A DNA stretch of 64,000 bases from Spirochaetia bacterium (GTDB taxonomy: Bacteria; Spirochaetota; Spirochaetia; SZUA-6; Bin103). How positions within the stretch are numbered: the stretch's first letter is position 1; every line of letters starts with the position of its first letter. The stretch covers positions 544,001 through 608,000 of the forward strand of contig OZ241863.1 in the NCBI GenBank assembly GCA_965203055.1, read 5' to 3'. This document shows, piece by piece, positions 1 to 64,000 of the stretch. The position numbers and the translations under genes were made by a program. The notes beneath the pieces are model-generated. The model was not told the DNA's origin and did no database searches. It worked only from the letters and a program-made list of their open reading frames with translations.

Positions 1-49
1 CCGGGCCGCGCCGGCGCCAGTGGGCGGGCGCCGGGGGCGGGCGCCGGCA

Positions 50-298
50 TCAGCTTCCTTGGGTCTTCAGCTCGGCGGCGTGCTCGCCGATGAAGGCGCG
101 GATGTCGTCGGCCACGTCGAGCAGCCGTTCCCACTGCTCCTTGTAGAGCGTGACCGGGAACCGGCCGAGCCCGTACACCGACACCGCGCCCTTGGCGCTC
201 ACCCTGAGGGTCAGCGGCTTGGACTCGCGCGCCTTCAGGGCGGCGTTCTCCGCCCTGAGCCGCGCCAGTTCCGCCTGCATATCCTTGTCGTCACCCAT
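50..298 (-). CDS. small hypothetical protein (82 aa, N-terminal coiled coil)
   Basis: C-terminal part of ORF 50..1309 from ATG 298: MGDDKDMQAELARLRAENAALK...VSAKGAVSVYGLGRFPVTLYKEQWERLL; AAGGAG upstream. Confidence 0.75.
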   Translation of the reverse strand: MGDDKDMQAELARLRAENAALKARESKPLTLRVSAKGAVSVYGLGRFPVTLYKEQWERLLDVADDIRAFIGEHAAELKTQGS

Positions 299-351
299 GC
301 TCGAACTCTCCTTCGCAGTAGTAGTTGTCGTGCAGGGCGCGCCGCCGCGCC

Positions 352-1491
352 CTACGCCCCGCCTTCGCCGGCGCCGGCGGCGCGCGCCTTCATGGCGCGC
401 ATCTCGGGGTTCAGCGGCACGGCGCGGCCGGGATGGCGGCGCGCCGCGTCGTGCAGCCAGCGCCCCTGGTTGTCGCGCGGCACCGGCAGGCGGGCGGCCA
501 TGGGCGGCGGCTCCGCCGCGGCCGCCGGCTCCGCGGCGTACCAGTACGCCGTCGAAGCCATCTCGTTGGCCAAGTGGTTGCCGTGGCCGTGCTCGATCGT
601 CACCTTGATCTCCCGCCGGAAGCGCACCGGGTTCTCCAGGTGCAGCACGTAGCTGGTCTGGTAGCCGCCGGTGTGGTGCTCGTAGATCGACGAGCCGTTG
701 CGCAGGAAGGCGTTGTCCTGCATGCCCCAGGCGTGGTTCAGGTAATCCTCGCTGCCGGTGCCGTGCAGGTCGGGCGGCCAGCGGTAGCCGTCCACCCAGA
801 TCATGTCGTCGCCCTCGCCCCACCAGGTGCCCTGGAAGTTGGTCACCGACAGGTTGCAGCCCAGATAGTGCCCGCGCCCGCGCGTCTCCAGGATCACGTA
901 GTTGTTGTCCCACGCTTCGCGCCCCCGGTTGACGATGTTGGCCTCCGGGGCGTTGACGCGGATCTCCGGTCCCCAACCGCCGAACGGGTTGGCGCGGCGA
1001 AACTCGGCGTGCAGGTAGCCCGCCTCCGCGCGCGCCGCCGGCAGCCGCTCGTAGTCGAGGTAGAAGTACTGCATGTGTTCTTCGGCGCTCTCGTTGACCA
1101 GCTCCACCAGCGCCCGCCGCCGAAACGGCATCGGCAGGTAGCTGTTCAGCGCGCACCCCTCGTTGAAGCGGTTGTTGGACCTGGTGGAGGCGCTGAACAA
1201 CGCCGACTGGTAGCTGTTGACGATGCCGTGGCCCAGGCCGAAGAAGTCGCCGAGCGGGACCAGCACGCTGGGCGCGGGGGCGTCGTCCCAGGTGATGCGC
1301 AGCAGGCACTCGCGGAAGTGGTTGCGCTGGGTGAACCAGAGATGGGTGATGACGCCGGGGCCTTCCAGGTCGGCGAGCACCCGCGTTTCGCCGGGCGCCA
1401 GCAGCCAGCGGTCCCGGTTGCGCCCGCTGGTGTCCCAGGAGGAGACCCGCCCGGTGCGGCCGTCGGTGATGGTGGCAAGGTGATCGTACAT
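352..1491 (-). CDS. DUF2961 / GH172-family glycoside hydrolase-like protein
   Basis: SSWDTSGRNRD, GPGVITHLWFT, WWGEGDDMIWVDG, GTGSEDY motifs. Confidence 0.85.
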   Translation of the reverse strand: MYDHLATITDGRTGRVSSWDTSGRNRDRWLLAPGETRVLADLEGPGVITHLWFTQRNHFRECLLRITWDDAPAPSVLVPLGDFFGLGHGIVNSYQSALFSASTRSNNRFNEGCALNSYLPMPFRRRALVELVNESAEEHMQYFYLDYERLPAARAEAGYLHAEFRRANPFGGWGPEIRVNAPEANIVNRGREAWDNNYVILETRGRGHYLGCNLSVTNFQGTWWGEGDDMIWVDGYRWPPDLHGTGSEDYLNHAWGMQDNAFLRNGSSIYEHHTGGYQTSYVLHLENPVRFRREIKVTIEHGHGNHLANEMASTAYWYAAEPAAAAEPPPMAARLPVPRDNQGRWLHDAARRHPGRAVPLNPEMRAMKARAAGAGEGGA

Positions 1492-1529
1492 GCGGCGCTA
1501 CTGTACGGCGCGCGGCGCGCGCTCCGCAA

Positions 1530-2357
1530 TCAGCCCATGTAGGAGCCGCCGGCCACGGTCAGCGCGATGCCGGTCAGGTACCCCGCCTCCCGCGACGCCA
1601 GGAACGCCGCCGCCTTGGCGATGTCGGCCGGGTCGGCCAGCCGTCCGAGCGGGATGTCGGCCATCGCCTGCGCGGTGAAGTCGCGTACCGCCGCTGCCGG
1701 CTCCAGGTCGGGGAACGCCGCCTTGGCCAGCGGCGGCAGGCGCTCGGTGGCTACCAGGCCGGGGCACACGGCGTTCACGGTGACCCCCGCCGGACCGAGC
1801 TCCGCGGCCAGCGCCTGGGTGAAGCCGATGACCGCGAACTTCGAGGCGTTGTAAGCGGAGTAGCGGGCGCTGCCGCGCTTGCCCGCCACCGACGACACGT
1901 TGATGATGCGTCCGCCGCCGCCCCGTTCCAGCATGTGCCGGGCCGCGGCGCGCGAGCACAGGAAGGTGCCGCGGATGTTGACCCGCTGCACCGCGTCCCA
2001 CAGATCCACTTCCAGTTCCGCCACCGGCACCCGGTCGCCGCCCACCAGGGTGCCGGCGTTATTCACCAGAATGTCGACGCGGCCCATGGCGGCCAGCGCG
2101 TCGGCCATCATGCGCTCCACCTGCCGCGCATCCCCAACGGCCGCCACCACGCTGGCCGCGCGGCGCCCCAGCGCTTCGACCTCGGCCACCACCGCGGGCA
2201 GACCGCCCCACTCGGCGTCGGCGTAGGGCCGGTCGGCGAAGTCGTTGACCACCACGTCGGCGCCCTCCTGCGCCAAGCGCAGGGCGATGGCGCGGCCAAT
2301 GCCGCGCTCCCCCCCGGCCCCGGTAACCAGCGCCACCTGCCCGCTCAAGTCATACAT
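1530..2357 (-). CDS. SDR-family oxidoreductase
   Basis: TGAGGERGIG, NNAG, YNASK catalytic motif. Confidence 0.9.
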   Translation of the reverse strand: MYDLSGQVALVTGAGGERGIGRAIALRLAQEGADVVVNDFADRPYADAEWGGLPAVVAEVEALGRRAASVVAAVGDARQVERMMADALAAMGRVDILVNNAGTLVGGDRVPVAELEVDLWDAVQRVNIRGTFLCSRAAARHMLERGGGGRIINVSSVAGKRGSARYSAYNASKFAVIGFTQALAAELGPAGVTVNAVCPGLVATERLPPLAKAAFPDLEPAAAVRDFTAQAMADIPLGRLADPADIAKAAAFLASREAGYLTGIALTVAGGSYMG

Positions 2358-2450
2358 GTGCTATCCTCCCCGGCGTCCATCGTTGTGCCCTGCCACGCTA
2401 CCGGCGCCGATAACCGTGGTCAACCGCCGTCCTTGAGGAAAGAGGAAATC

Positions 2451-5400
2451 TTGCCGCGAATCCTGGACAACCTGAGCTCCGACGCCACGTTGCTGGCGGC
2501 CCTCGGCAGCACGCTGGGCTTGTCCGAGCGGGCCGACTTCTGCGTAGGCTACTTCAATTTGCGCGGGTGGAAGCACGTCGATCGATACGTGGACCGGTGG
2601 ACGGAGGAGGGCCAGCGGGCGCGCATCCTCATCGGCATGCAGCGACTCCCGCACGATCAGTTGCGCGATGCTCTCAGCCCGCTTGACGAACCACGCGTCG
2701 ACAACCGCACCGCGCTCCTGCTGAAGCAGCAGCTCGCCGAGCAGTTACGCGACCAACTGGTCCTTGGCATGCCGACCAACGCCGACGAAGCGGCCCTGCG
2801 GCGGCTGGCCCGGCAACTACGGGCGGGCAAGGTAGTGGTCAAGCTCTTTCTGAGGCATCCGCTCCACGCCAAACTGTACCTCTGCTTCCGCGACGATCCG
2901 GTCTGCCCGATCGTGGGGTATCTCGGCAGCAGCAATCTCACGTTCTCGGGGTTGTCAGGCCAGGGCGAGTTGAACGTCGACGTGCTCGACCAGGATGCGT
3001 GCGGCAAGCTGAGCCAGTGGTTCGAGGACCGCTGGAACGACCGCTACTGCACCGACGTCACGCAGGAATTGATCTCGATCATCGAGGAGAGTTGGGCGCG
3101 GCGCGAGCTGATTCCGCCCTATCACGTCTATCTCAAGATGGCGTATCACCTCTCTCATGAAGCCCGCGCCGGCTTGGCCGAGTTCAGGATTCCAAGAGAC
3201 TTCGGCGATCGGCTGTTCGAGTTCCAGACGGCGGCGGTCAAGATTGCCGCGCACCATCTGAACAAGCGCGGCGGCGTGCTCATCGGGGACGTAGTGGGAT
3301 TGGGCAAGACCCTGATGGCCACCGCCGTCGCCCGCATCTTCGAGGACGACTACGGTCTCGAAACGCTGATCCTGTGCCCGAAGAACTTGGTGCGCATGTG
3401 GGAGCACTACGCGCACGAGTACCGACTGCGCGCGCGGGTGCTGTCGCACAGCATGGTCATCGCCGAGCTGCCTGATCTGCGCCGCTACCGGTTGGTGGTC
3501 ATCGATGAGAGTCACAACCTCCGCAACCGCGAAGGCCGGCGCTACCGGGCCATCCGGGAGTACCTTCACGGCAACGACAGCAAGGTGATTCTGCTGTCCG
3601 CCACACCCTATAACAAGACCTACGTCGATCTTTCCAATCAACTGCGCCTGTTCGTCGATGATGAAGAGGATCTTGGCATCCGGCCGGAGCGGTTGCTGCG
3701 CCAGCTGGGGGACGTGGAGTTCAGCCGGCGGTTCCAGGCGTCGCCCCGCTCGCTGGCGGCGTTCGATCGCAGCCCGCATGCCGACGATTGGTGCGACCTG
3801 ATGCGGCGCTACCTGGTGCGCCGGACCCGCCGTTTCATTCAGGACAACTACGCGCAGACCGACCCGGACAGCGGCCGCAAGTTCCTGATCTACGAAGATG
3901 GCAGCCGGTCATACTTCCCCGCGCGGACGCCCAAGACCATCAAGTTCACCATCGACGAGTCAGACCCGAACGATCAGTACGCGCGCCTCTACGCGCCGGG
4001 CGTCGTTACCACGATCAATTCGCTGCATCTCCCTCGCTACGGATTGGCGAACTATCTTTCCGACTCCCCGGATACGCCGCCCACACCCGCCGAGGAACGA
4101 CATGTCAAGGACCTCTCGCGCGCCGGCAAGCGACTGATGGGATTCTGCAGAACCAACCTCTTCAAGCGCCTCGAGAGCAGCGGAGCGGCGTTCCTGCAGT
4201 CGGTGGAGCGTCACGTGCTGCGCAACTACGTATTCCTCCACGCGCTGCGATCCGGACTGCCGCTGCCGATAGGAACGCAGGATGCCGCGCTGCTCGACCC
4301 GCGTTTCACCGACGCGGATGCCGACGCCGGGCAGGCTGCGTTCGCGGACCCCGACGGCGAACAGGAGCAGGCCCACACCGCGGAACGCTTCGAGCAGCGC
4401 GCCGCCGAGGTCTACGCCCGATACCACGCCGATTATCGGGGGCGGTTCCGCTGGCTGCCGTCGTACCTCTTCGCCGTCGATTCCCTGCAACGGCAACTCG
4501 AGGCGGACTCCGCGGCGCTGCTCGGCATCCTCCGGGCGCACGGGACCTGGAACGCGGTATACGACGCCAAGCTGCGCGCCCTCCATACCCTGCTGACCGA
4601 GACGTTTCCGGACCGAAAAGTGCTGGTCTTCTCGCAGTTCGCGGATACCGTGCGCTACCTCGAAGCGCAGCTCGGACGCATGCGCGTGGACGCCATGGCC
4701 GGCGTGACCGGCGACGCGGATGATCCGACGGAGTTCGCGGGGCGGTTCAGCCCGGTGAGCAACGGGAGTCCGCTCGAAGACGCGCCGGGGCAGGAACTCC
4801 GGGTCCTGATCGCGACCGACGTGTTGAGCGAAGGGCAGAACCTGCAGGACTGCTCCATCGTCGTGAACTACGACTTGCCGTGGGCGATTATCCGACTCAT
4901 TCAACGCGCCGGCCGTGTCGACCGCATCGGTCAGAATGCGCAGGAGATACTGTGCCATTCCTTTCTGCCCGCCGAGGGCGTCGAGCGCATCATCACGCTG
5001 CGCAAGCGAGTGCGGGAGCGGCTCAAGGAGAACGCCGAAGTGGTGGGCGCCGACGAAGCGTTCTTCGAGGACGAGGCCGATCACCGGACCATTCTGAACC
5101 TGTACCACGAGCGTGCCGGAATCCTGGACGGCGACGCCGACGGCGAGGTCGATCTCGCTTCCCACGCCTTGCAGATATGGAAGAACGCCATCGACCGCGA
5201 TCCCGGCCTGGAGCACACGGTCGCCGCCCTCCCAGACGTGGTGTTCTCGTCGCGCGCGCACGAGCCGACCGAATCGCGGCCTGAAGGAGTCCTGCTGTTC
5301 ATGCGCACCCAGGACGGTAACGACGCGCTCGCCTACGTCGGAGGAGACAGCGCCAGCATCACCGAATCGCCGTTGGAGATCCTCTCCGCCGCCCAGTGCC

Positions 5401-5831
5401 TGCCGGACACGCCGGCGCAGCCTCGCCACGAGCGTCATCACCAACTCGTCGCCGCGGGCGTGAAGCACGTCGCCGCCGAGGAGAAGCGGGTAGGCGGCCA
5501 GTTGGGGCGGCCCACCGGCGCGCGATTTCGCACCTATACTCGGCTCAAGGCGTACGCCGACTCGGTCAAAGGGCAGTTGTTCGACGTCCCCGAACTGCAC
5601 CGCGCGCTTGATGACATCTATCGCTATCCGCTGCGGCAATCGGCGGCCGATGCCCTGAACCGGCAGTTGCGCAGTGGTATCGACGACGCCGCGCTGGCGG
5701 AATTGGTGATTGCGTTTCGCGACGACGACCGCCTGTGCCTGACCGGGGAGGATGATGCCGAGACCCGCGAGCCGCGTATCATCTGCTCGCTGGGGCTGCA
5801 CCGCGCCGCACCGCAAGCGCCGGCCGACTGA
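2451..5831 (+). CDS. PLD (NgoFVII-like) nuclease fused to SNF2-type helicase
   Basis: TTG start after GAGG (MPRILDNL); HAKLY...GSSNLT PLD motif; DVVGLGKT, DESH, SATP, DVLSEGQNLQ, QRAGRVDRIG helicase motifs. Confidence 0.88.
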   Translation: MPRILDNLSSDATLLAALGSTLGLSERADFCVGYFNLRGWKHVDRYVDRWTEEGQRARILIGMQRLPHDQLRDALSPLDEPRVDNRTALLLKQQLAEQLRDQLVLGMPTNADEAALRRLARQLRAGKVVVKLFLRHPLHAKLYLCFRDDPVCPIVGYLGSSNLTFSGLSGQGELNVDVLDQDACGKLSQWFEDRWNDRYCTDVTQELISIIEESWARRELIPPYHVYLKMAYHLSHEARAGLAEFRIPRDFGDRLFEFQTAAVKIAAHHLNKRGGVLIGDVVGLGKTLMATAVARIFEDDYGLETLILCPKNLVRMWEHYAHEYRLRARVLSHSMVIAELPDLRRYRLVVIDESHNLRNREGRRYRAIREYLHGNDSKVILLSATPYNKTYVDLSNQLRLFVDDEEDLGIRPERLLRQLGDVEFSRRFQASPRSLAAFDRSPHADDWCDLMRRYLVRRTRRFIQDNYAQTDPDSGRKFLIYEDGSRSYFPARTPKTIKFTIDESDPNDQYARLYAPGVVTTINSLHLPRYGLANYLSDSPDTPPTPAEERHVKDLSRAGKRLMGFCRTNLFKRLESSGAAFLQSVERHVLRNYVFLHALRSGLPLPIGTQDAALLDPRFTDADADAGQAAFADPDGEQEQAHTAERFEQRAAEVYARYHADYRGRFRWLPSYLFAVDSLQRQLEADSAALLGILRAHGTWNAVYDAKLRALHTLLTETFPDRKVLVFSQFADTVRYLEAQLGRMRVDAMAGVTGDADDPTEFAGRFSPVSNGSPLEDAPGQELRVLIATDVLSEGQNLQDCSIVVNYDLPWAIIRLIQRAGRVDRIGQNAQEILCHSFLPAEGVERIITLRKRVRERLKENAEVVGADEAFFEDEADHRTILNLYHERAGILDGDADGEVDLASHALQIWKNAIDRDPGLEHTVAALPDVVFSSRAHEPTESRPEGVLLFMRTQDGNDALAYVGGDSASITESPLEILSAAQCLPDTPAQPRHERHHQLVAAGVKHVAAEEKRVGGQLGRPTGARFRTYTRLKAYADSVKGQLFDVPELHRALDDIYRYPLRQSAADALNRQLRSGIDDAALAELVIAFRDDDRLCLTGEDDAETREPRIICSLGLHRAAPQAPAD

Positions 5832-8800
5832 TGACACCCGGCGTCGAGCAACTCCGTCCCTACCTCCACGCATTCGACTTTCATCGAGAGCCTCGGCTGG
5901 AACCATTACCGCGGCAGTCCGGTTCAGGCTGCCGCGCCGGACGGGCACGACTACTCGTTGCGCCCGCTGGCGGAGAAGGCCGGGTTCGTCATCTATCTCT
6001 GCAGCCCCGACGCCGCCGGCGGCGTGCCGCCCTATCCCGTGCGCCGCAAGATCGAGCGCGACGTCGCCAAGCTGGCCTTCGAGCACCTGATCATATTCGT
6101 CGACGCTGCCGGGACCACGCAGGTGTGGCAGTGGGTCAAGCGGGAGAGCGGTACCCCTGCCGTCTGCCGCGAACACGCGTTCCGGGCCGGGCAGAGCGGC
6201 GACCCGTTGCTGCAACGCCTGCGCACGCTCGCGTTCAGCCTGGACGAGGAAGCAGGACTGAGCATCCCGGTGGTGGCGGACCGCGTACGGCAGGCGATGG
6301 ACGTGGAGCGGCTGACCAGGCGTTTCTACGAACGGTTCCGGAAGGAGTTGTCCGCCTTCTCGGAGTTCATCGACGGCATCGAGGCGCACGGCGACCGCGC
6401 GTGGTACGCCTCGCTGATGCTGAACCGCATGATGTTCGTGTACTTCGTGCAGAAGCAGGGCTTCCTCGACGATGATCCCGACTACTTGCGCAATCGCCTG
6501 GCGATGGTTCAGGGTCTGCAACGCAGTAACGGCGATAGCCGCGACGGCCGCTTCCACCGGTTCTATCGCTTCTTTTTGCGCCGGTTGTTCCACGAGGGGC
6601 TGGGCCAACCCGAGGCCGAGCGCGCGCCGGAGCTGGTCGCGCTGATGGGCAGGATTCCGTTCCTCAACGGCGGCCTGTTCGAGGTGCACGATCTGGAACG
6701 CGACTATCCCGAGATCGACATCCCGGACGAGGCGTTCGCACGAGTATTCGAGTTCTTCGACGGCTACCGCTGGCACCTCGACGAGCGCCCCAGTCGCGCG
6801 GACAATGAGATCAACCCGGACGTACTCGGCTACATCTTCGAAAAGTACGTCAACCAGAAGCAGATGGGCGCCTACTACACGAAGGAGGACGTCACCGGGT
6901 ACATGGCGCGCAACACGGTGATTCCGTTCCTGTTCGACGCGGCGCGCAAGAAGTGCCCGGTGGCGTTCCAACCCGGCGGCGGGGTCTGGCGCCTGCTGCA
7001 GGATGACCCCGACCGGTATATCCACCCGCCGGCGGCGGAGGCTGGCGCCATTGCGCTGCGGGACCGGCGGCGGTACGCCGAGGTGCGCGCGAAGCTGGTG
7101 TCCGGCGAAGTTCGCACGGTCAATGACCTGATCACGCTGAACCTCGACATCGATCGCTTCGTCCACGATGCCATCGTGCGCAGCGAAGGGCCGGAGCTGC
7201 TGCGCGCGTTCTGGCAGGCCATGCGCGACGTTTCCGTGTTGGACCCGACCTGCGGGTCAGGCGCCTTCCTGTTCGCTGCGCTGACGATCCTCGAACCGTT
7301 GTACGCCGCCTGCCTCGAAGGAATGCGGGGGTTCCTCGACGACCTGCAGCGCACCGGGCGGCCGCATCACCCCCGCGCGCTGCAGGACTTTCGCGATGTG
7401 CTCGCCCAGGTCGACCGCCACCCCAGCGTCCGCTACTTCATTCTCAAGTCGATCGTCCTGAACAATTTGTACGGCGTGGACATCATGGAAGAGGCGGTCG
7501 AGATCTGCAAGCTGCGCCTGTTCCTGAAGCTGGTCGCGCAGTTGGAGCGCTACGATCAGATCGAGCCGCTGCCGGACATCGACTTCAACATCCGCACCGG
7601 CAACACGCTGGTGGGATTCACTTCGTTGGAGGCCGTCCGCCGCGCTATCAGCATGGACGGGGAGCAGGTTCGGGCGCTGTACGGAGAAGACCACGCTACT
7701 CTGGAGCGCATCGCCGAAACGGCCGAGATCGCCAGCCGCGCGTTCGACCAGTTCAGAATGCAGCAGACTGCCTTGGGCGGCTCCGTGACCGCCGCCGACA
7801 AGGCCAACCTGCGCCGCCGGCTGGATGCTCTGGACGCTGAGCTGAACCGCTTCCTGGCGAAAGAGTACGGCATCAAGCCTGCAGGGCGCCGCTACGACGC
7901 CTGGCGCGCCAGCCACCGCCCGTTCCACTGGTTCGTGGAGTTCTACGGCATCATGAACCGCGGCGGGTTCGACGTGGTCATCGGCAACCCGCCGTACGTA
8001 GCGAAGCGCACCGTTGCCAAGGTCTATCGATTGAAGGGGTTCGGTACCGGCGATTGTCCGGACATCTATGCGCCGGTTCTGGAGCGGAGCATCCACGTGT
8101 GCCGCGCCGGTGGCCGCATCAGCATGATCGTTCCGTTGAGCTTGACCTTCAGTTCCGGCTTTGCGCCATTGCGCACGCTGATATACGAGAGTGCGGAGCG
8201 CGGCTGGTTTTCGTCGTTCGGCCGGATTCCCTCCGCGCTGTTCTCATTCGACACCCGAGTTCGCAACACGATCTTCCTCGGACACAAGGGGCGTGCCCGC
8301 ACCACCGCTCGACGGTTCTTCACGACTCGGCTGCATCGCTGGTTCGACACCGAGCGGGCTACCCTGTTCGAACGCATGTCCTACTCAGAGTTTCTGCCGG
8401 CGCCGTTTGGCGGACTGGTTCCAAAGCTCGACAGCCCGCGGCTGATGCGGGCGTTCGAGAATCTGCTCACGAGCGGCGACTATCGTCTGAAGAGCGACTT
8501 GGCGCCATCGGCGGCCGCCGGCTATCCGCTGCATTTCAAGCAGACCGCCTACAACTGGTTGACGTTCTGCATCGAGAAGCCGCCCGCATCTGACCTTGAT
8601 GGTCATCCGGTACCTCAGACTAAGTACGGAACGGTACAATTCCTGCACGAAGAACAGCGCGATCTTTCATTGATCCTGGCCAACGGACTACTGATGTTTA
8701 CGTGGTGGATTCTCGCAGGAGACGACTTCGACGTGACCAGGGGTAACGTTGCATCAACTCCGTTTGGTCCCGGTCAACTCTCCGCGGAGCAGCAGGCGCT

Positions 8801-9032
8801 CGCACTGAGTTTGCGCCCCGAGCTGGAGGAGGAAATGCGCCGGAACCTGGTGTTCAAGCGCAATGCCGGCAAGAATATCGGCAACTACAACCTGGCCCGC
8901 TGCCGGCGCGTCACCGACGAGGCGGACCGGATCTGGCTCCACGCACTAGGTCTGGACGAACTATGGGAGGACCTGGCGACTGAACACGCGTTGGTGGTCA
9001 GGACGTCGTTCGACGACGAGAGCGCCGGGTAG
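5831..9032 (+). CDS. Eco57I/type IIG-like adenine DNA methyltransferase with a frameshift near the 5' end
   Basis: YIFEKY, GAYYT, LDPTCGSGAF, YGVDI, VIGNPPY; ATG at 5831 overlaps the helicase stop, but the long frame (5958 ORF) is shifted at ~5880. Confidence 0.85.
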
Positions 9033-9045
9033 AGTAGGGTAGACA

Positions 9046-9663
9046 ATGGTGCCAAGACGCTACGAACCTGGAGCGCCGGAGACTCCGAAGGCGTTACGGC
9101 GTTGGTTCGAGAGCGGGCACTCGGGCGCGGTCACGGCGCAGGGCGACGTCCGCATACTCGACGGCGCGCTCACCGGCTTCTTCTGCTCGGTCCGCTGCCC
9201 CGGCGACATCATTCTGCGCGTCTACGACCTCGCTCGCGAGCTGCGCAATACGGAACGAACGTTCATCGGCGGATTCCAGACGCCGCTGGAGAAGGAGTTC
9301 CTCGATCTGCTGCTGCGCGGCTCGGCCCGCGTCGTCGTGTGCCCGGCGCGCAGCATCGAGCACATGCGCATCCCGCAGGAGTGGCGGCCGCCGATCCGCG
9401 CCGGCCGGCTGCTGATCCTGTCTGCGTTCGACCGCGCGCACCGGCGCCCGACGGCCGCGCTCGCCGCGCAGCGCAACGACCTCCTGGCGGTGCTCGCAGT
9501 CGACCTCTTCATCCCCTACGCCGCCCCGGAGGGCAGAACCGAAGCCTTGGCCCGCAAGCTCGCGGCGGCGGGGAAGCCGGTCATCACCGTGGACAGCCCG
9601 TCCAACGCGAATCTGCTCACCTTGGGCGCGCGCCGCCACCCGGCCCCCGGCCACCCTGCCTGA
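9046..9663 (+). CDS. short DprA/SMF-like Rossmann-fold protein
   Basis: FFCSVRCPG, GGFQTPLEKE, LAAQRNDLLAVLA pattern. Confidence 0.7.
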   Translation: MVPRRYEPGAPETPKALRRWFESGHSGAVTAQGDVRILDGALTGFFCSVRCPGDIILRVYDLARELRNTERTFIGGFQTPLEKEFLDLLLRGSARVVVCPARSIEHMRIPQEWRPPIRAGRLLILSAFDRAHRRPTAALAAQRNDLLAVLAVDLFIPYAAPEGRTEALARKLAAAGKPVITVDSPSNANLLTLGARRHPAPGHPA

Positions 9664-9751
9664 CGCGAACGACAAGCAAGCGCTCAGTTGAGTATGCTGG
9701 CCGCGGGGCCGCGGCCAGCTTCAGGCAGCAGTGCTCCGGGGAGAACTCGAC

Positions 9752-11197
9752 ATGCAATCGCCGGCCGCCGCGCGGCGGCCCAACATCCTGTGGGTGATGT
9801 GCGACCAGCTTCGGGGGGACGCCCTGGGCTGCACCGGCGGGGGCTACGTCCACACCCCGCGCCTGGACGAGCTGGCGCGCCGCGGCACGCTGCTGCGCAA
9901 CGCCTACTGCGCCTCTCCGGTGTGCTCGCCGGCGCGGGCGAGCTGGCTTACCGGCCTCTATCCCCACGCCACCGGCCAGTGGATCAACTACGGCCCGGAG
10001 CGCGCCGCGGCGCCCGGCGGGAAGCTGCGCGCCGACGCGGTCACCATCGGCGACGTGCTGGCCGGCGCCGGCTACCGTTGCGCCAACGTCGGCGTCTGGC
10101 ACCTCGGCGACGACGAGCGGCCGCAACACGGCTTCACGCACGGCTGGCACACCTATCGTTACTATCGCACGGCGGACGATCCGCTGGTGCGCTACTTCGC
10201 GGCCCAGGGGGTGGAAAACCTCTACCGCCGCGGCGCCCCGGGGGTGATCCGCTACGGGCCCAACACGCTGCCCTTCGGGACCATCGAGGATCCGCGCCAG
10301 CAGCGCACCACCTGGACCGTGGACCGCGCCATCGAGGTGCTCGACCGACTCGCCGGCGAACCCTTCTTCCTGCTGTGCGGGGTGAAGGACCCGCACCCCG
10401 AGATGCTGGTGGCGCCGGAACTGCTGGAGCGCTACCCGGGGCGGTCGATCCCGCTCCCGGCGTCCCGCGGCGACCAGCTGGCCGGCAAGCCGGCGTTCCA
10501 GCGCCGCGCCAAGTTCCGCATTCCCCCCGGCTCCCTCGACGACCACCGCTACCGCCGCATGCTGGCGCACTACTACGCCCTGGTGACCCACGTCGACGCC
10601 GAAGTGGGCCGGCTGCTGGACCACCTGCAGCGGCTCGGCGTGCGCGACGACACCCTGGTGGTGTTCAGCAGCGACCACGGCGAGATGCTGGGCGAGCACG
10701 GGTTCGTGGAGAAGTGCCTGATGTATGAGGCATCGGTGCGGGTGCCCTGCATCCTGTCGTGGCCGGCCGGGCTGCCCGCCGGGCAGGAGGTGCAGTGCCC
10801 GGTCGGCGGCGTGGACCTGATGCCGACCCTGCTGGAGCTGGCCGCGGCGCCGCTGCCCGGCCCGCTCGACGGGCGCTCGCTGGCGGCGCCGCTGCGGCGC
10901 GGCGAGGAGCCGGAGCCGGCCCCGGTGCTGGCCGAGATCGCCAGCCAGGACGCCATCTACGGCGGCAGCCGCGCGCCGGAGCAGCTCGCCGCCCACGTCA
11001 TGCTGCGCGCCGGCGACTGGAAGTACGTCCGCAACCGTCACGACATCGACGAGTTGTACGACTTGGCAGCCGACCCGGGCGAGCAGCGCAACCTGGCCGC
11101 GCACCCGGCGCAGGCGGCGCGGGTGGCGGAGCTGCGCCGCCGGATCGCGGCCCTGGTGCGCGTCACCGGTCCCGGCCCCTACGCCTGGTGCGCGTGA
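9752..11197 (+). CDS. sulfatase
   Basis: RPNILWVMCDQLR, CSPARAS (formylglycine motif), SDHGE. Confidence 0.92.
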   Translation: MQSPAAARRPNILWVMCDQLRGDALGCTGGGYVHTPRLDELARRGTLLRNAYCASPVCSPARASWLTGLYPHATGQWINYGPERAAAPGGKLRADAVTIGDVLAGAGYRCANVGVWHLGDDERPQHGFTHGWHTYRYYRTADDPLVRYFAAQGVENLYRRGAPGVIRYGPNTLPFGTIEDPRQQRTTWTVDRAIEVLDRLAGEPFFLLCGVKDPHPEMLVAPELLERYPGRSIPLPASRGDQLAGKPAFQRRAKFRIPPGSLDDHRYRRMLAHYYALVTHVDAEVGRLLDHLQRLGVRDDTLVVFSSDHGEMLGEHGFVEKCLMYEASVRVPCILSWPAGLPAGQEVQCPVGGVDLMPTLLELAAAPLPGPLDGRSLAAPLRRGEEPEPAPVLAEIASQDAIYGGSRAPEQLAAHVMLRAGDWKYVRNRHDIDELYDLAADPGEQRNLAAHPAQAARVAELRRRIAALVRVTGPGPYAWCA

Positions 11198-11284
11198 CCT
11201 GCCGGACCGGCGTGACCCGCCGCGGCGGCGCGTTGCGCGGCGCCGCCCGCTGTGGCACCATCGCGCCATGAAGCGAGGCTCCGA

Positions 11285-11656
11285 GTGTCGGTAGAGACTC
11301 ATCGCCGGGTGTTGATGCGCTTCCACGAAGAGGTGTTCAACCAGCGCAACCTGGCCGTCATCGACGAGGTGCTGCATCCCCGCTACGCGCATTACGACGC
11401 CGGCAGCAAGAGCGCCGACGAGCACAAGAAGATGCTCGCGGATCAGCTTGCCGGCCAGAGCGACTTCCGGGTCACCGTGGATCAAGTGATCATCGAGGGT
11501 GACAGCGCCGCGGTGGAGGTGTCCCACTATCAGGGCGAGCGCAAGTACCGCACCGGCGTGGCGCTGTTCAAGTTTCAAGACGGCCTCATCATCAGCGACC
11601 GCTTCTGGTACCGCCTGGTAGAAGGCGCGCCGGCGGCCGGCAGCGGCGGCGCGTAA
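11285..11656 (+). CDS. SnoaL/ester cyclase-like (NTF2-fold) protein
   Basis: RFHEEVFNQRNLAVIDEV...IIEGD...FKFQDGLII; start uncertain. Confidence 0.7.
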   Translation: MSVETHRRVLMRFHEEVFNQRNLAVIDEVLHPRYAHYDAGSKSADEHKKMLADQLAGQSDFRVTVDQVIIEGDSAAVEVSHYQGERKYRTGVALFKFQDGLIISDRFWYRLVEGAPAAGSGGA

Positions 11657-11711
11657 CCCGTAAAGGACGCCGCGGCGCGGCGGCGGCCAGGTTCGCGCCG
11701 GCGGAGGTAAA

Positions 11712-11741
11712 GCGAGGCCGCGGTGTGGCCCGCGGCCTCGC
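11712..11741. terminator. 12-bp GC hairpin between convergent genes
   Basis: GCGAGGCCGCGG-N6-CCGCGGCCTCGC; no U tract. Confidence 0.45.
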
Positions 11742-11764
11742 ATCACTCCAACGTGCTCCCGTGG

Positions 11765-13504
11765 TCAGCTACAGGTGTTGGTCTTACCCGGCGTGGGGGC
11801 CATGGTGACGAAGTCAGCGCCGTTGTCGTTGGTGTCGCTGCCGTTGGGACAGCGGCCGATCGACTTGTCCTCCGTGTCGCTCGGCGCAGGCGTGCCCTCG
11901 CCGGCGCCGTTGGCGCTCCCCTCGTACTGAACCGCGTCCATCACCTTCTTGGTGGAGATCTTCACGATGCGGACGAGGTCGGGGCCTTGCTGCAGGTTGG
12001 TGTCGAGGGCCAGCGTGACGGTGCCGACGGGCAGCGGCGGATCCGGCTGAATCACCGCCGTGTCGCCGATCACGAAGTACTTTCCGGCGCCGAGCTGGCC
12101 GCTGCCGGTGTAGGTGGCGTACGCCGCGCCGCGGGCGCCGTCGACCAGTTCGATGCGGTAGCCGCTCAGATCCACCGCGCTGGAGCCGGGATTCAGGATC
12201 TCGACGAACTCGGCGGTGTCGCCGTTGCCCTCCGTGTCGTAGTCGATCTCGTTGATCACCAGCTCCGCCGCCGGCAGTTGCAGGCCGTTGGGGAACAGGT
12301 TGGCCGGCACCTGGAAGCTGGCCGAGGAGCTGAGGGCGCCCTGAGTCGCGGTCACCTTCAGAGTGCCGGTCTTGGTCTGGTCGTAGCCGGTCAGGAGGGC
12401 GGGATTCGTGGTGGCGCTGCTGAACGAGGTGCCGGCGACCGGGGTGTTGGGCGCGCTGGTGAAGCTCCAGGAGTAGGTCACCGCCGTATCGCCCGCGCTG
12501 GATACTTTGGCGGACCATTGCACCCCGGCGGGTATCCTCCTGCCGGCCACGCTCAGCACCGCCGGTCCGAGGTTGGCCGCAAGGCGCGCCGGGTCGTCCA
12601 CGGGGATGCGGAAGTCCACCGCGACGCGGTTGCCGGCCGCATTCGTCACCACGACCTGCGCAGTATACCGTCCCTTCGCCCTCGGCGCAGTGTATTTGCT
12701 GGTGATGGTGGCGGTTCCGACGGCGCCGCTCTGCGGGCTGTCGGTGGTCACGCTTCCGCTGGACGGTGAGAAGGTGCCGTTCTTGAACTCGTACTTCAGG
12801 GTCTCGGCTTTCTTCCCGGTGACCGACACGGTCACGTTCCCGCTGCCTTGGGCCCGGATGGTCTCGACCGTGATCGCCGAGACTACCGGGAACTGGCCGG
12901 CGCCGGCGCCCGACACCGCGGAGAGGTTGATGGTCAACGCGGCGGTCCGGCGCGTGAGCGTGGCGGTGTGCGTGCCCCGGAACAGCACCGTATCGCTGGC
13001 GTCCTTGGCCTCCGCGGTGAAGTCGATCGGCGTTTCGAGGGTGATCCCGGCGAGGGTGCCTACCCAGCTCCCCTCCGACTTGGTGAGCTCTGCCTCGGCG
13101 AGCGACTCCTGCCGCACGCCGTTGGCGTCGTTCCCCGCGGCGGTGATGGTCACGGACTTCACGTCGGCATGACTGCCGACCGCCGAGGCGAGCCGCCCCG
13201 GCGCGTACCGTTGCGGCTCATGCCGCAGGTCGACCGGGTCGTCGTCGGCGCCTGGCATTACCACCGCGGCCGCCGGTCCGGCGGCGTGCACGGAGCGCGT
13301 CGCGACGGGTGCCGGGGTCAGCGTCGGGACGGCCACCCGCACCGCGAGGTCAGTGGTCTGATACTGCCGGGCGGGCGGGGTCGAAGCGAGTGCCGAGTCC
13401 GGAGCGGCCGGCATCAGTTCGGAACAGGCAGCAAGTGCTGCGGCGAGGACCGCCAACGTAAGGCGGCCCGAGATGATGGATATACGATACATCACCCTGC
13501 ACAA
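11765..13504 (-). CDS. lipoprotein with Ig-like beta regions and C-terminal lamin-tail domain
   Basis: Lipobox LAAC; LVINEIDYD...EFVEILN...DLSGYRI; SIGRCPNGSDTNDN...PTPG. Confidence 0.75.
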   Translation of the reverse strand: MCRVMYRISIISGRLTLAVLAAALAACSELMPAAPDSALASTPPARQYQTTDLAVRVAVPTLTPAPVATRSVHAAGPAAAVVMPGADDDPVDLRHEPQRYAPGRLASAVGSHADVKSVTITAAGNDANGVRQESLAEAELTKSEGSWVGTLAGITLETPIDFTAEAKDASDTVLFRGTHTATLTRRTAALTINLSAVSGAGAGQFPVVSAITVETIRAQGSGNVTVSVTGKKAETLKYEFKNGTFSPSSGSVTTDSPQSGAVGTATITSKYTAPRAKGRYTAQVVVTNAAGNRVAVDFRIPVDDPARLAANLGPAVLSVAGRRIPAGVQWSAKVSSAGDTAVTYSWSFTSAPNTPVAGTSFSSATTNPALLTGYDQTKTGTLKVTATQGALSSSASFQVPANLFPNGLQLPAAELVINEIDYDTEGNGDTAEFVEILNPGSSAVDLSGYRIELVDGARGAAYATYTGSGQLGAGKYFVIGDTAVIQPDPPLPVGTVTLALDTNLQQGPDLVRIVKISTKKVMDAVQYEGSANGAGEGTPAPSDTEDKSIGRCPNGSDTNDNGADFVTMAPTPGKTNTCS

Positions 13505-13646
13505 CGGGGCCGATGTCCGCCGCGCTTTTACCGGCGCCGGGAAATCGGCGCCGGCGCCCGGTCACGGTAGGAAGGGAGCGCGTATCCCGCCCGGACGGGC
13601 GGGCATGCGTGGGGTGACGGCTCTGAGGCTGGCCCGCGCCGCCCGG

Positions 13647-14492
13647 CTACGGGCTGCGAAACACGCGGTCGGGGCCGTGTTGGGCCACGAAGCCCAGCTC
13701 CTCCTCGATGCGGCGTACGTCGTAGGCGCTGTCCCACTCGTGGCCGCGACGTTCGAACCAGCTCAGGTCCACCTCATCGCCCCACCACCGGCGCAGCACC
13801 TCGGCTACCGGCGCCGCCGCCCAGGCGCGCGGACCGGTAGCGTTGAGAATCCGCAGCCCCGGCTTCAGCGACGCCTCGACCGCGGCGGCGAAGGCCGCCA
13901 CCGCGTCCCGCAGGGTCATCATGGTGATGCTGCCCAGCGCCCACTCGGTGAGCGGCCCGGGCTGAACCAACGGGCGCGGCGCGGCGTCCGGGCACACCGA
14001 CGACAGCCGCAGGTTGATGATGTCGAGCCCCGCGTCCTGGCGCTGCACGTAGCGGGTGATCTCCTCCATCAGGTACTTGGACAGACCGTAGCCGTGGCGG
14101 TCCAGGCAGGGATGTTCGTCGGGAATCGGCAGCGCCGCGGGCCGGAACGCCTTGCTCTGAAAGCCCACCGCGGCGATCGAGCTGGCGGTCACGATCTTGC
14201 GGCAGCCGCGGTGGCGCAGGTAGTGGAGCAGGGTGCGGGTGCCAACCGCATTGACCATGATCGCGGTGTGTTCCGGGGCGCCGCCGGTCACCGCGCCAAG
14301 ATGCACCGCGCCGTCGAAGCGATGTTCGTCCAGCCGCAGCAGGTCCTCGTACTGCTGGAAGTCGCCGCGCACCGTCGGCACCCCCAGTTCCGGGCGCCCG
14401 CGCGCCAGCGCCACCACCTCATGGCGCTGCGCCAGCTCGCGCACCAGCGCCCGCCCAATGAACCCGCTTGCCCCGGTCACCAGAATCTTCAT
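13647..14492 (-). CDS. NAD-dependent epimerase/dehydratase
   Basis: ILVTGASGFIG, YGLSK. Confidence 0.88.
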   Translation of the reverse strand: MKILVTGASGFIGRALVRELAQRHEVVALARGRPELGVPTVRGDFQQYEDLLRLDEHRFDGAVHLGAVTGGAPEHTAIMVNAVGTRTLLHYLRHRGCRKIVTASSIAAVGFQSKAFRPAALPIPDEHPCLDRHGYGLSKYLMEEITRYVQRQDAGLDIINLRLSSVCPDAAPRPLVQPGPLTEWALGSITMMTLRDAVAAFAAAVEASLKPGLRILNATGPRAWAAAPVAEVLRRWWGDEVDLSWFERRGHEWDSAYDVRRIEEELGFVAQHGPDRVFRSP

Positions 14493-14506
14493 GCGATCTC
14501 CTCAGA

Positions 14507-16183
14507 TCAGTGGGTGATGGCGCCGCGGCTGGCGGAGGAGACGAGGCGCGCGTACTTGGCCAGGGCGCCGCGGGTGTAGGGAATCGGACGCTCCGGCAGC
14601 GCTGCCAGCCGCCGGCGCAGCTCCTCCGCGGCCAACTCGACGGTAATCGACTTGCGCTCCAGGTCGATGGCGATGATGTCGCCCTCGCGCAGCGCGGCGA
14701 TCGGGCCGCCGGCCTGCGCTTCGGGAGCGATGTGGCCTACCACGATGCCGTGGCTGCCCCCGGAGAAGCGCCCGTCGGTGATCAACGCCACGTCGGCGAT
14801 CAGCCCGGCCCCGGCAATCGCCGAGGTAAGGGCCAGCATCTCGCGCATGCCGGGACCGCCGCGCGGCCCCTCGTAGCGGATCACCAGTACGTCGCCCTTG
14901 CGCACCTGCCCCTTCAGAATCGCCTGCAGCGCGCCCTCCTCGGCGTCGAACACCCGCGCCGGGCCGCGGTGGCGGCGCACCGTCACCCCGGACGACTTCA
15001 GCACCGCGCCTTCCGGCGCCAGGTTGCCCTTGATCACCAGGATGCCGCCGCTCTCCTTCAATGGCTTGTCCACCGGGTACACCACGTCCTGTCCTTCGAG
15101 CCGCACCTCGACCCCGGCCAGGTTGTCGGCCAGGGTGCGCCCGGTAACGGTGATGCAATCGCCGTGCAGGAGGCCGGCGTCGAGCAGCATCCGCAGCACC
15201 ATCGGCACTCCGCCCACCTGATCGAGGTCCTTCATCACGTAGCGGCCGGCAGGCTTCAGGTCGGCCAGCGTCGGGGTGCTGTCGGCGATCGGATTGAAGT
15301 CGTCGATGGAGAGGTCCACCTCCGCCTCGTGCGCGATGGCGAGCAGGTGGAGGACGGCGTTGGTGGAGCCGCCGAGCGCCATCACCAGGCGGATGGCATT
15401 GAGAAACGCCTCGCGGGTCATGATGTCGCGCGGCTTGAGGCCGCGACGCAGGCAGTCGATCACCGCTTCGCCGGCGGCGCGCAGGTCCTGTTCCTTGCGC
15501 GGGTCCACCGCCGGGATCGATGAGTTGCCCGGCAGCGCCATCCCCAGCGCCTCCACCGCGGAGGCCATGGTGTTGGCGGTGTACATGCCGCCGCATGCGC
15601 CCTGGCAGGGAATGGCGGCGCGTTCGATGCCGGCGCGCTCCTCCTCGTCGATGCGCCCGGCGCTGAAGGCCCCCACCGCCTCGAACGCCGAGATGATGTC
15701 GACGTCGCGGCCGCGGTACACGCCCGGCAGGATGGTGCCGCCGTAGACGAACACGCTGGGGATATTCATCCGCGCCATCGGCATCACCGTGCCGGGGATG
15801 GTCTTGTCGCAGCCGCCGATGCCGATGATGGCGTCGAACTGGTGGCCGATGGTGACCAGCTCGATGGTGTCGGCGATGGCGTCGCGGCTCACCAGGGAGG
15901 CCTTCATGCCCTCGTGGCCCATCGCCTCGCCGTCGGTCACCACGAAGGTGTTGTAGCGCAGCGGGAAGCCGCCGGCCTGGCGCACGCCGGCCTTGGCCTG
16001 CTCGGCGAGGTCGTCCAGGTGCATGTTGCACGGCGTCACTTCGGAGCCGGCGCTGGCGATGCCCACCAGGGCGCGGTCGAAGTCGGCGTCCTCCATGCCG
16101 ACGGCGCGCAGCATCGCGCGGTTGGGCGTGCGTTCGATGCCGGCGGTCATGTTGCGGCTGCGGCTGTTCAGGGGGGTGCTCAC
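14507..16183 (-). CDS. ilvD: dihydroxy-acid dehydratase
   Basis: PCNMHL, GCDKTIPG, GGSTN, YEGPRGGPGMREM, TDGRFSG. Confidence 0.95.
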   Translation of the reverse strand: MSTPLNSRSRNMTAGIERTPNRAMLRAVGMEDADFDRALVGIASAGSEVTPCNMHLDDLAEQAKAGVRQAGGFPLRYNTFVVTDGEAMGHEGMKASLVSRDAIADTIELVTIGHQFDAIIGIGGCDKTIPGTVMPMARMNIPSVFVYGGTILPGVYRGRDVDIISAFEAVGAFSAGRIDEEERAGIERAAIPCQGACGGMYTANTMASAVEALGMALPGNSSIPAVDPRKEQDLRAAGEAVIDCLRRGLKPRDIMTREAFLNAIRLVMALGGSTNAVLHLLAIAHEAEVDLSIDDFNPIADSTPTLADLKPAGRYVMKDLDQVGGVPMVLRMLLDAGLLHGDCITVTGRTLADNLAGVEVRLEGQDVVYPVDKPLKESGGILVIKGNLAPEGAVLKSSGVTVRRHRGPARVFDAEEGALQAILKGQVRKGDVLVIRYEGPRGGPGMREMLALTSAIAGAGLIADVALITDGRFSGGSHGIVVGHIAPEAQAGGPIAALREGDIIAIDLERKSITVELAAEELRRRLAALPERPIPYTRGALAKYARLVSSASRGAITH

Positions 16184-16803
16184 TGGGTGCTCCTGGTGGC
16201 AAAGGCGTCAAGGTAGGGGAGCCGCGCCGCGGCCGCGGCGATTCGGTCCCGATTGGCGAGCAGCAGCGTGGTGGAATCCCAGGTGCCGCGCAGCAGGGCG
16301 CGCCGCGCCCCCTCCGGCAGCTCCGCGGCGCAGCTCAGCGGCCCGGCGTTGACCTGTCCGGCAGCCAGGTCGACCGTCACCTCGGTGGCGGGCTGCGCCG
16401 CCGCCAGCGCCTGCAGGCGTTCCCGGTCGGCGGCGGCGACGCGCACCGCCGGAATCCCCAGCACGGTGCAGTTGCCGGCGAAGATCTCTGCGAACGACTC
16501 GCCCACCAGAGCCCGGATGCCGAACCGCTGCAGCGCCTGCGGCGCATGCTCACGGGACGAGCCGCAGCCGAAGTTGCGCCCCACCAGCAGGATCGAGGCG
16601 CCGGCAAAGCGGGAGTCGTCGAACGGGTGGGTGCGGCCCGCCTTGCGGTCGGCGGCGCGCTCGTCGATGAACGCCCCTTCGCCCAGGCCGTCGAACGTCA
16701 CCTGCTTCAGGTAGCGGGCGGGAATGATGCGGTCGGTGTCGATGTCGTTACCCCGCATCGGGATCGCGCGCCCGGTGGTGACCGCGCGCCGGGCCTCGCT
16801 CAT
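16180..16803 (-). CDS. leuD: 3-isopropylmalate dehydratase small subunit
   Basis: DIDTDRIIPARYL, NFGCGSSREHAP, SFAEIF. Confidence 0.95.
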   Translation of the reverse strand: MSEARRAVTTGRAIPMRGNDIDTDRIIPARYLKQVTFDGLGEGAFIDERAADRKAGRTHPFDDSRFAGASILLVGRNFGCGSSREHAPQALQRFGIRALVGESFAEIFAGNCTVLGIPAVRVAAADRERLQALAAAQPATEVTVDLAAGQVNAGPLSCAAELPEGARRALLRGTWDSTTLLLANRDRIAAAAARLPYLDAFATRSTQ

Positions 16804-16867
16804 CGCCCACCTCCCGGCCCGTCCGCAGGCCGGATCGAACGACGGTAAGTAACTTTACTGTATAACA

Positions 16868-17533
16868 TTATACCTCCACGACAGGGGATGAACCAGATTG
16901 AACGAAGAACAAGCGCATCAACCAGCCAACAAGGACATCTACTTGGCTGACGTCCGGGTCAAGGAAACGCGCGCTGATGGCGCGGCCAAGCGGCATCCCG
17001 GGCTCCCTCTGCCAAGCGAGCCAAGTATGAATGGTCGCCTTGGGCTTCGCTACCGGCCTGAACCGGCGCTCGGCCGCCGGGATGGCGGCCACGCTCCTCT
17101 CCACGTGGTCGAACAGCACGCTCTGCGGTGGAATAAGGAATCTGAGGAAGTCCTCCATGATTCCGCCGGTCCGATTGTCCGGCATGATCCATATGCCGGC
17201 GCGCGGGAGACGCCTGCCTTCGGCAGCCTCGACAGACTCGAGAATAGTTCCATCGACTGCGGGTTGGTCAGGCACATCCTGGTATCCGGCGGCCTCGAGG
17301 GCATCGCGTACTTCACGCCAGCGGGTACTGATTTCGGTGTCGGCGTCCATGACGACGCCGACGACATCGTCTTCCGCGCTCGCTTTGAGTTGCACCGGTA
17401 CCGCTTCCAGGAGTCGCTCCACATTGCCATGCGGACGTACTTCGTCGAGATTCGGAACGTCACGCTTGCCGCATATGTGCTTCATGACGTGTTCGTCGTT
17501 CGGGCCCTCCACCAGGAGAATGTTGCGGGCCAA
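16868..17533 (-). CDS. DUF3226-like (TOPRIM-type) protein
   Basis: LLVEGPND, GVVMDAD, WIMPDN..GIMEDF, KATIHTWLAWQ. Confidence 0.8.
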   Translation of the reverse strand: MARNILLVEGPNDEHVMKHICGKRDVPNLDEVRPHGNVERLLEAVPVQLKASAEDDVVGVVMDADTEISTRWREVRDALEAAGYQDVPDQPAVDGTILESVEAAEGRRLPRAGIWIMPDNRTGGIMEDFLRFLIPPQSVLFDHVERSVAAIPAAERRFRPVAKPKATIHTWLAWQREPGMPLGRAISARFLDPDVSQVDVLVGWLMRLFFVQSGSSPVVEV

Positions 17534-18634
17534 TCAGCGCACCTCGATTCGTTCGCGCGCAGCGATGGCCACTTCCTTGTCCGCGAACACCGTAGGCACG
17601 ATCTGGTCCCCACTGCGGGCTAGACGCAGCAGGACACCGGTGTCGGGATGCTCCGCCGCGGCTTGCTGAAACGCCTCGATCGCATCCCAACTGTGGGTCG
17701 TCGCAAAGACCTGCGTGTCAAGGTTCCGAGCCAAGCGGAATATGATGCGCCAGGCATCCAACTGGACCGTGTGGTGCAGCCCATTCTCGAACTCATCGAT
17801 CAGCATCAGTCGCCCCCGAGCATTGAGGAGCGCGAGCATCATGGCGAACAGGCGATTCATCCCGTCGCCGAACAGGCGCAGAGGAACGGGGTGGGGGATG
17901 CGGCCAGTGCGTACGAACGCGGTCCGCCGGTGGTGCGAACCGTGGCCGCCAACCATGGTGACCCTGGAGACATGAGGATCGATGACGCGCAGCGCGTCCA
18001 CGACCTCCCGCTCGTTGTCGGACAGCGCGATTCCGTCCCACAGCACTCCCAGCTCGGCGGTGCTTTCGCCGCTATGGGCGCCAATGAAGAAGCAGCCCAC
18101 CCCGGACGGCCTCCTGCCCTGACGGACGGAAAGTTCTGTACGAAGGGTCTTGATCTCGTGAATACGAATTCCGTCCGGAGTAATGATGACGATCGAGGCT
18201 ACGCCTTCCGGTTCATCAGGACCATGTTCATTGTATACCAGATTTCCTTTCTCGTCCTGCTTCTGTGAGAACCAGCTCACGCTAATGGCGACTTCTCTTG
18301 GATGAATGTCGCCATCCGCTGAAATCACCAACGGTTCCGGCCGCTCCGCCATGTCGGGGAAGCCGTGGAACAGGCCGGAGAATTGAAGACCGCCGCCGGA
18401 ACCGGCAGGCAGTTCCGCTTCCGGACCGGTGGTGTACTCTTCGCGATCTTTCAGAATGTCCTGCAATTCGTCCAGCGCCGCACCGGTAGCGAGAATGCGG
18501 ATCCCTTCGAGCAGCGACGACTTCCCGGTGTTGTTCTTCCCGGTAATCAGGTTCACGCGACCGAGTCCCTGCACGCGCAACTTGCGGAACGCGCGAAACC
18601 TTTCAAGCGTTACGTTACCGAGCTTGATGGCCAT
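17534..18634 (-). CDS. AAA_21/ABC-type ATPase
   Basis: GKNNTGKS Walker A, FGDG signature, LIDEFENGLH Walker B, ATTHS. Confidence 0.88.
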   Translation of the reverse strand: MAIKLGNVTLERFRAFRKLRVQGLGRVNLITGKNNTGKSSLLEGIRILATGAALDELQDILKDREEYTTGPEAELPAGSGGGLQFSGLFHGFPDMAERPEPLVISADGDIHPREVAISVSWFSQKQDEKGNLVYNEHGPDEPEGVASIVIITPDGIRIHEIKTLRTELSVRQGRRPSGVGCFFIGAHSGESTAELGVLWDGIALSDNEREVVDALRVIDPHVSRVTMVGGHGSHHRRTAFVRTGRIPHPVPLRLFGDGMNRLFAMMLALLNARGRLMLIDEFENGLHHTVQLDAWRIIFRLARNLDTQVFATTHSWDAIEAFQQAAAEHPDTGVLLRLARSGDQIVPTVFADKEVAIAARERIEVR

Positions 18635-18653
18635 GGAGGAACGCGAAACTCGG

Positions 18654-20060
18654 TCAGGCGAGCAGGTCGCGGACGTCGGTGATGGCGCCGGTGACGGCCG
18701 CGGCGGCCACCATCGCCGGGCTCATCAACAGAGTGCGGCCGGTGGGGGACCCCTGGCGGCCGATGAAGTTGCGGTTGGAGGAGGAGGCGCTCACTTGCTC
18801 CCCTACCAGCTTGTCGGGGTTCATCGCCAGGCACATGGAGCAGCCGGCGCCGCGCCACTCGAACCCGGCGGCGGTGAAGATTTCCGGCAACCCCTCCGCC
18901 GCGGCCTGCCGCGCGATCTGCTTGGAGCCGGGCACCACCAGCGCCTTGACCCGCTTGTCGACCCGGTTGCCGCGCACCACGCGCGCCGCTTCGCGCAGGT
19001 CGGTGAGGCGGCTGTTGGTGCACGAGCCGATGAACGCCACGTCGATCCTGGTGCCGGCGATCGGATCGTTTTCGGTCAGGCCCATGTGGCGGTAGGCCGC
19101 GGCGGCCGTGTCCTGCTCGTCCGCGGGCACCGCGCGCAGCCGCGGCAGCCGGTCGGACACCCCCAGCGACTGGCCCGGGTTGATACCCCAGGTCACCACC
19201 GGTTCGATCTCGTCCGCGTGCAGCGTCACTTCGTCGTCGAAGCGGGCGTCGGCCGCGGAGGCGATGCCGCGCCAGTACTCCTCGGCGCGGTCCAGCGCCG
19301 CGCCGGCCGGGGCGTAGCGGCGCCCGCGCAGATAGTCGGCGGTGGTCCGGTCGGGGTTGACGTAGCCGACCCGCGCGCCGCCCTCGATGCTCATGTTGCA
19401 GATCGACATGCGCTCATCCATCGACAGCGCCTCCACGGCGCTGCCGGCGTATTCGTAGGCGTAGCCGATGCCGCCCTTTACCCCCAGGGTGGCGATGATG
19501 GAGAGGATGATGTCCTTGGCGTACACGCCCGGCCCAAGCGCGCCGTCGACGCGGATGCGGCGCACCTTGGGCTTGGTCACCGCCAGGGTCTGGGTGGCCA
19601 GCACGTCGCGCACCTGCGAAGTGCCGATGCCGAAGGCGATGGTGCCGAAGGCGCCGTGGGTGGAGGTGTGGGAGTCGCCGCAGGCGATGGTCATGCCCGG
19701 CTGGGTAAGGCCCAATTCCGGGCCGATGACGTGCACGATTCCCTGATACTCGGAGTCCAGCCCGAAGAAGGTAATGCCGTGGCGGGCGACGTTGCGCTCC
19801 AGCGCCTGGTACATCTCCTCGGCGAGCGGATCGCTCAGTGGCCGCGCCTGCCGGTCGGTGGGCACGATGTGGTCCACCGTGGCGAAGGTGCGCTCGGGGT
19901 GCAGCACCGGCAGGCCGCGCTCCTCCAGCATCTGGAACGCCTGCGGCGAGGTCACCTCATGCACCAAGTGCAGCCCGATGAAGAGCTGGGTCTCGCCGGT
20001 CTCCAGAGTGCCGACGGCGTGCAGGTCCCAGACCTTGTCGAATAACGTAGCGTGCGACAT
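18654..20060 (-). CDS. leuC: 3-isopropylmalate dehydratase large subunit
   Basis: [50 protein letters not shown]. Confidence 0.95.
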
Positions 20061-20135
20061 TGATGCCGCAGGGTACCCGCAACGGCGGCTGCGCGGCAAC
20101 GCACGGCGTTTCGTTGTTAGCTGCATCTCCCGGCC

Positions 20136-20465
20136 ATGAATCGGCGGCGGGTCGCCGACGTCGCGCCGCGCGCCTGGGCCGCGATCTGCGATCTGGTCGG
20201 CGGCGCGCCGCGCGTCAAGCAGGGCGCCGACTATTCGTTCGGCGATTCCTTCATCATCAACTTCCATCACGGCGCGGACCAACCGTGGGAGCCGCCCTCG
20301 CCGCTGATGGCAGGTTGGCACAAGGATGGCGACTTCTTCCGCCACTTCCTGGACAGCCCCGAACAGGGGCTGCTGACCATCGTGCTCTGGTCGGACATCG
20401 CGCCGCGCAGCGGCGGCACGTTCGCCGCCACCGATTCGGTGCGGCCGATCGCGCAGTATCTGGTG
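20136..20465 (+). pseudogene. fragment of PhyH-like dioxygenase
   Basis: [35 protein letters not shown], after which the frame runs antisense into the desaturase. Confidence 0.6.
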
Positions 20466-20498
20466 CCTGAGGCGCCGCGCCGGCCGGCTGCGGTCCGG

Positions 20499-21509
20499 CT
20501 AGCGGGCCGGCCCGGCAGTCAGCGCCAGCAGCCGCGCGCTGTGGGCGTTCATCTCCTTCCATGCCTGGCGCAGGCTCTGCGGCGCCTCCCAGTGCTCGCG
20601 CGTCGCCTGATGGAACTTCTTCAAGCGATAGCAGGGAACGCCGGGGAAGGTGTGATGTTCCGTGTGCCACTCCATGTGCCAGTACAGGAACGAGGTGACC
20701 GGGTCGAGCTTCACCGACCGGCAGCTCTTGCGAAAGTCATCGGCCTCCGGTTCGCGGCCCACGTGCATCGTGTCGTGCACCAGGGTGTGGTACCAGCGCC
20801 CGCCGTAGAACCGCGGCAGGCTCACCACCACGATCAGGAACCACTCTCCGGCCGCGACCGCCCACACCGCAAACGCCGCGTGGAACAGGAACTGGGTGAG
20901 CTGCCGCCAGTATGCCTCGCGGCGCTCGCGCGCACTGGCCTGCTCATATACGTAGCGCGCCCACACGCTGCGCCGCGGGTTGCTCAGGTAGGGCCGGAAC
21001 AGCGAGTAGAGCTGATCGTACAGCGCCGTTACCAGGGCGCTGACGTCGACCACCTGAACGGCCTGCCGCAGCACCTGCTCGGTGGTCTCGGCGCGCGGAT
21101 GCACCCGCTCGCCCTCGCTGCGGCGGTGCAGGGTGTAGCGATGGTGATACTTGTGGCTCATGCGGTAGGTCGCGAGATTGCCGGTCCAGTGGACCAACCC
21201 GAAGACCCGCCCGAACAGACGGTTGAGCCAGCGGGAGCGGAACATGGTGCGGTGCGAGAGCTCGTGCGTCTGCGGGGAGAAGGCGAACAGGCCGCCGTGC
21301 AGGTAGAGCGCCGCCGCCAGCAGCAGCCATTGGCCGTTGCGGTAGCACCAGTAGCAGGCGGCGCCGGACGCGGCCAGAATCGCCAGCACGCCGAGGGAGT
21401 GCCAGATGCCCTGCAGATCGCTGCGCCGCATGAAGCGCGCCAGCAGCTCCCGGTCGATCGGCGGCCGCTTCCAGTTGACCCGGATCGGAGCGTAGGGGTA
21501 GGAGCTCAT
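20499..21509 (-). CDS. fatty acid desaturase family protein
   Basis: His boxes HELSH, HKYHH, HTEHH; ATG at 21509. Confidence 0.88.
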   Translation of the reverse strand: MSSYPYAPIRVNWKRPPIDRELLARFMRRSDLQGIWHSLGVLAILAASGAACYWCYRNGQWLLLAAALYLHGGLFAFSPQTHELSHRTMFRSRWLNRLFGRVFGLVHWTGNLATYRMSHKYHHRYTLHRRSEGERVHPRAETTEQVLRQAVQVVDVSALVTALYDQLYSLFRPYLSNPRRSVWARYVYEQASARERREAYWRQLTQFLFHAAFAVWAVAAGEWFLIVVVSLPRFYGGRWYHTLVHDTMHVGREPEADDFRKSCRSVKLDPVTSFLYWHMEWHTEHHTFPGVPCYRLKKFHQATREHWEAPQSLRQAWKEMNAHSARLLALTAGPAR

Positions 21510-21541
21510 GCCACGCTCCACTATAGCAGCACTCCGGGATG

Positions 21542-22411
21542 CTATCCGGTCCAGCTTGCGGCGGGGCGTTCTCCCTTGGGGGGTCTGGCCGCCAGCCGGG
21601 CGCCGGCGGACACGAGCAGAAAGATGGCCACGCACACCAGGGCGACGGCGGCGCCCGAGGCGACGCTGAAATAGTAGGACAGATACAACCCGGCGGCGCC
21701 GGAGGCGATGCCGATCGCGGCCGCCGCCAGGACCGTGTGGTGAAAGCGGCGCGTGATCTGCAGCGCGGCCGCGGCCGGCGCTACCATCAGGGTTACCACC
21801 AGCGCGATGCCGATGGTCTGCAGCGCCACCACGACCGCCAGGGCGATCAACAGGTACTGCAGACAGGTCAGCAGGGTGCTCCGGAGGCGCAGCGAGGCGG
21901 CGAACCCGCGGTCGAAGGTGACCAGCACCAACTCCTTGTACAGCAGCAGAATGACCGCCGTGATCACGGCCGACGCCGCGGCGATGCGAATGAGGTCGGC
22001 GCCGGTCACGCTGAGCACGTTGCCGAACAGGAAGTGCAGCAGGTCCACGGCGAAGCCGCGCACGGTGGAGATGATGGCGATGCCAAGCGCGAACATGCCG
22101 GCGTACACCACGCCGACCGCGGCGTCCTCGCCGATCCGCGAGCGGTGCACCAGGGCGGCCATTCCGAGCGAGGCGAGGATGGCGGTCGCCGCGGCCCACC
22201 AGAACAGGCGGTCGCGGTCGGGGCCGTCCAGCAGGTAGCCGGCGGCGATGCCGGGCACCAGGGAGTGGGCCAGGGCGGTGCCGATGTAGGACATGCCGCG
22301 CAGCACGGCGAAGGTGCCCACCAGGGCGCAGACCGCCGCTACCATGGTGACCGCCAGCAGCGCCCGGACGACGAACGGGTAGGCGAACGGAGCGAGCAGC
22401 AGCTCGATCAT
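21542..22411 (-). CDS. Zn/Mn ABC transporter permease
   Basis: VLRGMSYIGTALAHSLVPG, LFGNVL, TFD motif; hydrophobic. Confidence 0.88.
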   Translation of the reverse strand: MIELLLAPFAYPFVVRALLAVTMVAAVCALVGTFAVLRGMSYIGTALAHSLVPGIAAGYLLDGPDRDRLFWWAAATAILASLGMAALVHRSRIGEDAAVGVVYAGMFALGIAIISTVRGFAVDLLHFLFGNVLSVTGADLIRIAAASAVITAVILLLYKELVLVTFDRGFAASLRLRSTLLTCLQYLLIALAVVVALQTIGIALVVTLMVAPAAAALQITRRFHHTVLAAAAIGIASGAAGLYLSYYFSVASGAAVALVCVAIFLLVSAGARLAARPPKGERPAASWTG

Positions 22412-23307
22412 CCCGCGCCGGCGCTCTGCGGCGGGTGAACGGGGTGATCGCAATGGCTGTCGGGCAGGGCGTAACCGCCGCCGGCGTCGATGCGGCGCAG
22501 GTTGGCGCCGTAGGCGGCTGCCAGATGGTTCGCCGCCAGCGCCTCGTCCGGCGCGCCGGCCGCGATGAGCCGCCGGTTCAGCAGCAGCACCCGGCCCAGC
22601 CATTCGGCCACTCCCAGGTCGTGGGTAGCCACCATGATCGCCACCGAAGCGCCGATGGCGTCGAGGGTGGCGGTGAGCTGCCGTCTGGCTTCGGCGTCGA
22701 GGCCGGCGTACGGCTCGTCGAGCAGCATGATCTCCGCCTCCTGCGCCAGCGCGCGGGCGATGAACATGCGCCGCTGCTCGCCGCCGGAGAGCTCCCCGAT
22801 CGGCCGTCGGCGCAACCTGCCGATGGCGACCCGTTCCATGGCCTCGGCGACGATGGCGCGGTCTCTGCGCCGCGGGTAGCGGAAGTAGCGGACCCGGGCG
22901 ATGCGGCCCATCGCCACCACGTCCTCGACCGTGACCGGGAAGCGCCAGTTGATGGCCGGCCGCTGCTCGATGTAGGCGATGCACACGTGACGGTCGGGAG
23001 CGCTGCCGTAGACCCGCACCGAGCCGGCGGAAGGGCGGAGGGTGCCGGCGATCACGTTGAACAAGGTACTCTTGCCGGCGCCGTTGGGTCCCACCACCGC
23101 GGTGCGCTGGCCGGCCGCCAGGCGCAACGAAACCCGTTCCAGGGCGCAACGCCCGCCGTAGTGAGCCCACACGCCGCGGAGCTCCAGCAGGACGCTCCCC
23201 GCGGTATGGGCTGCCTCGCGCCCGTAGCTGCCCGTGGCGTGCGCCGGCCTGACCGCAGCCGCCGCAGCTTGACCAGCCGCCGCCCCGCCGGTTAGACCTG
23301 CACCCAT
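22408..23307 (-). CDS. Zn/Mn ABC transporter ATP-binding protein
   Basis: GPNGAGKST, LSGGE, LLDEP; C-terminal HCDH. Confidence 0.88.
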   Translation of the reverse strand: MGAGLTGGAAAGQAAAAAVRPAHATGSYGREAAHTAGSVLLELRGVWAHYGGRCALERVSLRLAAGQRTAVVGPNGAGKSTLFNVIAGTLRPSAGSVRVYGSAPDRHVCIAYIEQRPAINWRFPVTVEDVVAMGRIARVRYFRYPRRRDRAIVAEAMERVAIGRLRRRPIGELSGGEQRRMFIARALAQEAEIMLLDEPYAGLDAEARRQLTATLDAIGASVAIMVATHDLGVAEWLGRVLLLNRRLIAAGAPDEALAANHLAAAYGANLRRIDAGGGYALPDSHCDHPVHPPQSAGAG

Positions 23308-23349
23308 AAGAATGGTTCTCTCCGGCCCATCATGTCAAAATGATACACT

Positions 23350-23369
23350 ATTGAGAATCAATTATCAAT
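23350..23369. promoter_or_regulatory. Fur/Zur-family-like operator
   Basis: ATTGAGAATCAATTATCAAT AT-rich inverted repeat just upstream of the metal ABC genes. Confidence 0.55.
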
Positions 23370-24135
23370 AACGATCAGGGCCGGGCTGACGCCGGCGCGA
23401 TTCGCGCAACACTTCATCCTCGATCCATTCGGGCAGTTCCCACAGCGGGCCGGTTTCGCCGCGTTTCCAGAAGACGAGGAAGTAGGAGTGGTTCTTTCTG
23501 GCGTGTACCTGGCGGACCGTACGGCTGACGCCGGGGCGATTGTTCCTTACGACGACGAACAGGTCTTCGGCGACGAAGCCAAACCGTTCGTAGTCGCGCA
23601 TGATCTCGACGTGCGTGAAGCGCTGTCGATTCGAGCAAATCTCGTCCTGGCACTTGACGATGAAGACGCCGCGTTCGCGCAGCACGCGGTACGCCTCCCG
23701 GCCGGCGTCCCGATACAGATCGAGGACCGCTTCGTGATATTTGCTCGCGGTCCGGTTGCCCGATCCGTTGTTGCGGTAGTGCTCCTCGAACGGCCGCTGG
23801 GTCGAATGCGCCGTTCCCCCCGGTGAATGCATGTAGGGCGGGTCGAGGACGACGCAATCGATCTCCCCGTCTCGGTAGGGGAGAGCGCGGCAATCGACGC
23901 CTTCCAGGAGATCGGTAGCACGGAGATCGTAGTCTCCCGGCTCCACCTGGCGCCAGAACACCCCCTTGCCGTACGTCACGTCGGCGACGACGCTGCCCGG
24001 CCTCACGTACAGGTCCAGGATACGCGGGAACACGCTCTCGTTCCCGTCCGCGTAAGCGCTCAGCACCAGATCGTTCGTGGCGGCGCCGTTGCGCACTACG
24101 CGCTTGATCTGGGTTCCGTCGCGGGTGACCATCAC
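23365..24135 (-). CDS. orphan site-specific DNA methyltransferase
   Basis: ADVTYGKG, VLDPPY, IVKCQD. Confidence 0.8.
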   Translation of the reverse strand: MMVTRDGTQIKRVVRNGAATNDLVLSAYADGNESVFPRILDLYVRPGSVVADVTYGKGVFWRQVEPGDYDLRATDLLEGVDCRALPYRDGEIDCVVLDPPYMHSPGGTAHSTQRPFEEHYRNNGSGNRTASKYHEAVLDLYRDAGREAYRVLRERGVFIVKCQDEICSNRQRFTHVEIMRDYERFGFVAEDLFVVVRNNRPGVSRTVRQVHARKNHSYFLVFWKRGETGPLWELPEWIEDEVLRESRRRQPGPDRY

Positions 24136-24187
24136 TTGACTACCTTACTACGAACACGCGCTCCCGGGCGCATGCGGCATCCTGGAC

Positions 24188-24719
24188 GGGCGCATTTCCA
24201 AATTGTGTAGGTAAAGCAACAGGCCGCTTGGCGGCCAATCCCAAGTCCAGCGTCAGATGACGTTTCTCGGCGTTGATTCACCGGTCTACCGCCCTGACGA
24301 TCCTCGCCGGGGCGGCCGAATCCGGCGCCGGCGTGGCGGTAGCGGTGATGGGCGGCGCACAGCAGCCGGAGATTGTTCGGTTCGGCGGCGCCGCCGCAGG
24401 CATACGGCACGACGTGATCGATCTGCAGCAGGTGTTGGGAGCCGCAGCGGCGCCCGCTGGTGCGGTCCACGTAACGGCAGCGGCCCCGGTCGCGCCGCCA
24501 CACCTCGCGCTTGACCGCCGCCGGGATGGTCGCGCTGCCCGTCTTCGCTGCCGAAGTCCGGGTCCGCGGCGGCGCAGCCGGCTGCTCGCAGGCCGTCGTC
24601 ATCGACCACCTGCGCGAGATCCAGAAGCGCCGCCTATACCTGCGGCGCGGGTTCTCGCGGCGTTGAGGGCAAGCAGGCGGGCGAGCGGGATCGGTACCAA
24701 CAATTTGGAAGTGCGCCCT
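24188..24719. mobile_element. inverted-repeat-bounded remnant carrying scrambled HNH gene pieces
   Basis: GGGCGCATTTCCAAATTG ... CAATTTGGAAGTGCGCCC; minus-strand HNH (RDRGRC..IDH..NLRLLCAAHH). Confidence 0.6.
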
Positions 24720-24789
24720 CCCGGACCGGCGCACCGCACCGCCAGGCCGCTTCATTACGCGGACCCGCCGGGCTATCATCCGCTGAGCC

Positions 24790-25452
24790 GTGAGTGACTT
24801 CCGCAGTATCCGGCTGTTCCTGATCCGCCATGCGCAGGCGCGCAACGCCGCCGGCACCAGCTACGACGATGCTTCGCTGTCGGCGCTCGGCCGAGTCCAG
24901 GGCGGCGCCGCGGCCGGCGCCATCGCCGCGCGCCGGCCGGACGCGCTGTTCACGAGCCCGGCGCCGCGCGCCCGGCAGACCGCCGAGCTGATCGCGGAAG
25001 CCGCCGGCTTGCCGGTAACGGCGGACGAGCGGCTGCGCGAGTTCGTCTTCGGCAGCGTCGCCGACCCCGGCCTCACGCTGGAGCAACTGCGCGCGCGCCG
25101 CGACGATCTCCTGGTGTGGCACCCGGACCGGAGGCTGGCCGCCGACGGCGAGACCCTGCGCGAGTTCGCGCTCCGCATCGCCGCCGCGCTCGACGGGATC
25201 GTCGCCCGCCACGTCGCCGAGAGCGTGGCCGTGGTCGCCCACGCCGGAACCATCGACGGCGCGATCAACTGGGCGATGGGGCGCGGCCCCGGGGTGCCGT
25301 GGATGCACGACTTCCCGATCTCCAATGCCAGCATCACCGAGCTGATCCACTGGCCGCGCGGGCGCGTCGCCGGCGGCGCGCCGCGCTACACCGAATTCGT
25401 GAGCGTCGGATCGCTGGCCCACCTGCCGCCCGCGGTTCGCAGCGACAACTGA
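24790..25452 (+). CDS. histidine phosphatase family protein
   Basis: LIRHAQ, SPAPRARQTA, VAHAG, NASIT. Confidence 0.88.
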   Translation: MSDFRSIRLFLIRHAQARNAAGTSYDDASLSALGRVQGGAAAGAIAARRPDALFTSPAPRARQTAELIAEAAGLPVTADERLREFVFGSVADPGLTLEQLRARRDDLLVWHPDRRLAADGETLREFALRIAAALDGIVARHVAESVAVVAHAGTIDGAINWAMGRGPGVPWMHDFPISNASITELIHWPRGRVAGGAPRYTEFVSVGSLAHLPPAVRSDN

Positions 25453-25513
25453 AGACGCGGAAACGCACTTTGACCGGCACTTGCCGGCCGGGTAGGGTTC
25501 GCGCCAAGCAATA

Positions 25514-26839
25514 ATGTCGCCTCCATCCGCTTCCGATTCCCCGCTCCCGCGCGCGCGCCGCGTGGACGTGATCCCGGTCGAGCAGCAGGGCAGACAGGGG
25601 TTCTACTTGCGCGATCCATTGGCGTTCGCATCGCAGCCGGTGATGCTCGGCGCCGCGGGATTGCTCGTACTGTCGCATCTCGATGGCCGGCACTCGATCG
25701 ATCAGGTGCGCGCGGTGCTGCGGCAGCGGCTGCCGGGCAGTGACGTCAGCGCCGCGCAGATCCGCGGCCTGCTGAACACGTTGAGCAAAGGCTGCTACCT
25801 GGACGACCAGGTGGCTGCGGCGCGCATCGCCGAGGTATGCGCGGAGTTCGAACGCGCCGCGGTGCGCCCGGCCTGGCACGCGGGAACCGCCTACCCGCGC
25901 GACCCGCGCGAGCTCGCCGCGCTGCTCGACCGTTTCTTCGCGGCCGCCGCCGCGGCGCCGGGCGCGGCCGGAGAAACGCCGCGCGACCCGGCGTCCCGGC
26001 TGGCGGCCGTGATGTGTCCGCACGTCGACCTGCGGGCCGGCGGCGAAATCTATCCACCCGCCTTCACGGCCCTGGCCGAGGCGGCCCGGAATGGGCCGCC
26101 CTTCGATCTCTACGTCATCCTCGGAGTGGCCCACAACGGCGGCACCGAACCGGGGCGGAGCTTCGCCATCGCCGCCGACAAGCACTACGCGACGCCGTTC
26201 GGGCAGGTGCCCACCAATTGCCGCGTAATCGAGGAATGGTCGCGCCGCGCCGGGCGCGACCTCACCGACCGGCAGTGGCAGCACCGCACCGAGCACTCGG
26301 TCGAGTTCCCGCTGCTGTTTCTCCAGTACATCCAGGCCCAGGCCGAGCTGCCGCCGTACGAGGTGGTGCCGGTCCTGTTGGGCAGCGTGGACTCCTACCT
26401 GCACGCCGGCAGCGACCCGCTGCAGGCCCCGGAGGTCGCCGCCGAGCTGGCCGCGCTGCGGGCCGCGGTGGCGGCCAGCGGCAAGCGCGCGCTCTACCTG
26501 CTCAGCGTGGACCTGGCTCACGTCGGCCCGAAGTTCGGGCACCCGGAGCGGGTGGACGACGACGCCGCGGCGGCGTGCGAACGGGCGGACCGCCGCTTGC
26601 TGAGCTTCGCGGAACGATTCGATGCGGCCGGCTTCACCGGCGCCCTGCACGCCGACCGCAACGGCCGCAACGTGGACGCCGTCTCCGGGCTATACTCCCT
26701 CTACCCGCTGCTGGCCGGCGGCGACTGCCGCGGCGCGCTGCTCCGCTACGGCCAGAACCGGCAGCCGGACACCGGTTCGCTGGTCAGCTACGCCAGCATG
26801 GCCTTCTATCACACTGCGCCGGGGAGGCAGCTCACGTGA
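25514..26839 (+). CDS. amrB: AmmeMemoRadiSam protein B (MEMO1-like)
   Basis: RPAWHAGTAYP, PHVD, EHSVEFPLLFL, SVDLAHVG, VSYASM. Confidence 0.82.
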   Translation: MSPPSASDSPLPRARRVDVIPVEQQGRQGFYLRDPLAFASQPVMLGAAGLLVLSHLDGRHSIDQVRAVLRQRLPGSDVSAAQIRGLLNTLSKGCYLDDQVAAARIAEVCAEFERAAVRPAWHAGTAYPRDPRELAALLDRFFAAAAAAPGAAGETPRDPASRLAAVMCPHVDLRAGGEIYPPAFTALAEAARNGPPFDLYVILGVAHNGGTEPGRSFAIAADKHYATPFGQVPTNCRVIEEWSRRAGRDLTDRQWQHRTEHSVEFPLLFLQYIQAQAELPPYEVVPVLLGSVDSYLHAGSDPLQAPEVAAELAALRAAVAASGKRALYLLSVDLAHVGPKFGHPERVDDDAAAACERADRRLLSFAERFDAAGFTGALHADRNGRNVDAVSGLYSLYPLLAGGDCRGALLRYGQNRQPDTGSLVSYASMAFYHTAPGRQLT

Positions 26840-27657
26840 ACGAGATTCAGCGGTACGAATTCGACCGGCAGGGGTTTCTGGTCATCCGGAACCTGCTGGC
26901 GCCGGCGCAGGCGGCAGCTCTCGCGGCGGCGGTCGACGCGCTGGAGGAGCATGCGGTGGCGCGGCTCGACGCCCCGCCGCGCAAGCGCAGCCCGTGGGGC
27001 CGGGAGTACCATCGCGATCTCGACCTGGGGTATCACGTCCAGGGCTCCCGCGAGGAGGGGGACACGGTGATCGTCGAGGACTTCTGGAACGCCGACCCCG
27101 CCTTCGACCTGCTCATCGGACATCAGCCGACCATGGCCTGCGTGCGCGCGGTGATTCAGGGACGCCCCACGATCAACAACTCGGAGCTCCGCATCCGCTA
27201 CCGCGGCAACCAGAGCACCAACCACGGCGGCACGCGCGCGGCGAACGGCAAGTACCGCTACCACGTCAACCGGCACGGCATCGACTGCATGATGGTGCGC
27301 ATGGTCTATTTCATCCATGACGTCAGCAACGAACAGGGGGCGTTCTGCGTCGTTCCGGGGACTCACAAGAGCAACTTCGACTGCCCCTACGACAATGACC
27401 CCGACCTGGAGCCCGGGGTAGTCGGCCTCGAGGTCAAGGCCGGAGACGCGGTCTTCTTCACCGAGGCGCTGCGCCACGGCGGGCTGACCAACCGCTCCGC
27501 GCAGGTACGCAAGACGCTGCACGTCGGGTACGGCCCGCACTTCATGCAGTCGCAGAACATCGCGACCATGGATGAGGCGCCCTATCTCACCGCGGCCACG
27601 CGGGCGCGGCTGACGGCGGAGCAGCTCGACCTGTTCCGGGCCTACCCCGCGGGCTGA
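26836..27657 (+). CDS. phytanoyl-CoA dioxygenase (PhyH) family protein
   Basis: GTG overlapping the amrB stop; RYEFDRQGFLVIRNLL, VVPGTHK, GDAVFFTEALRHG. Confidence 0.85.
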   Translation: MNEIQRYEFDRQGFLVIRNLLAPAQAAALAAAVDALEEHAVARLDAPPRKRSPWGREYHRDLDLGYHVQGSREEGDTVIVEDFWNADPAFDLLIGHQPTMACVRAVIQGRPTINNSELRIRYRGNQSTNHGGTRAANGKYRYHVNRHGIDCMMVRMVYFIHDVSNEQGAFCVVPGTHKSNFDCPYDNDPDLEPGVVGLEVKAGDAVFFTEALRHGGLTNRSAQVRKTLHVGYGPHFMQSQNIATMDEAPYLTAATRARLTAEQLDLFRAYPAG

Positions 27658-27751
27658 GCCGGCGCCGGACGGCGCGGGCGGGTTGCGCGGCCTGCGGTTG
27701 CGCGGCCACCGCCGCGGCGGCCAGCCGGGGGGACGCCCGGCGGCGCGCCGG

Positions 27752-28855
27752 TCAGCGCGCCAACCAGGCCGTGAAGCGTTCCTGCATTTCGTCGCCGTGG
27801 TCGCTCCACCACTCCCAGTCGCTGTGCAGCGCGCGGCGCATGTTGGCGGGCGCGGTCGGCATGTGCGGCGCCATCTCCACGCCGGTTTCCAGGTGAGTGG
27901 AGATCAGCGCCGTGCCGGACCGGCGCACCGGACTGTAGGAGATGTAGCGGCCCACCGCGGCCATCGATTCGGGGCGCGCGGCGAAGGCGATGAAGCGGCG
28001 CGCCAGGTCCAGGTTGGGGGTGCCGGCGACGATCACCAGTTGGGTGTTGTCGAACACCTGCCCGTCCCACACGATCTCGAACGGCTGATCCTCGAGCACC
28101 TGGGCGTTGAAGATGCGCCCGTTGTAGGCGGTGCTCATCACCACTTCGCCATCGGCCAGCATCTGAGGCGGCTGGGCGCCCGCTTGCCACCACACGATCT
28201 GATCCTTGATCGTGTCCAGCTTGCGGAACGCGCGGTCCACGCCGGCCGGCGTGCTGAGCGTCGCGTACACCTGATCCAGCGGCACGCCGTCGGCCAGCAG
28301 GGCGAACTCCAGGTTGTCCTCCGGCGTGCGCCGCATCCCGCGGCGGCCCGGGAACCGCTCCAGGTCGAAGAAGTCATCGATCGTCGCCGGTAACCGGTCG
28401 GGGAAGCGCTGCGGGTCGTAGGCGTACACGGTGGCGAAGAAGATCGTGCCCATGCCGCAGTCGGTCAGGGTGTCGGGAAAGAAGTCGTCCACCGCCGAGG
28501 TACCGTCCGCTCCCGGCGGCAGGTCCTCGACCGCGATGAATTCCAGCAGCCCCTCGTCGCAGCCGCGCACCGCGTCCGCCAGGTTCAGGTCGACGACGTC
28601 CCAGTGCACGTTGCCGGTCTCCACCTGGGCGCGGATCTGGGCCAGGCCGCCGTTGTAGTCCTCCAACCGCACCTCGATCCCGGTCTCGGCGGTGAACGGC
28701 TCATGATACGCCCTCTGGCTGGCGCGGGCGTAGGAGCCGCCGAACGAAACTACCGTCAGCGGCCCGTCGGCCGCCGCCGGCAGGCTTCCGCACAACGCGG
28801 CCAGCAGCGCCGCCGCGGCAATGCCGCGCCAAGCGCGCGGCCGGGTAATTCCCAT
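27752..28855 (-). CDS. polyamine-type ABC substrate-binding protein
   Basis: Signal peptide, VVSFGGSY, QIRAQVETG, FFDLERFPGRRG. Confidence 0.85.
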   Translation of the reverse strand: MGITRPRAWRGIAAAALLAALCGSLPAAADGPLTVVSFGGSYARASQRAYHEPFTAETGIEVRLEDYNGGLAQIRAQVETGNVHWDVVDLNLADAVRGCDEGLLEFIAVEDLPPGADGTSAVDDFFPDTLTDCGMGTIFFATVYAYDPQRFPDRLPATIDDFFDLERFPGRRGMRRTPEDNLEFALLADGVPLDQVYATLSTPAGVDRAFRKLDTIKDQIVWWQAGAQPPQMLADGEVVMSTAYNGRIFNAQVLEDQPFEIVWDGQVFDNTQLVIVAGTPNLDLARRFIAFAARPESMAAVGRYISYSPVRRSGTALISTHLETGVEMAPHMPTAPANMRRALHSDWEWWSDHGDEMQERFTAWLAR

Positions 28856-28953
28856 GGGCCCCGATCATAGGGGCAGGCCGGCCCGCCGATCAAGGCCGAT
28901 TGAAAAAGGCCGGGTTGGGGTTGACATTGTTATCTGGACGGTAACTCTTGCGC

Positions 28954-29223
28954 ATGGGATATGCGATCGAATACTCAGCGACGGCGATGAACCGGCTTCG
29001 CAGGCTGGACGCCAAGACTATCGGCCGCATCATGGCGAAGGTCACCATCGTAGGCGACGACCCCAGAGCACAGAATCCGAACGTCAAGCCCCTTACCGGC
29101 GTGGACGGCTATCGGCTGCGCGTCGGCGGCTGGCGGGTGATATTCGATCTGGATCACCGGGCGCGGCGGCTCATCGTCCGCGAGATTCGCGAACGTGGCG
29201 GCGCATACAGGAGGCAACGATGA
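28954..29223 (+). CDS. RelE/ParE family toxin
   Basis: VKPLTG..YRLRVGGWRVIF...RGGAY; TTGACA at 28921. Confidence 0.85.
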   Translation: MGYAIEYSATAMNRLRRLDAKTIGRIMAKVTIVGDDPRAQNPNVKPLTGVDGYRLRVGGWRVIFDLDHRARRLIVREIRERGGAYRRQR

Positions 29224-29603
29224 AGCTGGTGCAATTCGAAATTCAGGGCCGGCCGTGGGCTCTGCTGCCAATAGAGGACTACGACGAGCTTCGCGACCAG
29301 ATCGAGGATGCGGCGGACGCGGAAGCGTTGCGCAAAGCTCAAGCCCGCGACGAAGAAACGTTCCCTGCGGCGTTCGTCGAGCGCCTGCTGCTTTCCGGCG
29401 AAAACCGGGTCCGCGTCTGGCGCGAGTATCGAGGGATGAGCGCCGCGCAGCTTGCCCGCCGCGCCAATATCCCCAACGCCCAGCTCTCGGCACTCGAGAA
29501 CGGTAGTTCCGAAGGATCGGTGCAGACCCTCCGCCGCGTTGCCGACGCGCTAGGTACGACGATTGACAGCCTGGTCGAAGGGACTTCCGAGTCGTCTGGC
29601 TGA
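29220..29603 (+). CDS. XRE-HTH antitoxin
   Basis: ATGA overlap with the toxin; ENRVRVWREYRGMSAAQLARRANIPNAQLSALENG. Confidence 0.85.
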   Translation: MKLVQFEIQGRPWALLPIEDYDELRDQIEDAADAEALRKAQARDEETFPAAFVERLLLSGENRVRVWREYRGMSAAQLARRANIPNAQLSALENGSSEGSVQTLRRVADALGTTIDSLVEGTSESSG

Positions 29604-29636
29604 CCGGCGTCGGCCGACCGTTTGCCGCGCGTCGGG

Positions 29637-30545
29637 TCAGCCCTTGCCCTTCCAGGGGATCAGCCAGGATTCGAGGGTGCGCATCAGCATCTCGATGGCG
29701 AAGCCGATGGCGCCGATGAGGATGATGCCGATCACCACCACTTCGGTCTGCAGGAAGTTCTTCGCGATCATCATCATGGAGCCGACGCCCTGGTCGGCGG
29801 CCACCAGCTCCGCGGCGACCAGCGTCCCCCAGCACACTCCCATCGAGGTGCGCAGGCCGGTGAACAGTTCCGGCAGCGCGTTGGGCAGGATGACGTAGCG
29901 CAGCACCTGCGCCTTGGACGCGCCCAGGGAGTACGCGGCGTGCACCTTGGAGATGCGCACCGAGCCGACGCCGGCGCGCGCCGCGATCAGCATGATGAAC
30001 AGCGCCGCCAGGAACAGCAGGAAGGTCTTGGCCGCCTCGTCGATCCCCAGCCAGAGGATCACCAGCGGGATCAGCGCCAGCGGCGGGATCGGGCGCACGA
30101 ACTCCACGATCGGGTCCAGGATGCCGCGCGCCGCCGAGTTCAGGCCCATGGCGAAGCCGAGCGGAATGCCCAGCAGCGCGCCGAACAGCACGCCCAGCAG
30201 CACCCGCCTGACCGAGGTCCAGACGTGCGTCCACAGCGACACGTTGCGGTAGCCGTCCGTCACCAGGCTGACGAACCGGTCGATCACGCCCGGCTTGGCG
30301 CGGTCGGGGTCCTCCCACGGGAACAGGCGGCCGTGCAGCGCCGGCCAGAACAGCGGGTCGAGGTACGCCGCGGCCGTGGCCGCCGCCCAGGCCGCCAGCA
30401 GCGCGAGCACGGTCACGATCGACCACAGCCGCCCGGAGTTCACCGCCGAGGCGTCGCCGAACCGCACGGTCTTCTGCCGGGTCAGCGGGTTGTCGGCGAC
30501 TCCCAGCCACGCGGCCAGCCGCCGAGGCTGCCGGCGGTTCTTCAT
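29637..30545 (-). CDS. tauC: taurine ABC permease
   Basis: RPIPPLA, WLGIDE, LVAAELVAA. Confidence 0.85.
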   Translation of the reverse strand: MKNRRQPRRLAAWLGVADNPLTRQKTVRFGDASAVNSGRLWSIVTVLALLAAWAAATAAAYLDPLFWPALHGRLFPWEDPDRAKPGVIDRFVSLVTDGYRNVSLWTHVWTSVRRVLLGVLFGALLGIPLGFAMGLNSAARGILDPIVEFVRPIPPLALIPLVILWLGIDEAAKTFLLFLAALFIMLIAARAGVGSVRISKVHAAYSLGASKAQVLRYVILPNALPELFTGLRTSMGVCWGTLVAAELVAADQGVGSMMMIAKNFLQTEVVVIGIILIGAIGFAIEMLMRTLESWLIPWKGKG

Positions 30546-31369
30546 AGCTCCCCCTTCAGGCCGGCGTGCGCGCCGCCCATGATCTCCTCCTCCATCTCCC
30601 AGATCATGGACAGTATCTCCTCGCGCGCGGCGACGAAGTCCGGCTGCGCCTTGATCTCGCGCGCGTTGCCCGCAACCCCCTGCGCCGCGAACGGCAGGCG
30701 GTACTCCTGGTGGATGCGGCCCGGACGGGGCGCCATCACCACCACCCGTTCGCCCAGGAACAGGGCTTCCTCCACCGAGTGGGTGATCAGCATGATCGTC
30801 TTGCCGGTCTCCCGCCACAGGCGCAGCACCAGCCCCTGCATCTTCTCCCGCGTCAGCGCATCCAGCGCGCCGAGCGGTTCATCCATCAGGATCACGTCCG
30901 GGTCGTTCGCCAGGCAGCGCGCCAGCGCCACCCGCTGTTGCATGCCGCCGGAGAGCTGGTAGACCGGCTTGCCGGCGAACTCCCGCAGCGCCATCGAGTC
31001 GAGCAGGCGCCCGACCTGCGCCTCGGTTGCGGCGCGTCCCGCGCCGGCCATGCGCGGCCCGAAGCCGACGTTCTGCGCCACGCTCATCCACTCGAACAGC
31101 GCGCCCTGCTGGAATACCATGCCGCGTTCCCGGTGCGGCCCGGTGATCGGGTTGCCGTTGAGCAGCGCCTGCCCCGCGGTGGGCGCCAGGAACCCGGCGA
31201 TGATGTTCAGCAGGGTAGTCTTGCCGCACCCGGAGGGGCCGAGCACCGCCAGCAGCTCGCTCGGCGCCAGGTGCAGGGAGATGTCCCGGAGCGCCTCCAC
31301 CCGGCCGCCGCCCGGCAGGGTGAAGACCATCGACACGCGGTCGAGGAGGAGGCCGCGCGCGCGGTTCAC
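30542..31369 (-). CDS. tauB: taurine ABC ATP-binding protein
   Basis: GPSGCGKTT, LSGGMQQR, DEPLGALDALTRE. Confidence 0.85.
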   Translation of the reverse strand: MNRARGLLLDRVSMVFTLPGGGRVEALRDISLHLAPSELLAVLGPSGCGKTTLLNIIAGFLAPTAGQALLNGNPITGPHRERGMVFQQGALFEWMSVAQNVGFGPRMAGAGRAATEAQVGRLLDSMALREFAGKPVYQLSGGMQQRVALARCLANDPDVILMDEPLGALDALTREKMQGLVLRLWRETGKTIMLITHSVEEALFLGERVVVMAPRPGRIHQEYRLPFAAQGVAGNAREIKAQPDFVAAREEILSMIWEMEEEIMGGAHAGLKGEL

Positions 31370-32343
31370 AGGAAGCTGGGATCTACCGCGAAGTCGTAGC
31401 TCTTGAGCGCCCGCTCCAGTTGCCCCTGCTCGGCGAAGAACTCCGCCACGTCCCGGATGTAGGCCTGCACCGCGCCGCCCATCCAGGCCGCGGACTTCTG
31501 CTCCTCCGCGGTGGGGAAGGTGGCGTCGGCCAGGAACGCCTGCGCCGCGGCCAGCTCCATGCCGGCGGCGCGGGCGATGATCCGTTCGAGCTCCTCCCGA
31601 TCCTGCGCCGCGGCGTAGGCGGCGTTCGCCTGCTCGGTGACCTCCATGAACGCGCGCACCAGGTCCGGATGCCGTTCGGCGAAGCGCTCGGTCACCGACA
31701 CCACGTCGAACACGTAGACGCCGATCGCCTCCTGCTCGGCGGCGGTCATCAGCACCGAGCCGTATTCCTTCATCCGCTGCACCGGCCCGCCGAAGCCGCA
31801 CGCCATGGTGACGTCGCCGCGCGCCAGGGCGACGGCGCCGTCGGCGCTGTTCATCTGCACCAGGTTGACCCGGGCGGCGTCGACGCCGAGGTGATCGAGC
31901 ATGCGCAGCAGCTTGTAGTGGGTGACGTTGCCGATCGGCGTGGCGACCCGCTTGCCTTCCAGCTCGCGGGCGTTGGCCTGGGTGATGCCGGCGCCGTCGC
32001 GCACCACGCAGTTGTCGGACTCGCCGTAGGTCGAGGTCACCCCGACCAGCTTGAGCGGCAGGCCGTTGGAGACCGCCACCACCCAGGGCACCAGCCCCTG
32101 CGAGTAGGCGATGTCGACGTCGCCGGAGGCCATCGCCAGGCTCATCTCGTTGCCGTTGCCGAACGCGCGCCACTCGACCTCGACGCCGAGCGCCGCGTCA
32201 TAGGTCTTCTGCGCCTGCGCGACCAGGTTGGGGGTCGGCCATTCCAGAAAGTAGGCCACCGTGACCCTGTCCTGCGCCGCCAGCGGCGCCGCCGCCAGCC
32301 CAGCCAGGGCGATGGCGAGCGCCATTACTGTTATCCGATTCAC
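31366..32343 (-). CDS. tauA: taurine ABC substrate-binding protein
   Basis: VAYFLEWPTP, WRAFGNG, AMASGDVDIAYSQG. Confidence 0.8.
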   Translation of the reverse strand: MNRITVMALAIALAGLAAAPLAAQDRVTVAYFLEWPTPNLVAQAQKTYDAALGVEVEWRAFGNGNEMSLAMASGDVDIAYSQGLVPWVVAVSNGLPLKLVGVTSTYGESDNCVVRDGAGITQANARELEGKRVATPIGNVTHYKLLRMLDHLGVDAARVNLVQMNSADGAVALARGDVTMACGFGGPVQRMKEYGSVLMTAAEQEAIGVYVFDVVSVTERFAERHPDLVRAFMEVTEQANAAYAAAQDREELERIIARAAGMELAAAQAFLADATFPTAEEQKSAAWMGGAVQAYIRDVAEFFAEQGQLERALKSYDFAVDPSFL

Positions 32344-32453
32344 GTGAAGAGTCCTCCTGCCGGCCCGGAGAGGCCGCTCACCAAGTGTCCCGCAGCCGCC
32401 CTATCCTGTCCAGCGGCGATCATCGGCGGCGGGTCAAGCCCCCTCCCTGGAGA

Positions 32454-33315
32454 GGGCGCATTTCCAAATTGTAGGTAACGCAACAGGCCGCTTGGCGGCC
32501 AAGCCCAAGTCCAGCGTAAGATGACGTTTCTCGGCGTTGATTCACCGGTCTACGCCTTCGGCAGCGGGGCTGAACGGAACCGGCGCCTGACGATCCTCGC
32601 CAGGGCGGCCGAATCCGGCGCCGGCGTGGCGGTAGCGGTGATGGGCGGCGCACAGCAGCCGGAGATTGTTCGGCTCGGCGGCGCCGCGGCGGCACTCATC
32701 GTCGATCACCGCCTTGAGTTCCCAGCGCCCGCCGCCCAGGGGCCGCACCCGATCCGCCGGCGCCGCCAGTTCCGGGTCCACCTCGGCCAGCAACTGCATC
32801 ACCTCCCGGCTGCTCTTGCCGGACGCCTGCTCCACCAGCTCCCGCCGCGCCTCCGAGTCCAGCACCGGCACCGGCTCCGGCACCGGCTTCCGCTCCGCCG
32901 GCCGCGGCGGCCCCGAGCCGTTCTGCGACTGAGCGGCAGCCCCGAACCCGGCCCCGCCCGGCGTGCTACGCGCCGCCCGCTCCTTCCTGCGCTCCTGCCG
33001 GTCGAAGGCATGCTGCAACTGCGCGGCCGCGTTCAGCGTCATCGTGCCATTCTGCAGGCGCTCGCGCACGCCCTCGACGTCCGCGCAGAGGCGCATCGCC
33101 TTGATGCGCCGCCACGCTGCGGCGTCGCTGTAACCCAGCTCGCGCACCGCGTAATCGAACAGGCTCGAAAAGCCAAGGCGCAGATACAGGCGGCGCTTAT
33201 GAATCTCGCGCAGGTGGTCGATGACGACCACTTCGAGATGGTGTTCGGTGTATTCATGGAACGTGGCGCCGCTCCCGTCCCAAGCTGCCATGGCCGGCGG
33301 GCGGCGGTCCTTCAT
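32454..33315 (-). pseudogene. internally deleted HNH-family gene with the same 3' flank/end motif as the 24188 element
   Basis: VIDHLREIHKRRLYLRLGFSSLFDYAVRELGYS joined directly to GAAEPNNLRLLCAAHH; about 200 bp shared with 24188-24390. Confidence 0.7.
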
Positions 33316-33371
33316 CGCCCTTGTGCAGGACCGCGATCCGTCGCGGCTCGGTGGAATCCGGTCGAGTAATC

Positions 33372-33737
33372 CTATCGTCCCGCAGCCGCCTCGACGTACT
33401 CTTTCACCAGCAAGAGATTCTCCATCGACCCTTCAAGCAGGAGCGTCATCGGGTTCTGCCCGTCTAATGCATCATGCGGCTCTCGCAGCCACTCATTCTC
33501 GACTTCTTCGTCTCGAAACAGCGCCGAAAGGGTCTTTCGGATGCGAAACAGATATGCGATCCGATCTTTGATGTCACGGCCGCGCAGCGTAACACGTCCG
33601 CTCAGCAAATCGTCCGCATAGGAACTATCGGATTCCTCCAGACCGAGCAACGGATTTGCATCTGTTTGACTGAGACGCCACGTGTGCAGAAGTATTCTCA
33701 CGAACACTATGGGACCGGTCAATCTTGGGTGTTCCAT
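33372..33737 (-). CDS. MbcA/ParS/Xre-type antitoxin domain protein
   Basis: LSALFRDEEVENEWLREPHDALDGQNPMTLL. Confidence 0.75.
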   Translation of the reverse strand: MEHPRLTGPIVFVRILLHTWRLSQTDANPLLGLEESDSSYADDLLSGRVTLRGRDIKDRIAYLFRIRKTLSALFRDEEVENEWLREPHDALDGQNPMTLLLEGSMENLLLVKEYVEAAAGR

Positions 33738-33765
33738 ATCGCACTGCCCGTCCTTGGGGAACCGC

Positions 33766-34152
33766 CTACCAGATAAGTGAAACGGGATAGTGGGAGAAGG
33801 CCGAATCGTGGCTCACGATAGGGAGGTCCTCAACGAGCGCCTGGGCGATGAGCAACCGATCGAACGGGTCACGATGGTGCGTAGGCAGACCGGTAACCTC
33901 GCTGGCATGACGGTACGAGATATCCAATTGCTGAAAGCCGTACTCCGTAATCACATCTGCGAATTCCGGGTAGAGGGGACGCGAAATTACAAGCTTTCTC
34001 AGCCCTATCTTGATGGCCATCTCCCAGACGGAAGCAATGCTGTACATCGGTGTGTTGTCGTTATTCTCGATGGCTGCCTTGGCACGAGACGAAAGTTTCG
34101 CCGAGCCTTCGACGAACCATAGCAACGTACACGTATCGAGCAGAATCGTCAC
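33766..34152 (-). CDS. vapC: VapC PIN-domain toxin
   Basis: ILLDTCTLLW, SVWEMAIK, HRDPFDRLLIAQA, IVSHD. Confidence 0.9.
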   Translation of the reverse strand: MTILLDTCTLLWFVEGSAKLSSRAKAAIENNDNTPMYSIASVWEMAIKIGLRKLVISRPLYPEFADVITEYGFQQLDISYRHASEVTGLPTHHRDPFDRLLIAQALVEDLPIVSHDSAFSHYPVSLIW

Positions 34153-34760
34153 TACTGATAGTCGGAGAAATCGTCCAGCGGTGCATCGAAATCCGGTGCA
34201 ATGTAGGTAAACGTGCCCTTAGCGAAACCGGCCCGGCGAGCACGGGTCGGCGCGATAGGTTGGAAATGTTTCACTCTGAGATTGCCATCCAGATGTGTGT
34301 CGCCCACGGTCGGGGCGACCGCTATCGCGGCCCTCCGCTGCTCTTCCCCGTCCAGTTCAGGTAGGTCCGAAAAGAACCGAGAAAAGTCGTCAGGGTCGAA
34401 GGGATCGACGGTCATCAGAGCTGCGAAGGAGGCCAGACTTCGGCGGCGGTCTTCAGTGTTATCAATGCGTCGAATGGCTGAACGGATAAGCCTGGAGGCC
34501 GTCAATACTTGTCGCCCTTGATCCTCGAGATTGCAGTCCTTCTCGTATTTGGATATGTCGCTTGACGGAACGTCAAACGTCCCGTGGCTCTCGACAAGAG
34601 CGGCGAGCTTGTCGACCGAACTCCTGGGGAGAGACAGGAACAGCGCGGCGTCTCTGCGAAATGAGGAATTGCCGACGACGCGGCCCAGCGCTTCGGTCAA
34701 CCGTTCAGCCATTGTTCGGTCCTCCGCCGACAACATACCATACCTGCCCGAAGCCGTCAC
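34152..34760 (-). CDS. hypothetical protein ending in a DUF2281/VapB-type antitoxin tail
   Basis: C-terminus RRAGFAKGTFTYIAPDFDAPLDDFSDY; stop overlaps the vapC start. Confidence 0.6.
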   Translation of the reverse strand: MTASGRYGMLSAEDRTMAERLTEALGRVVGNSSFRRDAALFLSLPRSSVDKLAALVESHGTFDVPSSDISKYEKDCNLEDQGRQVLTASRLIRSAIRRIDNTEDRRRSLASFAALMTVDPFDPDDFSRFFSDLPELDGEEQRRAAIAVAPTVGDTHLDGNLRVKHFQPIAPTRARRAGFAKGTFTYIAPDFDAPLDDFSDYQ

Positions 34761-35815
34761 AGGCGGACTGCGGCGCCGGAGCGGGCGGCCTCCTGGGCGG
34801 CGAGGGCGAAGCGCAGAATCTCGCGCGCGTCGCGGCCTGACAGGCGCGGCTGCGCGCCCTGCCGGAGCGCCTCGATGCCGTGCCGCGCCGCGTGCACGAA
34901 GCTGGTCTCCCAGCCGGTCTCCAGCGCGCGGTAGTCGGTGGTCACGCCGCCGCGGTGGAGCTGCAGCGGGACTACCCGGCCCAGTTGCCCGTGGCCGCGG
35001 TTGATCCAGATCACGCCCTTGGTGCCGGTGATCTCGACGCGGTCGTCCTGGGCGTAGTGATCGGTGTCGACCGTCAGCTCCGGCGAGAACACGACCTCCA
35101 GGCTGCCGACCCGCTGGCCGGGAAAGCGGAACGACACCAGCGCCGGCGCGTCGAGGGCGTAGCCCTGCGTCTCGGTGCTGCCGATCCAGGCGTGCACCTC
35201 CTCGGCTTGGCCCATGAAGTGCCAGGCGAGGGCGAACTTGTGATGGCCGTCATCGAACACCAGCGGGCCGCCGCCGGCGCGGGCGGGGTCCAGCCGCCAG
35301 GCCAGCGCCGCGCCCGGCACCGTCCACCCCGACTCGGCGCGCCCGACGTGGCTCTTGAGCCGGATGGCGAGCGGCTCGCCGATCGCGCCCGCGTCCACCA
35401 GTTCCTTGGCGGCAGCCACCGGCGGGTAGAAGATGAAGTTCTCGTATACCCGGAACGGCACGCCGGCCTGCTCCGCGGCGTCGATCACCCGGTCGGCGTC
35501 GGCCAGCGTCAGCGCGATCGGCTTCTGCAGGAACACCGCCTTGCCGGCCGCGAACGCGGCCAGGGCGGCCTCGGCGTGCAGGTGGTGCGGCAGCAGGATT
35601 TCGACCAGATCGACCGCCTCCAGCGCCAGCAGTTCGCGGTAATCGGCGCAGATCGCCGGGCGGTCGAGCTTCCAGGCCGCGGCCCGCGCCGCGGCCAGCG
35701 CCGGGTCGCTGTCGCACAGCGCGACGATTTCGGTGCGCGGGTTGCGCAGGTACTCGAGCGCGTGCAGGTCGGAGATGCGGCCGGTGCCGATGAAGCCAAC
35801 TCGAATGGTGTCCAA
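34757..35815 (-). CDS. Gfo/Idh/MocA oxidoreductase
   Basis: GFIGTGRI, QKP, GGGPLVFDDGHH. Confidence 0.88.
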   Translation of the reverse strand: MDTIRVGFIGTGRISDLHALEYLRNPRTEIVALCDSDPALAAARAAAWKLDRPAICADYRELLALEAVDLVEILLPHHLHAEAALAAFAAGKAVFLQKPIALTLADADRVIDAAEQAGVPFRVYENFIFYPPVAAAKELVDAGAIGEPLAIRLKSHVGRAESGWTVPGAALAWRLDPARAGGGPLVFDDGHHKFALAWHFMGQAEEVHAWIGSTETQGYALDAPALVSFRFPGQRVGSLEVVFSPELTVDTDHYAQDDRVEITGTKGVIWINRGHGQLGRVVPLQLHRGGVTTDYRALETGWETSFVHAARHGIEALRQGAQPRLSGRDAREILRFALAAQEAARSGAAVRL

Positions 35816-35976
35816 CTGCGGGCCTCCGCGGCGCAGGTCGGGCGCCGCTCGCCGGCGAGTCTATCACGGCGGGCGGCGCAGTCCCGGGCCGGACGACTGC
35901 GGGCATTGCGGGCGGGCGACTGCGCATTGACAGGAACCGGCAATCCGCCCATAACGTTGCGGCAGGAGGTAGCACG

Positions 35977-37272
35977 ATGCATTACATCGGGAAGCTGAGC
36001 CGGCCGGCGCTCACGGCGCTCGCAGCCGGACTCGCGTTGTTCCTCATCGCCGCCGCCGGATGGGCCGAGGGGATCGAGGAGTCGCAGGAGGTGACAATCA
36101 CCCACTACTTCGGCGGTGACCTCGGGCGTGAAGGCCTGGAGGAGATCTTCGGCGCCTTCAACGAGCAGACCGGGGTCACGGTGGTCGACAGTCCGATCGG
36201 TCACGAGGACTTCAAGACCGGCATCCTGGTACGCGCCGCGGGCGGCAACCTGCCCGACGTGTTCAGCTACTGGGCCGGGGCGCGCACCCAGTTCGTGGTC
36301 GACGCCGGCAACCTCGCCGCCATCGATGAGATGTGGGCCGCGCACGGCCTCGACGCGGCGGTGGCCAAGTCGGTGGCGGACGGCGCCACCATGTACAACG
36401 GCAGCCGCTACCTGGTGCCGTTCGGCTATCACTACGCCGGCATGTTCTACAACGCCAAGGTGATGGCGGAGGCCGGGATAACCGAGTTCCCCACCGACTG
36501 GGACGGGTTCCTCGCGCTGTGCGAGAACCTGAAGTCGCAGGGCATCACCCCGATCGCGCTCGGCTCCATGAATCGCTGGCCGGCGCAGTTCTGGTTCGAC
36601 TACCTGCTGCTGCGTACCGCCGGCCCCGAGTACCGCGCCAGCCTGATGGCCGGCGACGCCTCCTACACCGACGCCGAGGTGCGGCGGGTGATGCAGCTCT
36701 GGAAGGATCTCGTGGACGCCGGCTACTTCGCCGCCAACGCCAACGCCGACGACTGGACCGACGCCTCCGACAAGGTGACGCGCGGCGACGCGGCGATGAC
36801 GCTGATGGGCACCTGGATCACCGGCTATTGGAACGGCAACGGCTTGATGGCCGGCGACGACTACGACTTCTTCGAATTCCCGATGATCGACGCCGGGGTC
36901 CCGAACGCCGTGGTCGGGCCGGTGGACGGCTGGCTGATCTCCGCCAACTCCGAGAATCGCGGCAATGCCGAAGCCCTGGTGGCGTTTCTGGCCAGCGACC
37001 CCGCCTCGCAGGCGAAGTGGGCGCAGATCCAGGGCGCGCTGTCGCCCAACGTCAACGTGGACGAGAGCACCTACACCTCGGTGATGCTGCGCGCGCTGGC
37101 CGCGGTGGGCAACGCCGACACCTTCGCGTTCAACTACGACCTGGCCACCACCCCGCCGGCAGCCGAGTTCGGCCTGGACCTGTTCGCCCGGTTCATGGAC
37201 GACCCGGCCGGATATCCGGAGCACCTCGCCGACACCGAAGCGGGCGTCAGGGGCGTGTTCGACAGCCAGTAG
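35977..37272 (+). CDS. sugar ABC substrate-binding protein
   Basis: Signal peptide, LPDVFSYW, FYN, GDAAMTLMGTW. Confidence 0.88.
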   Translation: MHYIGKLSRPALTALAAGLALFLIAAAGWAEGIEESQEVTITHYFGGDLGREGLEEIFGAFNEQTGVTVVDSPIGHEDFKTGILVRAAGGNLPDVFSYWAGARTQFVVDAGNLAAIDEMWAAHGLDAAVAKSVADGATMYNGSRYLVPFGYHYAGMFYNAKVMAEAGITEFPTDWDGFLALCENLKSQGITPIALGSMNRWPAQFWFDYLLLRTAGPEYRASLMAGDASYTDAEVRRVMQLWKDLVDAGYFAANANADDWTDASDKVTRGDAAMTLMGTWITGYWNGNGLMAGDDYDFFEFPMIDAGVPNAVVGPVDGWLISANSENRGNAEALVAFLASDPASQAKWAQIQGALSPNVNVDESTYTSVMLRALAAVGNADTFAFNYDLATTPPAAEFGLDLFARFMDDPAGYPEHLADTEAGVRGVFDSQ

Positions 37273-37340
37273 GTTCACGGGGAGGGCCGGGGGCGCGTCA
37301 CCGCGCGTCGACCGCCGGTCCTCCTCCGGCTGGCCGGACG

Positions 37341-38222
37341 ATGAAACGACAGGAGATCTTCTGGCGGAGCGCGCTGCTGTTCCTGCCGGTGTCGGTGTTC
37401 GTCGTCTTCGTCGTCTGGCCGCTGCTCAACACCTTCTACTACAGCTTTACCGACTGGAACGGCTTCAACCCCGAGTTCCGCTTCGTGGGGCTGCGCAACT
37501 TCGCCGGCGTGGTGACCGACCGCCTGTTCACCAACGCCATTCTCAACACCTTGAGCTGGACGCTGCTGGCGATCGTCCTGCCCACGCTGGGCGGTTTGAC
37601 CCTGGCGTTGATGCTCGACGCGCGCGTGCCCGGCGGCAACGCGTTCAAGTCGATCTTCTATCTGCCGATCTGCCTGGCCGCGGTGGTGGTCGGGCAGATC
37701 TGGATCTGGATCTATCAACCCGATTGGGGGCTCCTCAACGCGGCCATCGCCGCCGCCTTCGGCGAACCGCCCGCCTTCGCCTGGCTGGCGGAGCCGCAGA
37801 CCGCGCTCTATTCCGTCATCGTCGCCTGGTCATGGCAACAGATGGGCCTGGCGATGGTGATCTTTCTCGCCGGCCTGACCTCGATTCCGCCCGACCTGCT
37901 GGAGGCCGCGGAGATCGAAGGGGCGAACCGCGGCCAGCGCATCCGCCGCGTGGTGCTGGGGCTGCTGCGGCCGGCGACGGTGGTGGCGGTGGCGTTGTCG
38001 GTGATCAACTCCCTGAAGGCGTTCGACATCCTGTTCATCATGACCGGCGGGGGGCCGTTCCACTCCTCCGACACGCTGGCCATGTACATGTACAGCGAGT
38101 CGTTCAAGAAGTACCGCATGGGCTACGGCAGCTCCATTTCGGTCATTCTCTTCCTCATGACGCTGAGCGTGATCGCGGTCTACTTCCGCCAGCTCAAGAA
38201 GCTGGACGAGCTGTATGACTGA
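37341..38222 (+). CDS. sugar ABC permease
   Basis: ATG 37341; YSFTDWNG, GLTSIPPDLLEAAEIEGA. Confidence 0.88.
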   Translation: MKRQEIFWRSALLFLPVSVFVVFVVWPLLNTFYYSFTDWNGFNPEFRFVGLRNFAGVVTDRLFTNAILNTLSWTLLAIVLPTLGGLTLALMLDARVPGGNAFKSIFYLPICLAAVVVGQIWIWIYQPDWGLLNAAIAAAFGEPPAFAWLAEPQTALYSVIVAWSWQQMGLAMVIFLAGLTSIPPDLLEAAEIEGANRGQRIRRVVLGLLRPATVVAVALSVINSLKAFDILFIMTGGGPFHSSDTLAMYMYSESFKKYRMGYGSSISVILFLMTLSVIAVYFRQLKKLDELYD

Positions 38223-39072
38223 GGTTGCCGCAGCCTCGGCGCGGCCCCGCTTGCGCGGCGGCAGCATCGCATTGTTCGCGGCGCTGGCGGCGTTGGCGGC
38301 GCTGTTTCTCACCCCTACCGCGGGCGTGGTGCTGAGCGCGTTGAAGAGCACCCGCGACATCGCGTTCGGCACCTTGTGGGCCTTTCCCCGGACGCTCGAT
38401 CTGTCCAACTTTGCGGTGGCGCTGGGCCATCCGTCGGTCGGCCGCTACTTCATCAACACCTTTCTGGTCACGGCGCCGGCCACGCTGGGGTCGATCACGC
38501 TGGGCATTCTGGGCGGCTACGTATTCGCCAAACTGCCGTTCCGCGGCAGCGAGCTGCTGTTCCTGGTGATCGTGTCGGGCATGTTCTTTCCGCCGCAGAT
38601 CGTCCTGGTTCCGCTGTTTCGCCTGTTCAACCGGCTCGGCCTGCTCGACACGCTGTGGCCGATGATCATCGTGCACATTGCGCTGGGCATCCCGATCTGC
38701 ACCCTGCTGCTGCGCAACTTCTTCGCCACCGTTCCCAACGCATTGCGCGAGGCGGCAATCGTCGAAGGCGCCGGGGAGGGGCAGGTGCTGGCCCGGGTGG
38801 CGCTGCCGCTCAGTCTGCCGGCGCTGGCGGTGCTGGCGACCCTGCAGTTCACCTGGATCTGGAACGACTTCCTGTGGCCGCTGATCTTCGTCAACAGCGA
38901 CGCCAAGCGCACCATCATGCTGGGGATCGTGTCGCTGCGCGGCCAGTACACGGTCGCGTGGGGAGTGCAGGGCGCGCTGTCGCTGCTGGCCAGCCTGCCG
39001 ACGCTGCTGGTGTTCCTCTTCTTTCAGCGCTTCTTCATCAAGGGGATGGCGATGGGGGCCATCAAGGGGTAG
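38215..39072 (+). CDS. sugar ABC permease
   Basis: EAAIVEGA, WNDFLWPL, FQRFFIKGMAMGAIKG. Confidence 0.9.
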   Translation: MTEVAAASARPRLRGGSIALFAALAALAALFLTPTAGVVLSALKSTRDIAFGTLWAFPRTLDLSNFAVALGHPSVGRYFINTFLVTAPATLGSITLGILGGYVFAKLPFRGSELLFLVIVSGMFFPPQIVLVPLFRLFNRLGLLDTLWPMIIVHIALGIPICTLLLRNFFATVPNALREAAIVEGAGEGQVLARVALPLSLPALAVLATLQFTWIWNDFLWPLIFVNSDAKRTIMLGIVSLRGQYTVAWGVQGALSLLASLPTLLVFLFFQRFFIKGMAMGAIKG

Positions 39073-39080
39073 CGGGGGAG

Positions 39081-39122
39081 CGGTTCGAGCGCCGCTGAAG
39101 TTGCCGGGCGGCGCTCGAACCG
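39081..39122. terminator. 15-bp inverted repeat after the ABC operon
   Basis: CGGTTCGAGCGCCGC-N12-GCGGCGCTCGAACCG. Confidence 0.45.
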
Positions 39123-39138
39123 ATAGGATCGGCGACAA

Positions 39139-40700
39139 ATGACCACCGTTCCCGACTACCCGCGCATTCCCTACGGCGAGGCCGACTTCATGCGCATCCG
39201 CCGTCACGGCTGGCTGTACGTCGACAAGACCCGCTTCCTGCGGCGCCTGGAGCAGGAGCGCTACGTCTTCCTGAGCCGCCCGCGCGGCTTCGGCAAGTCG
39301 CTGTGGGTGTCCCTGCTGGAGAGCTACTACGACCGCTACTGGGGCCACGAGTTCGACGCCGCGTTCGCCGGCACCGACATCGGGCGCAGCCCGACCGAAG
39401 AACGCAGCCGCTACGTCACGCTGCGCTTCGACTTCTCTTTGGTGGAGGGCAAGCTCGAAACCCCGGATCGGGAGTTCGAGAGCTACTGCCACGTCGAACT
39501 CCGGGGGACGTTGCGGCGGCATCCTGACCTGTTTCCCGCAGACGCGGCGCAACGCATCCTCGCGCCGCCGTCCATCGCCGAGAAGCTTACCGTGCTGTTC
39601 CGGTACGCCGGCGATCACGGCATCCCGCTGTACGTGCTGATCGACGAGTACGACAACTTCGCCAACGCCGCGCTGGCCTGCCGCGGCGCGGAAGCGTACA
39701 GCTCCTTCATCGACGGCGGCTTCTACCGCAACTTCTTCACTACCCTCAAGGGCGGCGCGGGCCACAGCGGCGGCGGTCTGGAGCGGCTGTTCATCACCGG
39801 CGTGTCGCCGGTCACCCTGGACGACGGCATCAGCGGCTTCAACATCGGCAGGAACATCAGCCTGCAACCGGACTTCAACGAGATGGTCGGCTTCACCGCG
39901 GCGGAAGTGCGGCATCTGGTCGAGAGGTACCGCGACCTGGGCGTCTTCAACCAGGACGCCGATACCGCGCTGGGCATCATGGGCGAGTGGTACGGCGGCT
40001 ACCGCTTCGCCGAAGAGGCCACCGCCGACCTCCACAACTCCACCATGGTGCTCCATTACCTGAAAGAATCGATTCCCAACCGGCCCGTGCCGGACGACCT
40101 GATCGACGCCAACGTGCGCATCGACTACGGCAAGCTGCGCCACCTGCTGGTGGTCGGCCGGCAGTTGAACGGCAACTTCGATCTGCTGCGGGAAGTCATC
40201 GGCGAGGAGCAGGTCGACACCCGCATCCGGCCCGGCTTCCCGCCGGAGCGGCTTGCCGAGCCGGAGAACTTTCTCTCGCTGCTGCACTTCTTCGGCCTGC
40301 TGAGCATCCGCGGCGCGCCGTACGGCATGCCTCGGCTGGCGATCCCCAACCAGACCGTGAAGCGGCTCATGTACGGCTTGCTGCGCGAGTGACCGACTAC
40401 TACGAGTTCCGCTCCGAGGCGGAGCTGGGCAAGGGGCACGCCGACGTCGCGTTGGAACCGCTGGTGGCCGCCTTCCCGCACCTGCGCTACGGGTACCTGA
40501 TCGAGCTCAAGTACCGCCGGCGGTCGGAGGCGATGGATCAAGCGGCGGTGGCGGCCGCGGCCGAGCAGGCGCACGCGCAGTTGGCGCGCTATCTGGGGGA
40601 CGAACGGCTGGCGCGGCAGTACCCGGGCGTGCGCTTCATCGGGCTGGCGCTGGTCTTCCACGGCTGGGAAATGGTCTTCTGCGACGCCGTGAACGAGTGA
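39139..40700 (+). pseudogene. AAA-ATPase-like + PD-(D/E)XK protein split at ~40390
   Basis: IPYGEADF, YVDKT, SRPRGFGKS, IDEYD, FITGVS; nuclease tail SEAELGKGHAD...IELKY lies in another frame (40389..40700). Confidence 0.75.
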
Positions 40701-40707
40701 TCTTCTC

Positions 40708-41583
40708 GTGCGCGTGGTGCTGCAACAGGTCGATCTGGACACCTGCCTGACCGCGCTCCTGCTTGGCGCCGGCGCGGCTGCCGAGGTAACGGTGGCCCGC
40801 GACGGCGCGGCCCCGGCGGAACTGGCCGATCCGGCGGTGACGTGCATCGAGGCCGGCGGCTCGGGGCAGACGGAGCTCAACAACTTCGACCACCACGACG
40901 CCGCGGGTTCGTGGCCTCCCGCCTGCGTGCAGGCATCGCGCGCCGTCGGCGCGGCCGGCTCACCGGCGCTGGAGCGGCTCGTCGCCTACGTCGCCGAGGT
41001 GGACCTGGGCCGCGCCTCGGTCAGGGACTGGGAGATCGACGCGGACGGGAGCCTGTCGTTGGCGAGCGTCTTCTCCGGGATGCGGCTGACAGTTCGGGAC
41101 CCGCGCGAGCAGTTCTTCGCCGGCCTCGGCGTGCTGCGTACCGTACTGGAGGAGTCGATCGACCCGTTCGGTCCTATGCCGCCGCGTCCCGCATGGCAGG
41201 TCTACGCCGACGCCCACCGGCGGGAACGGGCGGCGCTCGCGGCGCTGCTGGACACCGCCGAGCGGTTCCCTACCGCCGGCGGCCGCACCGCCGGGTACCT
41301 GCGCACCGACCGCATCGGCGCGCTCCGGGCGCTCTACCGCTCCGGGTGCGACGTCGCCATCGCCTATGCGCCCGCGTTCCACCCGCCGGCCGGCGGCGCT
41401 CCGATCCGCAAGTTCACGATCGCCGGGCGCGACGGCCTGCGCGTCGACGGCTTGCTCGGCCCGCTGGCCGAGCGCGAGCCGGGCTGGGGCGGCCCCGCCC
41501 ACGGCACGATCATCGCCTCCCCGCGCCGCGGCACCGACCTCGACCCCGCCGAGATCAAACGCCTGGTGCGCGAGCACCTGTGA
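40708..41583 (+). CDS. DHH-like phosphoesterase adjacent to the cas operon
   Basis: VDLDT, NNFDHHD, C-terminal GWGG..IIASPR. Confidence 0.6.
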   Translation: MRVVLQQVDLDTCLTALLLGAGAAAEVTVARDGAAPAELADPAVTCIEAGGSGQTELNNFDHHDAAGSWPPACVQASRAVGAAGSPALERLVAYVAEVDLGRASVRDWEIDADGSLSLASVFSGMRLTVRDPREQFFAGLGVLRTVLEESIDPFGPMPPRPAWQVYADAHRRERAALAALLDTAERFPTAGGRTAGYLRTDRIGALRALYRSGCDVAIAYAPAFHPPAGGAPIRKFTIAGRDGLRVDGLLGPLAEREPGWGGPAHGTIIASPRRGTDLDPAEIKRLVREHL

Positions 41584-41628
41584 GGCAGGATCGGTGTACC
41601 GCGGCGGTCAAGCGCACCGCGGGATGGT

Positions 41629-42747
41629 TTACGTGGTTGGTTTCAACCCGGTCCGTGATTCGTTCCTGAACCAGTCATAGGTTGGATAGTGAATGGGGTT
41701 TCGAGGGTCGTTTGCTGCGTAGATCAGCATGGCGCGCAGCTCCCGCATGGTCCGATCGACGCGTGTTCGAAATGGTTCGGTGCGGCGGAGAAGTTCCTGA
41801 TTCAAGGCTTCATCTTCCCGGACTTCCGTAAGGTCCGCAGATTCGCTTCCGCGATAGCGGGCGCTGGGATCGGTCCGTATCTTCAACTTCGTAATGCGCA
41901 GGTGAACGGAACCGGCGCCGTGTGGTTTGGCGCCTCCCAGTTTGTGGCGCAACGGGCCGCGCAGAGTCACGCCTGCTTGATCGCTGGCGCGGCCGACGGC
42001 TGCCGCACTCAGCTCGACGGTACTCTGTTCTTCGAGTACCAGACAGTAGACGAGCAGGTCGAGTTCCTCCTCCCGCAGGTTCTCGAAATCCACGGTGAAG
42101 CGAAAACGGGTGCCCGGCGGTGCGGGTGTTACCGTCGCCGTCTGTCTTATATTCGGGTGCGGCCGCGTGAGCCGGTCCGCCTCGACGCGGTGATGATAGA
42201 GCTTACGCCGGTTATTTCTCGGATAGAAAGACTGGTGGGACCGTTTGGGCTGACCGACGGTAACAGGGTAAGCCGGCCACTGGACTGGCGCGAATGGCTC
42301 GGCCAGTTCGGCGTCGCTGAAGCGAACCAGTCCGGCAAAGGCGTTGCTGCCATCCAGATAGCCGAACATCCTGGCGACGACGTCGAGGCTCGAGTCGCGT
42401 CGCGCCATAGCCAGTTGATGCTGCCGGTCGACGCTCGCCTCACGGAACGGTACGGCGGCATTGCCTATGATTTCAGCCAGGGATCGGATGGCGCCTTTGA
42501 GAGACGTGGCCGGGAGATATGGCTGAGGGCCGCCGCGCCGGCCGCCGGCCGCGTTGCGTACTATATGGCTTACGAACTGCCCCTTACCGTCGCCGACGAA
42601 CAACGGCGTCAACGCTTCGAGTTCGCACCAGACACGGCCGGCGAGGCCATCAAGATGATGGTGATAGTGCGGAACGTCGTGCTCCACAGCTCGATCGCTG
42701 ACGGTGACCCAACGGTACGGATTCCAGAACCGTTCGCGTTCAGGCAT
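41629..42747 (-). CDS. type III-D terminal Cas7-group RAMP
   Basis: FWNPYRWV, LEALTPLFVG, PATSLKGAIRS, RKLYHH, LGGAKPHGAGSV. Confidence 0.85.
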   Translation of the reverse strand: MPERERFWNPYRWVTVSDRAVEHDVPHYHHHLDGLAGRVWCELEALTPLFVGDGKGQFVSHIVRNAAGGRRGGPQPYLPATSLKGAIRSLAEIIGNAAVPFREASVDRQHQLAMARRDSSLDVVARMFGYLDGSNAFAGLVRFSDAELAEPFAPVQWPAYPVTVGQPKRSHQSFYPRNNRRKLYHHRVEADRLTRPHPNIRQTATVTPAPPGTRFRFTVDFENLREEELDLLVYCLVLEEQSTVELSAAAVGRASDQAGVTLRGPLRHKLGGAKPHGAGSVHLRITKLKIRTDPSARYRGSESADLTEVREDEALNQELLRRTEPFRTRVDRTMRELRAMLIYAANDPRNPIHYPTYDWFRNESRTGLKPTT

Positions 42748-43336
42748 CGGGACCTCCGTCCGCGGGCTCCAGGTCGCACAGGCGCAGGAAATGCGGCTCG
42801 CCTACGTCGTCGCGCCACTGCTCGATGACCACCTTGACGTGGCGGCTGCCGCCGGCAATCGGATAGCGGAAGCGATGTGGAATACGCAACTCGATCCATT
42901 CGCCGGGGCTGGCTTCGGTTTGCTGTCCCCACAGGTAGTAGCGCTCCCGCTTCGGCTGCAGCCTGTCCAGGATGTCGGAACAGTCCGCCAGTGCACCGTC
43001 CGTCCAATTGGCGTCGCCGAGAAAGACGGTGCGCCAGCAGGTTTCGCCAAGCGACGCAATGACGCGCCAGCGCAATTCGCCGTCGGGCGCGAACAGTCTC
43101 CCCGCCGTGGAGCGGGACAGGCAACCGCCCGTTCGTTCTGCGATCGGCTCGCGGCCGGCGCCGCACCAATGGAGATCGCGTTCGACGCCGCGCCACCAGT
43201 CGAACGCCCAGCCATCGGCCGCCTCCAGCCAGATGCGGCGCGAAGCCGTGCCGTTGGGCGGCGGATCGAGATTCGTAATGAGATCCAGAAATCCGTTGCG
43301 CGTCAGGTCAGCCGCTCTCAAGCAAGCCACGGTCAT
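42740..43336 (-). CDS. csx19: Csx19
   Basis: RLFAPDGELRWR, YYLWGQ, ELRIP..FRYP, RLCDLE; position in a III-D operon. Confidence 0.75.
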   Translation of the reverse strand: MTVACLRAADLTRNGFLDLITNLDPPPNGTASRRIWLEAADGWAFDWWRGVERDLHWCGAGREPIAERTGGCLSRSTAGRLFAPDGELRWRVIASLGETCWRTVFLGDANWTDGALADCSDILDRLQPKRERYYLWGQQTEASPGEWIELRIPHRFRYPIAGGSRHVKVVIEQWRDDVGEPHFLRLCDLEPADGGPDA

Positions 43337-44301
43337 GCTCCCGCCCGCTGTCGAGGTTGCCGGTTGGGCGCCTGCCCTCCAGGTCCTCCGTGCCAGCGCA
43401 GGAATGCTTCGAACGCCGGCGTCAGTGACTGCAATCGCACGGACCAGTCGTCCAGAACGTACTCCTGGCGCAGACCGCGCGGCGCCGCCGCCGGCAACGC
43501 AACCGGATCCGCCGGCGTCCAGTCGTGCAGGCGGTATGCCTCCCGCTCCCCGGTCGTCGCCAGTTGCCCGATGCCGGCCAACGACTGCGCGGGATGCAGA
43601 TAGGCCAGCCGGAAAGACGCCACTTTGGCGCGTACTCGCCCCATGCCTCGGCTGCGCCCCGATCCCACGGCGATCATCTCGTCCTTCAGATCGGCGAGCA
43701 GCAGGTTGAGCCCCGCCAGTTGCCAGAGCTCGAAGTTGGTCAGCCGAATGCGCGCCTCGAACTTGCCCCCGACCACCGCCTGCAGGTCGAACAACACGCC
43801 TTTCACGGTGCCTCCCGTGAAGCGGTCTATGCCCACGCCGTTGCGAGACTCGGGCGTTGGAGCGCAGCCCGGCAGCGGGTACGCATCGCCGATGCTGAAC
43901 CGGCCCGCGAACTTCAACGAACCGAACAGGCGGCACGCTGCGCACGAGTCGGCGTACCTGGCGGACGCAGGATCAGCTTCCTCGCCGCGGGAACGATACC
44001 CGCAGCCGTAAGACTCTTTCTCGTCATCGACCGGAATCGAGATGTCGTTTCGCTTCGGGTCGTAGTATGGCAGGCAGACGCTCCCCGGCTGCAGAGTGCG
44101 GGCGATGCGCTCGAAGTGACTGCGCAGGACGCCTTTGAGCGACGAACCCGGTAGATAATAGACGCTCTCGCCGTTCAGAAAGGTCACGACCGGCACCATG
44201 TCGGCGTCACCGAGCGTCGCGTAGCCGCTCTTGACCAGTACCGGATCCACGGGTTCGATCTCAATCGTCACGTCTGCTTGGCACAGCCACTTTCGCAGCA
44301 T
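43333..44301 (-). CDS. csm3: Cas7-group RAMP (Csm3-like)
   Basis: PGSSLKGVLRS, CAACRLFGS, GIDRFTG, GSGRSRGMG. Confidence 0.85.
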   Translation of the reverse strand: MLRKWLCQADVTIEIEPVDPVLVKSGYATLGDADMVPVVTFLNGESVYYLPGSSLKGVLRSHFERIARTLQPGSVCLPYYDPKRNDISIPVDDEKESYGCGYRSRGEEADPASARYADSCAACRLFGSLKFAGRFSIGDAYPLPGCAPTPESRNGVGIDRFTGGTVKGVLFDLQAVVGGKFEARIRLTNFELWQLAGLNLLLADLKDEMIAVGSGRSRGMGRVRAKVASFRLAYLHPAQSLAGIGQLATTGEREAYRLHDWTPADPVALPAAAPRGLRQEYVLDDWSVRLQSLTPAFEAFLRWHGGPGGQAPNRQPRQRAGA

Positions 44302-44302
44302 G

Positions 44303-45130
44303 TCACTCCTCCTCCGGCGCCAGTCGCAGGCGGCGCTGAATATGATCGCCAAAGAAGCCTTCCCAATCGCCCAGGTCACTTAGGCGGTCGTCCGACGTGG
44401 TCGACGTCAGAAACGTGACCCGCTGCTCCGGGTCACTCAGATCGACCCCCAGCAGCTTGATTTCTTCTTCCAGATGGAACCGCCCGAGGCCGCGGCTGGT
44501 AAAGCCGCCGATGCTGCTACCCGAGCGCCACTCAAACAGCGCGGCGCCGAGCAGGGCCAAGTCCCGGTCATGCGGATTGTCGAGATCGATGCGCAGCTTG
44601 AAGCGGCTGCCGGGAGGAACCACCTCGTAATCGTACTTGAGGCCATCGGCCGCGGTCTGGCTGTCGCGATCGATCACCACTCCGTCACGCACCTGCACCA
44701 CGTTGGCCCACTCCTTCAGCATGCCGTCGCTCACCCGCAGGCGGCCGGCCTGGACCGGCGACCCGAACAGCTTGCACACATCGCAAGTGTGATCGTCGAT
44801 CCACCGCAGCCGCCCTTCCAGATCCTGAGACGCCTTTCGATATTCGTCACGCGCCTTCTGGTAGTATTTGACGTCACTCGTACAGTTCACGCCGCTTGCC
44901 TGATGGTCCAGCAGACAGGCGCTCAGGCCCAAGGCGTGCGCCAGCGTCTCGCAGGTGCTCCGCAGCCTCCCCTTGAGCGAAGACCCGGGCAGGACGGGCT
45001 GGCCGGCAGGGTCCAACACGACGCCCAGGTCGCTGCTCTCTCCCTCTCTGCCCGATCCGATCCGCCACGCCGTCTCGAACACCAAGTAGGCGGTGACACT
45101 GATCTTACGGCGCAACGCGAAGTCTCTCAT
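44303..45130 (-). CDS. csm3: Cas7-group RAMP (Csm3/Csx7-like)
   Basis: RIGSG..SD, PGSSLKGRLRS, CDVCKLFGS, IGGFTSRGLG. Confidence 0.85.
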   Translation of the reverse strand: MRDFALRRKISVTAYLVFETAWRIGSGREGESSDLGVVLDPAGQPVLPGSSLKGRLRSTCETLAHALGLSACLLDHQASGVNCTSDVKYYQKARDEYRKASQDLEGRLRWIDDHTCDVCKLFGSPVQAGRLRVSDGMLKEWANVVQVRDGVVIDRDSQTAADGLKYDYEVVPPGSRFKLRIDLDNPHDRDLALLGAALFEWRSGSSIGGFTSRGLGRFHLEEEIKLLGVDLSDPEQRVTFLTSTTSDDRLSDLGDWEGFFGDHIQRRLRLAPEEE

Positions 45131-45551
45131 ATTCCTCGACCCCCAACCGGTACAAGGCGTGCGTACAGAAGCGTTCGAAAAACGCCGGGATGTGAGTCTG
45201 TTCCCACGCCTCCCGCCGCTTGCGTTGGCGGCGCCTGGTCTCCGTACGAAGTTCAGGCGGTGCGTGCTTGTCCCCTTCCACACGGACGGACCACCCGTTA
45301 CGCGAATCGCAGAGTCTTTCCACTAGTTGCCAGAATTGGACTTCTGACTGCTTGTTCTTTCGTTCTGCCCGAGTACGCTGACGTTCGGCGAAGTTCTTGA
45401 CTTGCTCCGGTTGCTGACGAGCAATCTGCCGCAGACCGTAGATCTGCGCTGTTTTCACGGGGAACTTTCGGATCTCGCCAAGCAGCGTATCGAGTTGCTG
45501 ACGAGCCTGGTCGCGGTAAACAGTATCGGACAGCAGATCGACTATTGTCAT
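45105..45551 (-). CDS. putative small subunit (Cas11-like) 2
   Basis: 148 aa, helical, TAQIYGLRQIA; in operon. Confidence 0.6.
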   Translation of the reverse strand: MTIVDLLSDTVYRDQARQQLDTLLGEIRKFPVKTAQIYGLRQIARQQPEQVKNFAERQRTRAERKNKQSEVQFWQLVERLCDSRNGWSVRVEGDKHAPPELRTETRRRQRKRREAWEQTHIPAFFERFCTHALYRLGVEEYERLRVAP

Positions 45552-45958
45552 GCGCCGGCCTCCATCCGCTGCAATGCGAGTCGGTACAGGTATTCGCCGA
45601 CGACAGCCTGTACCCAGCCGCGGGCAAGCCGGAGGCGCAAAGCCATTCGGTCATATTCGTCCCCCGTAAGGTCCTGACTGAGCTTGCGCAACCGCGCAAG
45701 CTGCTTCAGCACGTCGTTACCGAGCGCCATCCACTTCTTGTCTCCCTTGCCCATCTGGTTCTTGACGAAGTCCTCGATGTCGGCGAACCGGGTGGCGGAG
45801 CAGGCGATCTGCTGCAGGTTGCGTACCTGCGTGCTGATCTTCCCCTTGTCCGAGCCGAATTCGTCAAAGAATCGCCTGCCAAGAGAGGAGAACTTCTCGT
45901 GGTTCTCGTCAAGGTAGCAGTCAACCTTGCCGATCAGGTCGGCGTTCAAGACGTGCAC
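45548..45958 (-). CDS. putative small subunit (Cas11/Csm2-like) 1
   Basis: STQVRNLQQIA...FVKNQMGK..W; in operon. Confidence 0.65.
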   Translation of the reverse strand: MHVLNADLIGKVDCYLDENHEKFSSLGRRFFDEFGSDKGKISTQVRNLQQIACSATRFADIEDFVKNQMGKGDKKWMALGNDVLKQLARLRKLSQDLTGDEYDRMALRLRLARGWVQAVVGEYLYRLALQRMEAGA

Positions 45959-47184
45959 GGCTGCGCCTCCTGCATGGAAAATCGACGGTGGAACTCATCG
46001 GACACCGACACTACGCCGAAACCCTCGTTGCGCCGCAAGCCGATGCCGTCCTCGACCAGCGCCGCGAGCCGCGGGATAAACGCGTCGCGTTGGCTTGGCG
46101 CGCCCTCGAATCGATAGACGTAGGCCGCGCCGCGCGCGACCGCCCACTCGTCCTGACGCGGCAGACCGTGAGCCGCGTTCCAGCCGCGGAGGCGCTCGTG
46201 CCGGGTGACCGCGGCGATCCAGCGTACCGTACCGCCAGAATCGAGGAGCCGGACCGCCCGATTCCGTAGCGGGAACGCAGTCGAGACAGGGGACATGTGC
46301 GGCAGCCATCCAACCATGTCCGCCGGGTCCAGGGAATAACGCAGAAACCGATCCACCATCACGGCGCCGGTCGGAAGTGAAATCGCGAAGAAGAAGCCGT
46401 CCGCCAAGTTCGTAATGGATAGCTTCCGCAGAAAGTTGCTCAGGTCGGCGTTCCATCGAACCCACCGATCGGCCTGCGAGCGCAGGTTCTCCGGCGCCGC
46501 CGGCTCTCCGAGCGTCACGTGCACGTCTCCGTAGCCGCGCGTGCGGGCATGGCCGACGGAAATGCGGCCCGCTTCATCCTGCAGGAGCCGCCGCAACGTG
46601 TCGAGCGCGTCGTCATCAGCCCGGAGCCAACCATGGAGATCGGCATCGTTTCCGGAGGGCGCCAGCGCTTCCAGGGTGTAGAAGATGGAGTCCGCGGCGG
46701 TGCCGGTCCGGCGGTCGATGCCCACGTGAGAGGCGACCTGCAGAGTGCTCGCCTTCTTACAAACGCGGCCGGACTCGTCGCGCCAGAAACCATCCTCCGC
46801 CTTCAAGTCCGCATCGCACTGCGCGCACTGCTGCCAGGCTTCCGCGCCGCCGGCCATCCGGCCCGCCGAGTAGTGTTGCGCGACGCGGAACCAGAGCAGG
46901 TCCACCAGGGCATGCTCAAGCCGTTCGTGCTTGCAGGAAGCCGCGGTCAGCGGGAATACCTGCGGAGCGGGGTCCAGCGGTCCGAAGCGGCAGGCGGCAT
47001 CGTTAAGAAACACCCGTTCGAAGGTCTCGTCAGTCCGCCCATGGCGCTGCAGGTAGAGCGATGCGAAGGCCCCGCGCACGAGAGTGCCCGCCACCGACCG
47101 GGCACTCCCAGAGCGTTCGGACTGCCGATCGCGCCTGATCGCCAACGGGGCAAGCAACCGCGCGGTGACAGAGACGATTTTCAT
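45946..47184 (-). CDS. csx10: Csx10 (Cas5/Cas7-like RAMP)
   Basis: GTLVRGA, GIDRRTG, GHARTRGYG, RGWN..GLPR, GIGLRRNEGFG. Confidence 0.85.
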   Translation of the reverse strand: MKIVSVTARLLAPLAIRRDRQSERSGSARSVAGTLVRGAFASLYLQRHGRTDETFERVFLNDAACRFGPLDPAPQVFPLTAASCKHERLEHALVDLLWFRVAQHYSAGRMAGGAEAWQQCAQCDADLKAEDGFWRDESGRVCKKASTLQVASHVGIDRRTGTAADSIFYTLEALAPSGNDADLHGWLRADDDALDTLRRLLQDEAGRISVGHARTRGYGDVHVTLGEPAAPENLRSQADRWVRWNADLSNFLRKLSITNLADGFFFAISLPTGAVMVDRFLRYSLDPADMVGWLPHMSPVSTAFPLRNRAVRLLDSGGTVRWIAAVTRHERLRGWNAAHGLPRQDEWAVARGAAYVYRFEGAPSQRDAFIPRLAALVEDGIGLRRNEGFGVVSVSDEFHRRFSMQEAQPCTS

Positions 47185-47924
47185 GCCATGTCTCCGCGCA
47201 GCTCGTCGATCCACTTGGCCCATTCGCCTCTCCATCTCGCGAAGCTGGTGAGGGAATACTCCGGGGTCTCGGTGGCGCCGTTCCAACGCAGTGACTCGAT
47301 ACGTACCTCGCACCTACCCAAACCGGTGCTCTTGTCGCCGCCCAGAGTATCCAGCGACAGCAGCCCAGCCACCAGAAGCGCATACTCGTAAGGGAACTCA
47401 TCATCGTCTTCTTGCGTCAGAACACCGCCGGGATGCCGGGCGCGGATGGCGCCTTGCAATTCGACATCCGCTTCGACCAGTTCCGTGGTAAACAAGTGTC
47501 GTTCCATGACCGTACCGGTGACACGATCGATGGCGGTGCGCGCGGCCACGGCCGGCGTTCCCTTCTCCGCCTTGCTTGGCACGGCGTTGGTCATGAACAC
47601 GCACTCACCTTGGTAGCGGCTGCCGAACAGTCGGTCGATCAGCAGCTTGGACTTGGCCAGTGGCCGGAAATGTTCCACGAGGCTCCGGTCGCCTTCTCCG
47701 GCGCCTGCATGCGGATCGACCGCTTCGAGGCCGAGCGCCAAGGCAAGCCGCTCGCACTGATGCCGCAGCACGCCCTTGACTTGCGAGCCCGGCACGAAAG
47801 GCGCTCCCGCTCCGCCGAGTCGCTGCTGCAAACGATCCACTGCGGCCGACCCGTAGCCGCTGCCGACGTGCCAGCGTCCGTTCCATGCGATGCGGTAACC
47901 GATGTCCAAGCGCTGCGGTTTCAA
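47181..47924 (-). CDS. csm3: Csm3 (Cas7) RAMP
   Basis: HVGSG...D, PGSQVKGVLR, IDRVTG, LGGDKSTGLG. Confidence 0.88.
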   Translation of the reverse strand: MKPQRLDIGYRIAWNGRWHVGSGYGSAAVDRLQQRLGGAGAPFVPGSQVKGVLRHQCERLALALGLEAVDPHAGAGEGDRSLVEHFRPLAKSKLLIDRLFGSRYQGECVFMTNAVPSKAEKGTPAVAARTAIDRVTGTVMERHLFTTELVEADVELQGAIRARHPGGVLTQEDDDEFPYEYALLVAGLLSLDTLGGDKSTGLGRCEVRIESLRWNGATETPEYSLTSFARWRGEWAKWIDELRGDMA

Positions 47925-49585
47925 CGTCCGCTCTCCTCCTGAGTATCCGGAAACAGATCATAGGCATCTACGATGTCGGCCACGCACAGCGACCGTCGGT
48001 TGCCGGACTGAAACCACGGAAAGCAGACCTCATGGCCGGCGGGCTGCAGACGTTTCACGGCGTTCCACAGGGCACGGCGTTGCGACGGTTCGGCGCCATG
48101 CCGGGCGCGGGCGAAGATTTCCCGGATGCGGCGTTCCGCATGCTGCTCCCGGGCGGTGAGGGCAGCGTCCAGGAGCTCGTGCAGCTTGCTGCGCGGAAAG
48201 CTGGCCCGGCGTAACTCCCGGACCGCGGCGCGCACCTCCTGCAACTTCAATCGCGTCAGTGGTCGCAGTGTTCTCGGCGCTTTGTCGGTGTGATAGGTAC
48301 CCCTTCTTACGTCCTGGAGATCGAGGCTGTTGGCTCCGGCTACGACGTGAAAATCGATGCGGGCGGTGTCACGCTTCCCGTTCATGGCGTTTGGGCTGCG
48401 CTTGGCATTCTGCAGCAAGGCCGTGGCCAGGTCCAAAGCCAGGTAGAACGGATACGTGCTCCGGACGATGGCAACGCCGCAGGAAATCGTGAAGCCGTTG
48501 TCGCCCCGGTGCTCCCGGAAGAAGCGCCGGGCGCCGTCATCCGGCACGGCTTCGATTTTTGCGCGAGTGAGCCGCTCGAACTCCGCGGTGACGTGGCATG
48601 CGAAGTCGAGGGCGCGGTCGGCCGGCAGGGCGACCAGCAGATCATCGCCGCCAAGCAGCAGGACGTCGGCCGGCAGCGGAGGCGGCTGGCGGCCCCGATC
48701 GATGGTGTCTCGGATACGCTTGACATCGGTGCTCATAACCGCATCGAGGCCGGAGAAACACGCCTCCCGGATGCTCTCGTCGACGACCTTGCTGAAGTGC
48801 CGGCACGTCTCCGAGCTGTCCAGCGCCTGCACGACCTTGCCCATCGCGTTCCCGTCGGCGTACACCACACCGACGTAGTTGCGCCATGACGACCGGTCGC
48901 CGATAGCCGTCATGTCCGCGCACCGCAGAGCATGCCATTCCTCCTGCGGAGGCCATGGGCCGGCGCTTGCCAGATGTTCCATCCACTTGGACCAGACCGC
49001 CCCGGCGCGCGATTCCCGCCCTTCGCACGCCTTCCGATGGCTCGCCTCGGACAACATGGCGGCCCCTTCCGCGCCATGGTCCGTGAAGCGCGCCGCCGGC
49101 AGATGCGAGGCGGACCGACACTCCATGATCGCGGGCAGGGTGGAGGCGCCGTAACGACCGCCGCCAAACCCCCGGCGGCAGCGCAACTGGAAGTGGGCCC
49201 GGTCCACCGCGCAGCGGTACCCGCCGTCCGGCAGTGGCGCGATGCCGTAGGCCGGCCGCACCTCGCCCCCGGTCCGGTCACGGACGTAGCGCACCATGCG
49301 CCGGCAGGCGGACTCCACCGTGTCGGCGTCGCACTGCCGCACGATGAACTGCGCCGAACCGCCATTGGCATAGATCGTCTCCAGGGCCGCGGTTTCGAGG
49401 TGCTCATCGAGCACCCGCTCCATTTCGTGTCGATTCAACCGATCCAGCCAGGCGCTGGCCCCGCGCACCTCATTCAATCGATCCGTGCCGAACACGTAAC
49501 TCTTGATCGACGGGACATCGATCTGAACCAGGAATGTCCCGGTCTTTCCGGGATCACCGGCTTGGTTCACGGCTTCTCTCGACAT
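47921..49585 (-). CDS. cas10: Cas10 with intact Palm GGDD and no N-terminal HD domain
   Basis: IDVPSIKSYVF, YANGG, YADGNAMG, LLGGDDLL, ISCGVAI; start uncertain (49585 or 49627). Confidence 0.9.
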   Translation of the reverse strand: MSREAVNQAGDPGKTGTFLVQIDVPSIKSYVFGTDRLNEVRGASAWLDRLNRHEMERVLDEHLETAALETIYANGGSAQFIVRQCDADTVESACRRMVRYVRDRTGGEVRPAYGIAPLPDGGYRCAVDRAHFQLRCRRGFGGGRYGASTLPAIMECRSASHLPAARFTDHGAEGAAMLSEASHRKACEGRESRAGAVWSKWMEHLASAGPWPPQEEWHALRCADMTAIGDRSSWRNYVGVVYADGNAMGKVVQALDSSETCRHFSKVVDESIREACFSGLDAVMSTDVKRIRDTIDRGRQPPPLPADVLLLGGDDLLVALPADRALDFACHVTAEFERLTRAKIEAVPDDGARRFFREHRGDNGFTISCGVAIVRSTYPFYLALDLATALLQNAKRSPNAMNGKRDTARIDFHVVAGANSLDLQDVRRGTYHTDKAPRTLRPLTRLKLQEVRAAVRELRRASFPRSKLHELLDAALTAREQHAERRIREIFARARHGAEPSQRRALWNAVKRLQPAGHEVCFPWFQSGNRRSLCVADIVDAYDLFPDTQEESGR

Positions 49586-49669
49586 AGCATGGCAGTTCGA
49601 TCCAGCGACTCGATCATACCGCCACACTCCACAAGGTGCAACGCCGTCATCTGCGTGATCTTCCCTGCG

Positions 49670-50896
49670 TCAGTCAGCAAGGCAGATTCTGAAAGCATCG
49701 TCCAGGGCGTCCCGTAGCCGACCGGGATCATCGAGTATTCCGCGGGACCTCCGTTGCGGACGGGTCGTGTGCGCAAGGGAGTTGCGGATGTGTTGGAGAT
49801 TCAGGTGGGCGAGCTGCCGCTCGCCGGCGCAGTTGGTTGTCAGCTCTATCGTGGCCGCCTTTCGAAGTTCTTCATCATATCGATATTGGTCGACAGGCCT
49901 TCCGTTACTCTGATTCTGACACCACCGGTTGATGCAGGCTTCCCAGCCCAACATCGCCGCGCGCACGAAGTCGTGGCGGTTCAGGTATTGGTAAGCGAGC
50001 TCCCGCTGCCGTTGCCACGGCTGGCCTTGTTTCACCCACCGCAGCCGCTTCTCCAACTCCTCCTTGAACAGACCGGACGCTCCACCGAGCGGTGCGGCGC
50101 GCTCCGACAGATAGGACAGGAACGTGCGCACTCTGTTCTCGGCGGCAGGCACGTTGAGAATGCGTTCGTAGAACGACGCGTTCGTCAGGCACCTGGCCTT
50201 ATCATACGGCACGCCGTCTGCGACGAGCAGCGGTTCGAACATCCCCAGGTCCCCGGTCGCGTCATACCGTTCCAGCGCCGCCACCCAACGCCTGACGCGG
50301 ACCAGTCCATCCAGCTTGAGCACCGGCGTGATTCCTTCCCGCGTCATGTCCACAGCGCCGTACCACAGGTCCTTGACCTCGAGACTACGGACGCGCTCCA
50401 GCATGAAGGCCGACAGGAAACCCACCATGGCGAGATGGCGGAACCCGTGCGTAAGGTCGAAACTCACGGTGCCGTCCGGTACCACCTTCGGATCGGCGAT
50501 GGTGGCAAGGATGCCGTACTGCTCACCAAGAGACTCCCCGTACGGTATGAGACGCGGTAGTACGTCGCAACGAGTCCGCTCTTTCATGAGCGGCGTTACG
50601 CGGTCAAGGAGGTCCTGGTCGACGGCAGACTTGGGCTCGGCCTCCAGCAGCTCGATACGCGCTTCCTCGTACTCGTCGCCCTCCTGCGTCGCCACGTGCT
50701 CGACCAATGCGCCCCACTGACTGCCGCGCGTGCCAAGTATCACGATCGCATCCGGCTGCAGATGCTCTGCCAACGCCAGTCCGAAGAACTCGGTTTCCTT
50801 CGTGGTTCCGTCGGGAAACAGATAGTTGGCCTTGCGATATGGCGTTTCCTTTGTATCCCTGCCTCGCCCAAGGAACGTTACCACCGTGTGCTTCAT
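49670..50896 (-). CDS. csx1: Csx1/TM1812-type CARF-HEPN ribonuclease
   Basis: TFLGRG, LGTRGSQW, FDLTHGFRH CARF motif; HEPN RNSLAH. Confidence 0.88.
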   Translation of the reverse strand: MKHTVVTFLGRGRDTKETPYRKANYLFPDGTTKETEFFGLALAEHLQPDAIVILGTRGSQWGALVEHVATQEGDEYEEARIELLEAEPKSAVDQDLLDRVTPLMKERTRCDVLPRLIPYGESLGEQYGILATIADPKVVPDGTVSFDLTHGFRHLAMVGFLSAFMLERVRSLEVKDLWYGAVDMTREGITPVLKLDGLVRVRRWVAALERYDATGDLGMFEPLLVADGVPYDKARCLTNASFYERILNVPAAENRVRTFLSYLSERAAPLGGASGLFKEELEKRLRWVKQGQPWQRQRELAYQYLNRHDFVRAAMLGWEACINRWCQNQSNGRPVDQYRYDEELRKAATIELTTNCAGERQLAHLNLQHIRNSLAHTTRPQRRSRGILDDPGRLRDALDDAFRICLAD

Positions 50897-50964
50897 TGCG
50901 CCCTCCAATGTGGGTTTGAGTCCGTCCCGCCTGTTTGGACTTCGACGGTAGCACGATAATTCTA

Positions 50965-50980
50965 AGCAATTTCCGTGCCA
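50965..50980 (-). promoter_or_regulatory. sigma54 -24/-12 promoter of the csx1-cas10 operon
   Basis: TGGCACG-GAAA-TTGCT on the minus strand, ~70 bp before the csx1 ATG. Confidence 0.85.
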
Positions 50981-51002
50981 TCGTCGAGAGTCTACCGGCG
51001 AA

Positions 51003-51047
51003 GCCTGCACAGAACAGCGGAGTCGCCACTCGGTAGGTCGCTTTCAT
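51003..51047 (-). pseudogene. 5' stub resembling cmr1
   Basis: MKATYRVATPLFCAG. Confidence 0.5.
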
Positions 51048-51261
51048 GGCCGCGCGCTCGCCACCGCCGGATCAGCGTGCCCGACCTTTACCATAGGCCG
51101 ACTCGCCCTGGATTGCAACGGGTGTCGCAATAAATCTTCCATTCATGTAACGTATGTTACGATCACGGCCAACCTGTTCCGGCCACTGAGCAATGGCACG
51201 GCTGCAGGCTCTTCATGCGGTGCCGCCGGCGTGGCTGCGGAATTGGGAAAGGAGGACGACG

Positions 51262-52761
51262 ATGCGTAGCATCCTGATCAGTTGGATCGGCAATACGGAC
51301 CTGAAAGCGTCGCAGGGAGGCGCGGAGGGTATCGGACCGGTGGCCAAGGCCGTGGAGGACGGTACGTACGACGACGCCTTTCTGCTCACCACGTATGGCG
51401 ACGAGGCGGAACGCTACCGAGAGTGGCTCGAAGGGCGCGCGAGCGGGATCAGTCTCCACCTGCTGCACGAGCGGCTCACCAGCCCCACGGCCTTCGGCGA
51501 GGTCTACCCAGCCGCGGTCCGCGCCTGCGAACGGGCGCGCGCGGCCGCCGGTCCGGGCGCCGCGCTCACGTTCCATCTGAGCCCCGGCACGCCGGCCATG
51601 TCCGCGGTGTGGATCATCCTGGCCAAGACGCGCTTCGAGGCAACGATCATCGAGTCGTCGAAAGAGCACGGCGTCCGGGAGGTCTCCGTCCCCTTCGACA
51701 TCTCGGCTGAGTTTCTCGCCGATCTACTGCGGCAGCCGGACCGGGATCTGGAACGTCTGAGCGCCGGGCTGCCGCCGCAGGCGCCCGCCTTCGACGAGAT
51801 CGTCCATCGCAGCCCGGAGATGCGGCGCGTCATTTTGCTCGCCCGGCGGGTCGCGCTGCACTCGGTGCCGGTTCTGATCGAGGGAGAGTCCGGCACGGGC
51901 AAGGAGCTGATGGCGCGGGCCATCCACCACTCGAGCCCACGACGGGAGGAACGGTTCATCTCGGTCAACTGCGGCGCAATACCTGAGAATCTGGTTGAGT
52001 CGGAGTTGTTCGGCCATGAGAAGGGCGCGTTCACCGGTGCCGTCAAGATGCGAAAGGGGCACTTCGAAGCCGCGAGTGGCGGAACGCTATTTTTGGATGA
52101 GATCGGGGAGCTGCCGCTTTCGGCGCAGACGAAGCTGTTGCGCGTCCTGCAGGAAGGGACGGTCCAGCGTGTCGGCAGCAGCGACACGCGTTCAGTAGAC
52201 GTGCGCGTCATCGCGGCGACCAACCGTACCCTGACGGAGGAGGTCGCACGCGGCCGGTTCCGCGAAGACCTCTTCTATCGTCTGGCGGTGGCGGTGCTCA
52301 AGCTGCCGCCGCTCCGCGAGCGCGGCGGCGACGTCGGGCCCATGACGGATCATCTTCTCGTCCAAATCAACCGCGAGTTGGCGAAAGCTCTTGGTTATCG
52401 GCGCAAAAGCCTTTCCGCTTCGGCAAGGAATCTTCTTACTCGGCACCCGTGGCCGGGCAACGTACGCGAGTTGCGCAACACGCTGATGCGCGCCGCGCTC
52501 TGGTCGGCGGGCGACATCATCACGGGGGACGACCTGCGCGGTGCGCTGCTATCGGCGCTCGGCGACCGCAAGCGGGACGTGTGGGACCGTCCCTTGGGCG
52601 GCGGTTTCAGCATCGAGGCGCTGTTGGCGGAGATCAGGCGCCATTATCTGAGCCGCGCGATGGAGAAGGCCGGCGACAACAAGACCAGGGCAGCCAAACT
52701 ACTGGGACTCCGCAGCCATCAGACGCTCAGCAACTGGCTGAAACAGCACGCGGCGGAATGA
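51262..52761 (+). CDS. sigma54 enhancer-binding protein with N-terminal CARF (RtcR-like) domain
   Basis: AGGAGG RBS; ILISWIGNTD...FHLSPGTPAM; GESGTGKE, GAFTGA, FLDEIGE, WPGNVREL; Fis-type HTH NKTRAAKLLG. Confidence 0.88.
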   Translation: MRSILISWIGNTDLKASQGGAEGIGPVAKAVEDGTYDDAFLLTTYGDEAERYREWLEGRASGISLHLLHERLTSPTAFGEVYPAAVRACERARAAAGPGAALTFHLSPGTPAMSAVWIILAKTRFEATIIESSKEHGVREVSVPFDISAEFLADLLRQPDRDLERLSAGLPPQAPAFDEIVHRSPEMRRVILLARRVALHSVPVLIEGESGTGKELMARAIHHSSPRREERFISVNCGAIPENLVESELFGHEKGAFTGAVKMRKGHFEAASGGTLFLDEIGELPLSAQTKLLRVLQEGTVQRVGSSDTRSVDVRVIAATNRTLTEEVARGRFREDLFYRLAVAVLKLPPLRERGGDVGPMTDHLLVQINRELAKALGYRRKSLSASARNLLTRHPWPGNVRELRNTLMRAALWSAGDIITGDDLRGALLSALGDRKRDVWDRPLGGGFSIEALLAEIRRHYLSRAMEKAGDNKTRAAKLLGLRSHQTLSNWLKQHAAE

Positions 52762-52777
52762 TGGCACGATTATTGCT
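52762..52777 (+). promoter_or_regulatory. sigma54 -24/-12 promoter of the csb2-cas1-cas2 operon
   Basis: TGGCACG-ATTA-TTGCT immediately after the regulator stop. Confidence 0.85.
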
Positions 52778-52833
52778 TATCAGGTATTGAGGGCCGAGTT
52801 CGGAACGAGCCGTCAGCCCCGGAGGAAAGAATC

Positions 52834-52914
52834 ATGGCGCAGGACGTAGAGAAACTACTGACGACGACTAGCACCCACGCCAACCCGCCTCGCGGCCCGC
52901 GGAGACGCGCGTGA
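52834..52914 (+). CDS. 26-aa leader ORF or gene stub
   Basis: GGAGG RBS; MAQDVEKLLTTTSTHANPPRGPRRRA; TGA overlaps the next GTG. Confidence 0.4.
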   Translation: MAQDVEKLLTTTSTHANPPRGPRRRA

Positions 52915-53642
52915 CCGGCGGGCCGGCGCGCGCGGCGCGGATGCCGGATTGCGTGCGCTTTCGTCTCACCGGCGACCGGCTCCCGACTGCGCGCCTGGGG
53001 CATCAGGTCGCCGAACGCGCCCGCCGCGCCGCGCTCGGCCGGGCACGCATGATGTACGGACCGGACGGCATACCCGCGGCGCTGTCGGGCCACGGCGCCC
53101 AGGCCGGCGCGCCGGCCCTGGAGCACCGGCACGCCTTCTGGCTGCCGGAGGATGCCGACGGCGACGGGCGCATCGACCATCTCACCGTGCACGCCCGGGC
53201 GATGGACGGGACGGCGCTGGCGGCGCTGTTGGCCGCGGACATCGCCGTCCATGCACGACGCGAGCACTGGCGCGCAGCCTCGGACTGGATCGGCCGCCAT
53301 GACGAGCCGGACATCCCCACGGCCCTGCTGGAGGTCGCGGTCGAATGGGTCTCCGTCGCTCCCTACTACCGGCCGTGGCACGCGAAGCGCGGCTTCTCGC
53401 AGGACGACATGATCCGCCGCGAATGCGCCGCGCGCGGTCTGCCTCCGGTGACGGAGGTGGAGTTGATCGGCTCCGGCGCCGCCCCGCCGCGCTGGCGCTG
53501 GCGCGAAAGCGCGCCGAAGGGGAACGGCCGGGGCACGGCGTGGCGGCTGGTCTTCGCCGCGCCCGTGCGCGGGCCGCTGGCGTTCGGCTACGGCTGTCAC
53601 TTCGGCCTCGGCCTGTTCGCCCCGGAGTCGGGCGATGCGTGA
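52911..53642 (+). CDS. csb2: Csb2 C-terminal (Cas6-like) half, likely crRNA-processing enzyme
   Basis: LSGH, HRHAFWLPED, IDHLTV, W.SVAPY, GPLAFGYGCHFGLGLF G-loop. Confidence 0.8.
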   Translation: MTGGPARAARMPDCVRFRLTGDRLPTARLGHQVAERARRAALGRARMMYGPDGIPAALSGHGAQAGAPALEHRHAFWLPEDADGDGRIDHLTVHARAMDGTALAALLAADIAVHARREHWRAASDWIGRHDEPDIPTALLEVAVEWVSVAPYYRPWHAKRGFSQDDMIRRECAARGLPPVTEVELIGSGAAPPRWRWRESAPKGNGRGTAWRLVFAAPVRGPLAFGYGCHFGLGLFAPESGDA

Positions 53643-54678
53643 CGCCGACCGGCGCGACCGCGCCGCGGCCATCCGCCATCCGGTCTACGTCAACAACCAG
53701 GGCGCGCGCATCGGCCTGACCGGTCACACCCTCGAGGTGGCGATGCTGGACAAGCGCCGGCGCCGGCACCTGCGCCTGGACGAAATGTCCGAAATGACCG
53801 TCATGGGCAACATCCAGGTAACCACGCCTGCGCTGCAGGAACTGATGCGGCGCGGCATCCCGGTGTGCTGGACGACCTCCTCCGGCTGGTTCCTGGGCGC
53901 CACTTCCGGCTTCGGCCACGGCGATGGCGCGTTGCGCGCGGAACAGCACGCCGCCGCCGCCGACCCCGCGCGCCGCGTCGCCTTTGCCCGCACTTGGGTG
54001 GCCGCCAAGATCCGGAACTGCCGCACCCTCCTGCGCCGCAACGGGAGCGGCCGCGAGGCGAAGATCGCAGTGCGTCAACTGACGGAACTCGTGGAAAACG
54101 CGGAACGCACCGCCGATCTGGACAAGCTGCGCGGCTACGAGGGCGCCGCGGCCGCCGCCTACTTCAGGACCTTCCCGGCCATGCTGCGCGGGCGGGCGGC
54201 CTGGGCCGCCGAACGGTACCGGGGCCGCAACCGCCGGCCGCCGCGCGATCCGGTCAACGCCGCGCTCTCCTTCGCCTACGCCGTCCAGACCCGCTCCTGG
54301 AGCGTCGCCGTCACCGCCGCCGGACTCGATCTGTTCACCGGGTTCCTGCACGGCTTCCGGCATGGTCGTCCCGCGTTGGCGCTCGACCTGATGGAACCGG
54401 CGCGGCCGCGGATCGCGGATTCCGCGGTCCTGCGCATATTCAATTCGGGGATGCTGAAAGCCGGCTACATGGAACAGGAGGGCAACGCAGTCCTGCTCGG
54501 CGAGCAGGGCCGGCGCGTCCTGCTGGACGCACTGGAAGACCGGCTGGACGAGTCGAGCCTCCACGACCGCCTGGGGCGGGCCATCATCTACCGCGACCTG
54601 CCGTCCATCGAAGCCGCCCGCCTCGCGCGCGCTCTGCGCCGCAACGACGAGCCGCCGGCGCAGATGAGCTGGCGGTAG
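53635..54678 (+). CDS. cas1: Cas1 (no Cas4 or RT fusion)
   Basis: GNIQVTTPAL, LRGYEGAAAAAYF, RNRRPPRDPVNAALSFAY, GRPALALDLMEP. Confidence 0.93.
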   Translation: MRDADRRDRAAAIRHPVYVNNQGARIGLTGHTLEVAMLDKRRRRHLRLDEMSEMTVMGNIQVTTPALQELMRRGIPVCWTTSSGWFLGATSGFGHGDGALRAEQHAAAADPARRVAFARTWVAAKIRNCRTLLRRNGSGREAKIAVRQLTELVENAERTADLDKLRGYEGAAAAAYFRTFPAMLRGRAAWAAERYRGRNRRPPRDPVNAALSFAYAVQTRSWSVAVTAAGLDLFTGFLHGFRHGRPALALDLMEPARPRIADSAVLRIFNSGMLKAGYMEQEGNAVLLGEQGRRVLLDALEDRLDESSLHDRLGRAIIYRDLPSIEAARLARALRRNDEPPAQMSWR

Positions 54679-54693
54679 CAGCGGAGCGTCCTC

Positions 54694-54969
54694 ATGCCGC
54701 CTGCCGGAAGGGACTACCTGGTAGCCTACGACGTTTCGTCCCCCAAGCGGTGGCGCCGGGTCTACCGGCTGCTGCACGGTTACGGCGACTGGGTTCAGCT
54801 TTCCGTGTTCCGGTGCCGGCTGGACCCCCGACGCCGCCGCCGGATGGAGCAGGAGCTGCGCGCCGTGATGGAGACCGCCGAAGACCGGCTGCTCATCGCG
54901 CGGCTGGAGGAGGACGGACAAACGGCCGCCGACCGGGCGAAGTCGGATCGACGGGCATTGATCGTGTAA
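54694..54969 (+). CDS. cas2: Cas2
   Basis: YLVAYDVS..RWRRV, GYGDWVQLSVF. Confidence 0.93.
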   Translation: MPPAGRDYLVAYDVSSPKRWRRVYRLLHGYGDWVQLSVFRCRLDPRRRRRMEQELRAVMETAEDRLLIARLEEDGQTAADRAKSDRRALIV

Positions 54970-55008
54970 CCGCCGCGCGGCGTGCTATGCTGGCCGGCGT
55001 CTGGAGGC

Positions 55009-55609
55009 GTGGTCGAATGCCTCGGGTACTACTTCCGCAACCACCCCGACGTGTACGTGTCCGGCAGCCTGCTGATCTACTACGAGGAAGGGACGCGGGC
55101 GAGGGTGGCGCCGGACGTGTTCGTGGTGTTCGGCGCGGGCAAAGAAGAACGCTCGTCGTACCTGCTGTGGAAGGAGGCCAAGGCGCCCGACTTCGTGCTG
55201 GAGATCGCGTCGCCGGGGACGTGGCGGGACGATCAGACCTGGAAGCGGGAGTTGTACCGCCGGCTGGGGGTGGGTGAGTACTGGCAGTACGATCCGACGC
55301 GGAACTACCTGCAGCCGCCGCTGCAGGGGTTGGAGTTGGAGGTTCTACGATCCGCAGACCGGAGAGGAGCTGCGGAACTTGGCGGAGGCCGAAGACGGAC
55401 GCCGGGAGGCGGAGGCCCGCGTGGAGCAGGAAGCGGCCGCCCGCCGCCGGGAGGCAGCCGCCCGCCAGGCCGCAGAAGCCCGCGTCCATCAGGAGGCGGC
55501 CGCCCGCCAGGCCGCAGAGACCAGCGCCCACCAGGAAGCGGCTGCCCGCCAAGCGGCCGAAGCGCGTTTGGCCGAACTCGAGGCATTGTTACGCCGCCGA
55601 TCCGACTGA
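55009..55609 (+). pseudogene. Uma2-family endonuclease remnant
   Basis: VAPDVFVVFG, APDFVLEIASP, EYWQYDP; frameshift at ~55343 to RFYDPQTGE plus EAAARQAAE repeats; 5' end missing. Confidence 0.75.
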
Positions 55610-55639
55610 CGCTACCTACGTTTTTGGAAGTGCCCGCCC

Positions 55640-55897
55640 TGTGGTGTTGCCAAATAACCGGATGTGGCATAGGGTAGCCGTCAAGCAGGCGTCTTTGACA
55701 GAGCGACCGAGCCGGAGGGGTGTGCTGCTGATCCTTCCGGATTCCGCTCGCGTCGCACGAAAGCGTTGCCGCCAAGGGAGATATGGCAGATAATCCTGAG
55801 TGAACGTCCAGTTGAGGGGTCCGATTGCTCGTCATGGCTGCCTCCGCTCGCGGGACTTGAGATTTGTGCTTGCAGATCATGGGGTTGCGGGACGGCA
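55640..55897 (+). promoter_or_regulatory. CRISPR leader
   Basis: Non-coding stretch between the cas2/Uma2 region and the first intact repeat; degenerate repeats lie at the far end. Confidence 0.6.
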
Positions 55898-57497
55898 GTC
55901 ACCAGCCGCGCGAAACGCGCGGCCCTATTGAAACACACGCTTGGCCTTGGTCAGGTTGACCCGGATGAATGATGTCACCAGCCGCGCGAAACGCGCGGCC
56001 CTATTGAAACCAGGCGGAACGCGATGCAATCGTCATCCCCGCGTGGAACGGTCACCAGCCGCGCGAAACGCGCGGCCCTATTGAAACTCATGGCGTCGGG
56101 GAGAGTGGCGTCCGCCCGCCAGGAAAGTCACCAGCCGCGCGAAACGCGCGGCCCTATTGAAACTTGATCGCCTTGTCGATTGCTTCTACGACATCATCCT
56201 GGTCACCAGCCGCGCGAAACGCGCGGCCCTATTGAAACCTCCTTGACCTGCTCATCCGTGATCAACCCCATGTTGTCACCAGCCGCGCGAAACGCGCGGC
56301 CCTATTGAAACTTTAGAGACAGAAAAAGAACCTGAATAAACTACATACCGTCACCAGCCGCGCGAAACGCGCGGCCCTATTGAAACACGAATCTTGTTCG
56401 CCTTATAGGCCCGCTGAGTGGAAGTCACCAGCCGCGCGAAACGCGCGGCCCTATTGAAACACTGCGAATGGGAGACGATGTCTTCATCGACCTGATCGGG
56501 TCACCAGCCGCGCGAAACGCGCGGCCCTATTGAAACGCTTCGGCGATCTTGCCGTTGCCGAGAAACGTCTTGGCGGTCACCAGCCGCGCGAAACGCGCGG
56601 CCCTATTGAAACTTGTACTCTGCAAGCTGATCTAAGATCTCTGTTCGACGTCACCAGCCGCGCGAAACGCGCGGCCCTATTGAAACCCGACAGGAACGTT
56701 CGTCTCATTGAACTTGGCCGCCGAGTCACCAGCCGCGCGAAACGCGCGGCCCTATTGAAACGTGGGGACGCCGATCCACACTATGGCGCGGCAGGCGCGG
56801 GTCACCAGCCGCGCGAAACGCGCGGCCCTATTGAAACCTCCTTGAACGCTTTCGGTATACGTATGGGCAATACGAGTCACCAGCCGCGCGAAACGCGCGG
56901 CCCTATTGAAACGGTATCGGAAGTTTCGCCGCCCCCGGTGGGAGGTCACCAGCCGCGCGAAACGCGCGGCTCTATTGAACTCCTTCGGCGCCGCAAGGAC
57001 TCCGAACGGATTCTTGAGGTCACCAGCCGCGCGAAACGCGCGGCCCTATTGAAACCTGGGCGCGGTCACGATCACGTGCTCGCCGCTATGCGGTCACCAG
57101 CCGCGCGAAACGCGCGGCTCTATTGAAACTCCTTCGGCGCCGCAAGGACTCCGAACGGATTCTTGAGGTCACCAGCCGTGCGAAACGCGCGGCCCTATTG
57201 AAACCTGGGCGCGGTCACGATCACGTGCTCGCCGCTATGCGGTCACCAGCCGCGCGAAACGCGCGGCTCTATTGAAACTCCTTCGGCGCCGCAAGGACTC
57301 CGAACGGATTCTTGAGGTCACTAGCCGCGCGAAACGCGCGGCCCTATTGAAACCTGGGCGCGGTCACGATCACGTGCTCGCCGTTATGCGGTCACCAGCC
57401 GCGCGAAACGCGCGGCTCTATTGAAACGCCGCCCGCGCCGCGCACACGCACGCCCACCCGGCCGCCTGTCACCAGCCGCGCGAAACGCGCGGCCCTA
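55898..57497 (+). CRISPR. CRISPR array: 22 repeats (last truncated) and 21 spacers of 32-40 bp
   Basis: 37-bp repeat GTCACCAGCCGCGCGAAACGCGCGGCCCTATTGAAAC; GCCGCGCG-AAA-CGCGCGGC hairpin; ATTGAAAC handle. Confidence 0.98.
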
Positions 57498-58575
57498 CAG
57501 GCGTCGATGAGCGATAGAGGTAAAGATCGAGAATGTCGACTGGACATGGAATGTCAATCTCAAAATCTGGCCTGACAAATGATCAAGAAGCTCTGGAGGC
57601 AGGTAGAGATGTTGCAGTGTATGAGCGTTGAGATGATCCAAGAGATGGCAAAGCATCGCCGCCTTTTGGAGGTCTACCGACACATGGTTTCTCGACTACT
57701 ACGAGAAGGTTGGTCAGAGATGGTGGATCACATTCTTTGTCATCGTGGCAGCCTTCTTAATGGATTGTAGGAGGTTGCCAAGAATTGGACAAGATGACAC
57801 GCGAAGTATTAGCGAATGCGTATCCAATCCCGATGTCATTGCCAGTGTGAAGAGGCGGAGGAGGTGAGCGAGGCATTGTTTTATGCAAGGGAAGAGCCTA
57901 TCTACAAGAGTCTTCTTACCAAAGAGGATCTCAAGGAGCTCCGGAAACAGTATGCAAAGAATGTTGAGAGGTGCAAGAAGGAAGCAGAAAGGCCGGATGT
58001 GAAGGAGTTTTGGGGATGGGTAGCCTTGGGAATAATCTTCCTTGTGGCCTGCTACTTCTTGGCAGGGTGTTCAGAGCTCATGCCATACCAGGGTTGAGAC
58101 TGAAGTCTACAAGAGTGATGCACGCTGTGAATGCGTACTTCACTATGGCGCTACAGATGGTACCTTTGTAGGATGTGGGAGGGTTGTTCAGATCGAGACT
58201 ACAAGAGGGTCGGAGTATGGGAGTGAGGCGTATGGAGCAAGGGCGTTTGTGAGTAACGGATATGTTCGCATAGTAGGCAACACTCGAATAGTGTTATGGG
58301 TGAATACCTCTTGTTAGTCGAACCCCTTAGGAGTAGATGATGGAACGTAGAGTCAGGCTTGCGATAGACACTTTTGGGTATTGGCGATTGCCCTTCCGTC
58401 TATCGGTATATTGATTGCGGTCTTGGATTTTAACTTTGAGAATAACGGGCCTTTCGGAGGGGTAGACCTTAAGGGGGATGTCTGTTAGCTCAGGAGGATT
58501 TCCTGGGCCAATCGACGTACCCTAAGACTTGTAGGAAAGACGTTGGTCTGCGTGAATAGGAATCAGAAATATACT
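57498..58575 (+). other. lower-GC foreign (phage-like) segment with short ORFs
   Basis: Abrupt compositional shift; ORFs 57579..57770 and 57816..58097 (C-terminal TM); several AGGAG motifs. Confidence 0.55.
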
Positions 58576-58579
58576 ACGA

Positions 58580-59628
58580 GTCGCGCGGGTGCGCGATCTG
58601 CCAATCCTGGACCAGTCCACCATCCTGGTGCTGGCGCGGCGCCGCTTGGCCTGCCCACAGTGCGGTCCGAAACTCGAACACCTGAACTGGCTGGCTCCCT
58701 ATGCCCGGGTCACCAACCGGCTGGCCGAGAGCGTAGCGCAGATGTGCGCAGTGCTGCCGATCAAACACGTAGCGCAGCACTACGAGCTGCGCTGGGACGC
58801 GGTGAAGGAACTGGATAAGGCGTACTTGCAGCGCACCCTCGGACCGGTGCAGTTGCAGGGAGTCACCCAACTGGTGATGGACGAATTCGCGCTGCGCCGC
58901 GGGCATCGCTACGCCACAGTCATCGTCGATGCCCTCACCAAGCGCGTGCTGTGGGTTGGTAAAGGTCGGCGCCGGGAAGACATACGGCCATTCTTCCAAC
59001 TCTTGGGCAGGGCCGGCTGTGAAGCTATCGAGGCGGTGGCGATGGATATGAACGGCGCCTACGAGCCGGAGGTGCGCCAGAACTGTCCGCAGGCCAGGAT
59101 CGTGTACGACTTGTTCCACGTCGTGGCCAAGTACGGGCGCGAGGTGATCGACCGGGTGCGCGTGGACGAAGCCAACCGGCTGCGAGCTGACCGGCCAGCG
59201 CGAGCGGTGGTGAAAGGGTCACGGTGGCTGCTGCTGCGCAATCGGCAGAACATCCGCAAGCGCGAGGATCGGGTCAAGCTGCGGGAACTGCTGCAAGCCA
59301 ACGAGTCGATCGCTACGGTCTACCTCCTGCGCGACGATCTGAAGCATCTGTGGGAGTATCGCCGTGCGGGGAATGCGCAACGGTTCTGGGAGCAATGGTA
59401 CGAGCGGGCGCAGGCCAGCGGCATCGCGCCGCTGATCAAGTTTGCGACGGCGATGAAGAAGCGACTGCACGGGATCCTGGCGCACTGCCGGTGGCCGCTG
59501 CACACCAGTCTGATCGAAGGCATGAATAACAAGATCAAGGTGATCAAACGAATGGCCTATGGGCTCCGCGACAACGACTACTTCTTCCTCAAGATCAGGG
59601 CCTCTTTCCCGGAGATGCCGGATGAACC
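58580..59628 (+). mobile_element. 5'-truncated ISL3-family element
   Basis: VRDLPIL, MDEFALRRGHRYAT, MDM, YDLFHVV, EGMNNKIKVIKR; right end ...GCCGGATGAACC. Confidence 0.88.
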
Positions 59629-59758
59629 TCTTTTTCTCGTCCGGCCCAATCCTACCCACAACCCGCAGCAACGTTCAACCAGAGCATCGAGCGAGCGTCC
59701 CGGACGGAGCCGCGCCGCGCTTGACGCCGGTGCGGTTCCGGTACATTCTGATTCACGG

Positions 59759-60936
59759 ATGAAAGCAACAGGATTCACCCTGGCCGCCGTGCTGATGGCC
59801 GCCGGAGCCTGGGGCAACGAGCCCCCCCCCCCCCCCCGGATTGGCGCAGCATAGATCACATGGTACAGATCGACGTGATAATGAGCCCCGCAGACTGGCA
59901 TGCCTTGCGCTCGCAGAATCGAATCTTGAAAGATACCGATTGGTCCTGCGAACCGTTCGCAAGCCCGTTCACTTGGTTCACGACGGAGAGCGTAACGATT
60001 GACGGCCGGCCCTACGAACGGGCGCTCATTCGCAAGAAAGGTTTATTAGGTTCGTTGTCCAATACCAAGCCCTCGTTGAAGCTACGATTGGACAAGCACG
60101 TTGAGCAAGATCACTTCGGCACTACCCGGTTGACGCTCAACAACAGCAAACAGGATCAATCCATGGTCAACACGTGCTTGGCCTACGAAGTGTTTCGACG
60201 CGCCGGAATCCCTACCCCGTTATGCAACCTTGCCAGCGTGACCGTCAACGGTGAAGACATGGGTACCTACATCAACGTAGAAGACATGAAGACCGACTAC
60301 TTTGATCGAGCCTGGAACGGGCGCGGCAATCTGTACGAAGGTACGAAAAGCGATTTTCTGCCGGAGCTTACCGGCACCTTCGAGAAGAAGACCGAGAACC
60401 CCGGCTTGGGCTACATCGAGAAGATCACGGAGAGCATCGAGCGCAACGACGTCGCCGCGCTGGCGCGGCTGATCGACGTTGATAGGTTCCTTATGTTCTG
60501 GACGCTTGAATCACTTATCAACATCGAAGACGGATACACCCAAGGCATCAATAACTACTACTTTCACGAAAGCGCCGCCGGGTTGGTATTCATCCCCTGG
60601 GGACCCGACGACACGATGAGGGAACCCAAGGCAAGCGTAATGTGGCTACGCGGCGCCGTCAACCGCGCCCTGTTTCTGAACTACCAAGAGGAATACAAAG
60701 CCCGGATGCTGAGCCTGCTGGATACCGTATGGAACGAGATAGAGATGCTGCAGTACGCTACCCGCCTGGCGCATATCGCAGGCTGGAACCGCGATACCCT
60801 ACGGGTATTTCGGTTCATCACAAATCGCCGGGAGTACGTAGAAGCACGACTTAAGCGAGACCGCTTCTTGAACTACTACCTTGCCAACAAGAGATACGAA
60901 GGAGACTGCGCGGCCGCGCTTGGGGCCGGGCCGTGA
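59759..60936 (+). CDS. CotH kinase-family protein; signal peptide out of frame across a C16 tract
   Basis: IRKKG..S..KPSLKL, LTLNN, GTYINVE, NLYEG, NNYYF, IPWGPD; main frame from 59860. Confidence 0.8.
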
Positions 60937-62823
60937 AAACCGAGAGCCGGCCGGGCCGGGCCGCGCTTGCCGCCGGCGCGCTTCCGGGTCGGTGCGCATC
61001 ATCGGGCCGCGCCCTGGGCCGGTGCGCACCATCGGCCCGCGCGGCGGCCGTGATCGACGTGCAGAGCCGCTGGCGCGCGGGCTCGGATTGCCGTAGAGGC
61101 GTTCGACGGTATGCTCCATAGCTTGGCGAGATGCGGATTGGTGGATGAGCCGTTCGATTTCCTGCATTGCTTCCGGTGAGGGGAGCGGTAATGCTTCCAG
61201 TTCGTATGCCGATACGGCTACGCTGCCGTTGATGCAGCGGAACAGTTGATCGACGACGGCGCTGTTCAGCAGGGCGGCCACGGCGGCCGGAGATACCCGC
61301 GGAGCGCCGTCGATTGGCCGGATCATGTTGAGGTGATTCTCGACCACGACGGCTTCGTGCTCAGCGATGAAGGATGCCGGCAGCTCCGCGGCGATCAGCC
61401 GCCGGCCCTGTTCCTTGGCGGTGGTCCTCTGCAGCAGCACGCACGGATAGTTCGTCACCACCCAGAGATTCTCTTCATTCGGCTCGAAGTATGGTTGGTG
61501 ATTCTTTCGTTGCGCGCGGAACTGGAACACGCCATCGGAGCGCACCGACTCCGCCCACAGCAACGGATAGCGCCCCTTGCCCGGTCCGTCGCGCAGGTTC
61601 CGCTTGTGTCGGTTCCAGACCAGAGGACCGGTGCTGACCCGGTAGCCGTAGTCAGCCAGCCGATACGGCAGTCGATCGGTTCGGCTCACCAAGCCGCGTT
61701 GCGCGGCGGCGCGCGGGATGATCCACGGTCGATCTGGGCATTCCGGCAGGCGGAACCATCCGGCCGCACACGTTCTGATTGAGCCGTCCGGTTCCGGTGA
61801 GATGAAGTGAACCGATCCTCGGCCGGCATGGCCGCCGCGTCGATACGCCGCCAGCATCGTCTCCTGCAGGACGCCGGCAAATACGCTCTTGCGTTCCGCG
61901 ACGAAGGCGATGCTCACCGGCGGCGCCTCGCGGCCGAGCAAAGCGCGCAGCGCCTTGAAGTACTCGCCGGCCAGGAAGCTGGTGGGCGTGACGTAGGCGA
62001 TCACCCCGCCGGTGCGGGCGAAGCGCACGGCCAGGTCGGTGAACAGACCGTACAGGTTCGCGTGACCGAACAGGCCGCGGCGGTACTTCGCGCGCAATTC
62101 CGCCGACAACGCCGCCCGGCCGTAGGGCGGATTGCCGACCACGAGATCGAACGGGTCGCCCTCCGGCGTCTGTTCCAGACTGTGACAGACGTGCACCACT
62201 TGCGGGAGGTGAGTCCCCGCAGCCCGGCAGAGATCGTCGAGCGTGACGTCCAGGAACACCTGCGCCATCCAGGCGGCGAACGGGTCTATCTCGAAGCCGC
62301 GCAGCCGCCGGACGATGTTTCTCAGCGCCGCCGCCGCGCCGGTATCCTGCAGATGCTCCGCCATGCGCCGCGCGACCGGTGACAGGAACGCGCCGCCGCC
62401 GCACGCGGGATCGAGCACGCGCGCGCGTCGCCAGTCGACGCCGGCCTCCGTTGCCATGTCGAGCAACCGTTCGCACAGCGCCGGCGGCGTATAGTAGGCG
62501 CCGAGCTTCGCGCGCAACTTCCCGGGCATGACGCCGGTGTAGAGCAGGCCAATGGCGTAGCCCGCCTGCGTCACGTCCAGTTCCGCCGCGCATCTCCCGA
62601 TGGCCGCCGCCAGTTCACTTTCGGTCTCCGGCAGCGAAGCGACTCCGGCGCCGGCCGGGAGTTCGCGGAGCGGCCAGGCAGGCGCCGATCGCGCATGCAG
62701 TTCGCGCCAGTAGGCGGTGAGCGCAACGAATACCATCGACCGCGCGAATCCCAACCGCTCATCCGCGCGGGCGCACTCCGCCAGAGCGCGGGCTTCTCGG
62801 AGCGCTTGCCGCACTACTCGCAT
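60799..62823 (-). CDS. N-6 adenine DNA methyltransferase (Eco57I/PaeR7I-like)
   Basis: GAYYTPP, LDPACGGGAF, VGNPPYG, QRTTAKEQ.RRL, ENH; recognisable protein ends near 61090. Confidence 0.85.
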   Translation of the reverse strand: MRVVRQALREARALAECARADERLGFARSMVFVALTAYWRELHARSAPAWPLRELPAGAGVASLPETESELAAAIGRCAAELDVTQAGYAIGLLYTGVMPGKLRAKLGAYYTPPALCERLLDMATEAGVDWRRARVLDPACGGGAFLSPVARRMAEHLQDTGAAAALRNIVRRLRGFEIDPFAAWMAQVFLDVTLDDLCRAAGTHLPQVVHVCHSLEQTPEGDPFDLVVGNPPYGRAALSAELRAKYRRGLFGHANLYGLFTDLAVRFARTGGVIAYVTPTSFLAGEYFKALRALLGREAPPVSIAFVAERKSVFAGVLQETMLAAYRRGGHAGRGSVHFISPEPDGSIRTCAAGWFRLPECPDRPWIIPRAAAQRGLVSRTDRLPYRLADYGYRVSTGPLVWNRHKRNLRDGPGKGRYPLLWAESVRSDGVFQFRAQRKNHQPYFEPNEENLWVVTNYPCVLLQRTTAKEQGRRLIAAELPASFIAEHEAVVVENHLNMIRPIDGAPRVSPAAVAALLNSAVVDQLFRCINGSVAVSAYELEALPLPSPEAMQEIERLIHQSASRQAMEHTVERLYGNPSPRASGSARRSRPPRGPMVRTGPGRGPMMRTDPEARRRQARPGPAGSRFSRPGPKRGRAVSFVSLVGKVVVQEAVSLKSCFYVLPAICDEPKYP

Positions 62824-63034
62824 TTCCCCGATTTGCCTCCGCACTCCATGCCGGTCACAACAACAAAATACGATTTTTCTGGGACGGAGCGTCTTCGACG
62901 ACCAGTGCGCCGCCATCGCAAGCGCCGCCGACGCCGCGCCGTTGTAGGGGTATAGAATGGCGCCGCCACTGCACCAGCCGGCTAATCTGTTCCCCGGCCG
63001 CGTCCGGCACGGCGCCGCCATCGACGGAGACTCC

Positions 63035-64000
63035 ATGAACGACGAATCGTACAAGCGCCTGCTCGACCACCGGCGCACCGTCAAGGACCTGATCCTCGGC
63101 TTCATCGCCCGCCTGCGCCCGGCCGGTTGGGCCGACTCGCTCATCTTCGACTCGCTGCGCGAAGGTCCGGCCGAGTACGTCACCGACGACCTGCGGCGGC
63201 GCCTCAGCGACGTCGTCTGGTCGATCGACCGCCGCGCCGCCGACGGCAGCGTGCGGACCATTCAGGTGCTGATCGAGCATCAGTCGTCGGTGGACCACTC
63301 GATGCCGCTGCGGTTCCTGAACTACGGCAGCCTGATGTACCAGCGGAAGTACCGCGACCGCCGATGGCGCAAGGGCGATACCGTCGACCAGGTGCTGCAC
63401 GTGGTGCTGTACAACGGCGCCACCCGGTGGGACGCGCCGCGGTCGCTGGCGGAAATGGTGCCGGGGAGTGCGGAACACGACGGCCCCGCGCAGCTTGCGC
63501 TGAGCTATGACGTGGTTGATCTGGTAGCGGCGGAAGCGGATGACCTGCCGCGCCCGAACCTGATAACCTGGATGGCGGAAGTGGAGCGCAGCCGGCGCGC
63601 CGGGGAGCTGGCGGAGCGGGTGCGGGAGTTGGGACAGTGGCTCGCGGCGGAGGACGAGCCGGAGCTGACGAAGAGTTTCGACCTGTGGCTGGGAGCCTTG
63701 GGTGAAAAGTGGGGCGTGGAGTTACCGTCGATTCGCGACTACAAGGAGACAAGCGCAATGCTGTTAGAGAGGATCGATCGCTGGGGAGCTGAGCTCCGCC
63801 AGGAAGGCCGGTTGCAAGGCCGGCAAGAGGGCCGGCAGGAAGGCCAACGGGAAGGCGAGTTGAAAGGCCGGCAGGAAGGCCGGCAGGAAGGCGAGTTGAA
63901 GGGCCGCCGGGAGGGGCGGCTGGAGACCATCGACGGGCTCCTGCGGGCCGGCATCGGGTGGCCGGTGATCCACTCCGCCACCGGTATCGACGAGTCCACC
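63035..64000 (+). CDS. Rpn/YhgA-like recombination-promoting nuclease (partial, runs off the window)
   Basis: MNDESYKRLL, RRLSDVVW, LIEHQSSVD..MPLR, VVLYNG..W; EGRQEG repeats at the 3' end. Confidence 0.85.
   Translation, partial: MNDESYKRLLDHRRTVKDLILGFIARLRPAGWADSLIFDSLREGPAEYVTDDLRRRLSDVVWSIDRRAADGSVRTIQVLIEHQSSVDHSMPLRFLNYGSLMYQRKYRDRRWRKGDTVDQVLHVVLYNGATRWDAPRSLAEMVPGSAEHDGPAQLALSYDVVDLVAAEADDLPRPNLITWMAEVERSRRAGELAERVRELGQWLAAEDEPELTKSFDLWLGALGEKWGVELPSIRDYKETSAMLLERIDRWGAELRQEGRLQGRQEGRQEGQREGELKGRQEGRQEGELKGRREGRLETIDGLLRAGIGWPVIHSATGIDEST

Follow-up and report, generated by a model that had tools for sequence, protein, structure and literature searches.

A sigma-54 activator of the RtcR_PspF2 family, a known kind of regulator that normally switches on restriction-modification genes, is found here in an unusual setting: inside a type III CRISPR locus. 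Within the window (the whole stretch of DNA that was analysed, 64 kb), its gene occupies 51262-52761 of the interval that runs from csx1 through cas2 (49670-54969). On one side of it is a csx1-cas10 operon of type III-D, and on the other an operon of cas6-like, cas1 and cas2 genes with a CRISPR array; an earlier note on this DNA had already placed it between two divergent cas operons. Each of the two divergent cas operons beside the regulator is preceded by a perfect -24/-12 promoter, so that control of both operons is well founded, and the regulator very probably turns on both the interference and the spacer-acquisition genes. Comparison of its CARF domain with those of relatives suggests that the signal is most likely common to the whole family and not a Cas10-specific cyclic oligoadenylate (cOA), a trigger that the earlier note had put forward beside Csx1 cleavage products.

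The regulator and its family

51262-52761, plus strand: RtcR_PspF2-family enhancer-binding protein P0001, 499 aa (PADLOC, Pfam, structural model and Foldseek agree)

The gene most likely starts at ATG 51262, which is preceded by AAGGAGG and replaces a start at 51193. The protein is composed of a CARF domain (about residues 1-145), a linker, a sigma-54 AAA+ domain and a C-terminal HTH. PADLOC profile PDLC01995 (RtcR_PspF2--CARF_AAA_HTH) aligns with residues 3-497, through the C-terminus (profile positions 2-479 of 481; 643.9 bits, E 5e-194), and it scores 616-672 bits on all seven relatives to which it was applied, taken from loci with CRISPR, methylase or restriction-modification genes. By these profile matches the regulator is a member of an already named family and not a new kind of protein. 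Its AAA+ core carries a Walker A motif, GESGTGKE (residues 208-215), and the intact GAFTGA that had been read there (residues 255-260, nt 52024-52041), with Pfam matches to Sigma54_activat (PF00158, 242.8 bits) and AAA_lid_14. Of the Fis-type HTH claimed earlier, a C-terminal match to HTH_8 (PF02954) is present but weak (19.5 bits, E 8.4e-4, cut-off 22); PF02954 is precomputed for many relatives.

No Pfam family matched in the N-terminal domain, which the earlier note had called CARF/RtcR-like from the motif FHLSPGTPAM (residues 104-113, nt 51571-51600). The fold check that it proposed bears this out: an AlphaFold model of residues 1-185 (pLDDT 78.5, pTM 0.77) is Rossmann-like, with six strands (3-8, 38-43, 64-69, 101-106, 127-133 and 137-140), the last two forming a hairpin, and each of the ten Foldseek PDB matches at E <= 0.001 belongs to a CARF protein. 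Seven of the ten chains come from Csm6 (6tug), with the best match at E 4e-5 (TMq 0.60), and the remainder from Sis0811, Can2 and Card1; Csa3 and VC1899 are also among the Foldseek matches. The PADLOC CARF4, CARF1 and Csx1 models match weakly (E 9e-12 to 7e-6). On this model, the N-terminus adopts a CARF fold.

RtcR, the activator of the rtcBA RNA-repair genes in E. coli and Salmonella, shares the CARF-AAA+(GAFTGA)-HTH layout, and its NCBIfam model NF038308 matches residues 70-511 of the regulator ORF (522 aa). The score, 342.7 bits, falls short of the cut-off of 650, and the regulator is therefore not an RtcR equivalog. RtcR has rtcB and rtcA as neighbours, whereas the neighbours and cargo of the regulator are CRISPR-Cas genes; a scan of 17 locus ORFs and 29 others in the window found neither rtcA nor rtcB. 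Csa3, from archaeal CRISPR loci, is also a CARF transcription factor in a CRISPR locus, and regulates cas and acquisition genes. It is said to recognise cA4 (PMC8699464), but it has no AAA+ domain, is sigma-54-independent and has a CARF domain of a different family. A reading of the regulator as a Csa3-like cOA-sensing factor, with CARF fused directly to a wHTH, was rejected because the layout here is CARF-AAA+-HTH.

The two cas operons

The interference operon is read from the minus strand and begins with csx1:

49670-50896, minus strand: Csx1-like CARF-HEPN RNase P0002, 408 aa, first gene (TIGR02221 148 bits; PADLOC CARF2--CARF_HEPN 410.6 bits)
47921-49627, minus strand: Cas10 (Pfam Cas10-Cmr2_palm2 52.1 bits; GGDD)
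47181-47924, minus strand: RAMP, Csx7/Cmr4-like (Pfam RAMPs 60.6 bits)
45946-47313, minus strand: Csx10-type RAMP, type III-D signature (TIGR02674 141.8 bits over 44-446, below cut-off 177)
45298-45699, minus strand: 133-aa ORF (47% identity to its counterpart in related locus L003)
44303-45283, minus strand, ORF as listed: Csx7-type RAMP (TIGR02581 129.3 bits, above cut-off 108)
43333-44379, minus strand: Csx7-type RAMP (Pfam RAMPs 93.4 bits; TIGR02581 102.3 bits)
42740-43336, minus strand: csx19-like gene, about 198 aa from ATG 43336 (TIGR03984 Csx19 E 1.5e-5, below cut-off)
41629-42747, minus strand: type III RAMP, TIGR03986-like, final gene (Pfam RAMPs 55.7 bits; TIGR03986 150.9 bits, below cut-off 161)

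With Cas10, Csx10, Csx19 and several Csx7-type RAMPs, the effector is, on profile matches of which several score below curated cut-offs, of type III-D. Cas10 does keep the GGDD reported earlier (residue 326, nt 48652-48641); Pfam matches palm2 and, weakly, Csm1_B, and detects no HD domain. The Csx1-like protein carries DLTHG and the HEPN motif RNSLAH. The 133-aa ORF has no family match in Pfam or NCBIfam, and its position suggests that it encodes a small subunit. The true start of the 44303-45283 RAMP probably lies further inside the ORF, and that of the csx19-like gene, which has a homologue in L003, was placed at the sole internal Met.

The acquisition operon and the array lie on the plus strand:

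52835-52914, plus strand: 26-codon upstream ORF behind GGAGGAAAG (from sequence; conserved in related locus L001)
52911-53642, plus strand: Cas6-like protein (TIGR02165 65.8 bits, above cut-off 45; profile positions 252-492 of 492)
53635-54678, plus strand: Cas1 (Pfam Cas_Cas1 266.9 bits; NF049935 347 bits, profile positions 214-534)
54694-54969, plus strand: Cas2 (Pfam CRISPR_Cas2 65.3 bits)
55974-57441, plus strand: CRISPR array, 37-nt repeat GTCACCAGCCGCGCGAAACGCGCGGCCCTATTGAAAC (Tandem Repeats Finder)

The upstream ORF ends in GTGA, where its stop codon and the GTG start codon of the next gene overlap. The Cas6-like product of that gene corresponds to the C-terminal half of Csb2, and the nearest match of Cas1 is the Cas1 portion of a type I-G Cas4/Cas1 fusion. 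Near-identical repeats are found downstream of cas2 in three related loci (L001-L003).

Sigma-54 promoters and a candidate enhancer motif

50966-50980, minus strand: predicted sigma-54 promoter of the csx1-cas10 operon, TGGCACGGAAATTGC (perfect TGGCAC-N5-TTGC)
51123-51168, no strand assigned: non-coding conserved block with candidate enhancer core GCAATAAATCTTC (core 51127-51139; alignment of the window with L001, L002 and L003)
52423-52435, plus strand: second candidate enhancer core, GCAAGGAATCTTC, within the regulator coding sequence (motif match; codon usage)
52762-52776, plus strand: predicted sigma-54 promoter of the cas6-like-cas1-cas2 operon, TGGCACGATTATTGC (perfect TGGCAC-N5-TTGC)

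The window contains two perfect TGGCAC-N5-TTGC sites against 0.16 expected, two or more being found in none of 100 shuffles, and these two flank the regulator, each pointing at a cas operon. This agrees with the earlier proposal that interference and acquisition genes are both under sigma-54 control. The csx1-side site lies 70 nt upstream of the csx1 ATG (50896), which is preceded by a GGAGGG ribosome-binding site, and is overlapped by a weak sigma-70-like site; the acquisition-side site begins one base past the regulator TGA. When -24/-12 sites were surveyed at homologues, as had been proposed, 57 of 69 related loci had one (at most one mismatch) within -20 to +60 of the regulator stop, and in 42 of the 69 it starts at the first base after the stop codon. 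L003 has two perfect divergent sigma-54 promoters for the same two units, effector and acquisition, and in L002 a 785-aa RAMP gene is preceded by a perfect one. No sigma-54 promoter was found in the window upstream of the regulator gene itself, where L001-L003 have one. The promoters are predicted to depend on rpoN, of which Pfam and NCBIfam scans found no copy among the ORFs scanned in the 64 kb (17 of the locus and 29 others). The conservation of -24/-12 sites in 57 of the 69 related loci speaks indirectly for an rpoN in the genome.

The window holds two copies of the 13-nt core pattern GCAANNAATCTTC, with 0.01 expected: one 147 nt upstream of the csx1 promoter, in an intergenic block kept in all four CRISPR-linked loci (the window and L001-L003), and one within the regulator gene, 339 nt upstream of the acquisition promoter. 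A relaxed motif is found at the matching position in 54 of 69 genes, and across the family the internal motif is written in rare codons (GCA for 61 of 68 Ala, AGA/AGG for 54 of 57 Arg), its codon columns ranking top among 301 tested. Judged by this codon usage, the internal copy of the candidate enhancer is maintained across the family, and the HTH of the regulator may be what binds the motif.

Related loci

Cargo was counted in the 69 related loci whose sequence extends 1.5 kb or more downstream, and cas genes and arrays were surveyed in 80. Type I restriction-modification genes follow in 36 of the 69, a methylase-ATPase module in 18 and CRISPR genes in three. Two features of the regulator gene, a promoter directly after the stop codon and an enhancer motif inside the coding sequence, are shared with a family whose usual cargo is restriction-modification or methylase-ATPase genes; instead, the window and three of the 80 related loci carry cas6-like-cas1-cas2 genes and an array, and this CRISPR-linked variant has an additional enhancer copy and an additional promoter for a divergent type III effector operon. 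L001-L003 are the only ones of the 80 with cas homologues or a comparable array, and neither was found within 10 kb in the other 77. As to co-occurrence with cas10, which the earlier note had proposed to survey, all four CRISPR-linked loci have Cas10 or a type III RAMP module together with a CARF effector. A quick version of a tree search groups the CRISPR-linked regulators in a single clade (SH-aLRT 100) branching from among methylase-linked regulators, a topology by which the clade is derived within the family. Its stem is long (0.37), so that some functional change is possible.

Comparable arrangements have been described. RtcR-like CARF-AAA-HTH genes adjoin restriction-modification systems (PMC4012209), and in CoCoNuT and restriction-modification superoperons a CARF-ATPase-HTH gene, an RtcR homologue, likewise heads a defence operon (Bell et al. 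2024, PMC11090510). These loci contain systems of McrBC type and not CRISPR, and the passages describing the superoperons name neither sigma-54 promoter sites nor an enhancer motif. An idea comparable to the earlier note's feedback circuit has already been published there for RtcR homologues next to HEPN nucleases (PMC11090510), and cOA-activated effectors include transcriptional regulators in a 2025 classification (PMC12669027).

Proposed mechanism and the nature of the signal

The reading that we favour, with some confidence, is that the regulator is a family-type sigma-54 switch on both cas operons, answering to a family-wide, RtcR-like signal and not to Cas10-specific cOA. The CARF domain of RtcR represses when ligand is absent, and repression until ligand permits oligomerisation is a logic that the two proteins likely share (PMC7790460); by this analogy, the N-terminal domain of the regulator would prevent AAA+ assembly as long as no signal is present. 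Once the signal is bound, the AAA+ ring would form at the enhancer motif GCAAnnAATCTTC, of which one copy is intergenic and one lies in the regulator coding sequence, and ATP hydrolysis would open sigma-54 RNA polymerase at both promoters. The minus-strand promoter (50980-50966) would then drive csx1, cas10 and the RAMP genes, and the plus-strand promoter (52762-52776) the cas6-like, cas1 and cas2 genes and perhaps the array too. The signal may be a cue of infection or RNA damage, such as RNA ends with 2',3'-cyclic phosphate, and after switch-on the cleavage products of Csx1 (HEPN) could give positive feedback.

In the main alternative, cOA made by Cas10 upon target recognition binds the CARF domain and turns both operons on, giving a self-amplifying CRISPR response. 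The locus has the parts for it: Cas10 with GGDD and a cOA-type CARF-HEPN effector encoded beside it. The regulator and a type III module occur together in all four CRISPR-linked loci, where the module and its CARF effector imply that cOA would be available to the regulator. Structurally, the CARF model comes closest to proteins that bind cOA, first Csm6, in a complex with a cA6 analogue, and after it Can2 and Card1; Csa3 offers the precedent of a CARF transcription factor binding cA4 (PMC8699464). Against this, the CARF domain has hardly changed in comparison with relatives in which no Cas10 lies within 10 kb: those found before restriction-modification or methylase-ATPase genes are 51-67% identical to it, and the only changes specific to the CRISPR clade at otherwise conserved positions are Q29K, L129I and A141V, all conservative. 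That so little has changed argues against Cas10-specific cOA, and favours a family-wide, RtcR-like alarm. RtcR-type CARFs mostly lack a basic residue after strand 4 (PMC4012209), and strand 4 of the regulator is followed by PGTPAM. Oligoadenylates do not act as a signal for RtcR of E. coli, according to a section heading of PMC9650030. The order of events is a further difficulty. A sigma-54 promoter gives essentially no transcription when its activator is missing. Cas10 would therefore have to be produced ahead of the molecule that induces it, unless basal expression comes from the weak sigma-70-like site. We consider cOA an unlikely trigger.

Control in trans by a protein partner encoded in the regulated operons, instead of a small ligand, has models in RtcA and RtcB, which bind the RtcR CARF domain and are required for activation, and in PspA, cited as a negative regulator of PspF (PMC9650030). 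Here, however, the cargo differs wholly between loci (CRISPR, type I restriction-modification or methylase-ATPase genes) while the CARF domain holds steady, which is hard to reconcile with a cargo-encoded partner, and no conserved candidate partner gene was found upstream of the regulator across relatives; such control appears improbable. Least probable of all is a switch set by physiological state (growth phase, nutrient supply or DNA damage) and not by infection, which would simply limit when expensive defence genes are expressed. Metabolic roles are common among sigma-54 activators, the next-best NCBIfam models are NifA, NtrC and PrpR, and RtcR responds to DNA damage and antibiotics (PMC7790460; PMC9650030), but the CARF fold is linked to nucleotide or RNA ligands and the cargo is restriction-modification, methylase-ATPase or CRISPR genes in at least 57 of the 69 loci, which points to a defence-specific role.

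Implications

Beside the favoured reading of a family-wide alarm stands the broader idea, which we regard as doubtful, that the regulator senses through its CARF domain something that the type III response itself produces. If it were true, a single recognised target RNA would raise transcription of the effector complex, Csx1 and Cas1-Cas2 together, and in L001-L003 the regulator would also boost its own level via its sigma-54 promoter. Interference would then be coupled directly to the uptake of new spacers.

The CRISPR locus and its operons

To our knowledge, how type III CRISPR-Cas systems turn on their expression and spacer acquisition is poorly understood. The locus described here sits within a defence-rich part of the window (mean G+C ~66%) and is composed of a minus-strand interference gene set, assigned with Pfam, NCBIfam, PADLOC and a motif scan, and plus-strand genes for a regulator, a Cas6-like protein, Cas1 and Cas2, followed by a CRISPR array.

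Features of the locus
50896 down to 41629, minus: interference gene set, with the members in the next seven lines
minus: Csx1-like CARF-HEPN gene (TIGR02221, 148 bits; PADLOC CARF2--CARF_HEPN, 410.6 bits; DLTHG and RNSLAH)
minus: cas10, with palm2 domain and GGDD at residue 326
minus: RAMP gene, then csx10, next after cas10
minus: 133-codon ORF, no family match in Pfam or NCBIfam
minus: two csx7-type RAMP genes, after the 133-codon ORF
minus: csx19-like gene, after the csx7-type RAMP genes
minus: TIGR03986-like RAMP gene, end of the listed set
50980-50966, minus: csx1 promoter (sigma-54), 70 nt upstream of the csx1 start, itself behind GGAGGG
51262-52761, plus: regulator gene, upstream of the cas6-like gene
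52762-52776, plus: cas6 promoter (sigma-54), first base directly after the regulator TGA, upstream of cas6-like-cas1-cas2
plus: gene for a Cas6-like protein equivalent to the C-terminal half of Csb2
plus: cas1 and cas2, between the cas6-like gene and the Uma2-family fragment
54982-55677, plus: Uma2-family fragment, between cas2 and the array; Pro/Gly-rich tail, 42-nt tandem repeats (55450-55563)
55766-55794: sigma-70-like site, candidate array promoter besides read-through from the cas6 promoter
55974-57441, plus: CRISPR array, 37-nt repeat
58589-59854, plus: ISL3 transposase, 3' of the array
60799-63261: Eco57I/N6-type methylase gene, further out than the transposase

Judged by these matches, several of which lie below curated cut-offs, the minus-strand set is of type III-D. 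Its Cas10 keeps GGDD, as the earlier note had read, and no HD domain was matched in it by Pfam. A 26-codon upstream ORF (MAQDVEKLL...GPRRRA; 52835-52914) has its own ribosome-binding site, and its stop codon and the GTG at which the cas6-like gene begins overlap as GTGA. This ORF is kept in L001, one of three related CRISPR-linked loci (L001-L003), at about 11720-11795, where a glycine-rich small ORF is added upstream of it; the L001 array is likewise trailed by an ISL3 transposase.

Elsewhere in the window, genes for a 1298-aa PLD-nuclease and SNF2-type helicase protein and a 1024-aa Eco57I/MmeI-type methylase (1935-9032) form another defence-like pair. The genes for the large (18654-20345) and small (16180-16803) subunits of an aconitase-family enzyme have a 137-codon ORF and a gene for an AAA_21/AAA_15 ATPase (17534-18634) between them, an arrangement that suggests insertion into a metabolic operon.

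A known regulator family in a new context

The regulator ORF as listed begins at 51193. Since the ATG at 51262 is preceded by AAGGAGG and translation from it opens with the strand-like MRSILISWIG, the gene is taken as 51262-52761, encoding a 499-aa protein (P0001). Pfam finds a sigma-54 interaction domain (242.8 bits) and an AAA lid, and a Walker A motif is present. Of the features read in the earlier note, FHLSPGTPAM and an intact GAFTGA core are there, but the match to the Fis-type HTH, at 19.5 bits, falls short of its cut-off of 22.

Residues 1-200 have no Pfam match, and no solved structure was found for the N-terminus by sequence search. An AlphaFold model of residues 1-185, built from an 11-row alignment (pLDDT 78.5, pTM 0.77), has six strands with a strand 5-6 hairpin. 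Foldseek matches ten PDB chains at E <= 0.001, every one of them from a CARF protein (Csm6 6tug, the ring nuclease Sis0811, Can2 or Card1), seven of them from Csm6 6tug (best E 4e-5, TMq 0.60), and Csa3, Cad1, Cami1 and VC1899 follow at lower ranks. The model and these matches confirm the CARF fold that had been proposed.

With regard to family, the PADLOC model RtcR_PspF2--CARF_AAA_HTH matches the regulator end to end (643.9 bits; PDLC01995), whereas RtcR_PspF1 (243.7 bits) and RtcR (186 bits) are weaker and the NCBIfam RtcR equivalog gives 342.7 bits against a cut-off of 650; the protein is therefore RtcR-like, not RtcR. We take the PADLOC family names, such as RtcR_PspF2, to come from the 2020 CARF census of Makarova et al. 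At E <= 0.001, a search with the N-terminal domain alone retrieves 1831 proteins from one database, and from a second it retrieves 897 clusters at 50% identity; these relatives are mostly ~500 aa long, and the named ones span several phyla. In the 33 closest protein clusters (P0003-P0035), the N-terminus is 75-99% identical to that of the regulator. RtcR-like proteins with CARF, NtrC-type AAA+ and HTH domains are already described in Makarova et al. 2014 (PMC4012209). The family of the regulator is thus known; what is new is its setting, to which a promoter and a candidate enhancer copy have been added. No published account was found that places an RtcR-like or sigma-54 activator within a type III CRISPR locus; Supplementary Files 4 and 8 of PMC4012209, Supplementary file 1 of PMC11090510 or the 2020 CARF census could list cases.

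Sigma-54 promoters before both operons

The sequence TGGCAC-N5-TTGC occurs at exactly two sites in the 64-kb window, compared with 0.16 expected, and none of 100 shuffles reached two. These sites are the csx1 and cas6 promoters, and both match the longer form TGGCACG-N4-TTGCT, presumably the published extended sigma-54 consensus. Once one mismatch is allowed, four sites are found against 4.66 expected, and within the window only the perfect -24/-12 sites carry evidential weight. A weak sigma-70-like match overlaps the csx1 promoter. With a perfect sigma-54 site before each, the proposal that the regulator controls both the interference and the acquisition operon is supported.

The cas6 promoter position is shared by relatives. 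Searching with the N-terminal-domain alignment confirmed 316 places in contigs representing one genome per species, and the loci L001-L080 are the best 80 of them. Among the 69 of these 80 in which the regulator is full-length and followed by at least 40 nt, a -24/-12 site with at most one mismatch lies between -20 and +60 of the regulator stop in 57; by this criterion 12, L003 included, have none. In 42 of the 69, TGGCAC starts at exactly +1 after the stop, which is TGA in 36 of those 42, and this junction of stop codon and -24 element is fixed across phyla.

Sigma-54 promoters in the CRISPR-linked relatives
L001: perfect sites at 9623 and 11504
L002: perfect sites at 4898 (before a 785-aa RAMP gene) and 9696; one-mismatch site at 11500
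L003: divergent perfect pair, 9832-9818 (minus) and 9963-9977 (plus)

No convincing sigma-54 site was seen upstream of the Cmr operon of L001. The regulator gene lies behind a sigma-54 promoter in all three loci, which implies autoregulation there. In L001 (9650-10000) and L002 (9462-10016), a small DUF1232-like gene, which overlaps the regulator start, separates the regulator from this promoter, a perfect site in both. The window retains just the 3' end of the DUF1232-like gene (the last ~70 nt, 51193-51261), and no sigma-54 promoter ahead of the regulator, of the kind seen in L001-L003, is present in it; by sequence comparison, the promoter of the DUF1232-like gene and regulator has been lost. 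The sequence TGGCACGG at 51195 was considered as a remnant of it and rejected, because it aligns with the 3' end of the L001 DUF1232 gene and is without a -12 element.

A candidate enhancer, one copy of which lies within the regulator gene

The four CRISPR-linked loci all keep a non-coding block, which faces sigma-54 promoters and lies 36-190 nt upstream of them.

Conserved block and candidate enhancer copies
window, 51123-51168: conserved non-coding block, TCGCAATAAATCTTCCA ... GTAACGTATGTTAC
L003: conserved non-coding block, TCGCAAGAAATCTTAC
L002: conserved non-coding block, TCGTAAGAAATCTTCC
L001: conserved non-coding block, TCGCAACAAGTCTTCC
window, 51127: candidate enhancer GCAAnnAATCTTC, intergenic copy, 147 nt upstream of the csx1 promoter
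window, 52423-52435: candidate enhancer GCAAGAAATCTT, copy inside the regulator coding sequence, 339 nt upstream of the cas6 promoter

The motif core, GCAANNAATCTTC, has exactly two copies in the window (0.01 expected), and it is also found inside the regulator coding sequence family-wide, at Ala-Arg-Asn-Leu codons. Counted over related genes, which are kin sequences and hence not independent observations, Ala is GCA in 61 of 68 (background 12%), Arg is AGA or AGG in 54 of 57 (10%), Asn is AAT in 34 of 63 (27%) and Leu is CTT in 31 of 39 (14%), the background being the same regulator genes (mean G+C 63%). When 301 conserved-residue columns were ranked by codon bias as a control, the top three were residues 389, 388 and 385, all at the motif site, followed by serine columns, whose two codon boxes are not interconvertible by one synonymous step. 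Of 69 full-length genes, 54 have a relaxed motif, GCAARRAAYNTY, at the internal site, at a distance of 333-366 nt from the gene end, compared with 69 matches on both strands in all 2.6 Mb of locus sequence. The internal motif is held by rare codons and probably acts as an embedded enhancer. The motif would be the putative binding site of the regulator, with the internal, family-wide copy acting on the promoter next to the stop codon and the additional intergenic copy acting on the extra promoter. Neither a promoter starting right after a stop codon nor a rare-codon enhancer in coding sequence was met in the portions of published accounts seen here.

Other candidates fared less well. As to long inverted-repeat enhancers, a repeat and palindrome scan of the two upstream regions gave only ATTGCAAC-N4-GTCGCAAT (51112-51131) and a GTTGC/GCAAC palindrome (52468-52481) within the conserved VRELRN coding stretch, both dropped because they are neither shared nor conserved. 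A 17-nt block and GTAAC-N4-GTTAC have one site each in the window, only the shorter core recurring, and the IHF site WATCAANNNNTTR has no match there.

Cargo of the related loci

Cargo was classified in the 69 of the best 80 loci that have at least 1.5 kb downstream, the 11 others being too short.

Cargo behind the regulator (69 loci)
36: type I restriction-modification (HsdR, HsdM and HsdS, in many cases joined by an AAA_21 ATPase and an unknown 315-aa protein)
18: module headed by a 1250-1350-aa methylase-ATPase fusion
3: CRISPR
3: DUF4007 and Eco57I-type methylase
2: AAA_21 pair only
1: TPR protein
6: unclassified

The split of 36 and 18 is approximate, since three loci labelled methylase-ATPase (L020, L027 and L078) resemble type I restriction-modification. 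Among the best 80 of 316, only L001-L003 have genes homologous to the cas genes of the window (E <= 1e-3) or an array like that of the window, and CRISPR is rare as cargo in this family.

Some further observations concern individual loci. The methylase-ATPase module recurs behind this type of regulator and promoter, in L004 (11535-19939) and in 17 further loci; it combines an N6-methylase-AAA fusion of 1250-1350 aa with a ~540-aa AAA/NACHT-like ATPase and in some loci adds a ~1000-aa protein without family match. In the HsdR of the regulator-linked type I systems (L018, 11541-14300), the nuclease and helicase parts are preceded by a weak Peptidase_S24-like stretch (residues 99-209, E 6e-6). 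The regulators of L028 and L030, one labelled as Vicinamibacterales and one as a Thermoplasmatota archaeon, are identical, which suggests a binning error or very recent transfer.

Within the best 80, L001-L003 are the closest relatives of the window (N-terminus 88, 79 and 76% identical), all from Spirochaetia MAGs. Each has the regulator, cas6-like, cas1, cas2 and an array with nearly the window's repeat. The effector module of L003 is the III-D set of the window, that of L001 is type III-B (Cmr1, Cas10/Cmr2, Cmr4, Cmr5, Cmr6) with a Cas_APE2256-family protein, and that of L002 consists of fused RAMP genes and a weak Csm6-like ORF. Between its regulator and cas6-like-cas1-cas2, L002 also carries a gene for a group-II-intron-type reverse transcriptase (11913-13100; RVT_1; TIGR04416 257 bits, below cut-off), which hints at RNA spacer uptake in that locus. 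In a quick maximum-likelihood tree of 70 rows, which leaves out 11 loci with truncated regulators, the four CRISPR-linked regulators form one clade (SH-aLRT 100, stem 0.37) nested in an 18-row clade (99) that is otherwise methylase-linked.

What may trigger the regulator

The CARF domain of the window regulator is 51-67% identical to those of six sampled relatives linked to restriction-modification, methylase or other cargo; the most divergent part in the same comparison is the C-terminal region (42-59%). Of the positions conserved to at least 85% among the other 66 proteins, just six carry a different residue common to the four CRISPR-linked ones; three of the six lie in CARF, and these three changes are all conservative (Q29K, L129I, A141V). 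Alignment A1 shows no change in the loops that follow strand 1 (WIGxTDL) and strand 4 (HLSPGTPAM). Sigma-54 promoters are silent without their activator.

According to PMC4012209, most RtcR-type CARF domains have no basic residue following strand 4, and their ligands may be different ones; PMC9650030 reports that RtcA and RtcB bind the CARF domain of RtcR. In Bell et al. (PMC11090510), RtcR homologues head CoCoNuT and restriction-modification superoperons, and cyclic-phosphate-ended HEPN products are proposed to feed back on them. The near-unchanged CARF domain, together with this literature, speaks for an alarm ligand common to the family rather than one specific to Cas10.

The earlier note had cast the regulator as an amplifier of both cas operons, triggered by cyclic oligoadenylate (cOA) made by Cas10 or by products of Csx1. 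Every CRISPR-linked locus encodes the means to make and sense cOA, the regulator's CARF fold resembles cOA binders, and the long stem of the CRISPR-linked clade leaves room for change. Triggering by Cas10-made cOA is nevertheless unlikely: the CARF domain is barely altered compared with that of relatives linked to restriction-modification or methylase cargo, and a Cas10 product could hardly be the first trigger of cas10 transcription when the promoter needs its activator first, barring basal expression, perhaps from the weak sigma-70-like match that overlaps the csx1 promoter. Of the amplifier idea, control of both operons stands, the cOA trigger is unlikely and feedback through Csx1 products is possible.

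Implications

At the level of sequence logic, the circuit is real, and its wiring can be read: one sensor-regulator, two tightly activator-dependent sigma-54 promoters and a short candidate enhancer before each. The same regulator and promoter head fronts restriction-modification, methylase-ATPase and CRISPR cargo, which suggests a common alarm signal for unrelated defences, and the identity of the ligand would matter well past this locus.

Follow-up and report, generated by a model that had tools for sequence, protein, structure and literature searches.

A predicted sigma-54 switch related to restriction-operon regulators at a type III-D CRISPR locus of a Spirochaetia bacterium

Gene content of the locus

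A gene for a 499-aa sigma-54 activator (51262–52761, plus strand; ATG at 51262, stop at 52761) was found in the window, the 64,000-nt stretch of DNA analysed here, placed between two divergent cas operons as the initial annotation had described, with csx1 and cas10 on the minus-strand side and cas6, cas1 and cas2 on the plus-strand side. The minus-strand operon begins with csx1 (49670–50896, 408 aa), encoding a TM1812-family CARF-HEPN RNase that scored above the cut-off of TIGR02221 and matched CARF2_HEPN with an E value of 1.5e-123. Its motifs DLTHG and RNSLAH (R-X4-H) are present, the HEPN motif is intact, and residues R371, N372 and H376 are invariant among seven relatives. The next gene, cas10 (47921–49627, minus strand), has intact cyclase motifs (YADGNxMG at residue 256, and GGDD at residues 326–329, which had also been noted earlier as retained) and no HD domain or HD dipeptide. 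It is followed by effector genes (41629–47924, minus strand) comprising four Cas7/Csm3-like genes, csx10, csm2, csx19 and one unassigned 148-aa ORF. A Cas10 without HD, Csx10, Csx19 and several Cas7 proteins assign the locus by gene content to type III-D, with csx10 and csx19 scoring under their respective TIGR cut-offs.

On the plus strand, a 26-codon remnant ORF (52834–52914) ends in a stop codon overlapping the start of a cas6-like gene (52911–53642), the product of which corresponds to the C-terminal half of type I-G Csb2 (TIGR02165 positions 252–492; PADLOC Cas56g, E 2.5e-43). Profile matches identified an I-G-like cas1 and a cas2 immediately downstream (53635–54969, plus strand), and a CRISPR array of 22 repeats of 37 nt with 21 spacers lies at 55898–57504 (plus strand); no other array in the genome carries the same repeat. 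No match to restriction-type genes was obtained between positions 41001 and 61000 of the window, where cas genes were found instead.

The activator is predicted to consist of a CARF domain (residues ~1–147), an AAA+ domain (~176–430) and a Fis-type HTH. It was identified by PADLOC as RtcR_PspF2 (PDLC01995, E 5e-194, residues 3–497 aligned), with 644 bits for the PspF2 profile versus 244 and 186 for PspF1 and RtcR. The names PspF1 and PspF2 reportedly originate from the CARF classification of Makarova 2020. The N-terminus had previously been called ‘RtcR-like’; assignment to RtcR proper was rejected (PADLOC E 2e-55; 342.8 bits against NF038308, below its cut-off of 650), and no rtcBA genes were found near the regulator. 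The AAA+ core, described earlier as intact on account of its GAFTGA motif, proved to be so: GAFTGA occupies residues 255–260, Walker A (GESGTGKE) residues 208–215, Walker B (LFLDEIGE) residues 276–283 and GNVRELRN residues 399–406, and the Pfam model Sigma54_activat matched with an E value of 1.8e-72. For the Fis HTH, the helices were predicted, but the HTH_8 match (E 7.8e-4, 19.6 bits) fell under the Pfam cut-off of 22. The genome encodes three other sigma-54 activators, and rpoN is present.

Predicted promoters and enhancer-like sites

Exact matches to the sigma-54 consensus TGGCACR-N4-TTGCW were found at two positions, versus 0.02 expected by chance, and none of 100 shuffles reached two; the entire 4.56 Mb genome contains only four, so that half of them flank the regulator. 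The left site (50965–50980, minus strand) is located 69 bp ahead of the csx1 start and points into csx1-cas10 (type III-D), which it would be expected to drive, while the right site (52762–52777, plus strand) abuts the regulator stop codon and points into cas6-cas1-cas2-array, making it the putative promoter of cas6-cas1-cas2. A third, probably decayed site ahead of the regulator itself (51195–51210, plus strand) retains the -24 element and has lost the -12; in three related loci (L019, L034 and L035) the site ahead of the regulator is intact. No sigma-54 site was found within 500 bp ahead of the array or of a 291-aa gene.

Two tandem pairs of palindromic, enhancer-like sites accompany these promoters. 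The upstream pair (51127–51160; sites at 51127 and 51147, 20-bp spacing) is 147–167 bp from the left promoter and is conserved in L019, L034, L035 and a further related locus, G021. The second pair (52403–52436; sites at 52403 and 52423) lies inside the regulator gene at codons ~381–392, 339–359 bp from the right promoter, a distance greater than the 56–170 bp of upstream sites in the clade. A scoring matrix derived from 18 non-CRISPR homolog loci placed the upstream pair third and the intragenic pair fourth in the genome. Synonymous positions are constrained at the intragenic pair, where GC3 dips by 0.33 (−0.33 vs an sd of 0.06; 30 homologs). A scan for IHF sites returned two matches with two mismatches each and no clear site; one HU/IHF-family gene is encoded in the genome.

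The sequence features of sigma-54 promoters, namely the -24/-12 consensus, rpoN and upstream activator-like sites, are thus all represented. Across the family, a right-type site (≤ 1 mismatch) occurs at the regulator stop in 43/66 homolog loci, compared with 0/66 for a control stretch. Equivalents of the left site were found in L035 and G021, whereas the effector operons of L019 and L034 had none at the operon heads tested. The wiring is therefore asymmetric, covering the cas6-cas1-cas2-array side in 5/5 related loci and the effector side in 3/5. Around five type III loci of the same bacterial family that are free of the cassette, no strict sigma-54 site was detected (40 kb each).

Judged from these sites, it is highly probable that the regulator controls both cas promoters. 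The earlier proposal of sigma-54 control over both operons is supported at this locus by the two promoters and the conserved enhancer-like sites. That the regulator is instead a passenger or decaying relic, with the cas operons driven by sigma-70 or another activator and the sites left over from an ancestral cassette, appears very improbable. The decay of the autoregulatory site, the lack of a sigma-54 site at the tested effector-operon heads of L019 and L034, a weak sigma-70-like site overlapping the left promoter (9/12; shuffle mean 0.3) and the loss of the regulator gene at G021 could be read in this way. However, both promoters are perfect, both enhancer pairs are in the genome’s top four, the regulator ORF and all its catalytic motifs are intact, and the arrangement has been maintained across regulator proteins that are 73–86% identical. 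At G021, both promoters and the enhancer were kept and a restriction-linked paralog is encoded elsewhere in the genome, a pattern that would fit DNA sites and a signal held in common.

Ancestry, CARF pocket and candidate signal

Homologs of the regulator were placed in their genomic context at 83 loci, of which 57 adjoin restriction-type genes and four adjoin cas genes, as detected by tblastn with cas proteins of the same bacterial family over ~10 kb, a test that can miss divergent or far-off cas genes. The association with cas10 contemplated in the initial annotation was thus seen (all four cas-linked loci adjoin Cas10), but restriction linkage prevails. The four copies belong to one clade with a long stem (0.32), nested among restriction-linked copies (SH-aLRT 100), which indicates that CRISPR took over a switch of restriction operons. 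Among the loci sampled in three other phylum samples, no PspF2 was cas-linked. The PspF2 family as a whole is widespread, with 1,934 cluster representatives at E ≤ 0.001, some of which may be more remotely related CARF proteins. One of the related loci, L019, encodes a CARF-RelE effector.

An AlphaFold2 model of the N-terminal domain (pLDDT 87.6) confirmed the predicted CARF fold, in agreement with the CARF-like N-terminus first proposed from the motif FHLSPGTPAM (residues 104–113). The closest solved fold was Csm6 (EiCsm6: Z 17.7, rmsd 6.4, 160 aligned residues; StCsm6’: Z 16.1, rmsd 2.3, 135 aligned), Foldseek matched the model to 6tug with an E value of 1.6e-7, and the top 22 VIA rows were CRISPR-associated CARF-type entries. 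Both fold and motifs of this domain are closer to cA6-binding Csm6 than to other solved structures. In sequence comparisons, Pfam gave no match within residues 1–175, PDB searches with alignments A2 and A4 and one single homolog recovered no CARF, and only the mixed profile A6 did so. The resulting profile alignment (E 2.2e-5) places G10-N11-T12-D13 and T110 of the regulator with N10, T11 and T114 of EiCsm6, GNTD being identical in the regulator and cA6-binding Csm6. Overall, the EiCsm6 ligand residues N10, T11, T39 and T114 are matched by N11, T12, T44 and T110, while Q116 is replaced by A112.

These similarities raise the question of whether the CRISPR-linked clade has retuned its CARF pocket for direct binding of a Cas10 product, whether cA4, cA6 or the ring-nuclease product A2>p, with direct positive feedback on interference, processing and spacer-acquisition genes. 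In addition to the Csm6-like fold, the aligned ligand residues and the adjoining Cas10 genes, this idea draws on the long stem, on clade-specific changes near the pocket (T44, K29), T44 aligning with the EiCsm6 adenine contact Thr39 where 89% of sisters have Asp, and on archaeal Csa3, a CARF transcription factor described in the available part of its source as binding cA4 (PMC8844856). Against it, alanine in place of EiCsm6 Gln116 lowers the cA6 response, the position of N11 is His in 25/37 clade members, and Thr at position 44 is also found in one restriction-linked subfamily. Core pocket motifs are the same in the CRISPR-linked clade and in restriction-linked sisters at loci free of a cyclase, the family being mainly linked to restriction genes without a nearby cyclase. 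Clade-specific substitutions are evenly spread (CARF 7, AAA 7, C-terminal 6). Moreover, Csx1 implies cA4, yet the closest fold is of the cA6 type, and cA6-type Csm6 is stated in the accessible text of the effector survey never to occur beside cA4 effectors (PMC11229360). Finally, neither cA4 nor cA6 activates E. coli RtcR (PMC9650030). Direct sensing of cyclic oligoadenylates, as originally suggested, is therefore not supported and we consider it unlikely.

The overall explanation that we prefer, and hold to be slightly on the probable side, is a co-opted restriction-operon switch that runs type III CRISPR and receives indirect feedback via RNA ends. The components of this defence switch are the PspF2 gene, tandem palindromes upstream and within it, and two sigma-54 promoters, one located at the stop codon of the gene and the other divergent. 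Within one bacterial family, its cargo of restriction operons would have been exchanged for type III CRISPR. In the resting state, by analogy with RtcR, the CARF domain would repress the AAA+ domain; ligand binding would then allow the regulator to oligomerise on the enhancers and open both promoters, raising transcription of csx1-cas10-III-D and cas6-cas1-cas2. The most likely ligand would be RNA with a 2’,3’-cyclic-phosphate end, as for RtcR, although we rate this ligand class as having roughly even prospects. The CARF domain of RtcR binds tRNA halves carrying a cyclic phosphate (PMC7790460); in vitro, E. coli RtcR was not activated by tRNA fragments and required RtcA/RtcB (PMC9650030). RtcR is a distant relative of the regulator, and rtcB (PF01139) was not found in the 96%-complete source genome (control detected in 10/14). 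Any RNA damage linked to infection could generate cyclic-phosphate ends, and at this locus cA4-activated Csx1 would be a further source. Since Csx1 can make such ends, Cas10 signalling would feed back indirectly on cas transcription, and Csx1 cleavage products, the other option named in the initial annotation, fit better as the signal than direct cyclic oligoadenylates. RNA damage independent of CRISPR could also prime spacer acquisition.

A further possibility is that the regulator controls both operons in response to another family-wide signal, for which a modified nucleotide, a by-product of DNA restriction or some partner protein would be candidates, giving general infection or stress induction with no Cas10/Csx1 feedback. 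Most restriction-linked loci have no obvious RNase in the subset of neighbouring genes scanned, partner proteins regulate RtcR (PMC9650030), glycine-zipper and DUF1232 genes or their remnants surround the regulator in relatives, where these genes are co-transcribed, and constant wiring of the adaptation side would suit a spacer-independent trigger. We nevertheless find this rather improbable, as comparison of the loci revealed no conserved partner gene and the motifs of the CARF pocket hardly vary among homologs, which would be expected for an oligonucleotide ligand.

Relation to known systems

Little is known of how cas and spacer-acquisition expression rises upon infection in bacteria, and the main type III effector survey left out transcription regulators, according to its available text (PMC11229360). 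The locus described here offers a complete circuit, in which a regulator with two promoters and predicted binding sites adjoins a signal-producing system. As Cas10 and Csx1 can be triggered by a chosen target RNA, it is also a good handle on the ligand of the PspF2 family. A direct response to cyclic oligoadenylates, if true, would extend type III signalling to a new output, with positive feedback evolved by retuning a restriction-operon sensor. No prior description of PspF2-CRISPR wiring was found in the literature, although Makarova 2020 and its supplements may mention it.

The closest known counterparts are PspF2 activators at restriction-modification and CoCoNuT operons, with the same full-length family, domain order and predicted sigma-54 activation of defence genes (PMC4012209, PMC11090510); the cargo here is type III CRISPR rather than restriction genes. 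A feedback loop via HEPN-made cyclic-phosphate ends has already been proposed for CoCoNuTs (PMC11090510). In Makarova 2014, the RtcR-like family is singled out as an exception to the linkage with CRISPR, and none of the entries in the table of PspF neighbourhoods is a cas, CRISPR, RAMP, csm or cmr one (PMC4012209). That paper’s table also shows a sigma-54 gene of Dethiosulfovibrio close to a III-B locus; as it carries no CARF flag there, it was not counted as the same system (PMC4012209).

RtcR, the only experimentally studied relative found, is likewise a CARF-gated sigma-54 enhancer-binding protein, but drives rtcBA RNA repair. Csm6 (CARF1), sharing the GNTD and S-x-G-T-P motifs, is an RNase effector. 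CalpL-CalpT-CalpS is likewise a bacterial transcriptional output of a type III signal, in which, as far as the available text describes it, a SAVED-Lon protease frees a sigma factor from its anti-sigma and no CARF, ATPase or enhancer takes part (PMC11229360). Csa3 is also a CARF transcription factor over adaptation and interference genes, those of type I-A, in the accessible portion of PMC10013973, and its DNA binding in vitro is given as cA4-independent in the part available of PMC8844856; it differs in being archaeal, with a wHTH in place of the AAA+ domain and sigma-54 dependence predicted here.

A sigma-54 activator between divergent cas units

Sequence conservation indicates that the type III CRISPR locus carries a real, well-conserved sigma-54 control circuit. 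The regulator gene (51262–52761, + strand, encoding 499 aa) is flanked by two divergent cas units, as the initial annotation had described. On the left, csx1 and cas10 lead a type III-D operon that runs leftward, and a unit of cas6-like gene, cas1 and cas2, followed by an Uma2 gene and a 22-repeat array, runs rightward. All the regulator motifs it had named were present in the product, which PADLOC assigned to RtcR_PspF2 over residues 3–497 (644 bits vs 244 for PspF1 and 186 for RtcR). The CARF-type N-terminus proposed initially is supported by modelling: the AlphaFold2 model of residues 1–175 (34 sequences, pLDDT 87.6) best matched the solved Csm6 structure EiCsm6 (Foldseek E = 1.6e-7; Z 17.7, rmsd 6.4, 160 residues aligned), and a second one, StCsm6', gave Z 16.1 and rmsd 2.3. 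In the full-length model (pLDDT 86.5, pTM 0.57), CARF, AAA+ and C-terminal helical domains were joined by flexible linkers.

Two exact sigma-54 consensus sites, vs 0.02 expected, were found in the window, at 50965–50980 (−) ahead of csx1 and at 52762–52777 (+) ahead of cas6; the genome holds four. One of the others lies before a gene whose translation we take to resemble a urea ABC binding protein; a further site, close to the consensus, lies before what is presumably, from translations, an amtB/glnK-like pair. The rpoN gene was present in the genome, scoring above the profile cut-off. Where the regulator gene was full-length, a sigma-54 site with up to one mismatch lay at its stop codon in 43 of 66 loci, compared to 0 of 66 in a control stretch 700 bp upstream (9 duplicate or spurious loci removed), and by this count is a family trait. 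Such a site also stands ahead of the regulator itself in three other cas-linked loci (L019, L034 and L035); the window copy lacks the −12 element. Sigma-54 promoters are usually tight, and a feedback loop would therefore need basal expression; a weak site of sigma-70 type that overlaps the left promoter is no more than a candidate source of it.

A tandem palindrome with 20-bp spacing upstream of the regulator (51127–51160) is conserved in the window, L019, L034, L035 and genome G021. A second pair lies inside the regulator gene (52403–52436), where third-codon GC was 0.33 under gene means (30 homologs, sd 0.06). An enhancer matrix trained solely on intragenic sites of 18 non-CRISPR loci ranked the upstream pair third and the intragenic pair fourth in the 4.56-Mb genome, the former rank being the more independent test; ranks 1 and 2 fell to AT-rich stretches elsewhere. 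A similar pair occurs directly before the regulator start in many restriction-linked loci, which suggests autorepression there. The scan also turned up an AT-rich palindromic repeat, about 40 nt long and dispersed over the genome in 17 or more copies (e.g. C1:1939230, 3269160 and 4317345).

Distribution and ancestry

Among 24 family genomes, 15 had an N-domain match (E up to 0.001; two weakly) and nine had Cas10. Four regulator copies were cas-linked, namely those of the window, L035 (III-D, same layout), L019 (III-B, plus an effector of CARF-RelE type) and L034 (a further III-D, which includes a reverse transcriptase), and cas6-cas1-cas2-array came after the regulator gene in all four. G021 retains the III-D locus of the window, including the two promoters and the palindromes, and has no regulator gene there; one restriction-linked paralog lies elsewhere in that genome. 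Sigma-54 sites were present on the adaptation side in 5/5 loci and on the effector side in 3/5, all of one III-D lineage. Five type III loci that lack the cassette showed no strict site across 40 kb each, nor was any with up to one mismatch seen before nine operon heads of such loci.

Among 83 loci 6 kb or longer, four had cas matches and 57 had HsdR, HsdM or methylase-ATPase matches, in a sample from which 9 loci were removed, whose last 20 may still include duplicates and part of which is biased toward query motifs. In a 92-row tree (quick method, midpoint root), the four cas-linked proteins and ten without context formed one clade (SH-aLRT 100, stem 0.32), read from the tree with no formal clade test. 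The clade sits inside a group of restriction-linked copies from the same family, which points to a single co-option by CRISPR from a restriction cassette.

A PspF2 subfamily with an SGTP[QH]M motif was also seen (L128–L132, L160, L161 and L163; L128 matches both Pfam RtcR and Csm6_CARF). For most of its copies, the neighbourhood has type I restriction genes downstream and lacks cas genes, so Csm6-like pockets also occur where no cyclase is encoded. Small membrane-protein genes of the DUF1232 and glycine-zipper kinds follow immediately after sigma-54 sites at L019:9712–10005, L019:11576–11755 and L034:8211–8426; only remnants of them occur in the window and G021. In hybrid loci (L098–L103, from G020, G009 and G002), type I-G-like genes, read from translations as cas3, cas7 and csb2, run in the same direction as operons of type III-A or III-B.

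Effectors and candidate signals

Window Cas10 has the intact GGDD motif noted initially and aligned with solved Cas10 8s9t (E = 2e-12); no HD dipeptide was found in its sequence. The R-X4-H motif of Csx1 is intact and invariant in 7/7 aligned relatives; Csx1-type effectors are cA4-activated (PMC11229360, in excerpt), making cA4 the likely signal of the locus. The cas6-like gene (within 52911–54969) corresponds to the C-terminal half of type I-G Csb2 standing on its own, and cas1 and cas2 are I-G-like; in relatives this module is combined with effector operons of type III-B and, in two cases, III-D.

Next to the type III operon, three loci (window 40708–41583 (+), L019:328–1194 and L081:1657–2523; 84–98% identical) encode a 291-aa protein with no match in Pfam, NCBIfam or PADLOC. 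It carries a DHHD motif, and the Atlas places it near clusters with MYG1_exonuc in 17% of members. A phosphodiesterase that degrades the signal, similar to NrN, is a possible identity; no corA gene was seen alongside. In the array, spacer 3 (about 56087–56125) matches the minus strand of the host chromosome at 32/33 nt (C1:2975013–2975045), upstream of a gene on that strand; should the array be read from the plus strand, the resulting guide could not base-pair with RNA of the minus strand at that position. At the end of the array (56980–57430), one spacer pair has been repeated in tandem (15/17/19 and 16/18/20).

For the CARF–sigma-54 circuit on cas genes put forward initially, sequence evidence shows the activator and promoters, together with enhancer-like sites and an ancestry, and the ligand has several candidates. 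In activators of this type, the CARF domain keeps AAA+ inactive until a ligand binds. The CARF of Salmonella RtcR binds tRNA halves with cyclic phosphate ends (PMC7790460, in excerpt), and HEPN RNases leave such ends (PMC11090510, in excerpt); tRNA fragments alone did not activate E. coli RtcR (PMC9650030, in excerpt). We give sensing by the cyclic-phosphate route about an even chance. Direct cyclic oligoadenylate (cOA) sensing seems rather unlikely: the predicted CARF fold is shared with EiCsm6, G10-N11-T12-D13 and T110 match its ligand residues (PMC7101355, in excerpt) and one change specific to the clade, T44, falls where EiCsm6 contacts adenine, yet the Q116 position of EiCsm6 is Ala, His replaces N11 in 25/37 clade members, core motifs do not differ from those found in cyclase-free loci and CARF holds no excess of the 20 diagnostic changes (CARF 7, AAA 7, C-terminal 6). 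Binding of cOA to E. coli RtcR was very weak, and neither cA4 nor cA6 activated that protein (PMC9650030, same excerpt). That the regulator responds to something other than cyclic-phosphate RNA or cOA we regard as a little less likely still, and that it is a relic as very unlikely.

Relation to described systems

A literature search, with most subscription journals outside its scope, returned no paper describing a CRISPR link of the family. In the portions available, PMC11229360 excluded transcription regulators from its survey, PMC10013973 names RpoN in references only, and PMC8844856 and PMC10600005 do not describe the link; the supplement of PMC11229360 has no PspF, Sigma54 or PF00158 entry. 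The feedback idea was already put forward for CoCoNuT operons (PMC11090510, in excerpt). The regulator family has likewise been described in print, together with the part predicted for it at restriction operons (PMC4012209, in excerpt); its use at a type III CRISPR locus appears to be new.

Follow-up and report, generated by a model that had tools for sequence, protein, structure and literature searches.

In RtcR, the sigma-54 activator of rtcBA RNA repair in E. coli and Salmonella, the N-terminal domain restrains the ATPase, and without this domain the protein is constitutively active. Defence-associated relatives have already been described computationally: they appear as "RtcR-like proteins associated with R-M systems" in the passages of Makarova et al. 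2014 that treat them (PMC4012209), RtcR homologues were reported to head CoCoNuT and type I RM superoperons by Bell et al. 2024 (PMC11090510), and the majority of the family stand at the front of restriction or other defence operons (PMC4012209, PMC11090510). The same passages of the former paper place the RtcR-like family among those not typically found near cas genes (PMC4012209). No experimental study of the defence-linked RtcR-like family was found in the literature searched, and the terms "sigma", "RtcR" and "NtrC" do not occur in the 2025 CRISPR classification (PMC12669027). Csa3 is given as the only characterised non-nuclease CARF effector in the section of a 2022 review that deals with such effectors (PMC9704534). 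For the Salmonella type I-E cas operon, a promoter that depends on sigma-54 and lies upstream of cas1 is described in the part of Samuels et al. 2013 concerned with this site (PMC3844500).

The window analysed here, a stretch of 64,000 nucleotides from a Spirochaetia bacterium, carries two sigma-54 promoter motifs in the positions and on the strands originally predicted: P(csx1), TGGCACGGAAATTGCT, at 50965..50980 on the minus strand, with a predicted start near 50955, and P(cas6/cas1), TGGCACGATTATTGCT, at 52762..52777 on the plus strand, with a predicted start near 52787. Both are exact matches. All 12 specified bases of TGGCAC-N5-TTGCW are matched at each site and the GG and GC elements are separated by the canonical 10 bases, which bears out the claimed agreement with the -24/-12 consensus and its exact spacing. 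On one side of the minus motif is csx1 (ATG at 50896), whose start is 68 nt away, and on the other an activator gene; the plus motif begins immediately after the activator TGA (52759-52761), 56 nt ahead of an ATG at 52834 and 133 nt ahead of the GTG of a cas6-like gene at 52911. Both motifs had been described as intergenic and 55-70 bp before the first start codon; this holds, with the qualification that the ATG at 52834 opens an ORF of only 26 codons.

The exact pattern TGGCACGNNNNTTGCT was matched twice in the window; 100 dinucleotide shuffles averaged 0.02 matches, and at least two were reached in 0/100 of them. With one mismatch allowed the test is weak, the expectation being 0.70 and two matches being reached in 15/100 shuffles. 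The genome-wide background frequency, proposed earlier as a check, was determined by exact-pattern counting: TGGCACGNNNNTTGCW occurs four times in the 4,557,819-base genome, two of the four being P(csx1) and P(cas6/cas1), and simulating the genome six times with a third-order Markov model yielded counts of 1, 1, 1, 3, 1 and 1. The genome possesses rpoN (PF04552, 170.3 bits, at C1:111074-111565, in an intact open frame of 472 aa) and only four strong sigma-54 activators, including that of the window. Other good sigma-54 sites precede genes that resemble, by their first residues, glnA, amtB, urea/amino-acid-binding-protein and hsp20 genes; the regulon is therefore small and ordinary.

The key to the locus, absent from the original prediction, is the activator gene between the two promoters (51262..52761, plus strand). 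It encodes a sigma-54 enhancer-binding protein of 499 aa with a CARF-like sensor (residues 1 to about 170), an AAA+ sigma-54 interaction domain of 170 residues with GAFTGA (Pfam PF00158, 1.8e-72) and a probable C-terminal HTH. The frame is intact, and the translation contains the catalytic motifs GESGTGKE (Walker A), GHEKGAFTGA and LFLDEIG (Walker B). Residues 3-497 were aligned with positions 2-479 of 481 of the PADLOC model RtcR_PspF2--CARF_AAA_HTH (PDLC01995; 5e-194, 643.9 bits); this profile aligns up to the C-terminal end, where the Fis-type HTH model PF02954 scored 19.6 bits, under its cut-off of 22. The N-terminus was modelled with AF2 (pLDDT 85.4, pTM 0.77) and gave 36 Foldseek matches at E <= 0.001; among the matches listed, all were CARF-domain proteins, and the top ones were CARFs bound to cyclic oligoadenylate (cOA), namely Csm6 in complex with a cA6 analogue (E 1e-6, TMq 0.66), TtCsm6, Can2, Card1 and Cad1. 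Taken alone, the N-terminus also matches CARF4, CARF1 and Csx1/Csm6 profiles; the CARF family names used by PADLOC reportedly go back to Makarova et al. 2020. A search of the sensor sequence against solved structures gave no match (best E 1.2). The sensor motifs WIG..DL and H..GTP.M are invariant in 23 sequences across cargo types; in the window the sensor motif reads LSPGTPAM, without K or R.

Two other assignments of this protein were rejected. It is not RtcR proper, since the NCBIfam RtcR model NF038308 scored 342.8 bits and thus below its equivalog cut-off of 650, the neighbours are cas genes and RtcB (PF01139) had no match in the whole genome (95.9% complete); Pfam found no RtcR N-terminal domain in it at E <= 0.01. 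It is not a Csa3-type factor, since the AAA+ domain sits between the CARF sensor and the probable HTH.

The motifs had been claimed to point into interference and adaptation operons, and profile searches agree, with type III-D genes on one side and cas6-like, cas1 and cas2 genes on the other. The first gene behind the minus promoter is csx1, encoding a CARF-HEPN ancillary RNase (49670..50896, minus strand; TIGR02221 2.9e-43 plus a DxTHG domain; PADLOC CARF2--CARF_HEPN 1.5e-123), with the Rx4H motif RNSLAH in its translation. It is followed on the same strand by the type III-D effector genes (41629..49627), most of whose junctions overlap by a few bases; starts within long ORFs were placed by reading. 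These are cas10 (47921-49627; GGDD present, Cas10 palm2 9.2e-14, PADLOC Cas10 5.6e-65), a RAMP gene (47181-47924), csx10 (about 45946-47184; best match 141.8 bits, under cut-off), a csm2-like small-subunit gene (45548-45958), a 148-aa ORF with no assigned function (45105-45551), two csx7 genes (44303 to about 45130 and 43333 to about 44301; 129.3 bits, over cut-off), csx19 (42740 to about 43330; best match 24.7 bits, under cut-off) and a TIGR03986 RAMP gene (41629-42747). Cas10 together with csx10, csx19 and csx7-type RAMPs identifies the operon as type III-D.

On the plus strand, P(cas6/cas1) is followed by the 26-codon ORF (52834..52914), which has the RBS GGAGGAAAG, a stop codon that overlaps the cas6-like GTG (GTGA), and a start and end that are kept in the related locus L002. 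The cas6-like gene (52911-53642; TIGR02165 4.2e-18) resembles the C-terminal half of Csb2/Cas5-6g, and its match to PADLOC Cas56g (2.5e-43) covers model positions 221-448 of 449. Then come cas1 (53635-54678; Cas1 2.3e-79), cas2 (54694-54969; Cas2 5.6e-18) and, between cas2 and the CRISPR leader, a gene for a putative endonuclease of the Uma2 family (54982..55677; PF05685 5.6e-17). The leader holds a candidate sigma-70-like promoter, TTGCCG-17-GATAAT (55766..55794), a match to the consensus; the pattern was found once against 0.1 expected. The CRISPR array (55898..57427) comprises 21 repeats; they are 37 nt long and end in ATTGAAAC. As the variant repeats sit at the far end, the array is taken to be read on the plus strand. 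An ISL3 transposase was also noted, a sign of mobile elements around the locus.

The family of this activator was surveyed in metagenomes, relatives and distant genomes. A sigma-54 motif abuts the activator stop codon, which for the metagenome loci means within -9 to +16 nt of it, in 43/65 examinable metagenome loci, 11/13 relatives' loci and 8/15 distant genome loci; at that threshold of the score, 674 kb yielded 16 off-target sites. The motif at the stop codon is a hallmark of the family. A divergent motif 110-200 bp upstream of the activator was found less often (9/70 metagenome loci, 4/15 genome loci), and the window therefore keeps the two-promoter layout of the family. CRISPR cargo is confined to the window and three related genomes (L002, L032 and L033), whose four activators form one clade (support 95/91); no cas gene or array lies beside the activator in any of 80 metagenome loci or in 14 genome loci (L003-L016). 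The cargo elsewhere is type I RM (6/15 distant genome loci), an MTase-AAA pair or other defence genes.

Within the CRISPR-linked clade, L033 is an orthologous III-D locus with cas proteins 70-78% identical, and keeps the divergent TGGCACGGTACTTGCT ahead of its csx1. The stop-codon motif is conserved in L002. Both motifs of the window are perfect, although between the window and L002 or L033 the intergenic DNA around them has changed. A relaxed scan of the strand of the type III-B operon of L002 gave no sigma-54 motif scoring more than 12 of 15, and L032 has no interference operon adjoining the activator, which leaves a motif on the interference genes in two of the four loci (window, L033); the lack of one at the L002 operon indicates that sigma-54 control of these genes is not fixed in the clade. 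In L044, a family member of the same genus, the motif has been lost. A weak sigma-70-like match at 50987-50959 overlaps the leftward sigma-54 promoter; being absent from L033, by reading of the alignment, it is probably a chance occurrence. With exact spacing, right orientation, rpoN in the genome, an intact enhancer-binding protein between them and conservation in related loci, both motifs show every computable property of real sigma-54 promoters, and promoter activity is predicted for them.

The DNA between csx1 and the activator gene contains a conserved block of 40-45 bp, TCGCAA..AAATCTTCCA..GTAACGTATGTTACG, at 51120..51162 (plus strand), with the inverted repeat GTAAC-N4-GTTAC inside it at 51147-51160. 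By reading of the alignment, the block is present in all four CRISPR-linked loci; in L033 it lies at the midpoint of the roughly 130 bp that separate two divergent sigma-54 promoters. The MTase-linked paralogues are preceded by a related block, CGTAA-N26-TTACG. A scan of the window for the palindrome, tolerating one mismatch, gave a single occurrence; it is not significant alone, because 0.32 occurrences are expected and 29/100 shuffles had one. The same window scan gave no such site near 52762, and inspection of the activator gene's 3' end by eye showed no convincing activator site for the rightward promoter. The block is a candidate UAS and/or sigma-70-type promoter for the activator gene; as it also fits the latter, the UAS role stays a candidate one. 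Next to the activator lies a remnant (51195..51261, plus strand) of an autoregulatory unit, in which TGGCACGG, without a -12 element, runs into what is left of a DUF1232 gene, its last codons. L002 and L032 have at this position an intact sigma-54 promoter and a small ORF ahead of the activator (in L002, 98 aa, DUF1232, PF06803, 1.6e-13). In the window only the two ends of the promoter-ORF unit are kept, through a deletion upstream of the activator, and the activator's own sigma-54 promoter is broken.

The preferred reading, to which we give a probability of roughly 0.7, is that both motifs function as sigma-54 promoters in a self-contained cassette with an RtcR_PspF2 activator, and that the signal is most likely generic. 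As such promoters flank a sensor-activator in a type III locus, this immunity is probably turned on by a signal and not constantly expressed. RNA polymerase with sigma-54 would wait as a closed complex at each promoter until a signal at the CARF domain of the activator caused the AAA+ ring to remodel it. Leftward transcription would then supply csx1-cas10-csx10-csx7-csx19 for type III-D interference, and rightward transcription would supply the small ORF, cas6-like, cas1 and cas2, probably running on into the array. The probable DNA target of the activator is the block at 51120-51162, which lies some 170 bp upstream of the leftward promoter, and the rightward promoter might be reached by looping or from another site. 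In such a scheme an innate sensor would license an adaptive system.

The signal would most likely be ancestral to the family, that is, a generic cue of infection or RNA damage such as the 2',3'-cyclic phosphate RNA ends that have been proposed for RtcR; cOA made by Cas10 would be less likely. Conservation of the sensor throughout the family, including genomes without Cas10, argues for such a generic ligand over cOA feedback: of the five related genomes (94-95% complete) that hold an MTase-linked paralogue, four lack a Cas10-palm match, and 0/5 distant genomes had one above cut-off. The argument from a shared signal is weakened because two genomes (G010 and G011) each hold a CRISPR-linked and an MTase-linked paralogue, which may differ in ligand. 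That the locus is off by default, as the original prediction supposed, is plausible from textbook sigma-54 biology; some constitutive expression is possible, because sigma-70-like matches occur at the leftward promoter and in the CRISPR leader. The question raised with that prediction, how basal surveillance is maintained, becomes less pressing, since the leader appears to carry a sigma-70-like promoter of its own and the sensor may answer an infection cue that needs no pre-existing CRISPR complex.

A different ligand would make the circuit a positive feedback, which we regard as unlikely, though the strongest of the alternatives. Here a dormant type III system would be woken by a CARF-gated sigma-54 motor reading the locus's own products, either cOA made by Cas10 or the 2',3'-cyclic-phosphate ends of RNA cut by Csx1, and once a few basal complexes had recognised a first target, both interference and spacer acquisition would be amplified. 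The locus does signal with cOA, as the Cas10 GGDD is kept and a CARF-HEPN Csx1 is present; csx1 is the first gene behind the leftward promoter, and cOA-bound CARF domains are the best structural matches of the sensor. As the CRISPR-linked activators form a clade of their own, their ligand could have changed within it, and a sigma-54 promoter ahead of the activator itself in L033, L002 and L032 is the wiring of a feedback loop, but in the window this promoter is broken. Moreover, the same sensor motifs occur in members that drive restriction and MTase genes, and most sampled carrier genomes show no Cas10. RtcR-type CARFs mostly do without, according to the CARF passages of PMC4012209, the basic residue that in other CARFs follows strand 4 and serves in nucleotide binding; the LSPGTPAM of the window likewise offers no K or R. 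The feedback would also presuppose a supply of basal complexes. If it were true, one recognition event would boost effector complexes, crRNA processing and spacer uptake together; type III systems would have a self-amplifying "priming" circuit, and cOA signalling a third route to gene expression.

It is considerably less probable still that the cassette was simply captured with the cas genes, expression being mainly sigma-70-dependent and the activator rarely or never active. The sigma-70-like matches in the leader and over the leftward promoter, the deletion upstream of the activator, the mobile elements around the locus and the loss of the motif in L044 would fit such a history; the perfect motifs in diverged intergenic surroundings, the intact frame and catalytic motifs of the activator, rpoN with other sigma-54 promoters in the genome, and the overlapping sigma-70-like match not kept in L033 speak against it. 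That both motifs are chance matches, as the relaxed count might allow, is refuted by conservation, the same position being occupied in most of 93 examinable family loci, and is opposed by the exact-match shuffles and by the sigma-54 activator gene that the motifs flank.

Little is understood, to our knowledge, of the control that keeps CRISPR systems cheap and safe until needed. Leakage is costly in type III systems that have collateral RNases, and a sigma-54 promoter combines near-zero basal transcription with a strong induced state. With the effector and the acquisition/processing operons both behind promoters of this type, and a ligand-sensing activator between them, immunity would depend on a sensed signal. 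As the same portable switch fronts restriction and other defence operons in many phyla, identifying its ligand once would explain how a large share of defence islands is regulated. With one activator, two promoters and defined cargo, the window is a compact test case in which the link to cOA or RNA ends is directly testable.

Among known systems, the Salmonella type I-E promoter also ties sigma-54 to a CRISPR adaptation gene; that site is a lone intragenic one found with a promiscuous activator, in a locus without a dedicated activator and with its other cas genes uncontrolled. Csa3, an archaeal CARF-wHTH protein that binds cA4, likewise couples a CARF domain to DNA binding in a CRISPR locus and controls cas/adaptation genes, but has neither an AAA+ motor nor sigma-54, whereas the activator described here is an ATP-driven enhancer-binding protein, which would imply an all-or-none type of promoter. 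With RtcR of E. coli and Salmonella it has in common the CARF-like N-terminus, the NtrC-type AAA+ domain with GAFTGA, a probable HTH and a dedicated sigma-54 promoter adjoining the gene; it differs in its sub-threshold NF038308 score, in lacking the Pfam RtcR N-terminal domain, and in having cas neighbours in a genome without rtcB. The defence-associated RtcR_PspF2 proteins share with it the full-length profile match (5e-194), the three predicted domains, the stop-codon motif and immune cargo, and a minority of their loci share the divergent second promoter; the cargo here is a type III-D effector operon, an adaptation/crRNA-processing operon and an array.

Both motifs were located exactly at the positions and on the strands of the original prediction. 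The leftward motif TGGCACGGAAATTGCT (50965-50980, minus strand) and the rightward motif TGGCACGATTATTGCT (52762-52777, plus strand) were identified by sequence inspection and match the sigma-54 -24/-12 element at all twelve specified bases. With all twelve required, two matches occur in the window where 0.02 would be expected, a count that no shuffle out of 100 attained; with one mismatch tolerated, the window test is weak (0.70 expected; two reached by 15 of 100 shuffles). For the genome-wide background count proposed as a check, TGGCACGNNNNTTGCW gave only four matches in 4.56 Mb (68.8% G+C), two of which are the window's pair, against one to three in six third-order Markov simulations (1, 1, 1, 3, 1 and 1). 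The predicted 55-70 bp to a start codon stands in both directions: the leftward motif lies 68 nt before the start codon (ATG) of the first leftward gene, and the rightward motif, whose first base directly follows a TGA stop, lies 56 nt from the next ATG, with the qualification that this ATG opens just a 26-codon ORF. Both predicted promoters are regarded as real by every test that sequence permits.

The predicted operon targets were borne out by profile matches. The leftward motif leads into ten tightly packed type III-D interference genes: a CARF-HEPN csx1, a short cas10 with GGDD, RAMPs, csx10, a csm2-like small subunit, one unknown ORF, two csx7, csx19 and a TIGR03986 RAMP. Facing this operon at its distal end are a 'predicted AAA-ATPase' gene (PF09820; 39139-40392) and an ORF of 291 aa for which no family matched (40708-41583). 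The rightward operon comprises the small ORF, a cas6-like gene with likeness to the C-terminal half of Csb2/Cas5-6g, cas1, cas2 and, between cas2 and the CRISPR leader, a gene for a Uma2-family putative endonuclease (54982-55677; 42-bp tandem repeat, 2.7 copies, in its 3' part at 55450-55563); the CRISPR array (21 repeats, same strand) follows downstream. The 26-codon ORF (MAQDVEKL...RGPRRRA; 52834-52914, plus strand) has a strong RBS, lies between the promoter and the cas6-like gene and overlaps the GTG of the latter with its stop. Its start and end are kept in L002, a CRISPR-linked locus of a related genome (about 11690-11790); it may act as a leader peptide or as a coupling device. An additional small glycine-rich ORF is inserted ahead of the counterpart in L002.

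An ISL3-family transposase gene (58589-59854) lies just past the degenerate end of the array, as it does in L002 (16019-17269). Farther downstream, in keeping with a defence island, come a gene resembling CotH kinase (59860-60936) and, on the minus strand, one of 820 aa for an Eco57I/MmeI-like methyltransferase (60799-63261). Several copies of YhgA-like (PF04754) transposase-type genes are present, in the window (62957-64000) and on contig C1 of the same genome (about 815326, 819380 and 2316197). The GG-N10-GC-like motif TGGCACCGCCGCTGCW recurs 53-64 nt ahead of the start in at least three of the copies outside the window; it may belong to the repeat rather than be a promoter.

Between the two motifs lies the gene of a sigma-54 enhancer-binding protein (51262-52761; 499 residues), with a Sigma54_activat match (Pfam, 1.8e-72) and intact GAFTGA and Walker motifs. 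Its N-terminal 170 residues matched no Pfam family; in PADLOC, the whole protein was assigned to RtcR_PspF2--CARF_AAA_HTH (5e-194) and the N-terminus alone matched several CARF profiles. The best structural matches of an AlphaFold model of this sensor (23 homologues as input; pLDDT 85.4) were CARF domains binding cyclic oligoadenylate (cOA), namely Csm6 with a cA6 analogue, the Sis0811 ring nuclease, TtCsm6, Can2, Card1 and Cad1. Relatives of the sensor domain number thousands, with 60-65% identity across phyla. The genome encodes RpoN, only four strong sigma-54 activators, a single Cas10 (that of the window locus) and no RtcB. Sigma-54 holoenzyme cannot open DNA unaided, so both promoters should be silent until the activator acts; the CARF sensor would release the activator's ATPase and thereby switch both on.

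Related loci were scored with GG and GC fixed and a threshold of at least 13.5 of 15 points. A motif right behind the activator stop codon was found in 8 of 15 loci from species-representative genomes (one further locus ends too early to tell), in 11 of 13 from genomes of the window's bacterial family (the misses being L033 and L044) and, among 80 metagenome loci, in 43 of the 65 examinable; only 16 off-target sites reached this threshold in 674 kb of metagenome loci. A second, divergent motif lies 110-200 bp upstream of the activator in 4/15 genome and 9/70 metagenome loci, and weaker variants were seen by eye in three more genome loci. Since both motifs recur in this way, the window carries the standard two-promoter cassette of the activator's family.

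In 6/15 loci of the distant genomes, the promoter is followed by a gene for type I restriction HsdR; ARPP-1 and DUF2130 genes are frequent on the divergent side, and other neighbours include SIR2, large helicases and kinase-phosphatase-VWA sets. Within the window's bacterial family, the cargo of the sister activators is a methyltransferase-AAA protein of 1,250 residues together with a second AAA protein. This conserved pair (about 1,250 aa, N6-methyltransferase and AAA_16 domains; about 535 aa, AAA_16 domain) in the relatives' loci L034-L041 and L043 gave only generic methyltransferase matches for the large protein and none for the small one in PADLOC, and may be an undescribed defence system. 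The cargo agrees with published comparative genomics: Makarova et al. 2014 (PMC4012209) tie RtcR-like CARF-NtrC-HTH proteins to restriction systems and place them with the families that do not usually neighbour cas genes, and Bell et al. 2024 (PMC11090510) describe defence superoperons headed by RtcR homologues, proposed there to sense RNA fragments with cyclic-phosphate ends.

CRISPR linkage of the activator is rare. By tblastn with twelve window Cas proteins, cas genes were found beside it only in L002 and the relatives' loci L032 and L033 among 28 genome loci; 18 Cas queries and an array search found neither cas genes nor arrays beside it in 80 metagenome loci. Maximum-likelihood analysis of the sensor domain unites the four CRISPR-linked proteins in a single clade (support 95/91), nested among the methyltransferase-linked proteins of the window's bacterial family. 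The wiring differs between the four loci. In the window, a sigma-54 promoter precedes the type III-D interference genes, the activator's own promoter persists only as a remnant, and the promoter after the stop codon serves the small ORF, cas6-like gene, cas1 and cas2. L033 has type III-D genes (70-78% identical) behind a sigma-54 promoter, another such promoter before the activator, and cas6-like, cas1 and cas2 directly after the activator without a separate promoter. The interference genes are type III-B with no detectable sigma-54 motif in L002 and are not adjacent in L032; in both, a sigma-54 promoter with a small ORF stands directly ahead of the activator gene (at 9623-10008 in L002, where the ORF is DUF1232, PF06803; the ORF of L032 is similar), and the promoter after the activator's stop leads to cas6-like, cas1 and cas2, preceded in L032 by a reverse transcriptase. 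By these predicted promoters, adaptation and processing genes are under sigma-54 control in 4/4 loci and interference genes in 2/4. The L032 reverse transcriptase is stand-alone (RVT_1, 2.8e-32; 7199-8386, minus strand of the locus), and RNA-derived spacer uptake would then also fall under the sigma-54 switch.

Upstream of the window's activator (51195-51261), only TGGCACGG and the last codons of a DUF1232 gene survive; this unit was apparently lost by deletion. A 40-45-bp block farther upstream (window 51120-51162), containing the inverted repeat GTAAC-N4-GTTAC, is common to all four CRISPR-linked loci; the paralogues linked to methyltransferases are preceded by a block related to it. The L033 copy is placed halfway between two divergent sigma-54 promoters with a spacing of about 130 bp, as an activator binding site would be, and the block is a candidate for one; it also fits a sigma-70-type promoter of the activator gene. 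No GTAAC-N4-GTTAC-type site for the rightward promoter was found in the window.

We think that the activator responds to an infection or RNA-damage cue general to its family, not to the cOA of Cas10, because family members driving restriction systems have the same invariant sensor residues and most sampled genomes show no Cas10 above threshold (4/5 related and 5/5 distant genomes bearing restriction- or methyltransferase-linked members). Feedback from the locus's own CRISPR signalling, through Cas10 cOA or Csx1 RNA ends, is the less likely alternative; three points speak for it: the modelled sensor fold resembles cOA binders, Csx1 would produce cyclic-phosphate RNA ends, exactly the proposed RtcR ligand, and the activator stands behind its own sigma-54 promoter in three of the four CRISPR-linked loci. 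Two genomes carry both paralogues, so the ligands may have diverged. A general cue would remove most of the paradox of basal surveillance raised with the original prediction, since such a sensor needs no pre-existing CRISPR complex; in addition, a sigma-70-like promoter in the CRISPR leader could keep some crRNA precursor around.

Literature searches, Makarova et al. 2020 lying outside their coverage, yielded no experiments on members linked to defence and no published sigma-54-CRISPR link besides a lone intragenic sigma-54 promoter before cas1 in Salmonella (PMC3844500). This kind of regulator is already known from comparative genomics; distinctive here is a cargo made up of the interference and adaptation arms of a type III CRISPR-Cas system.
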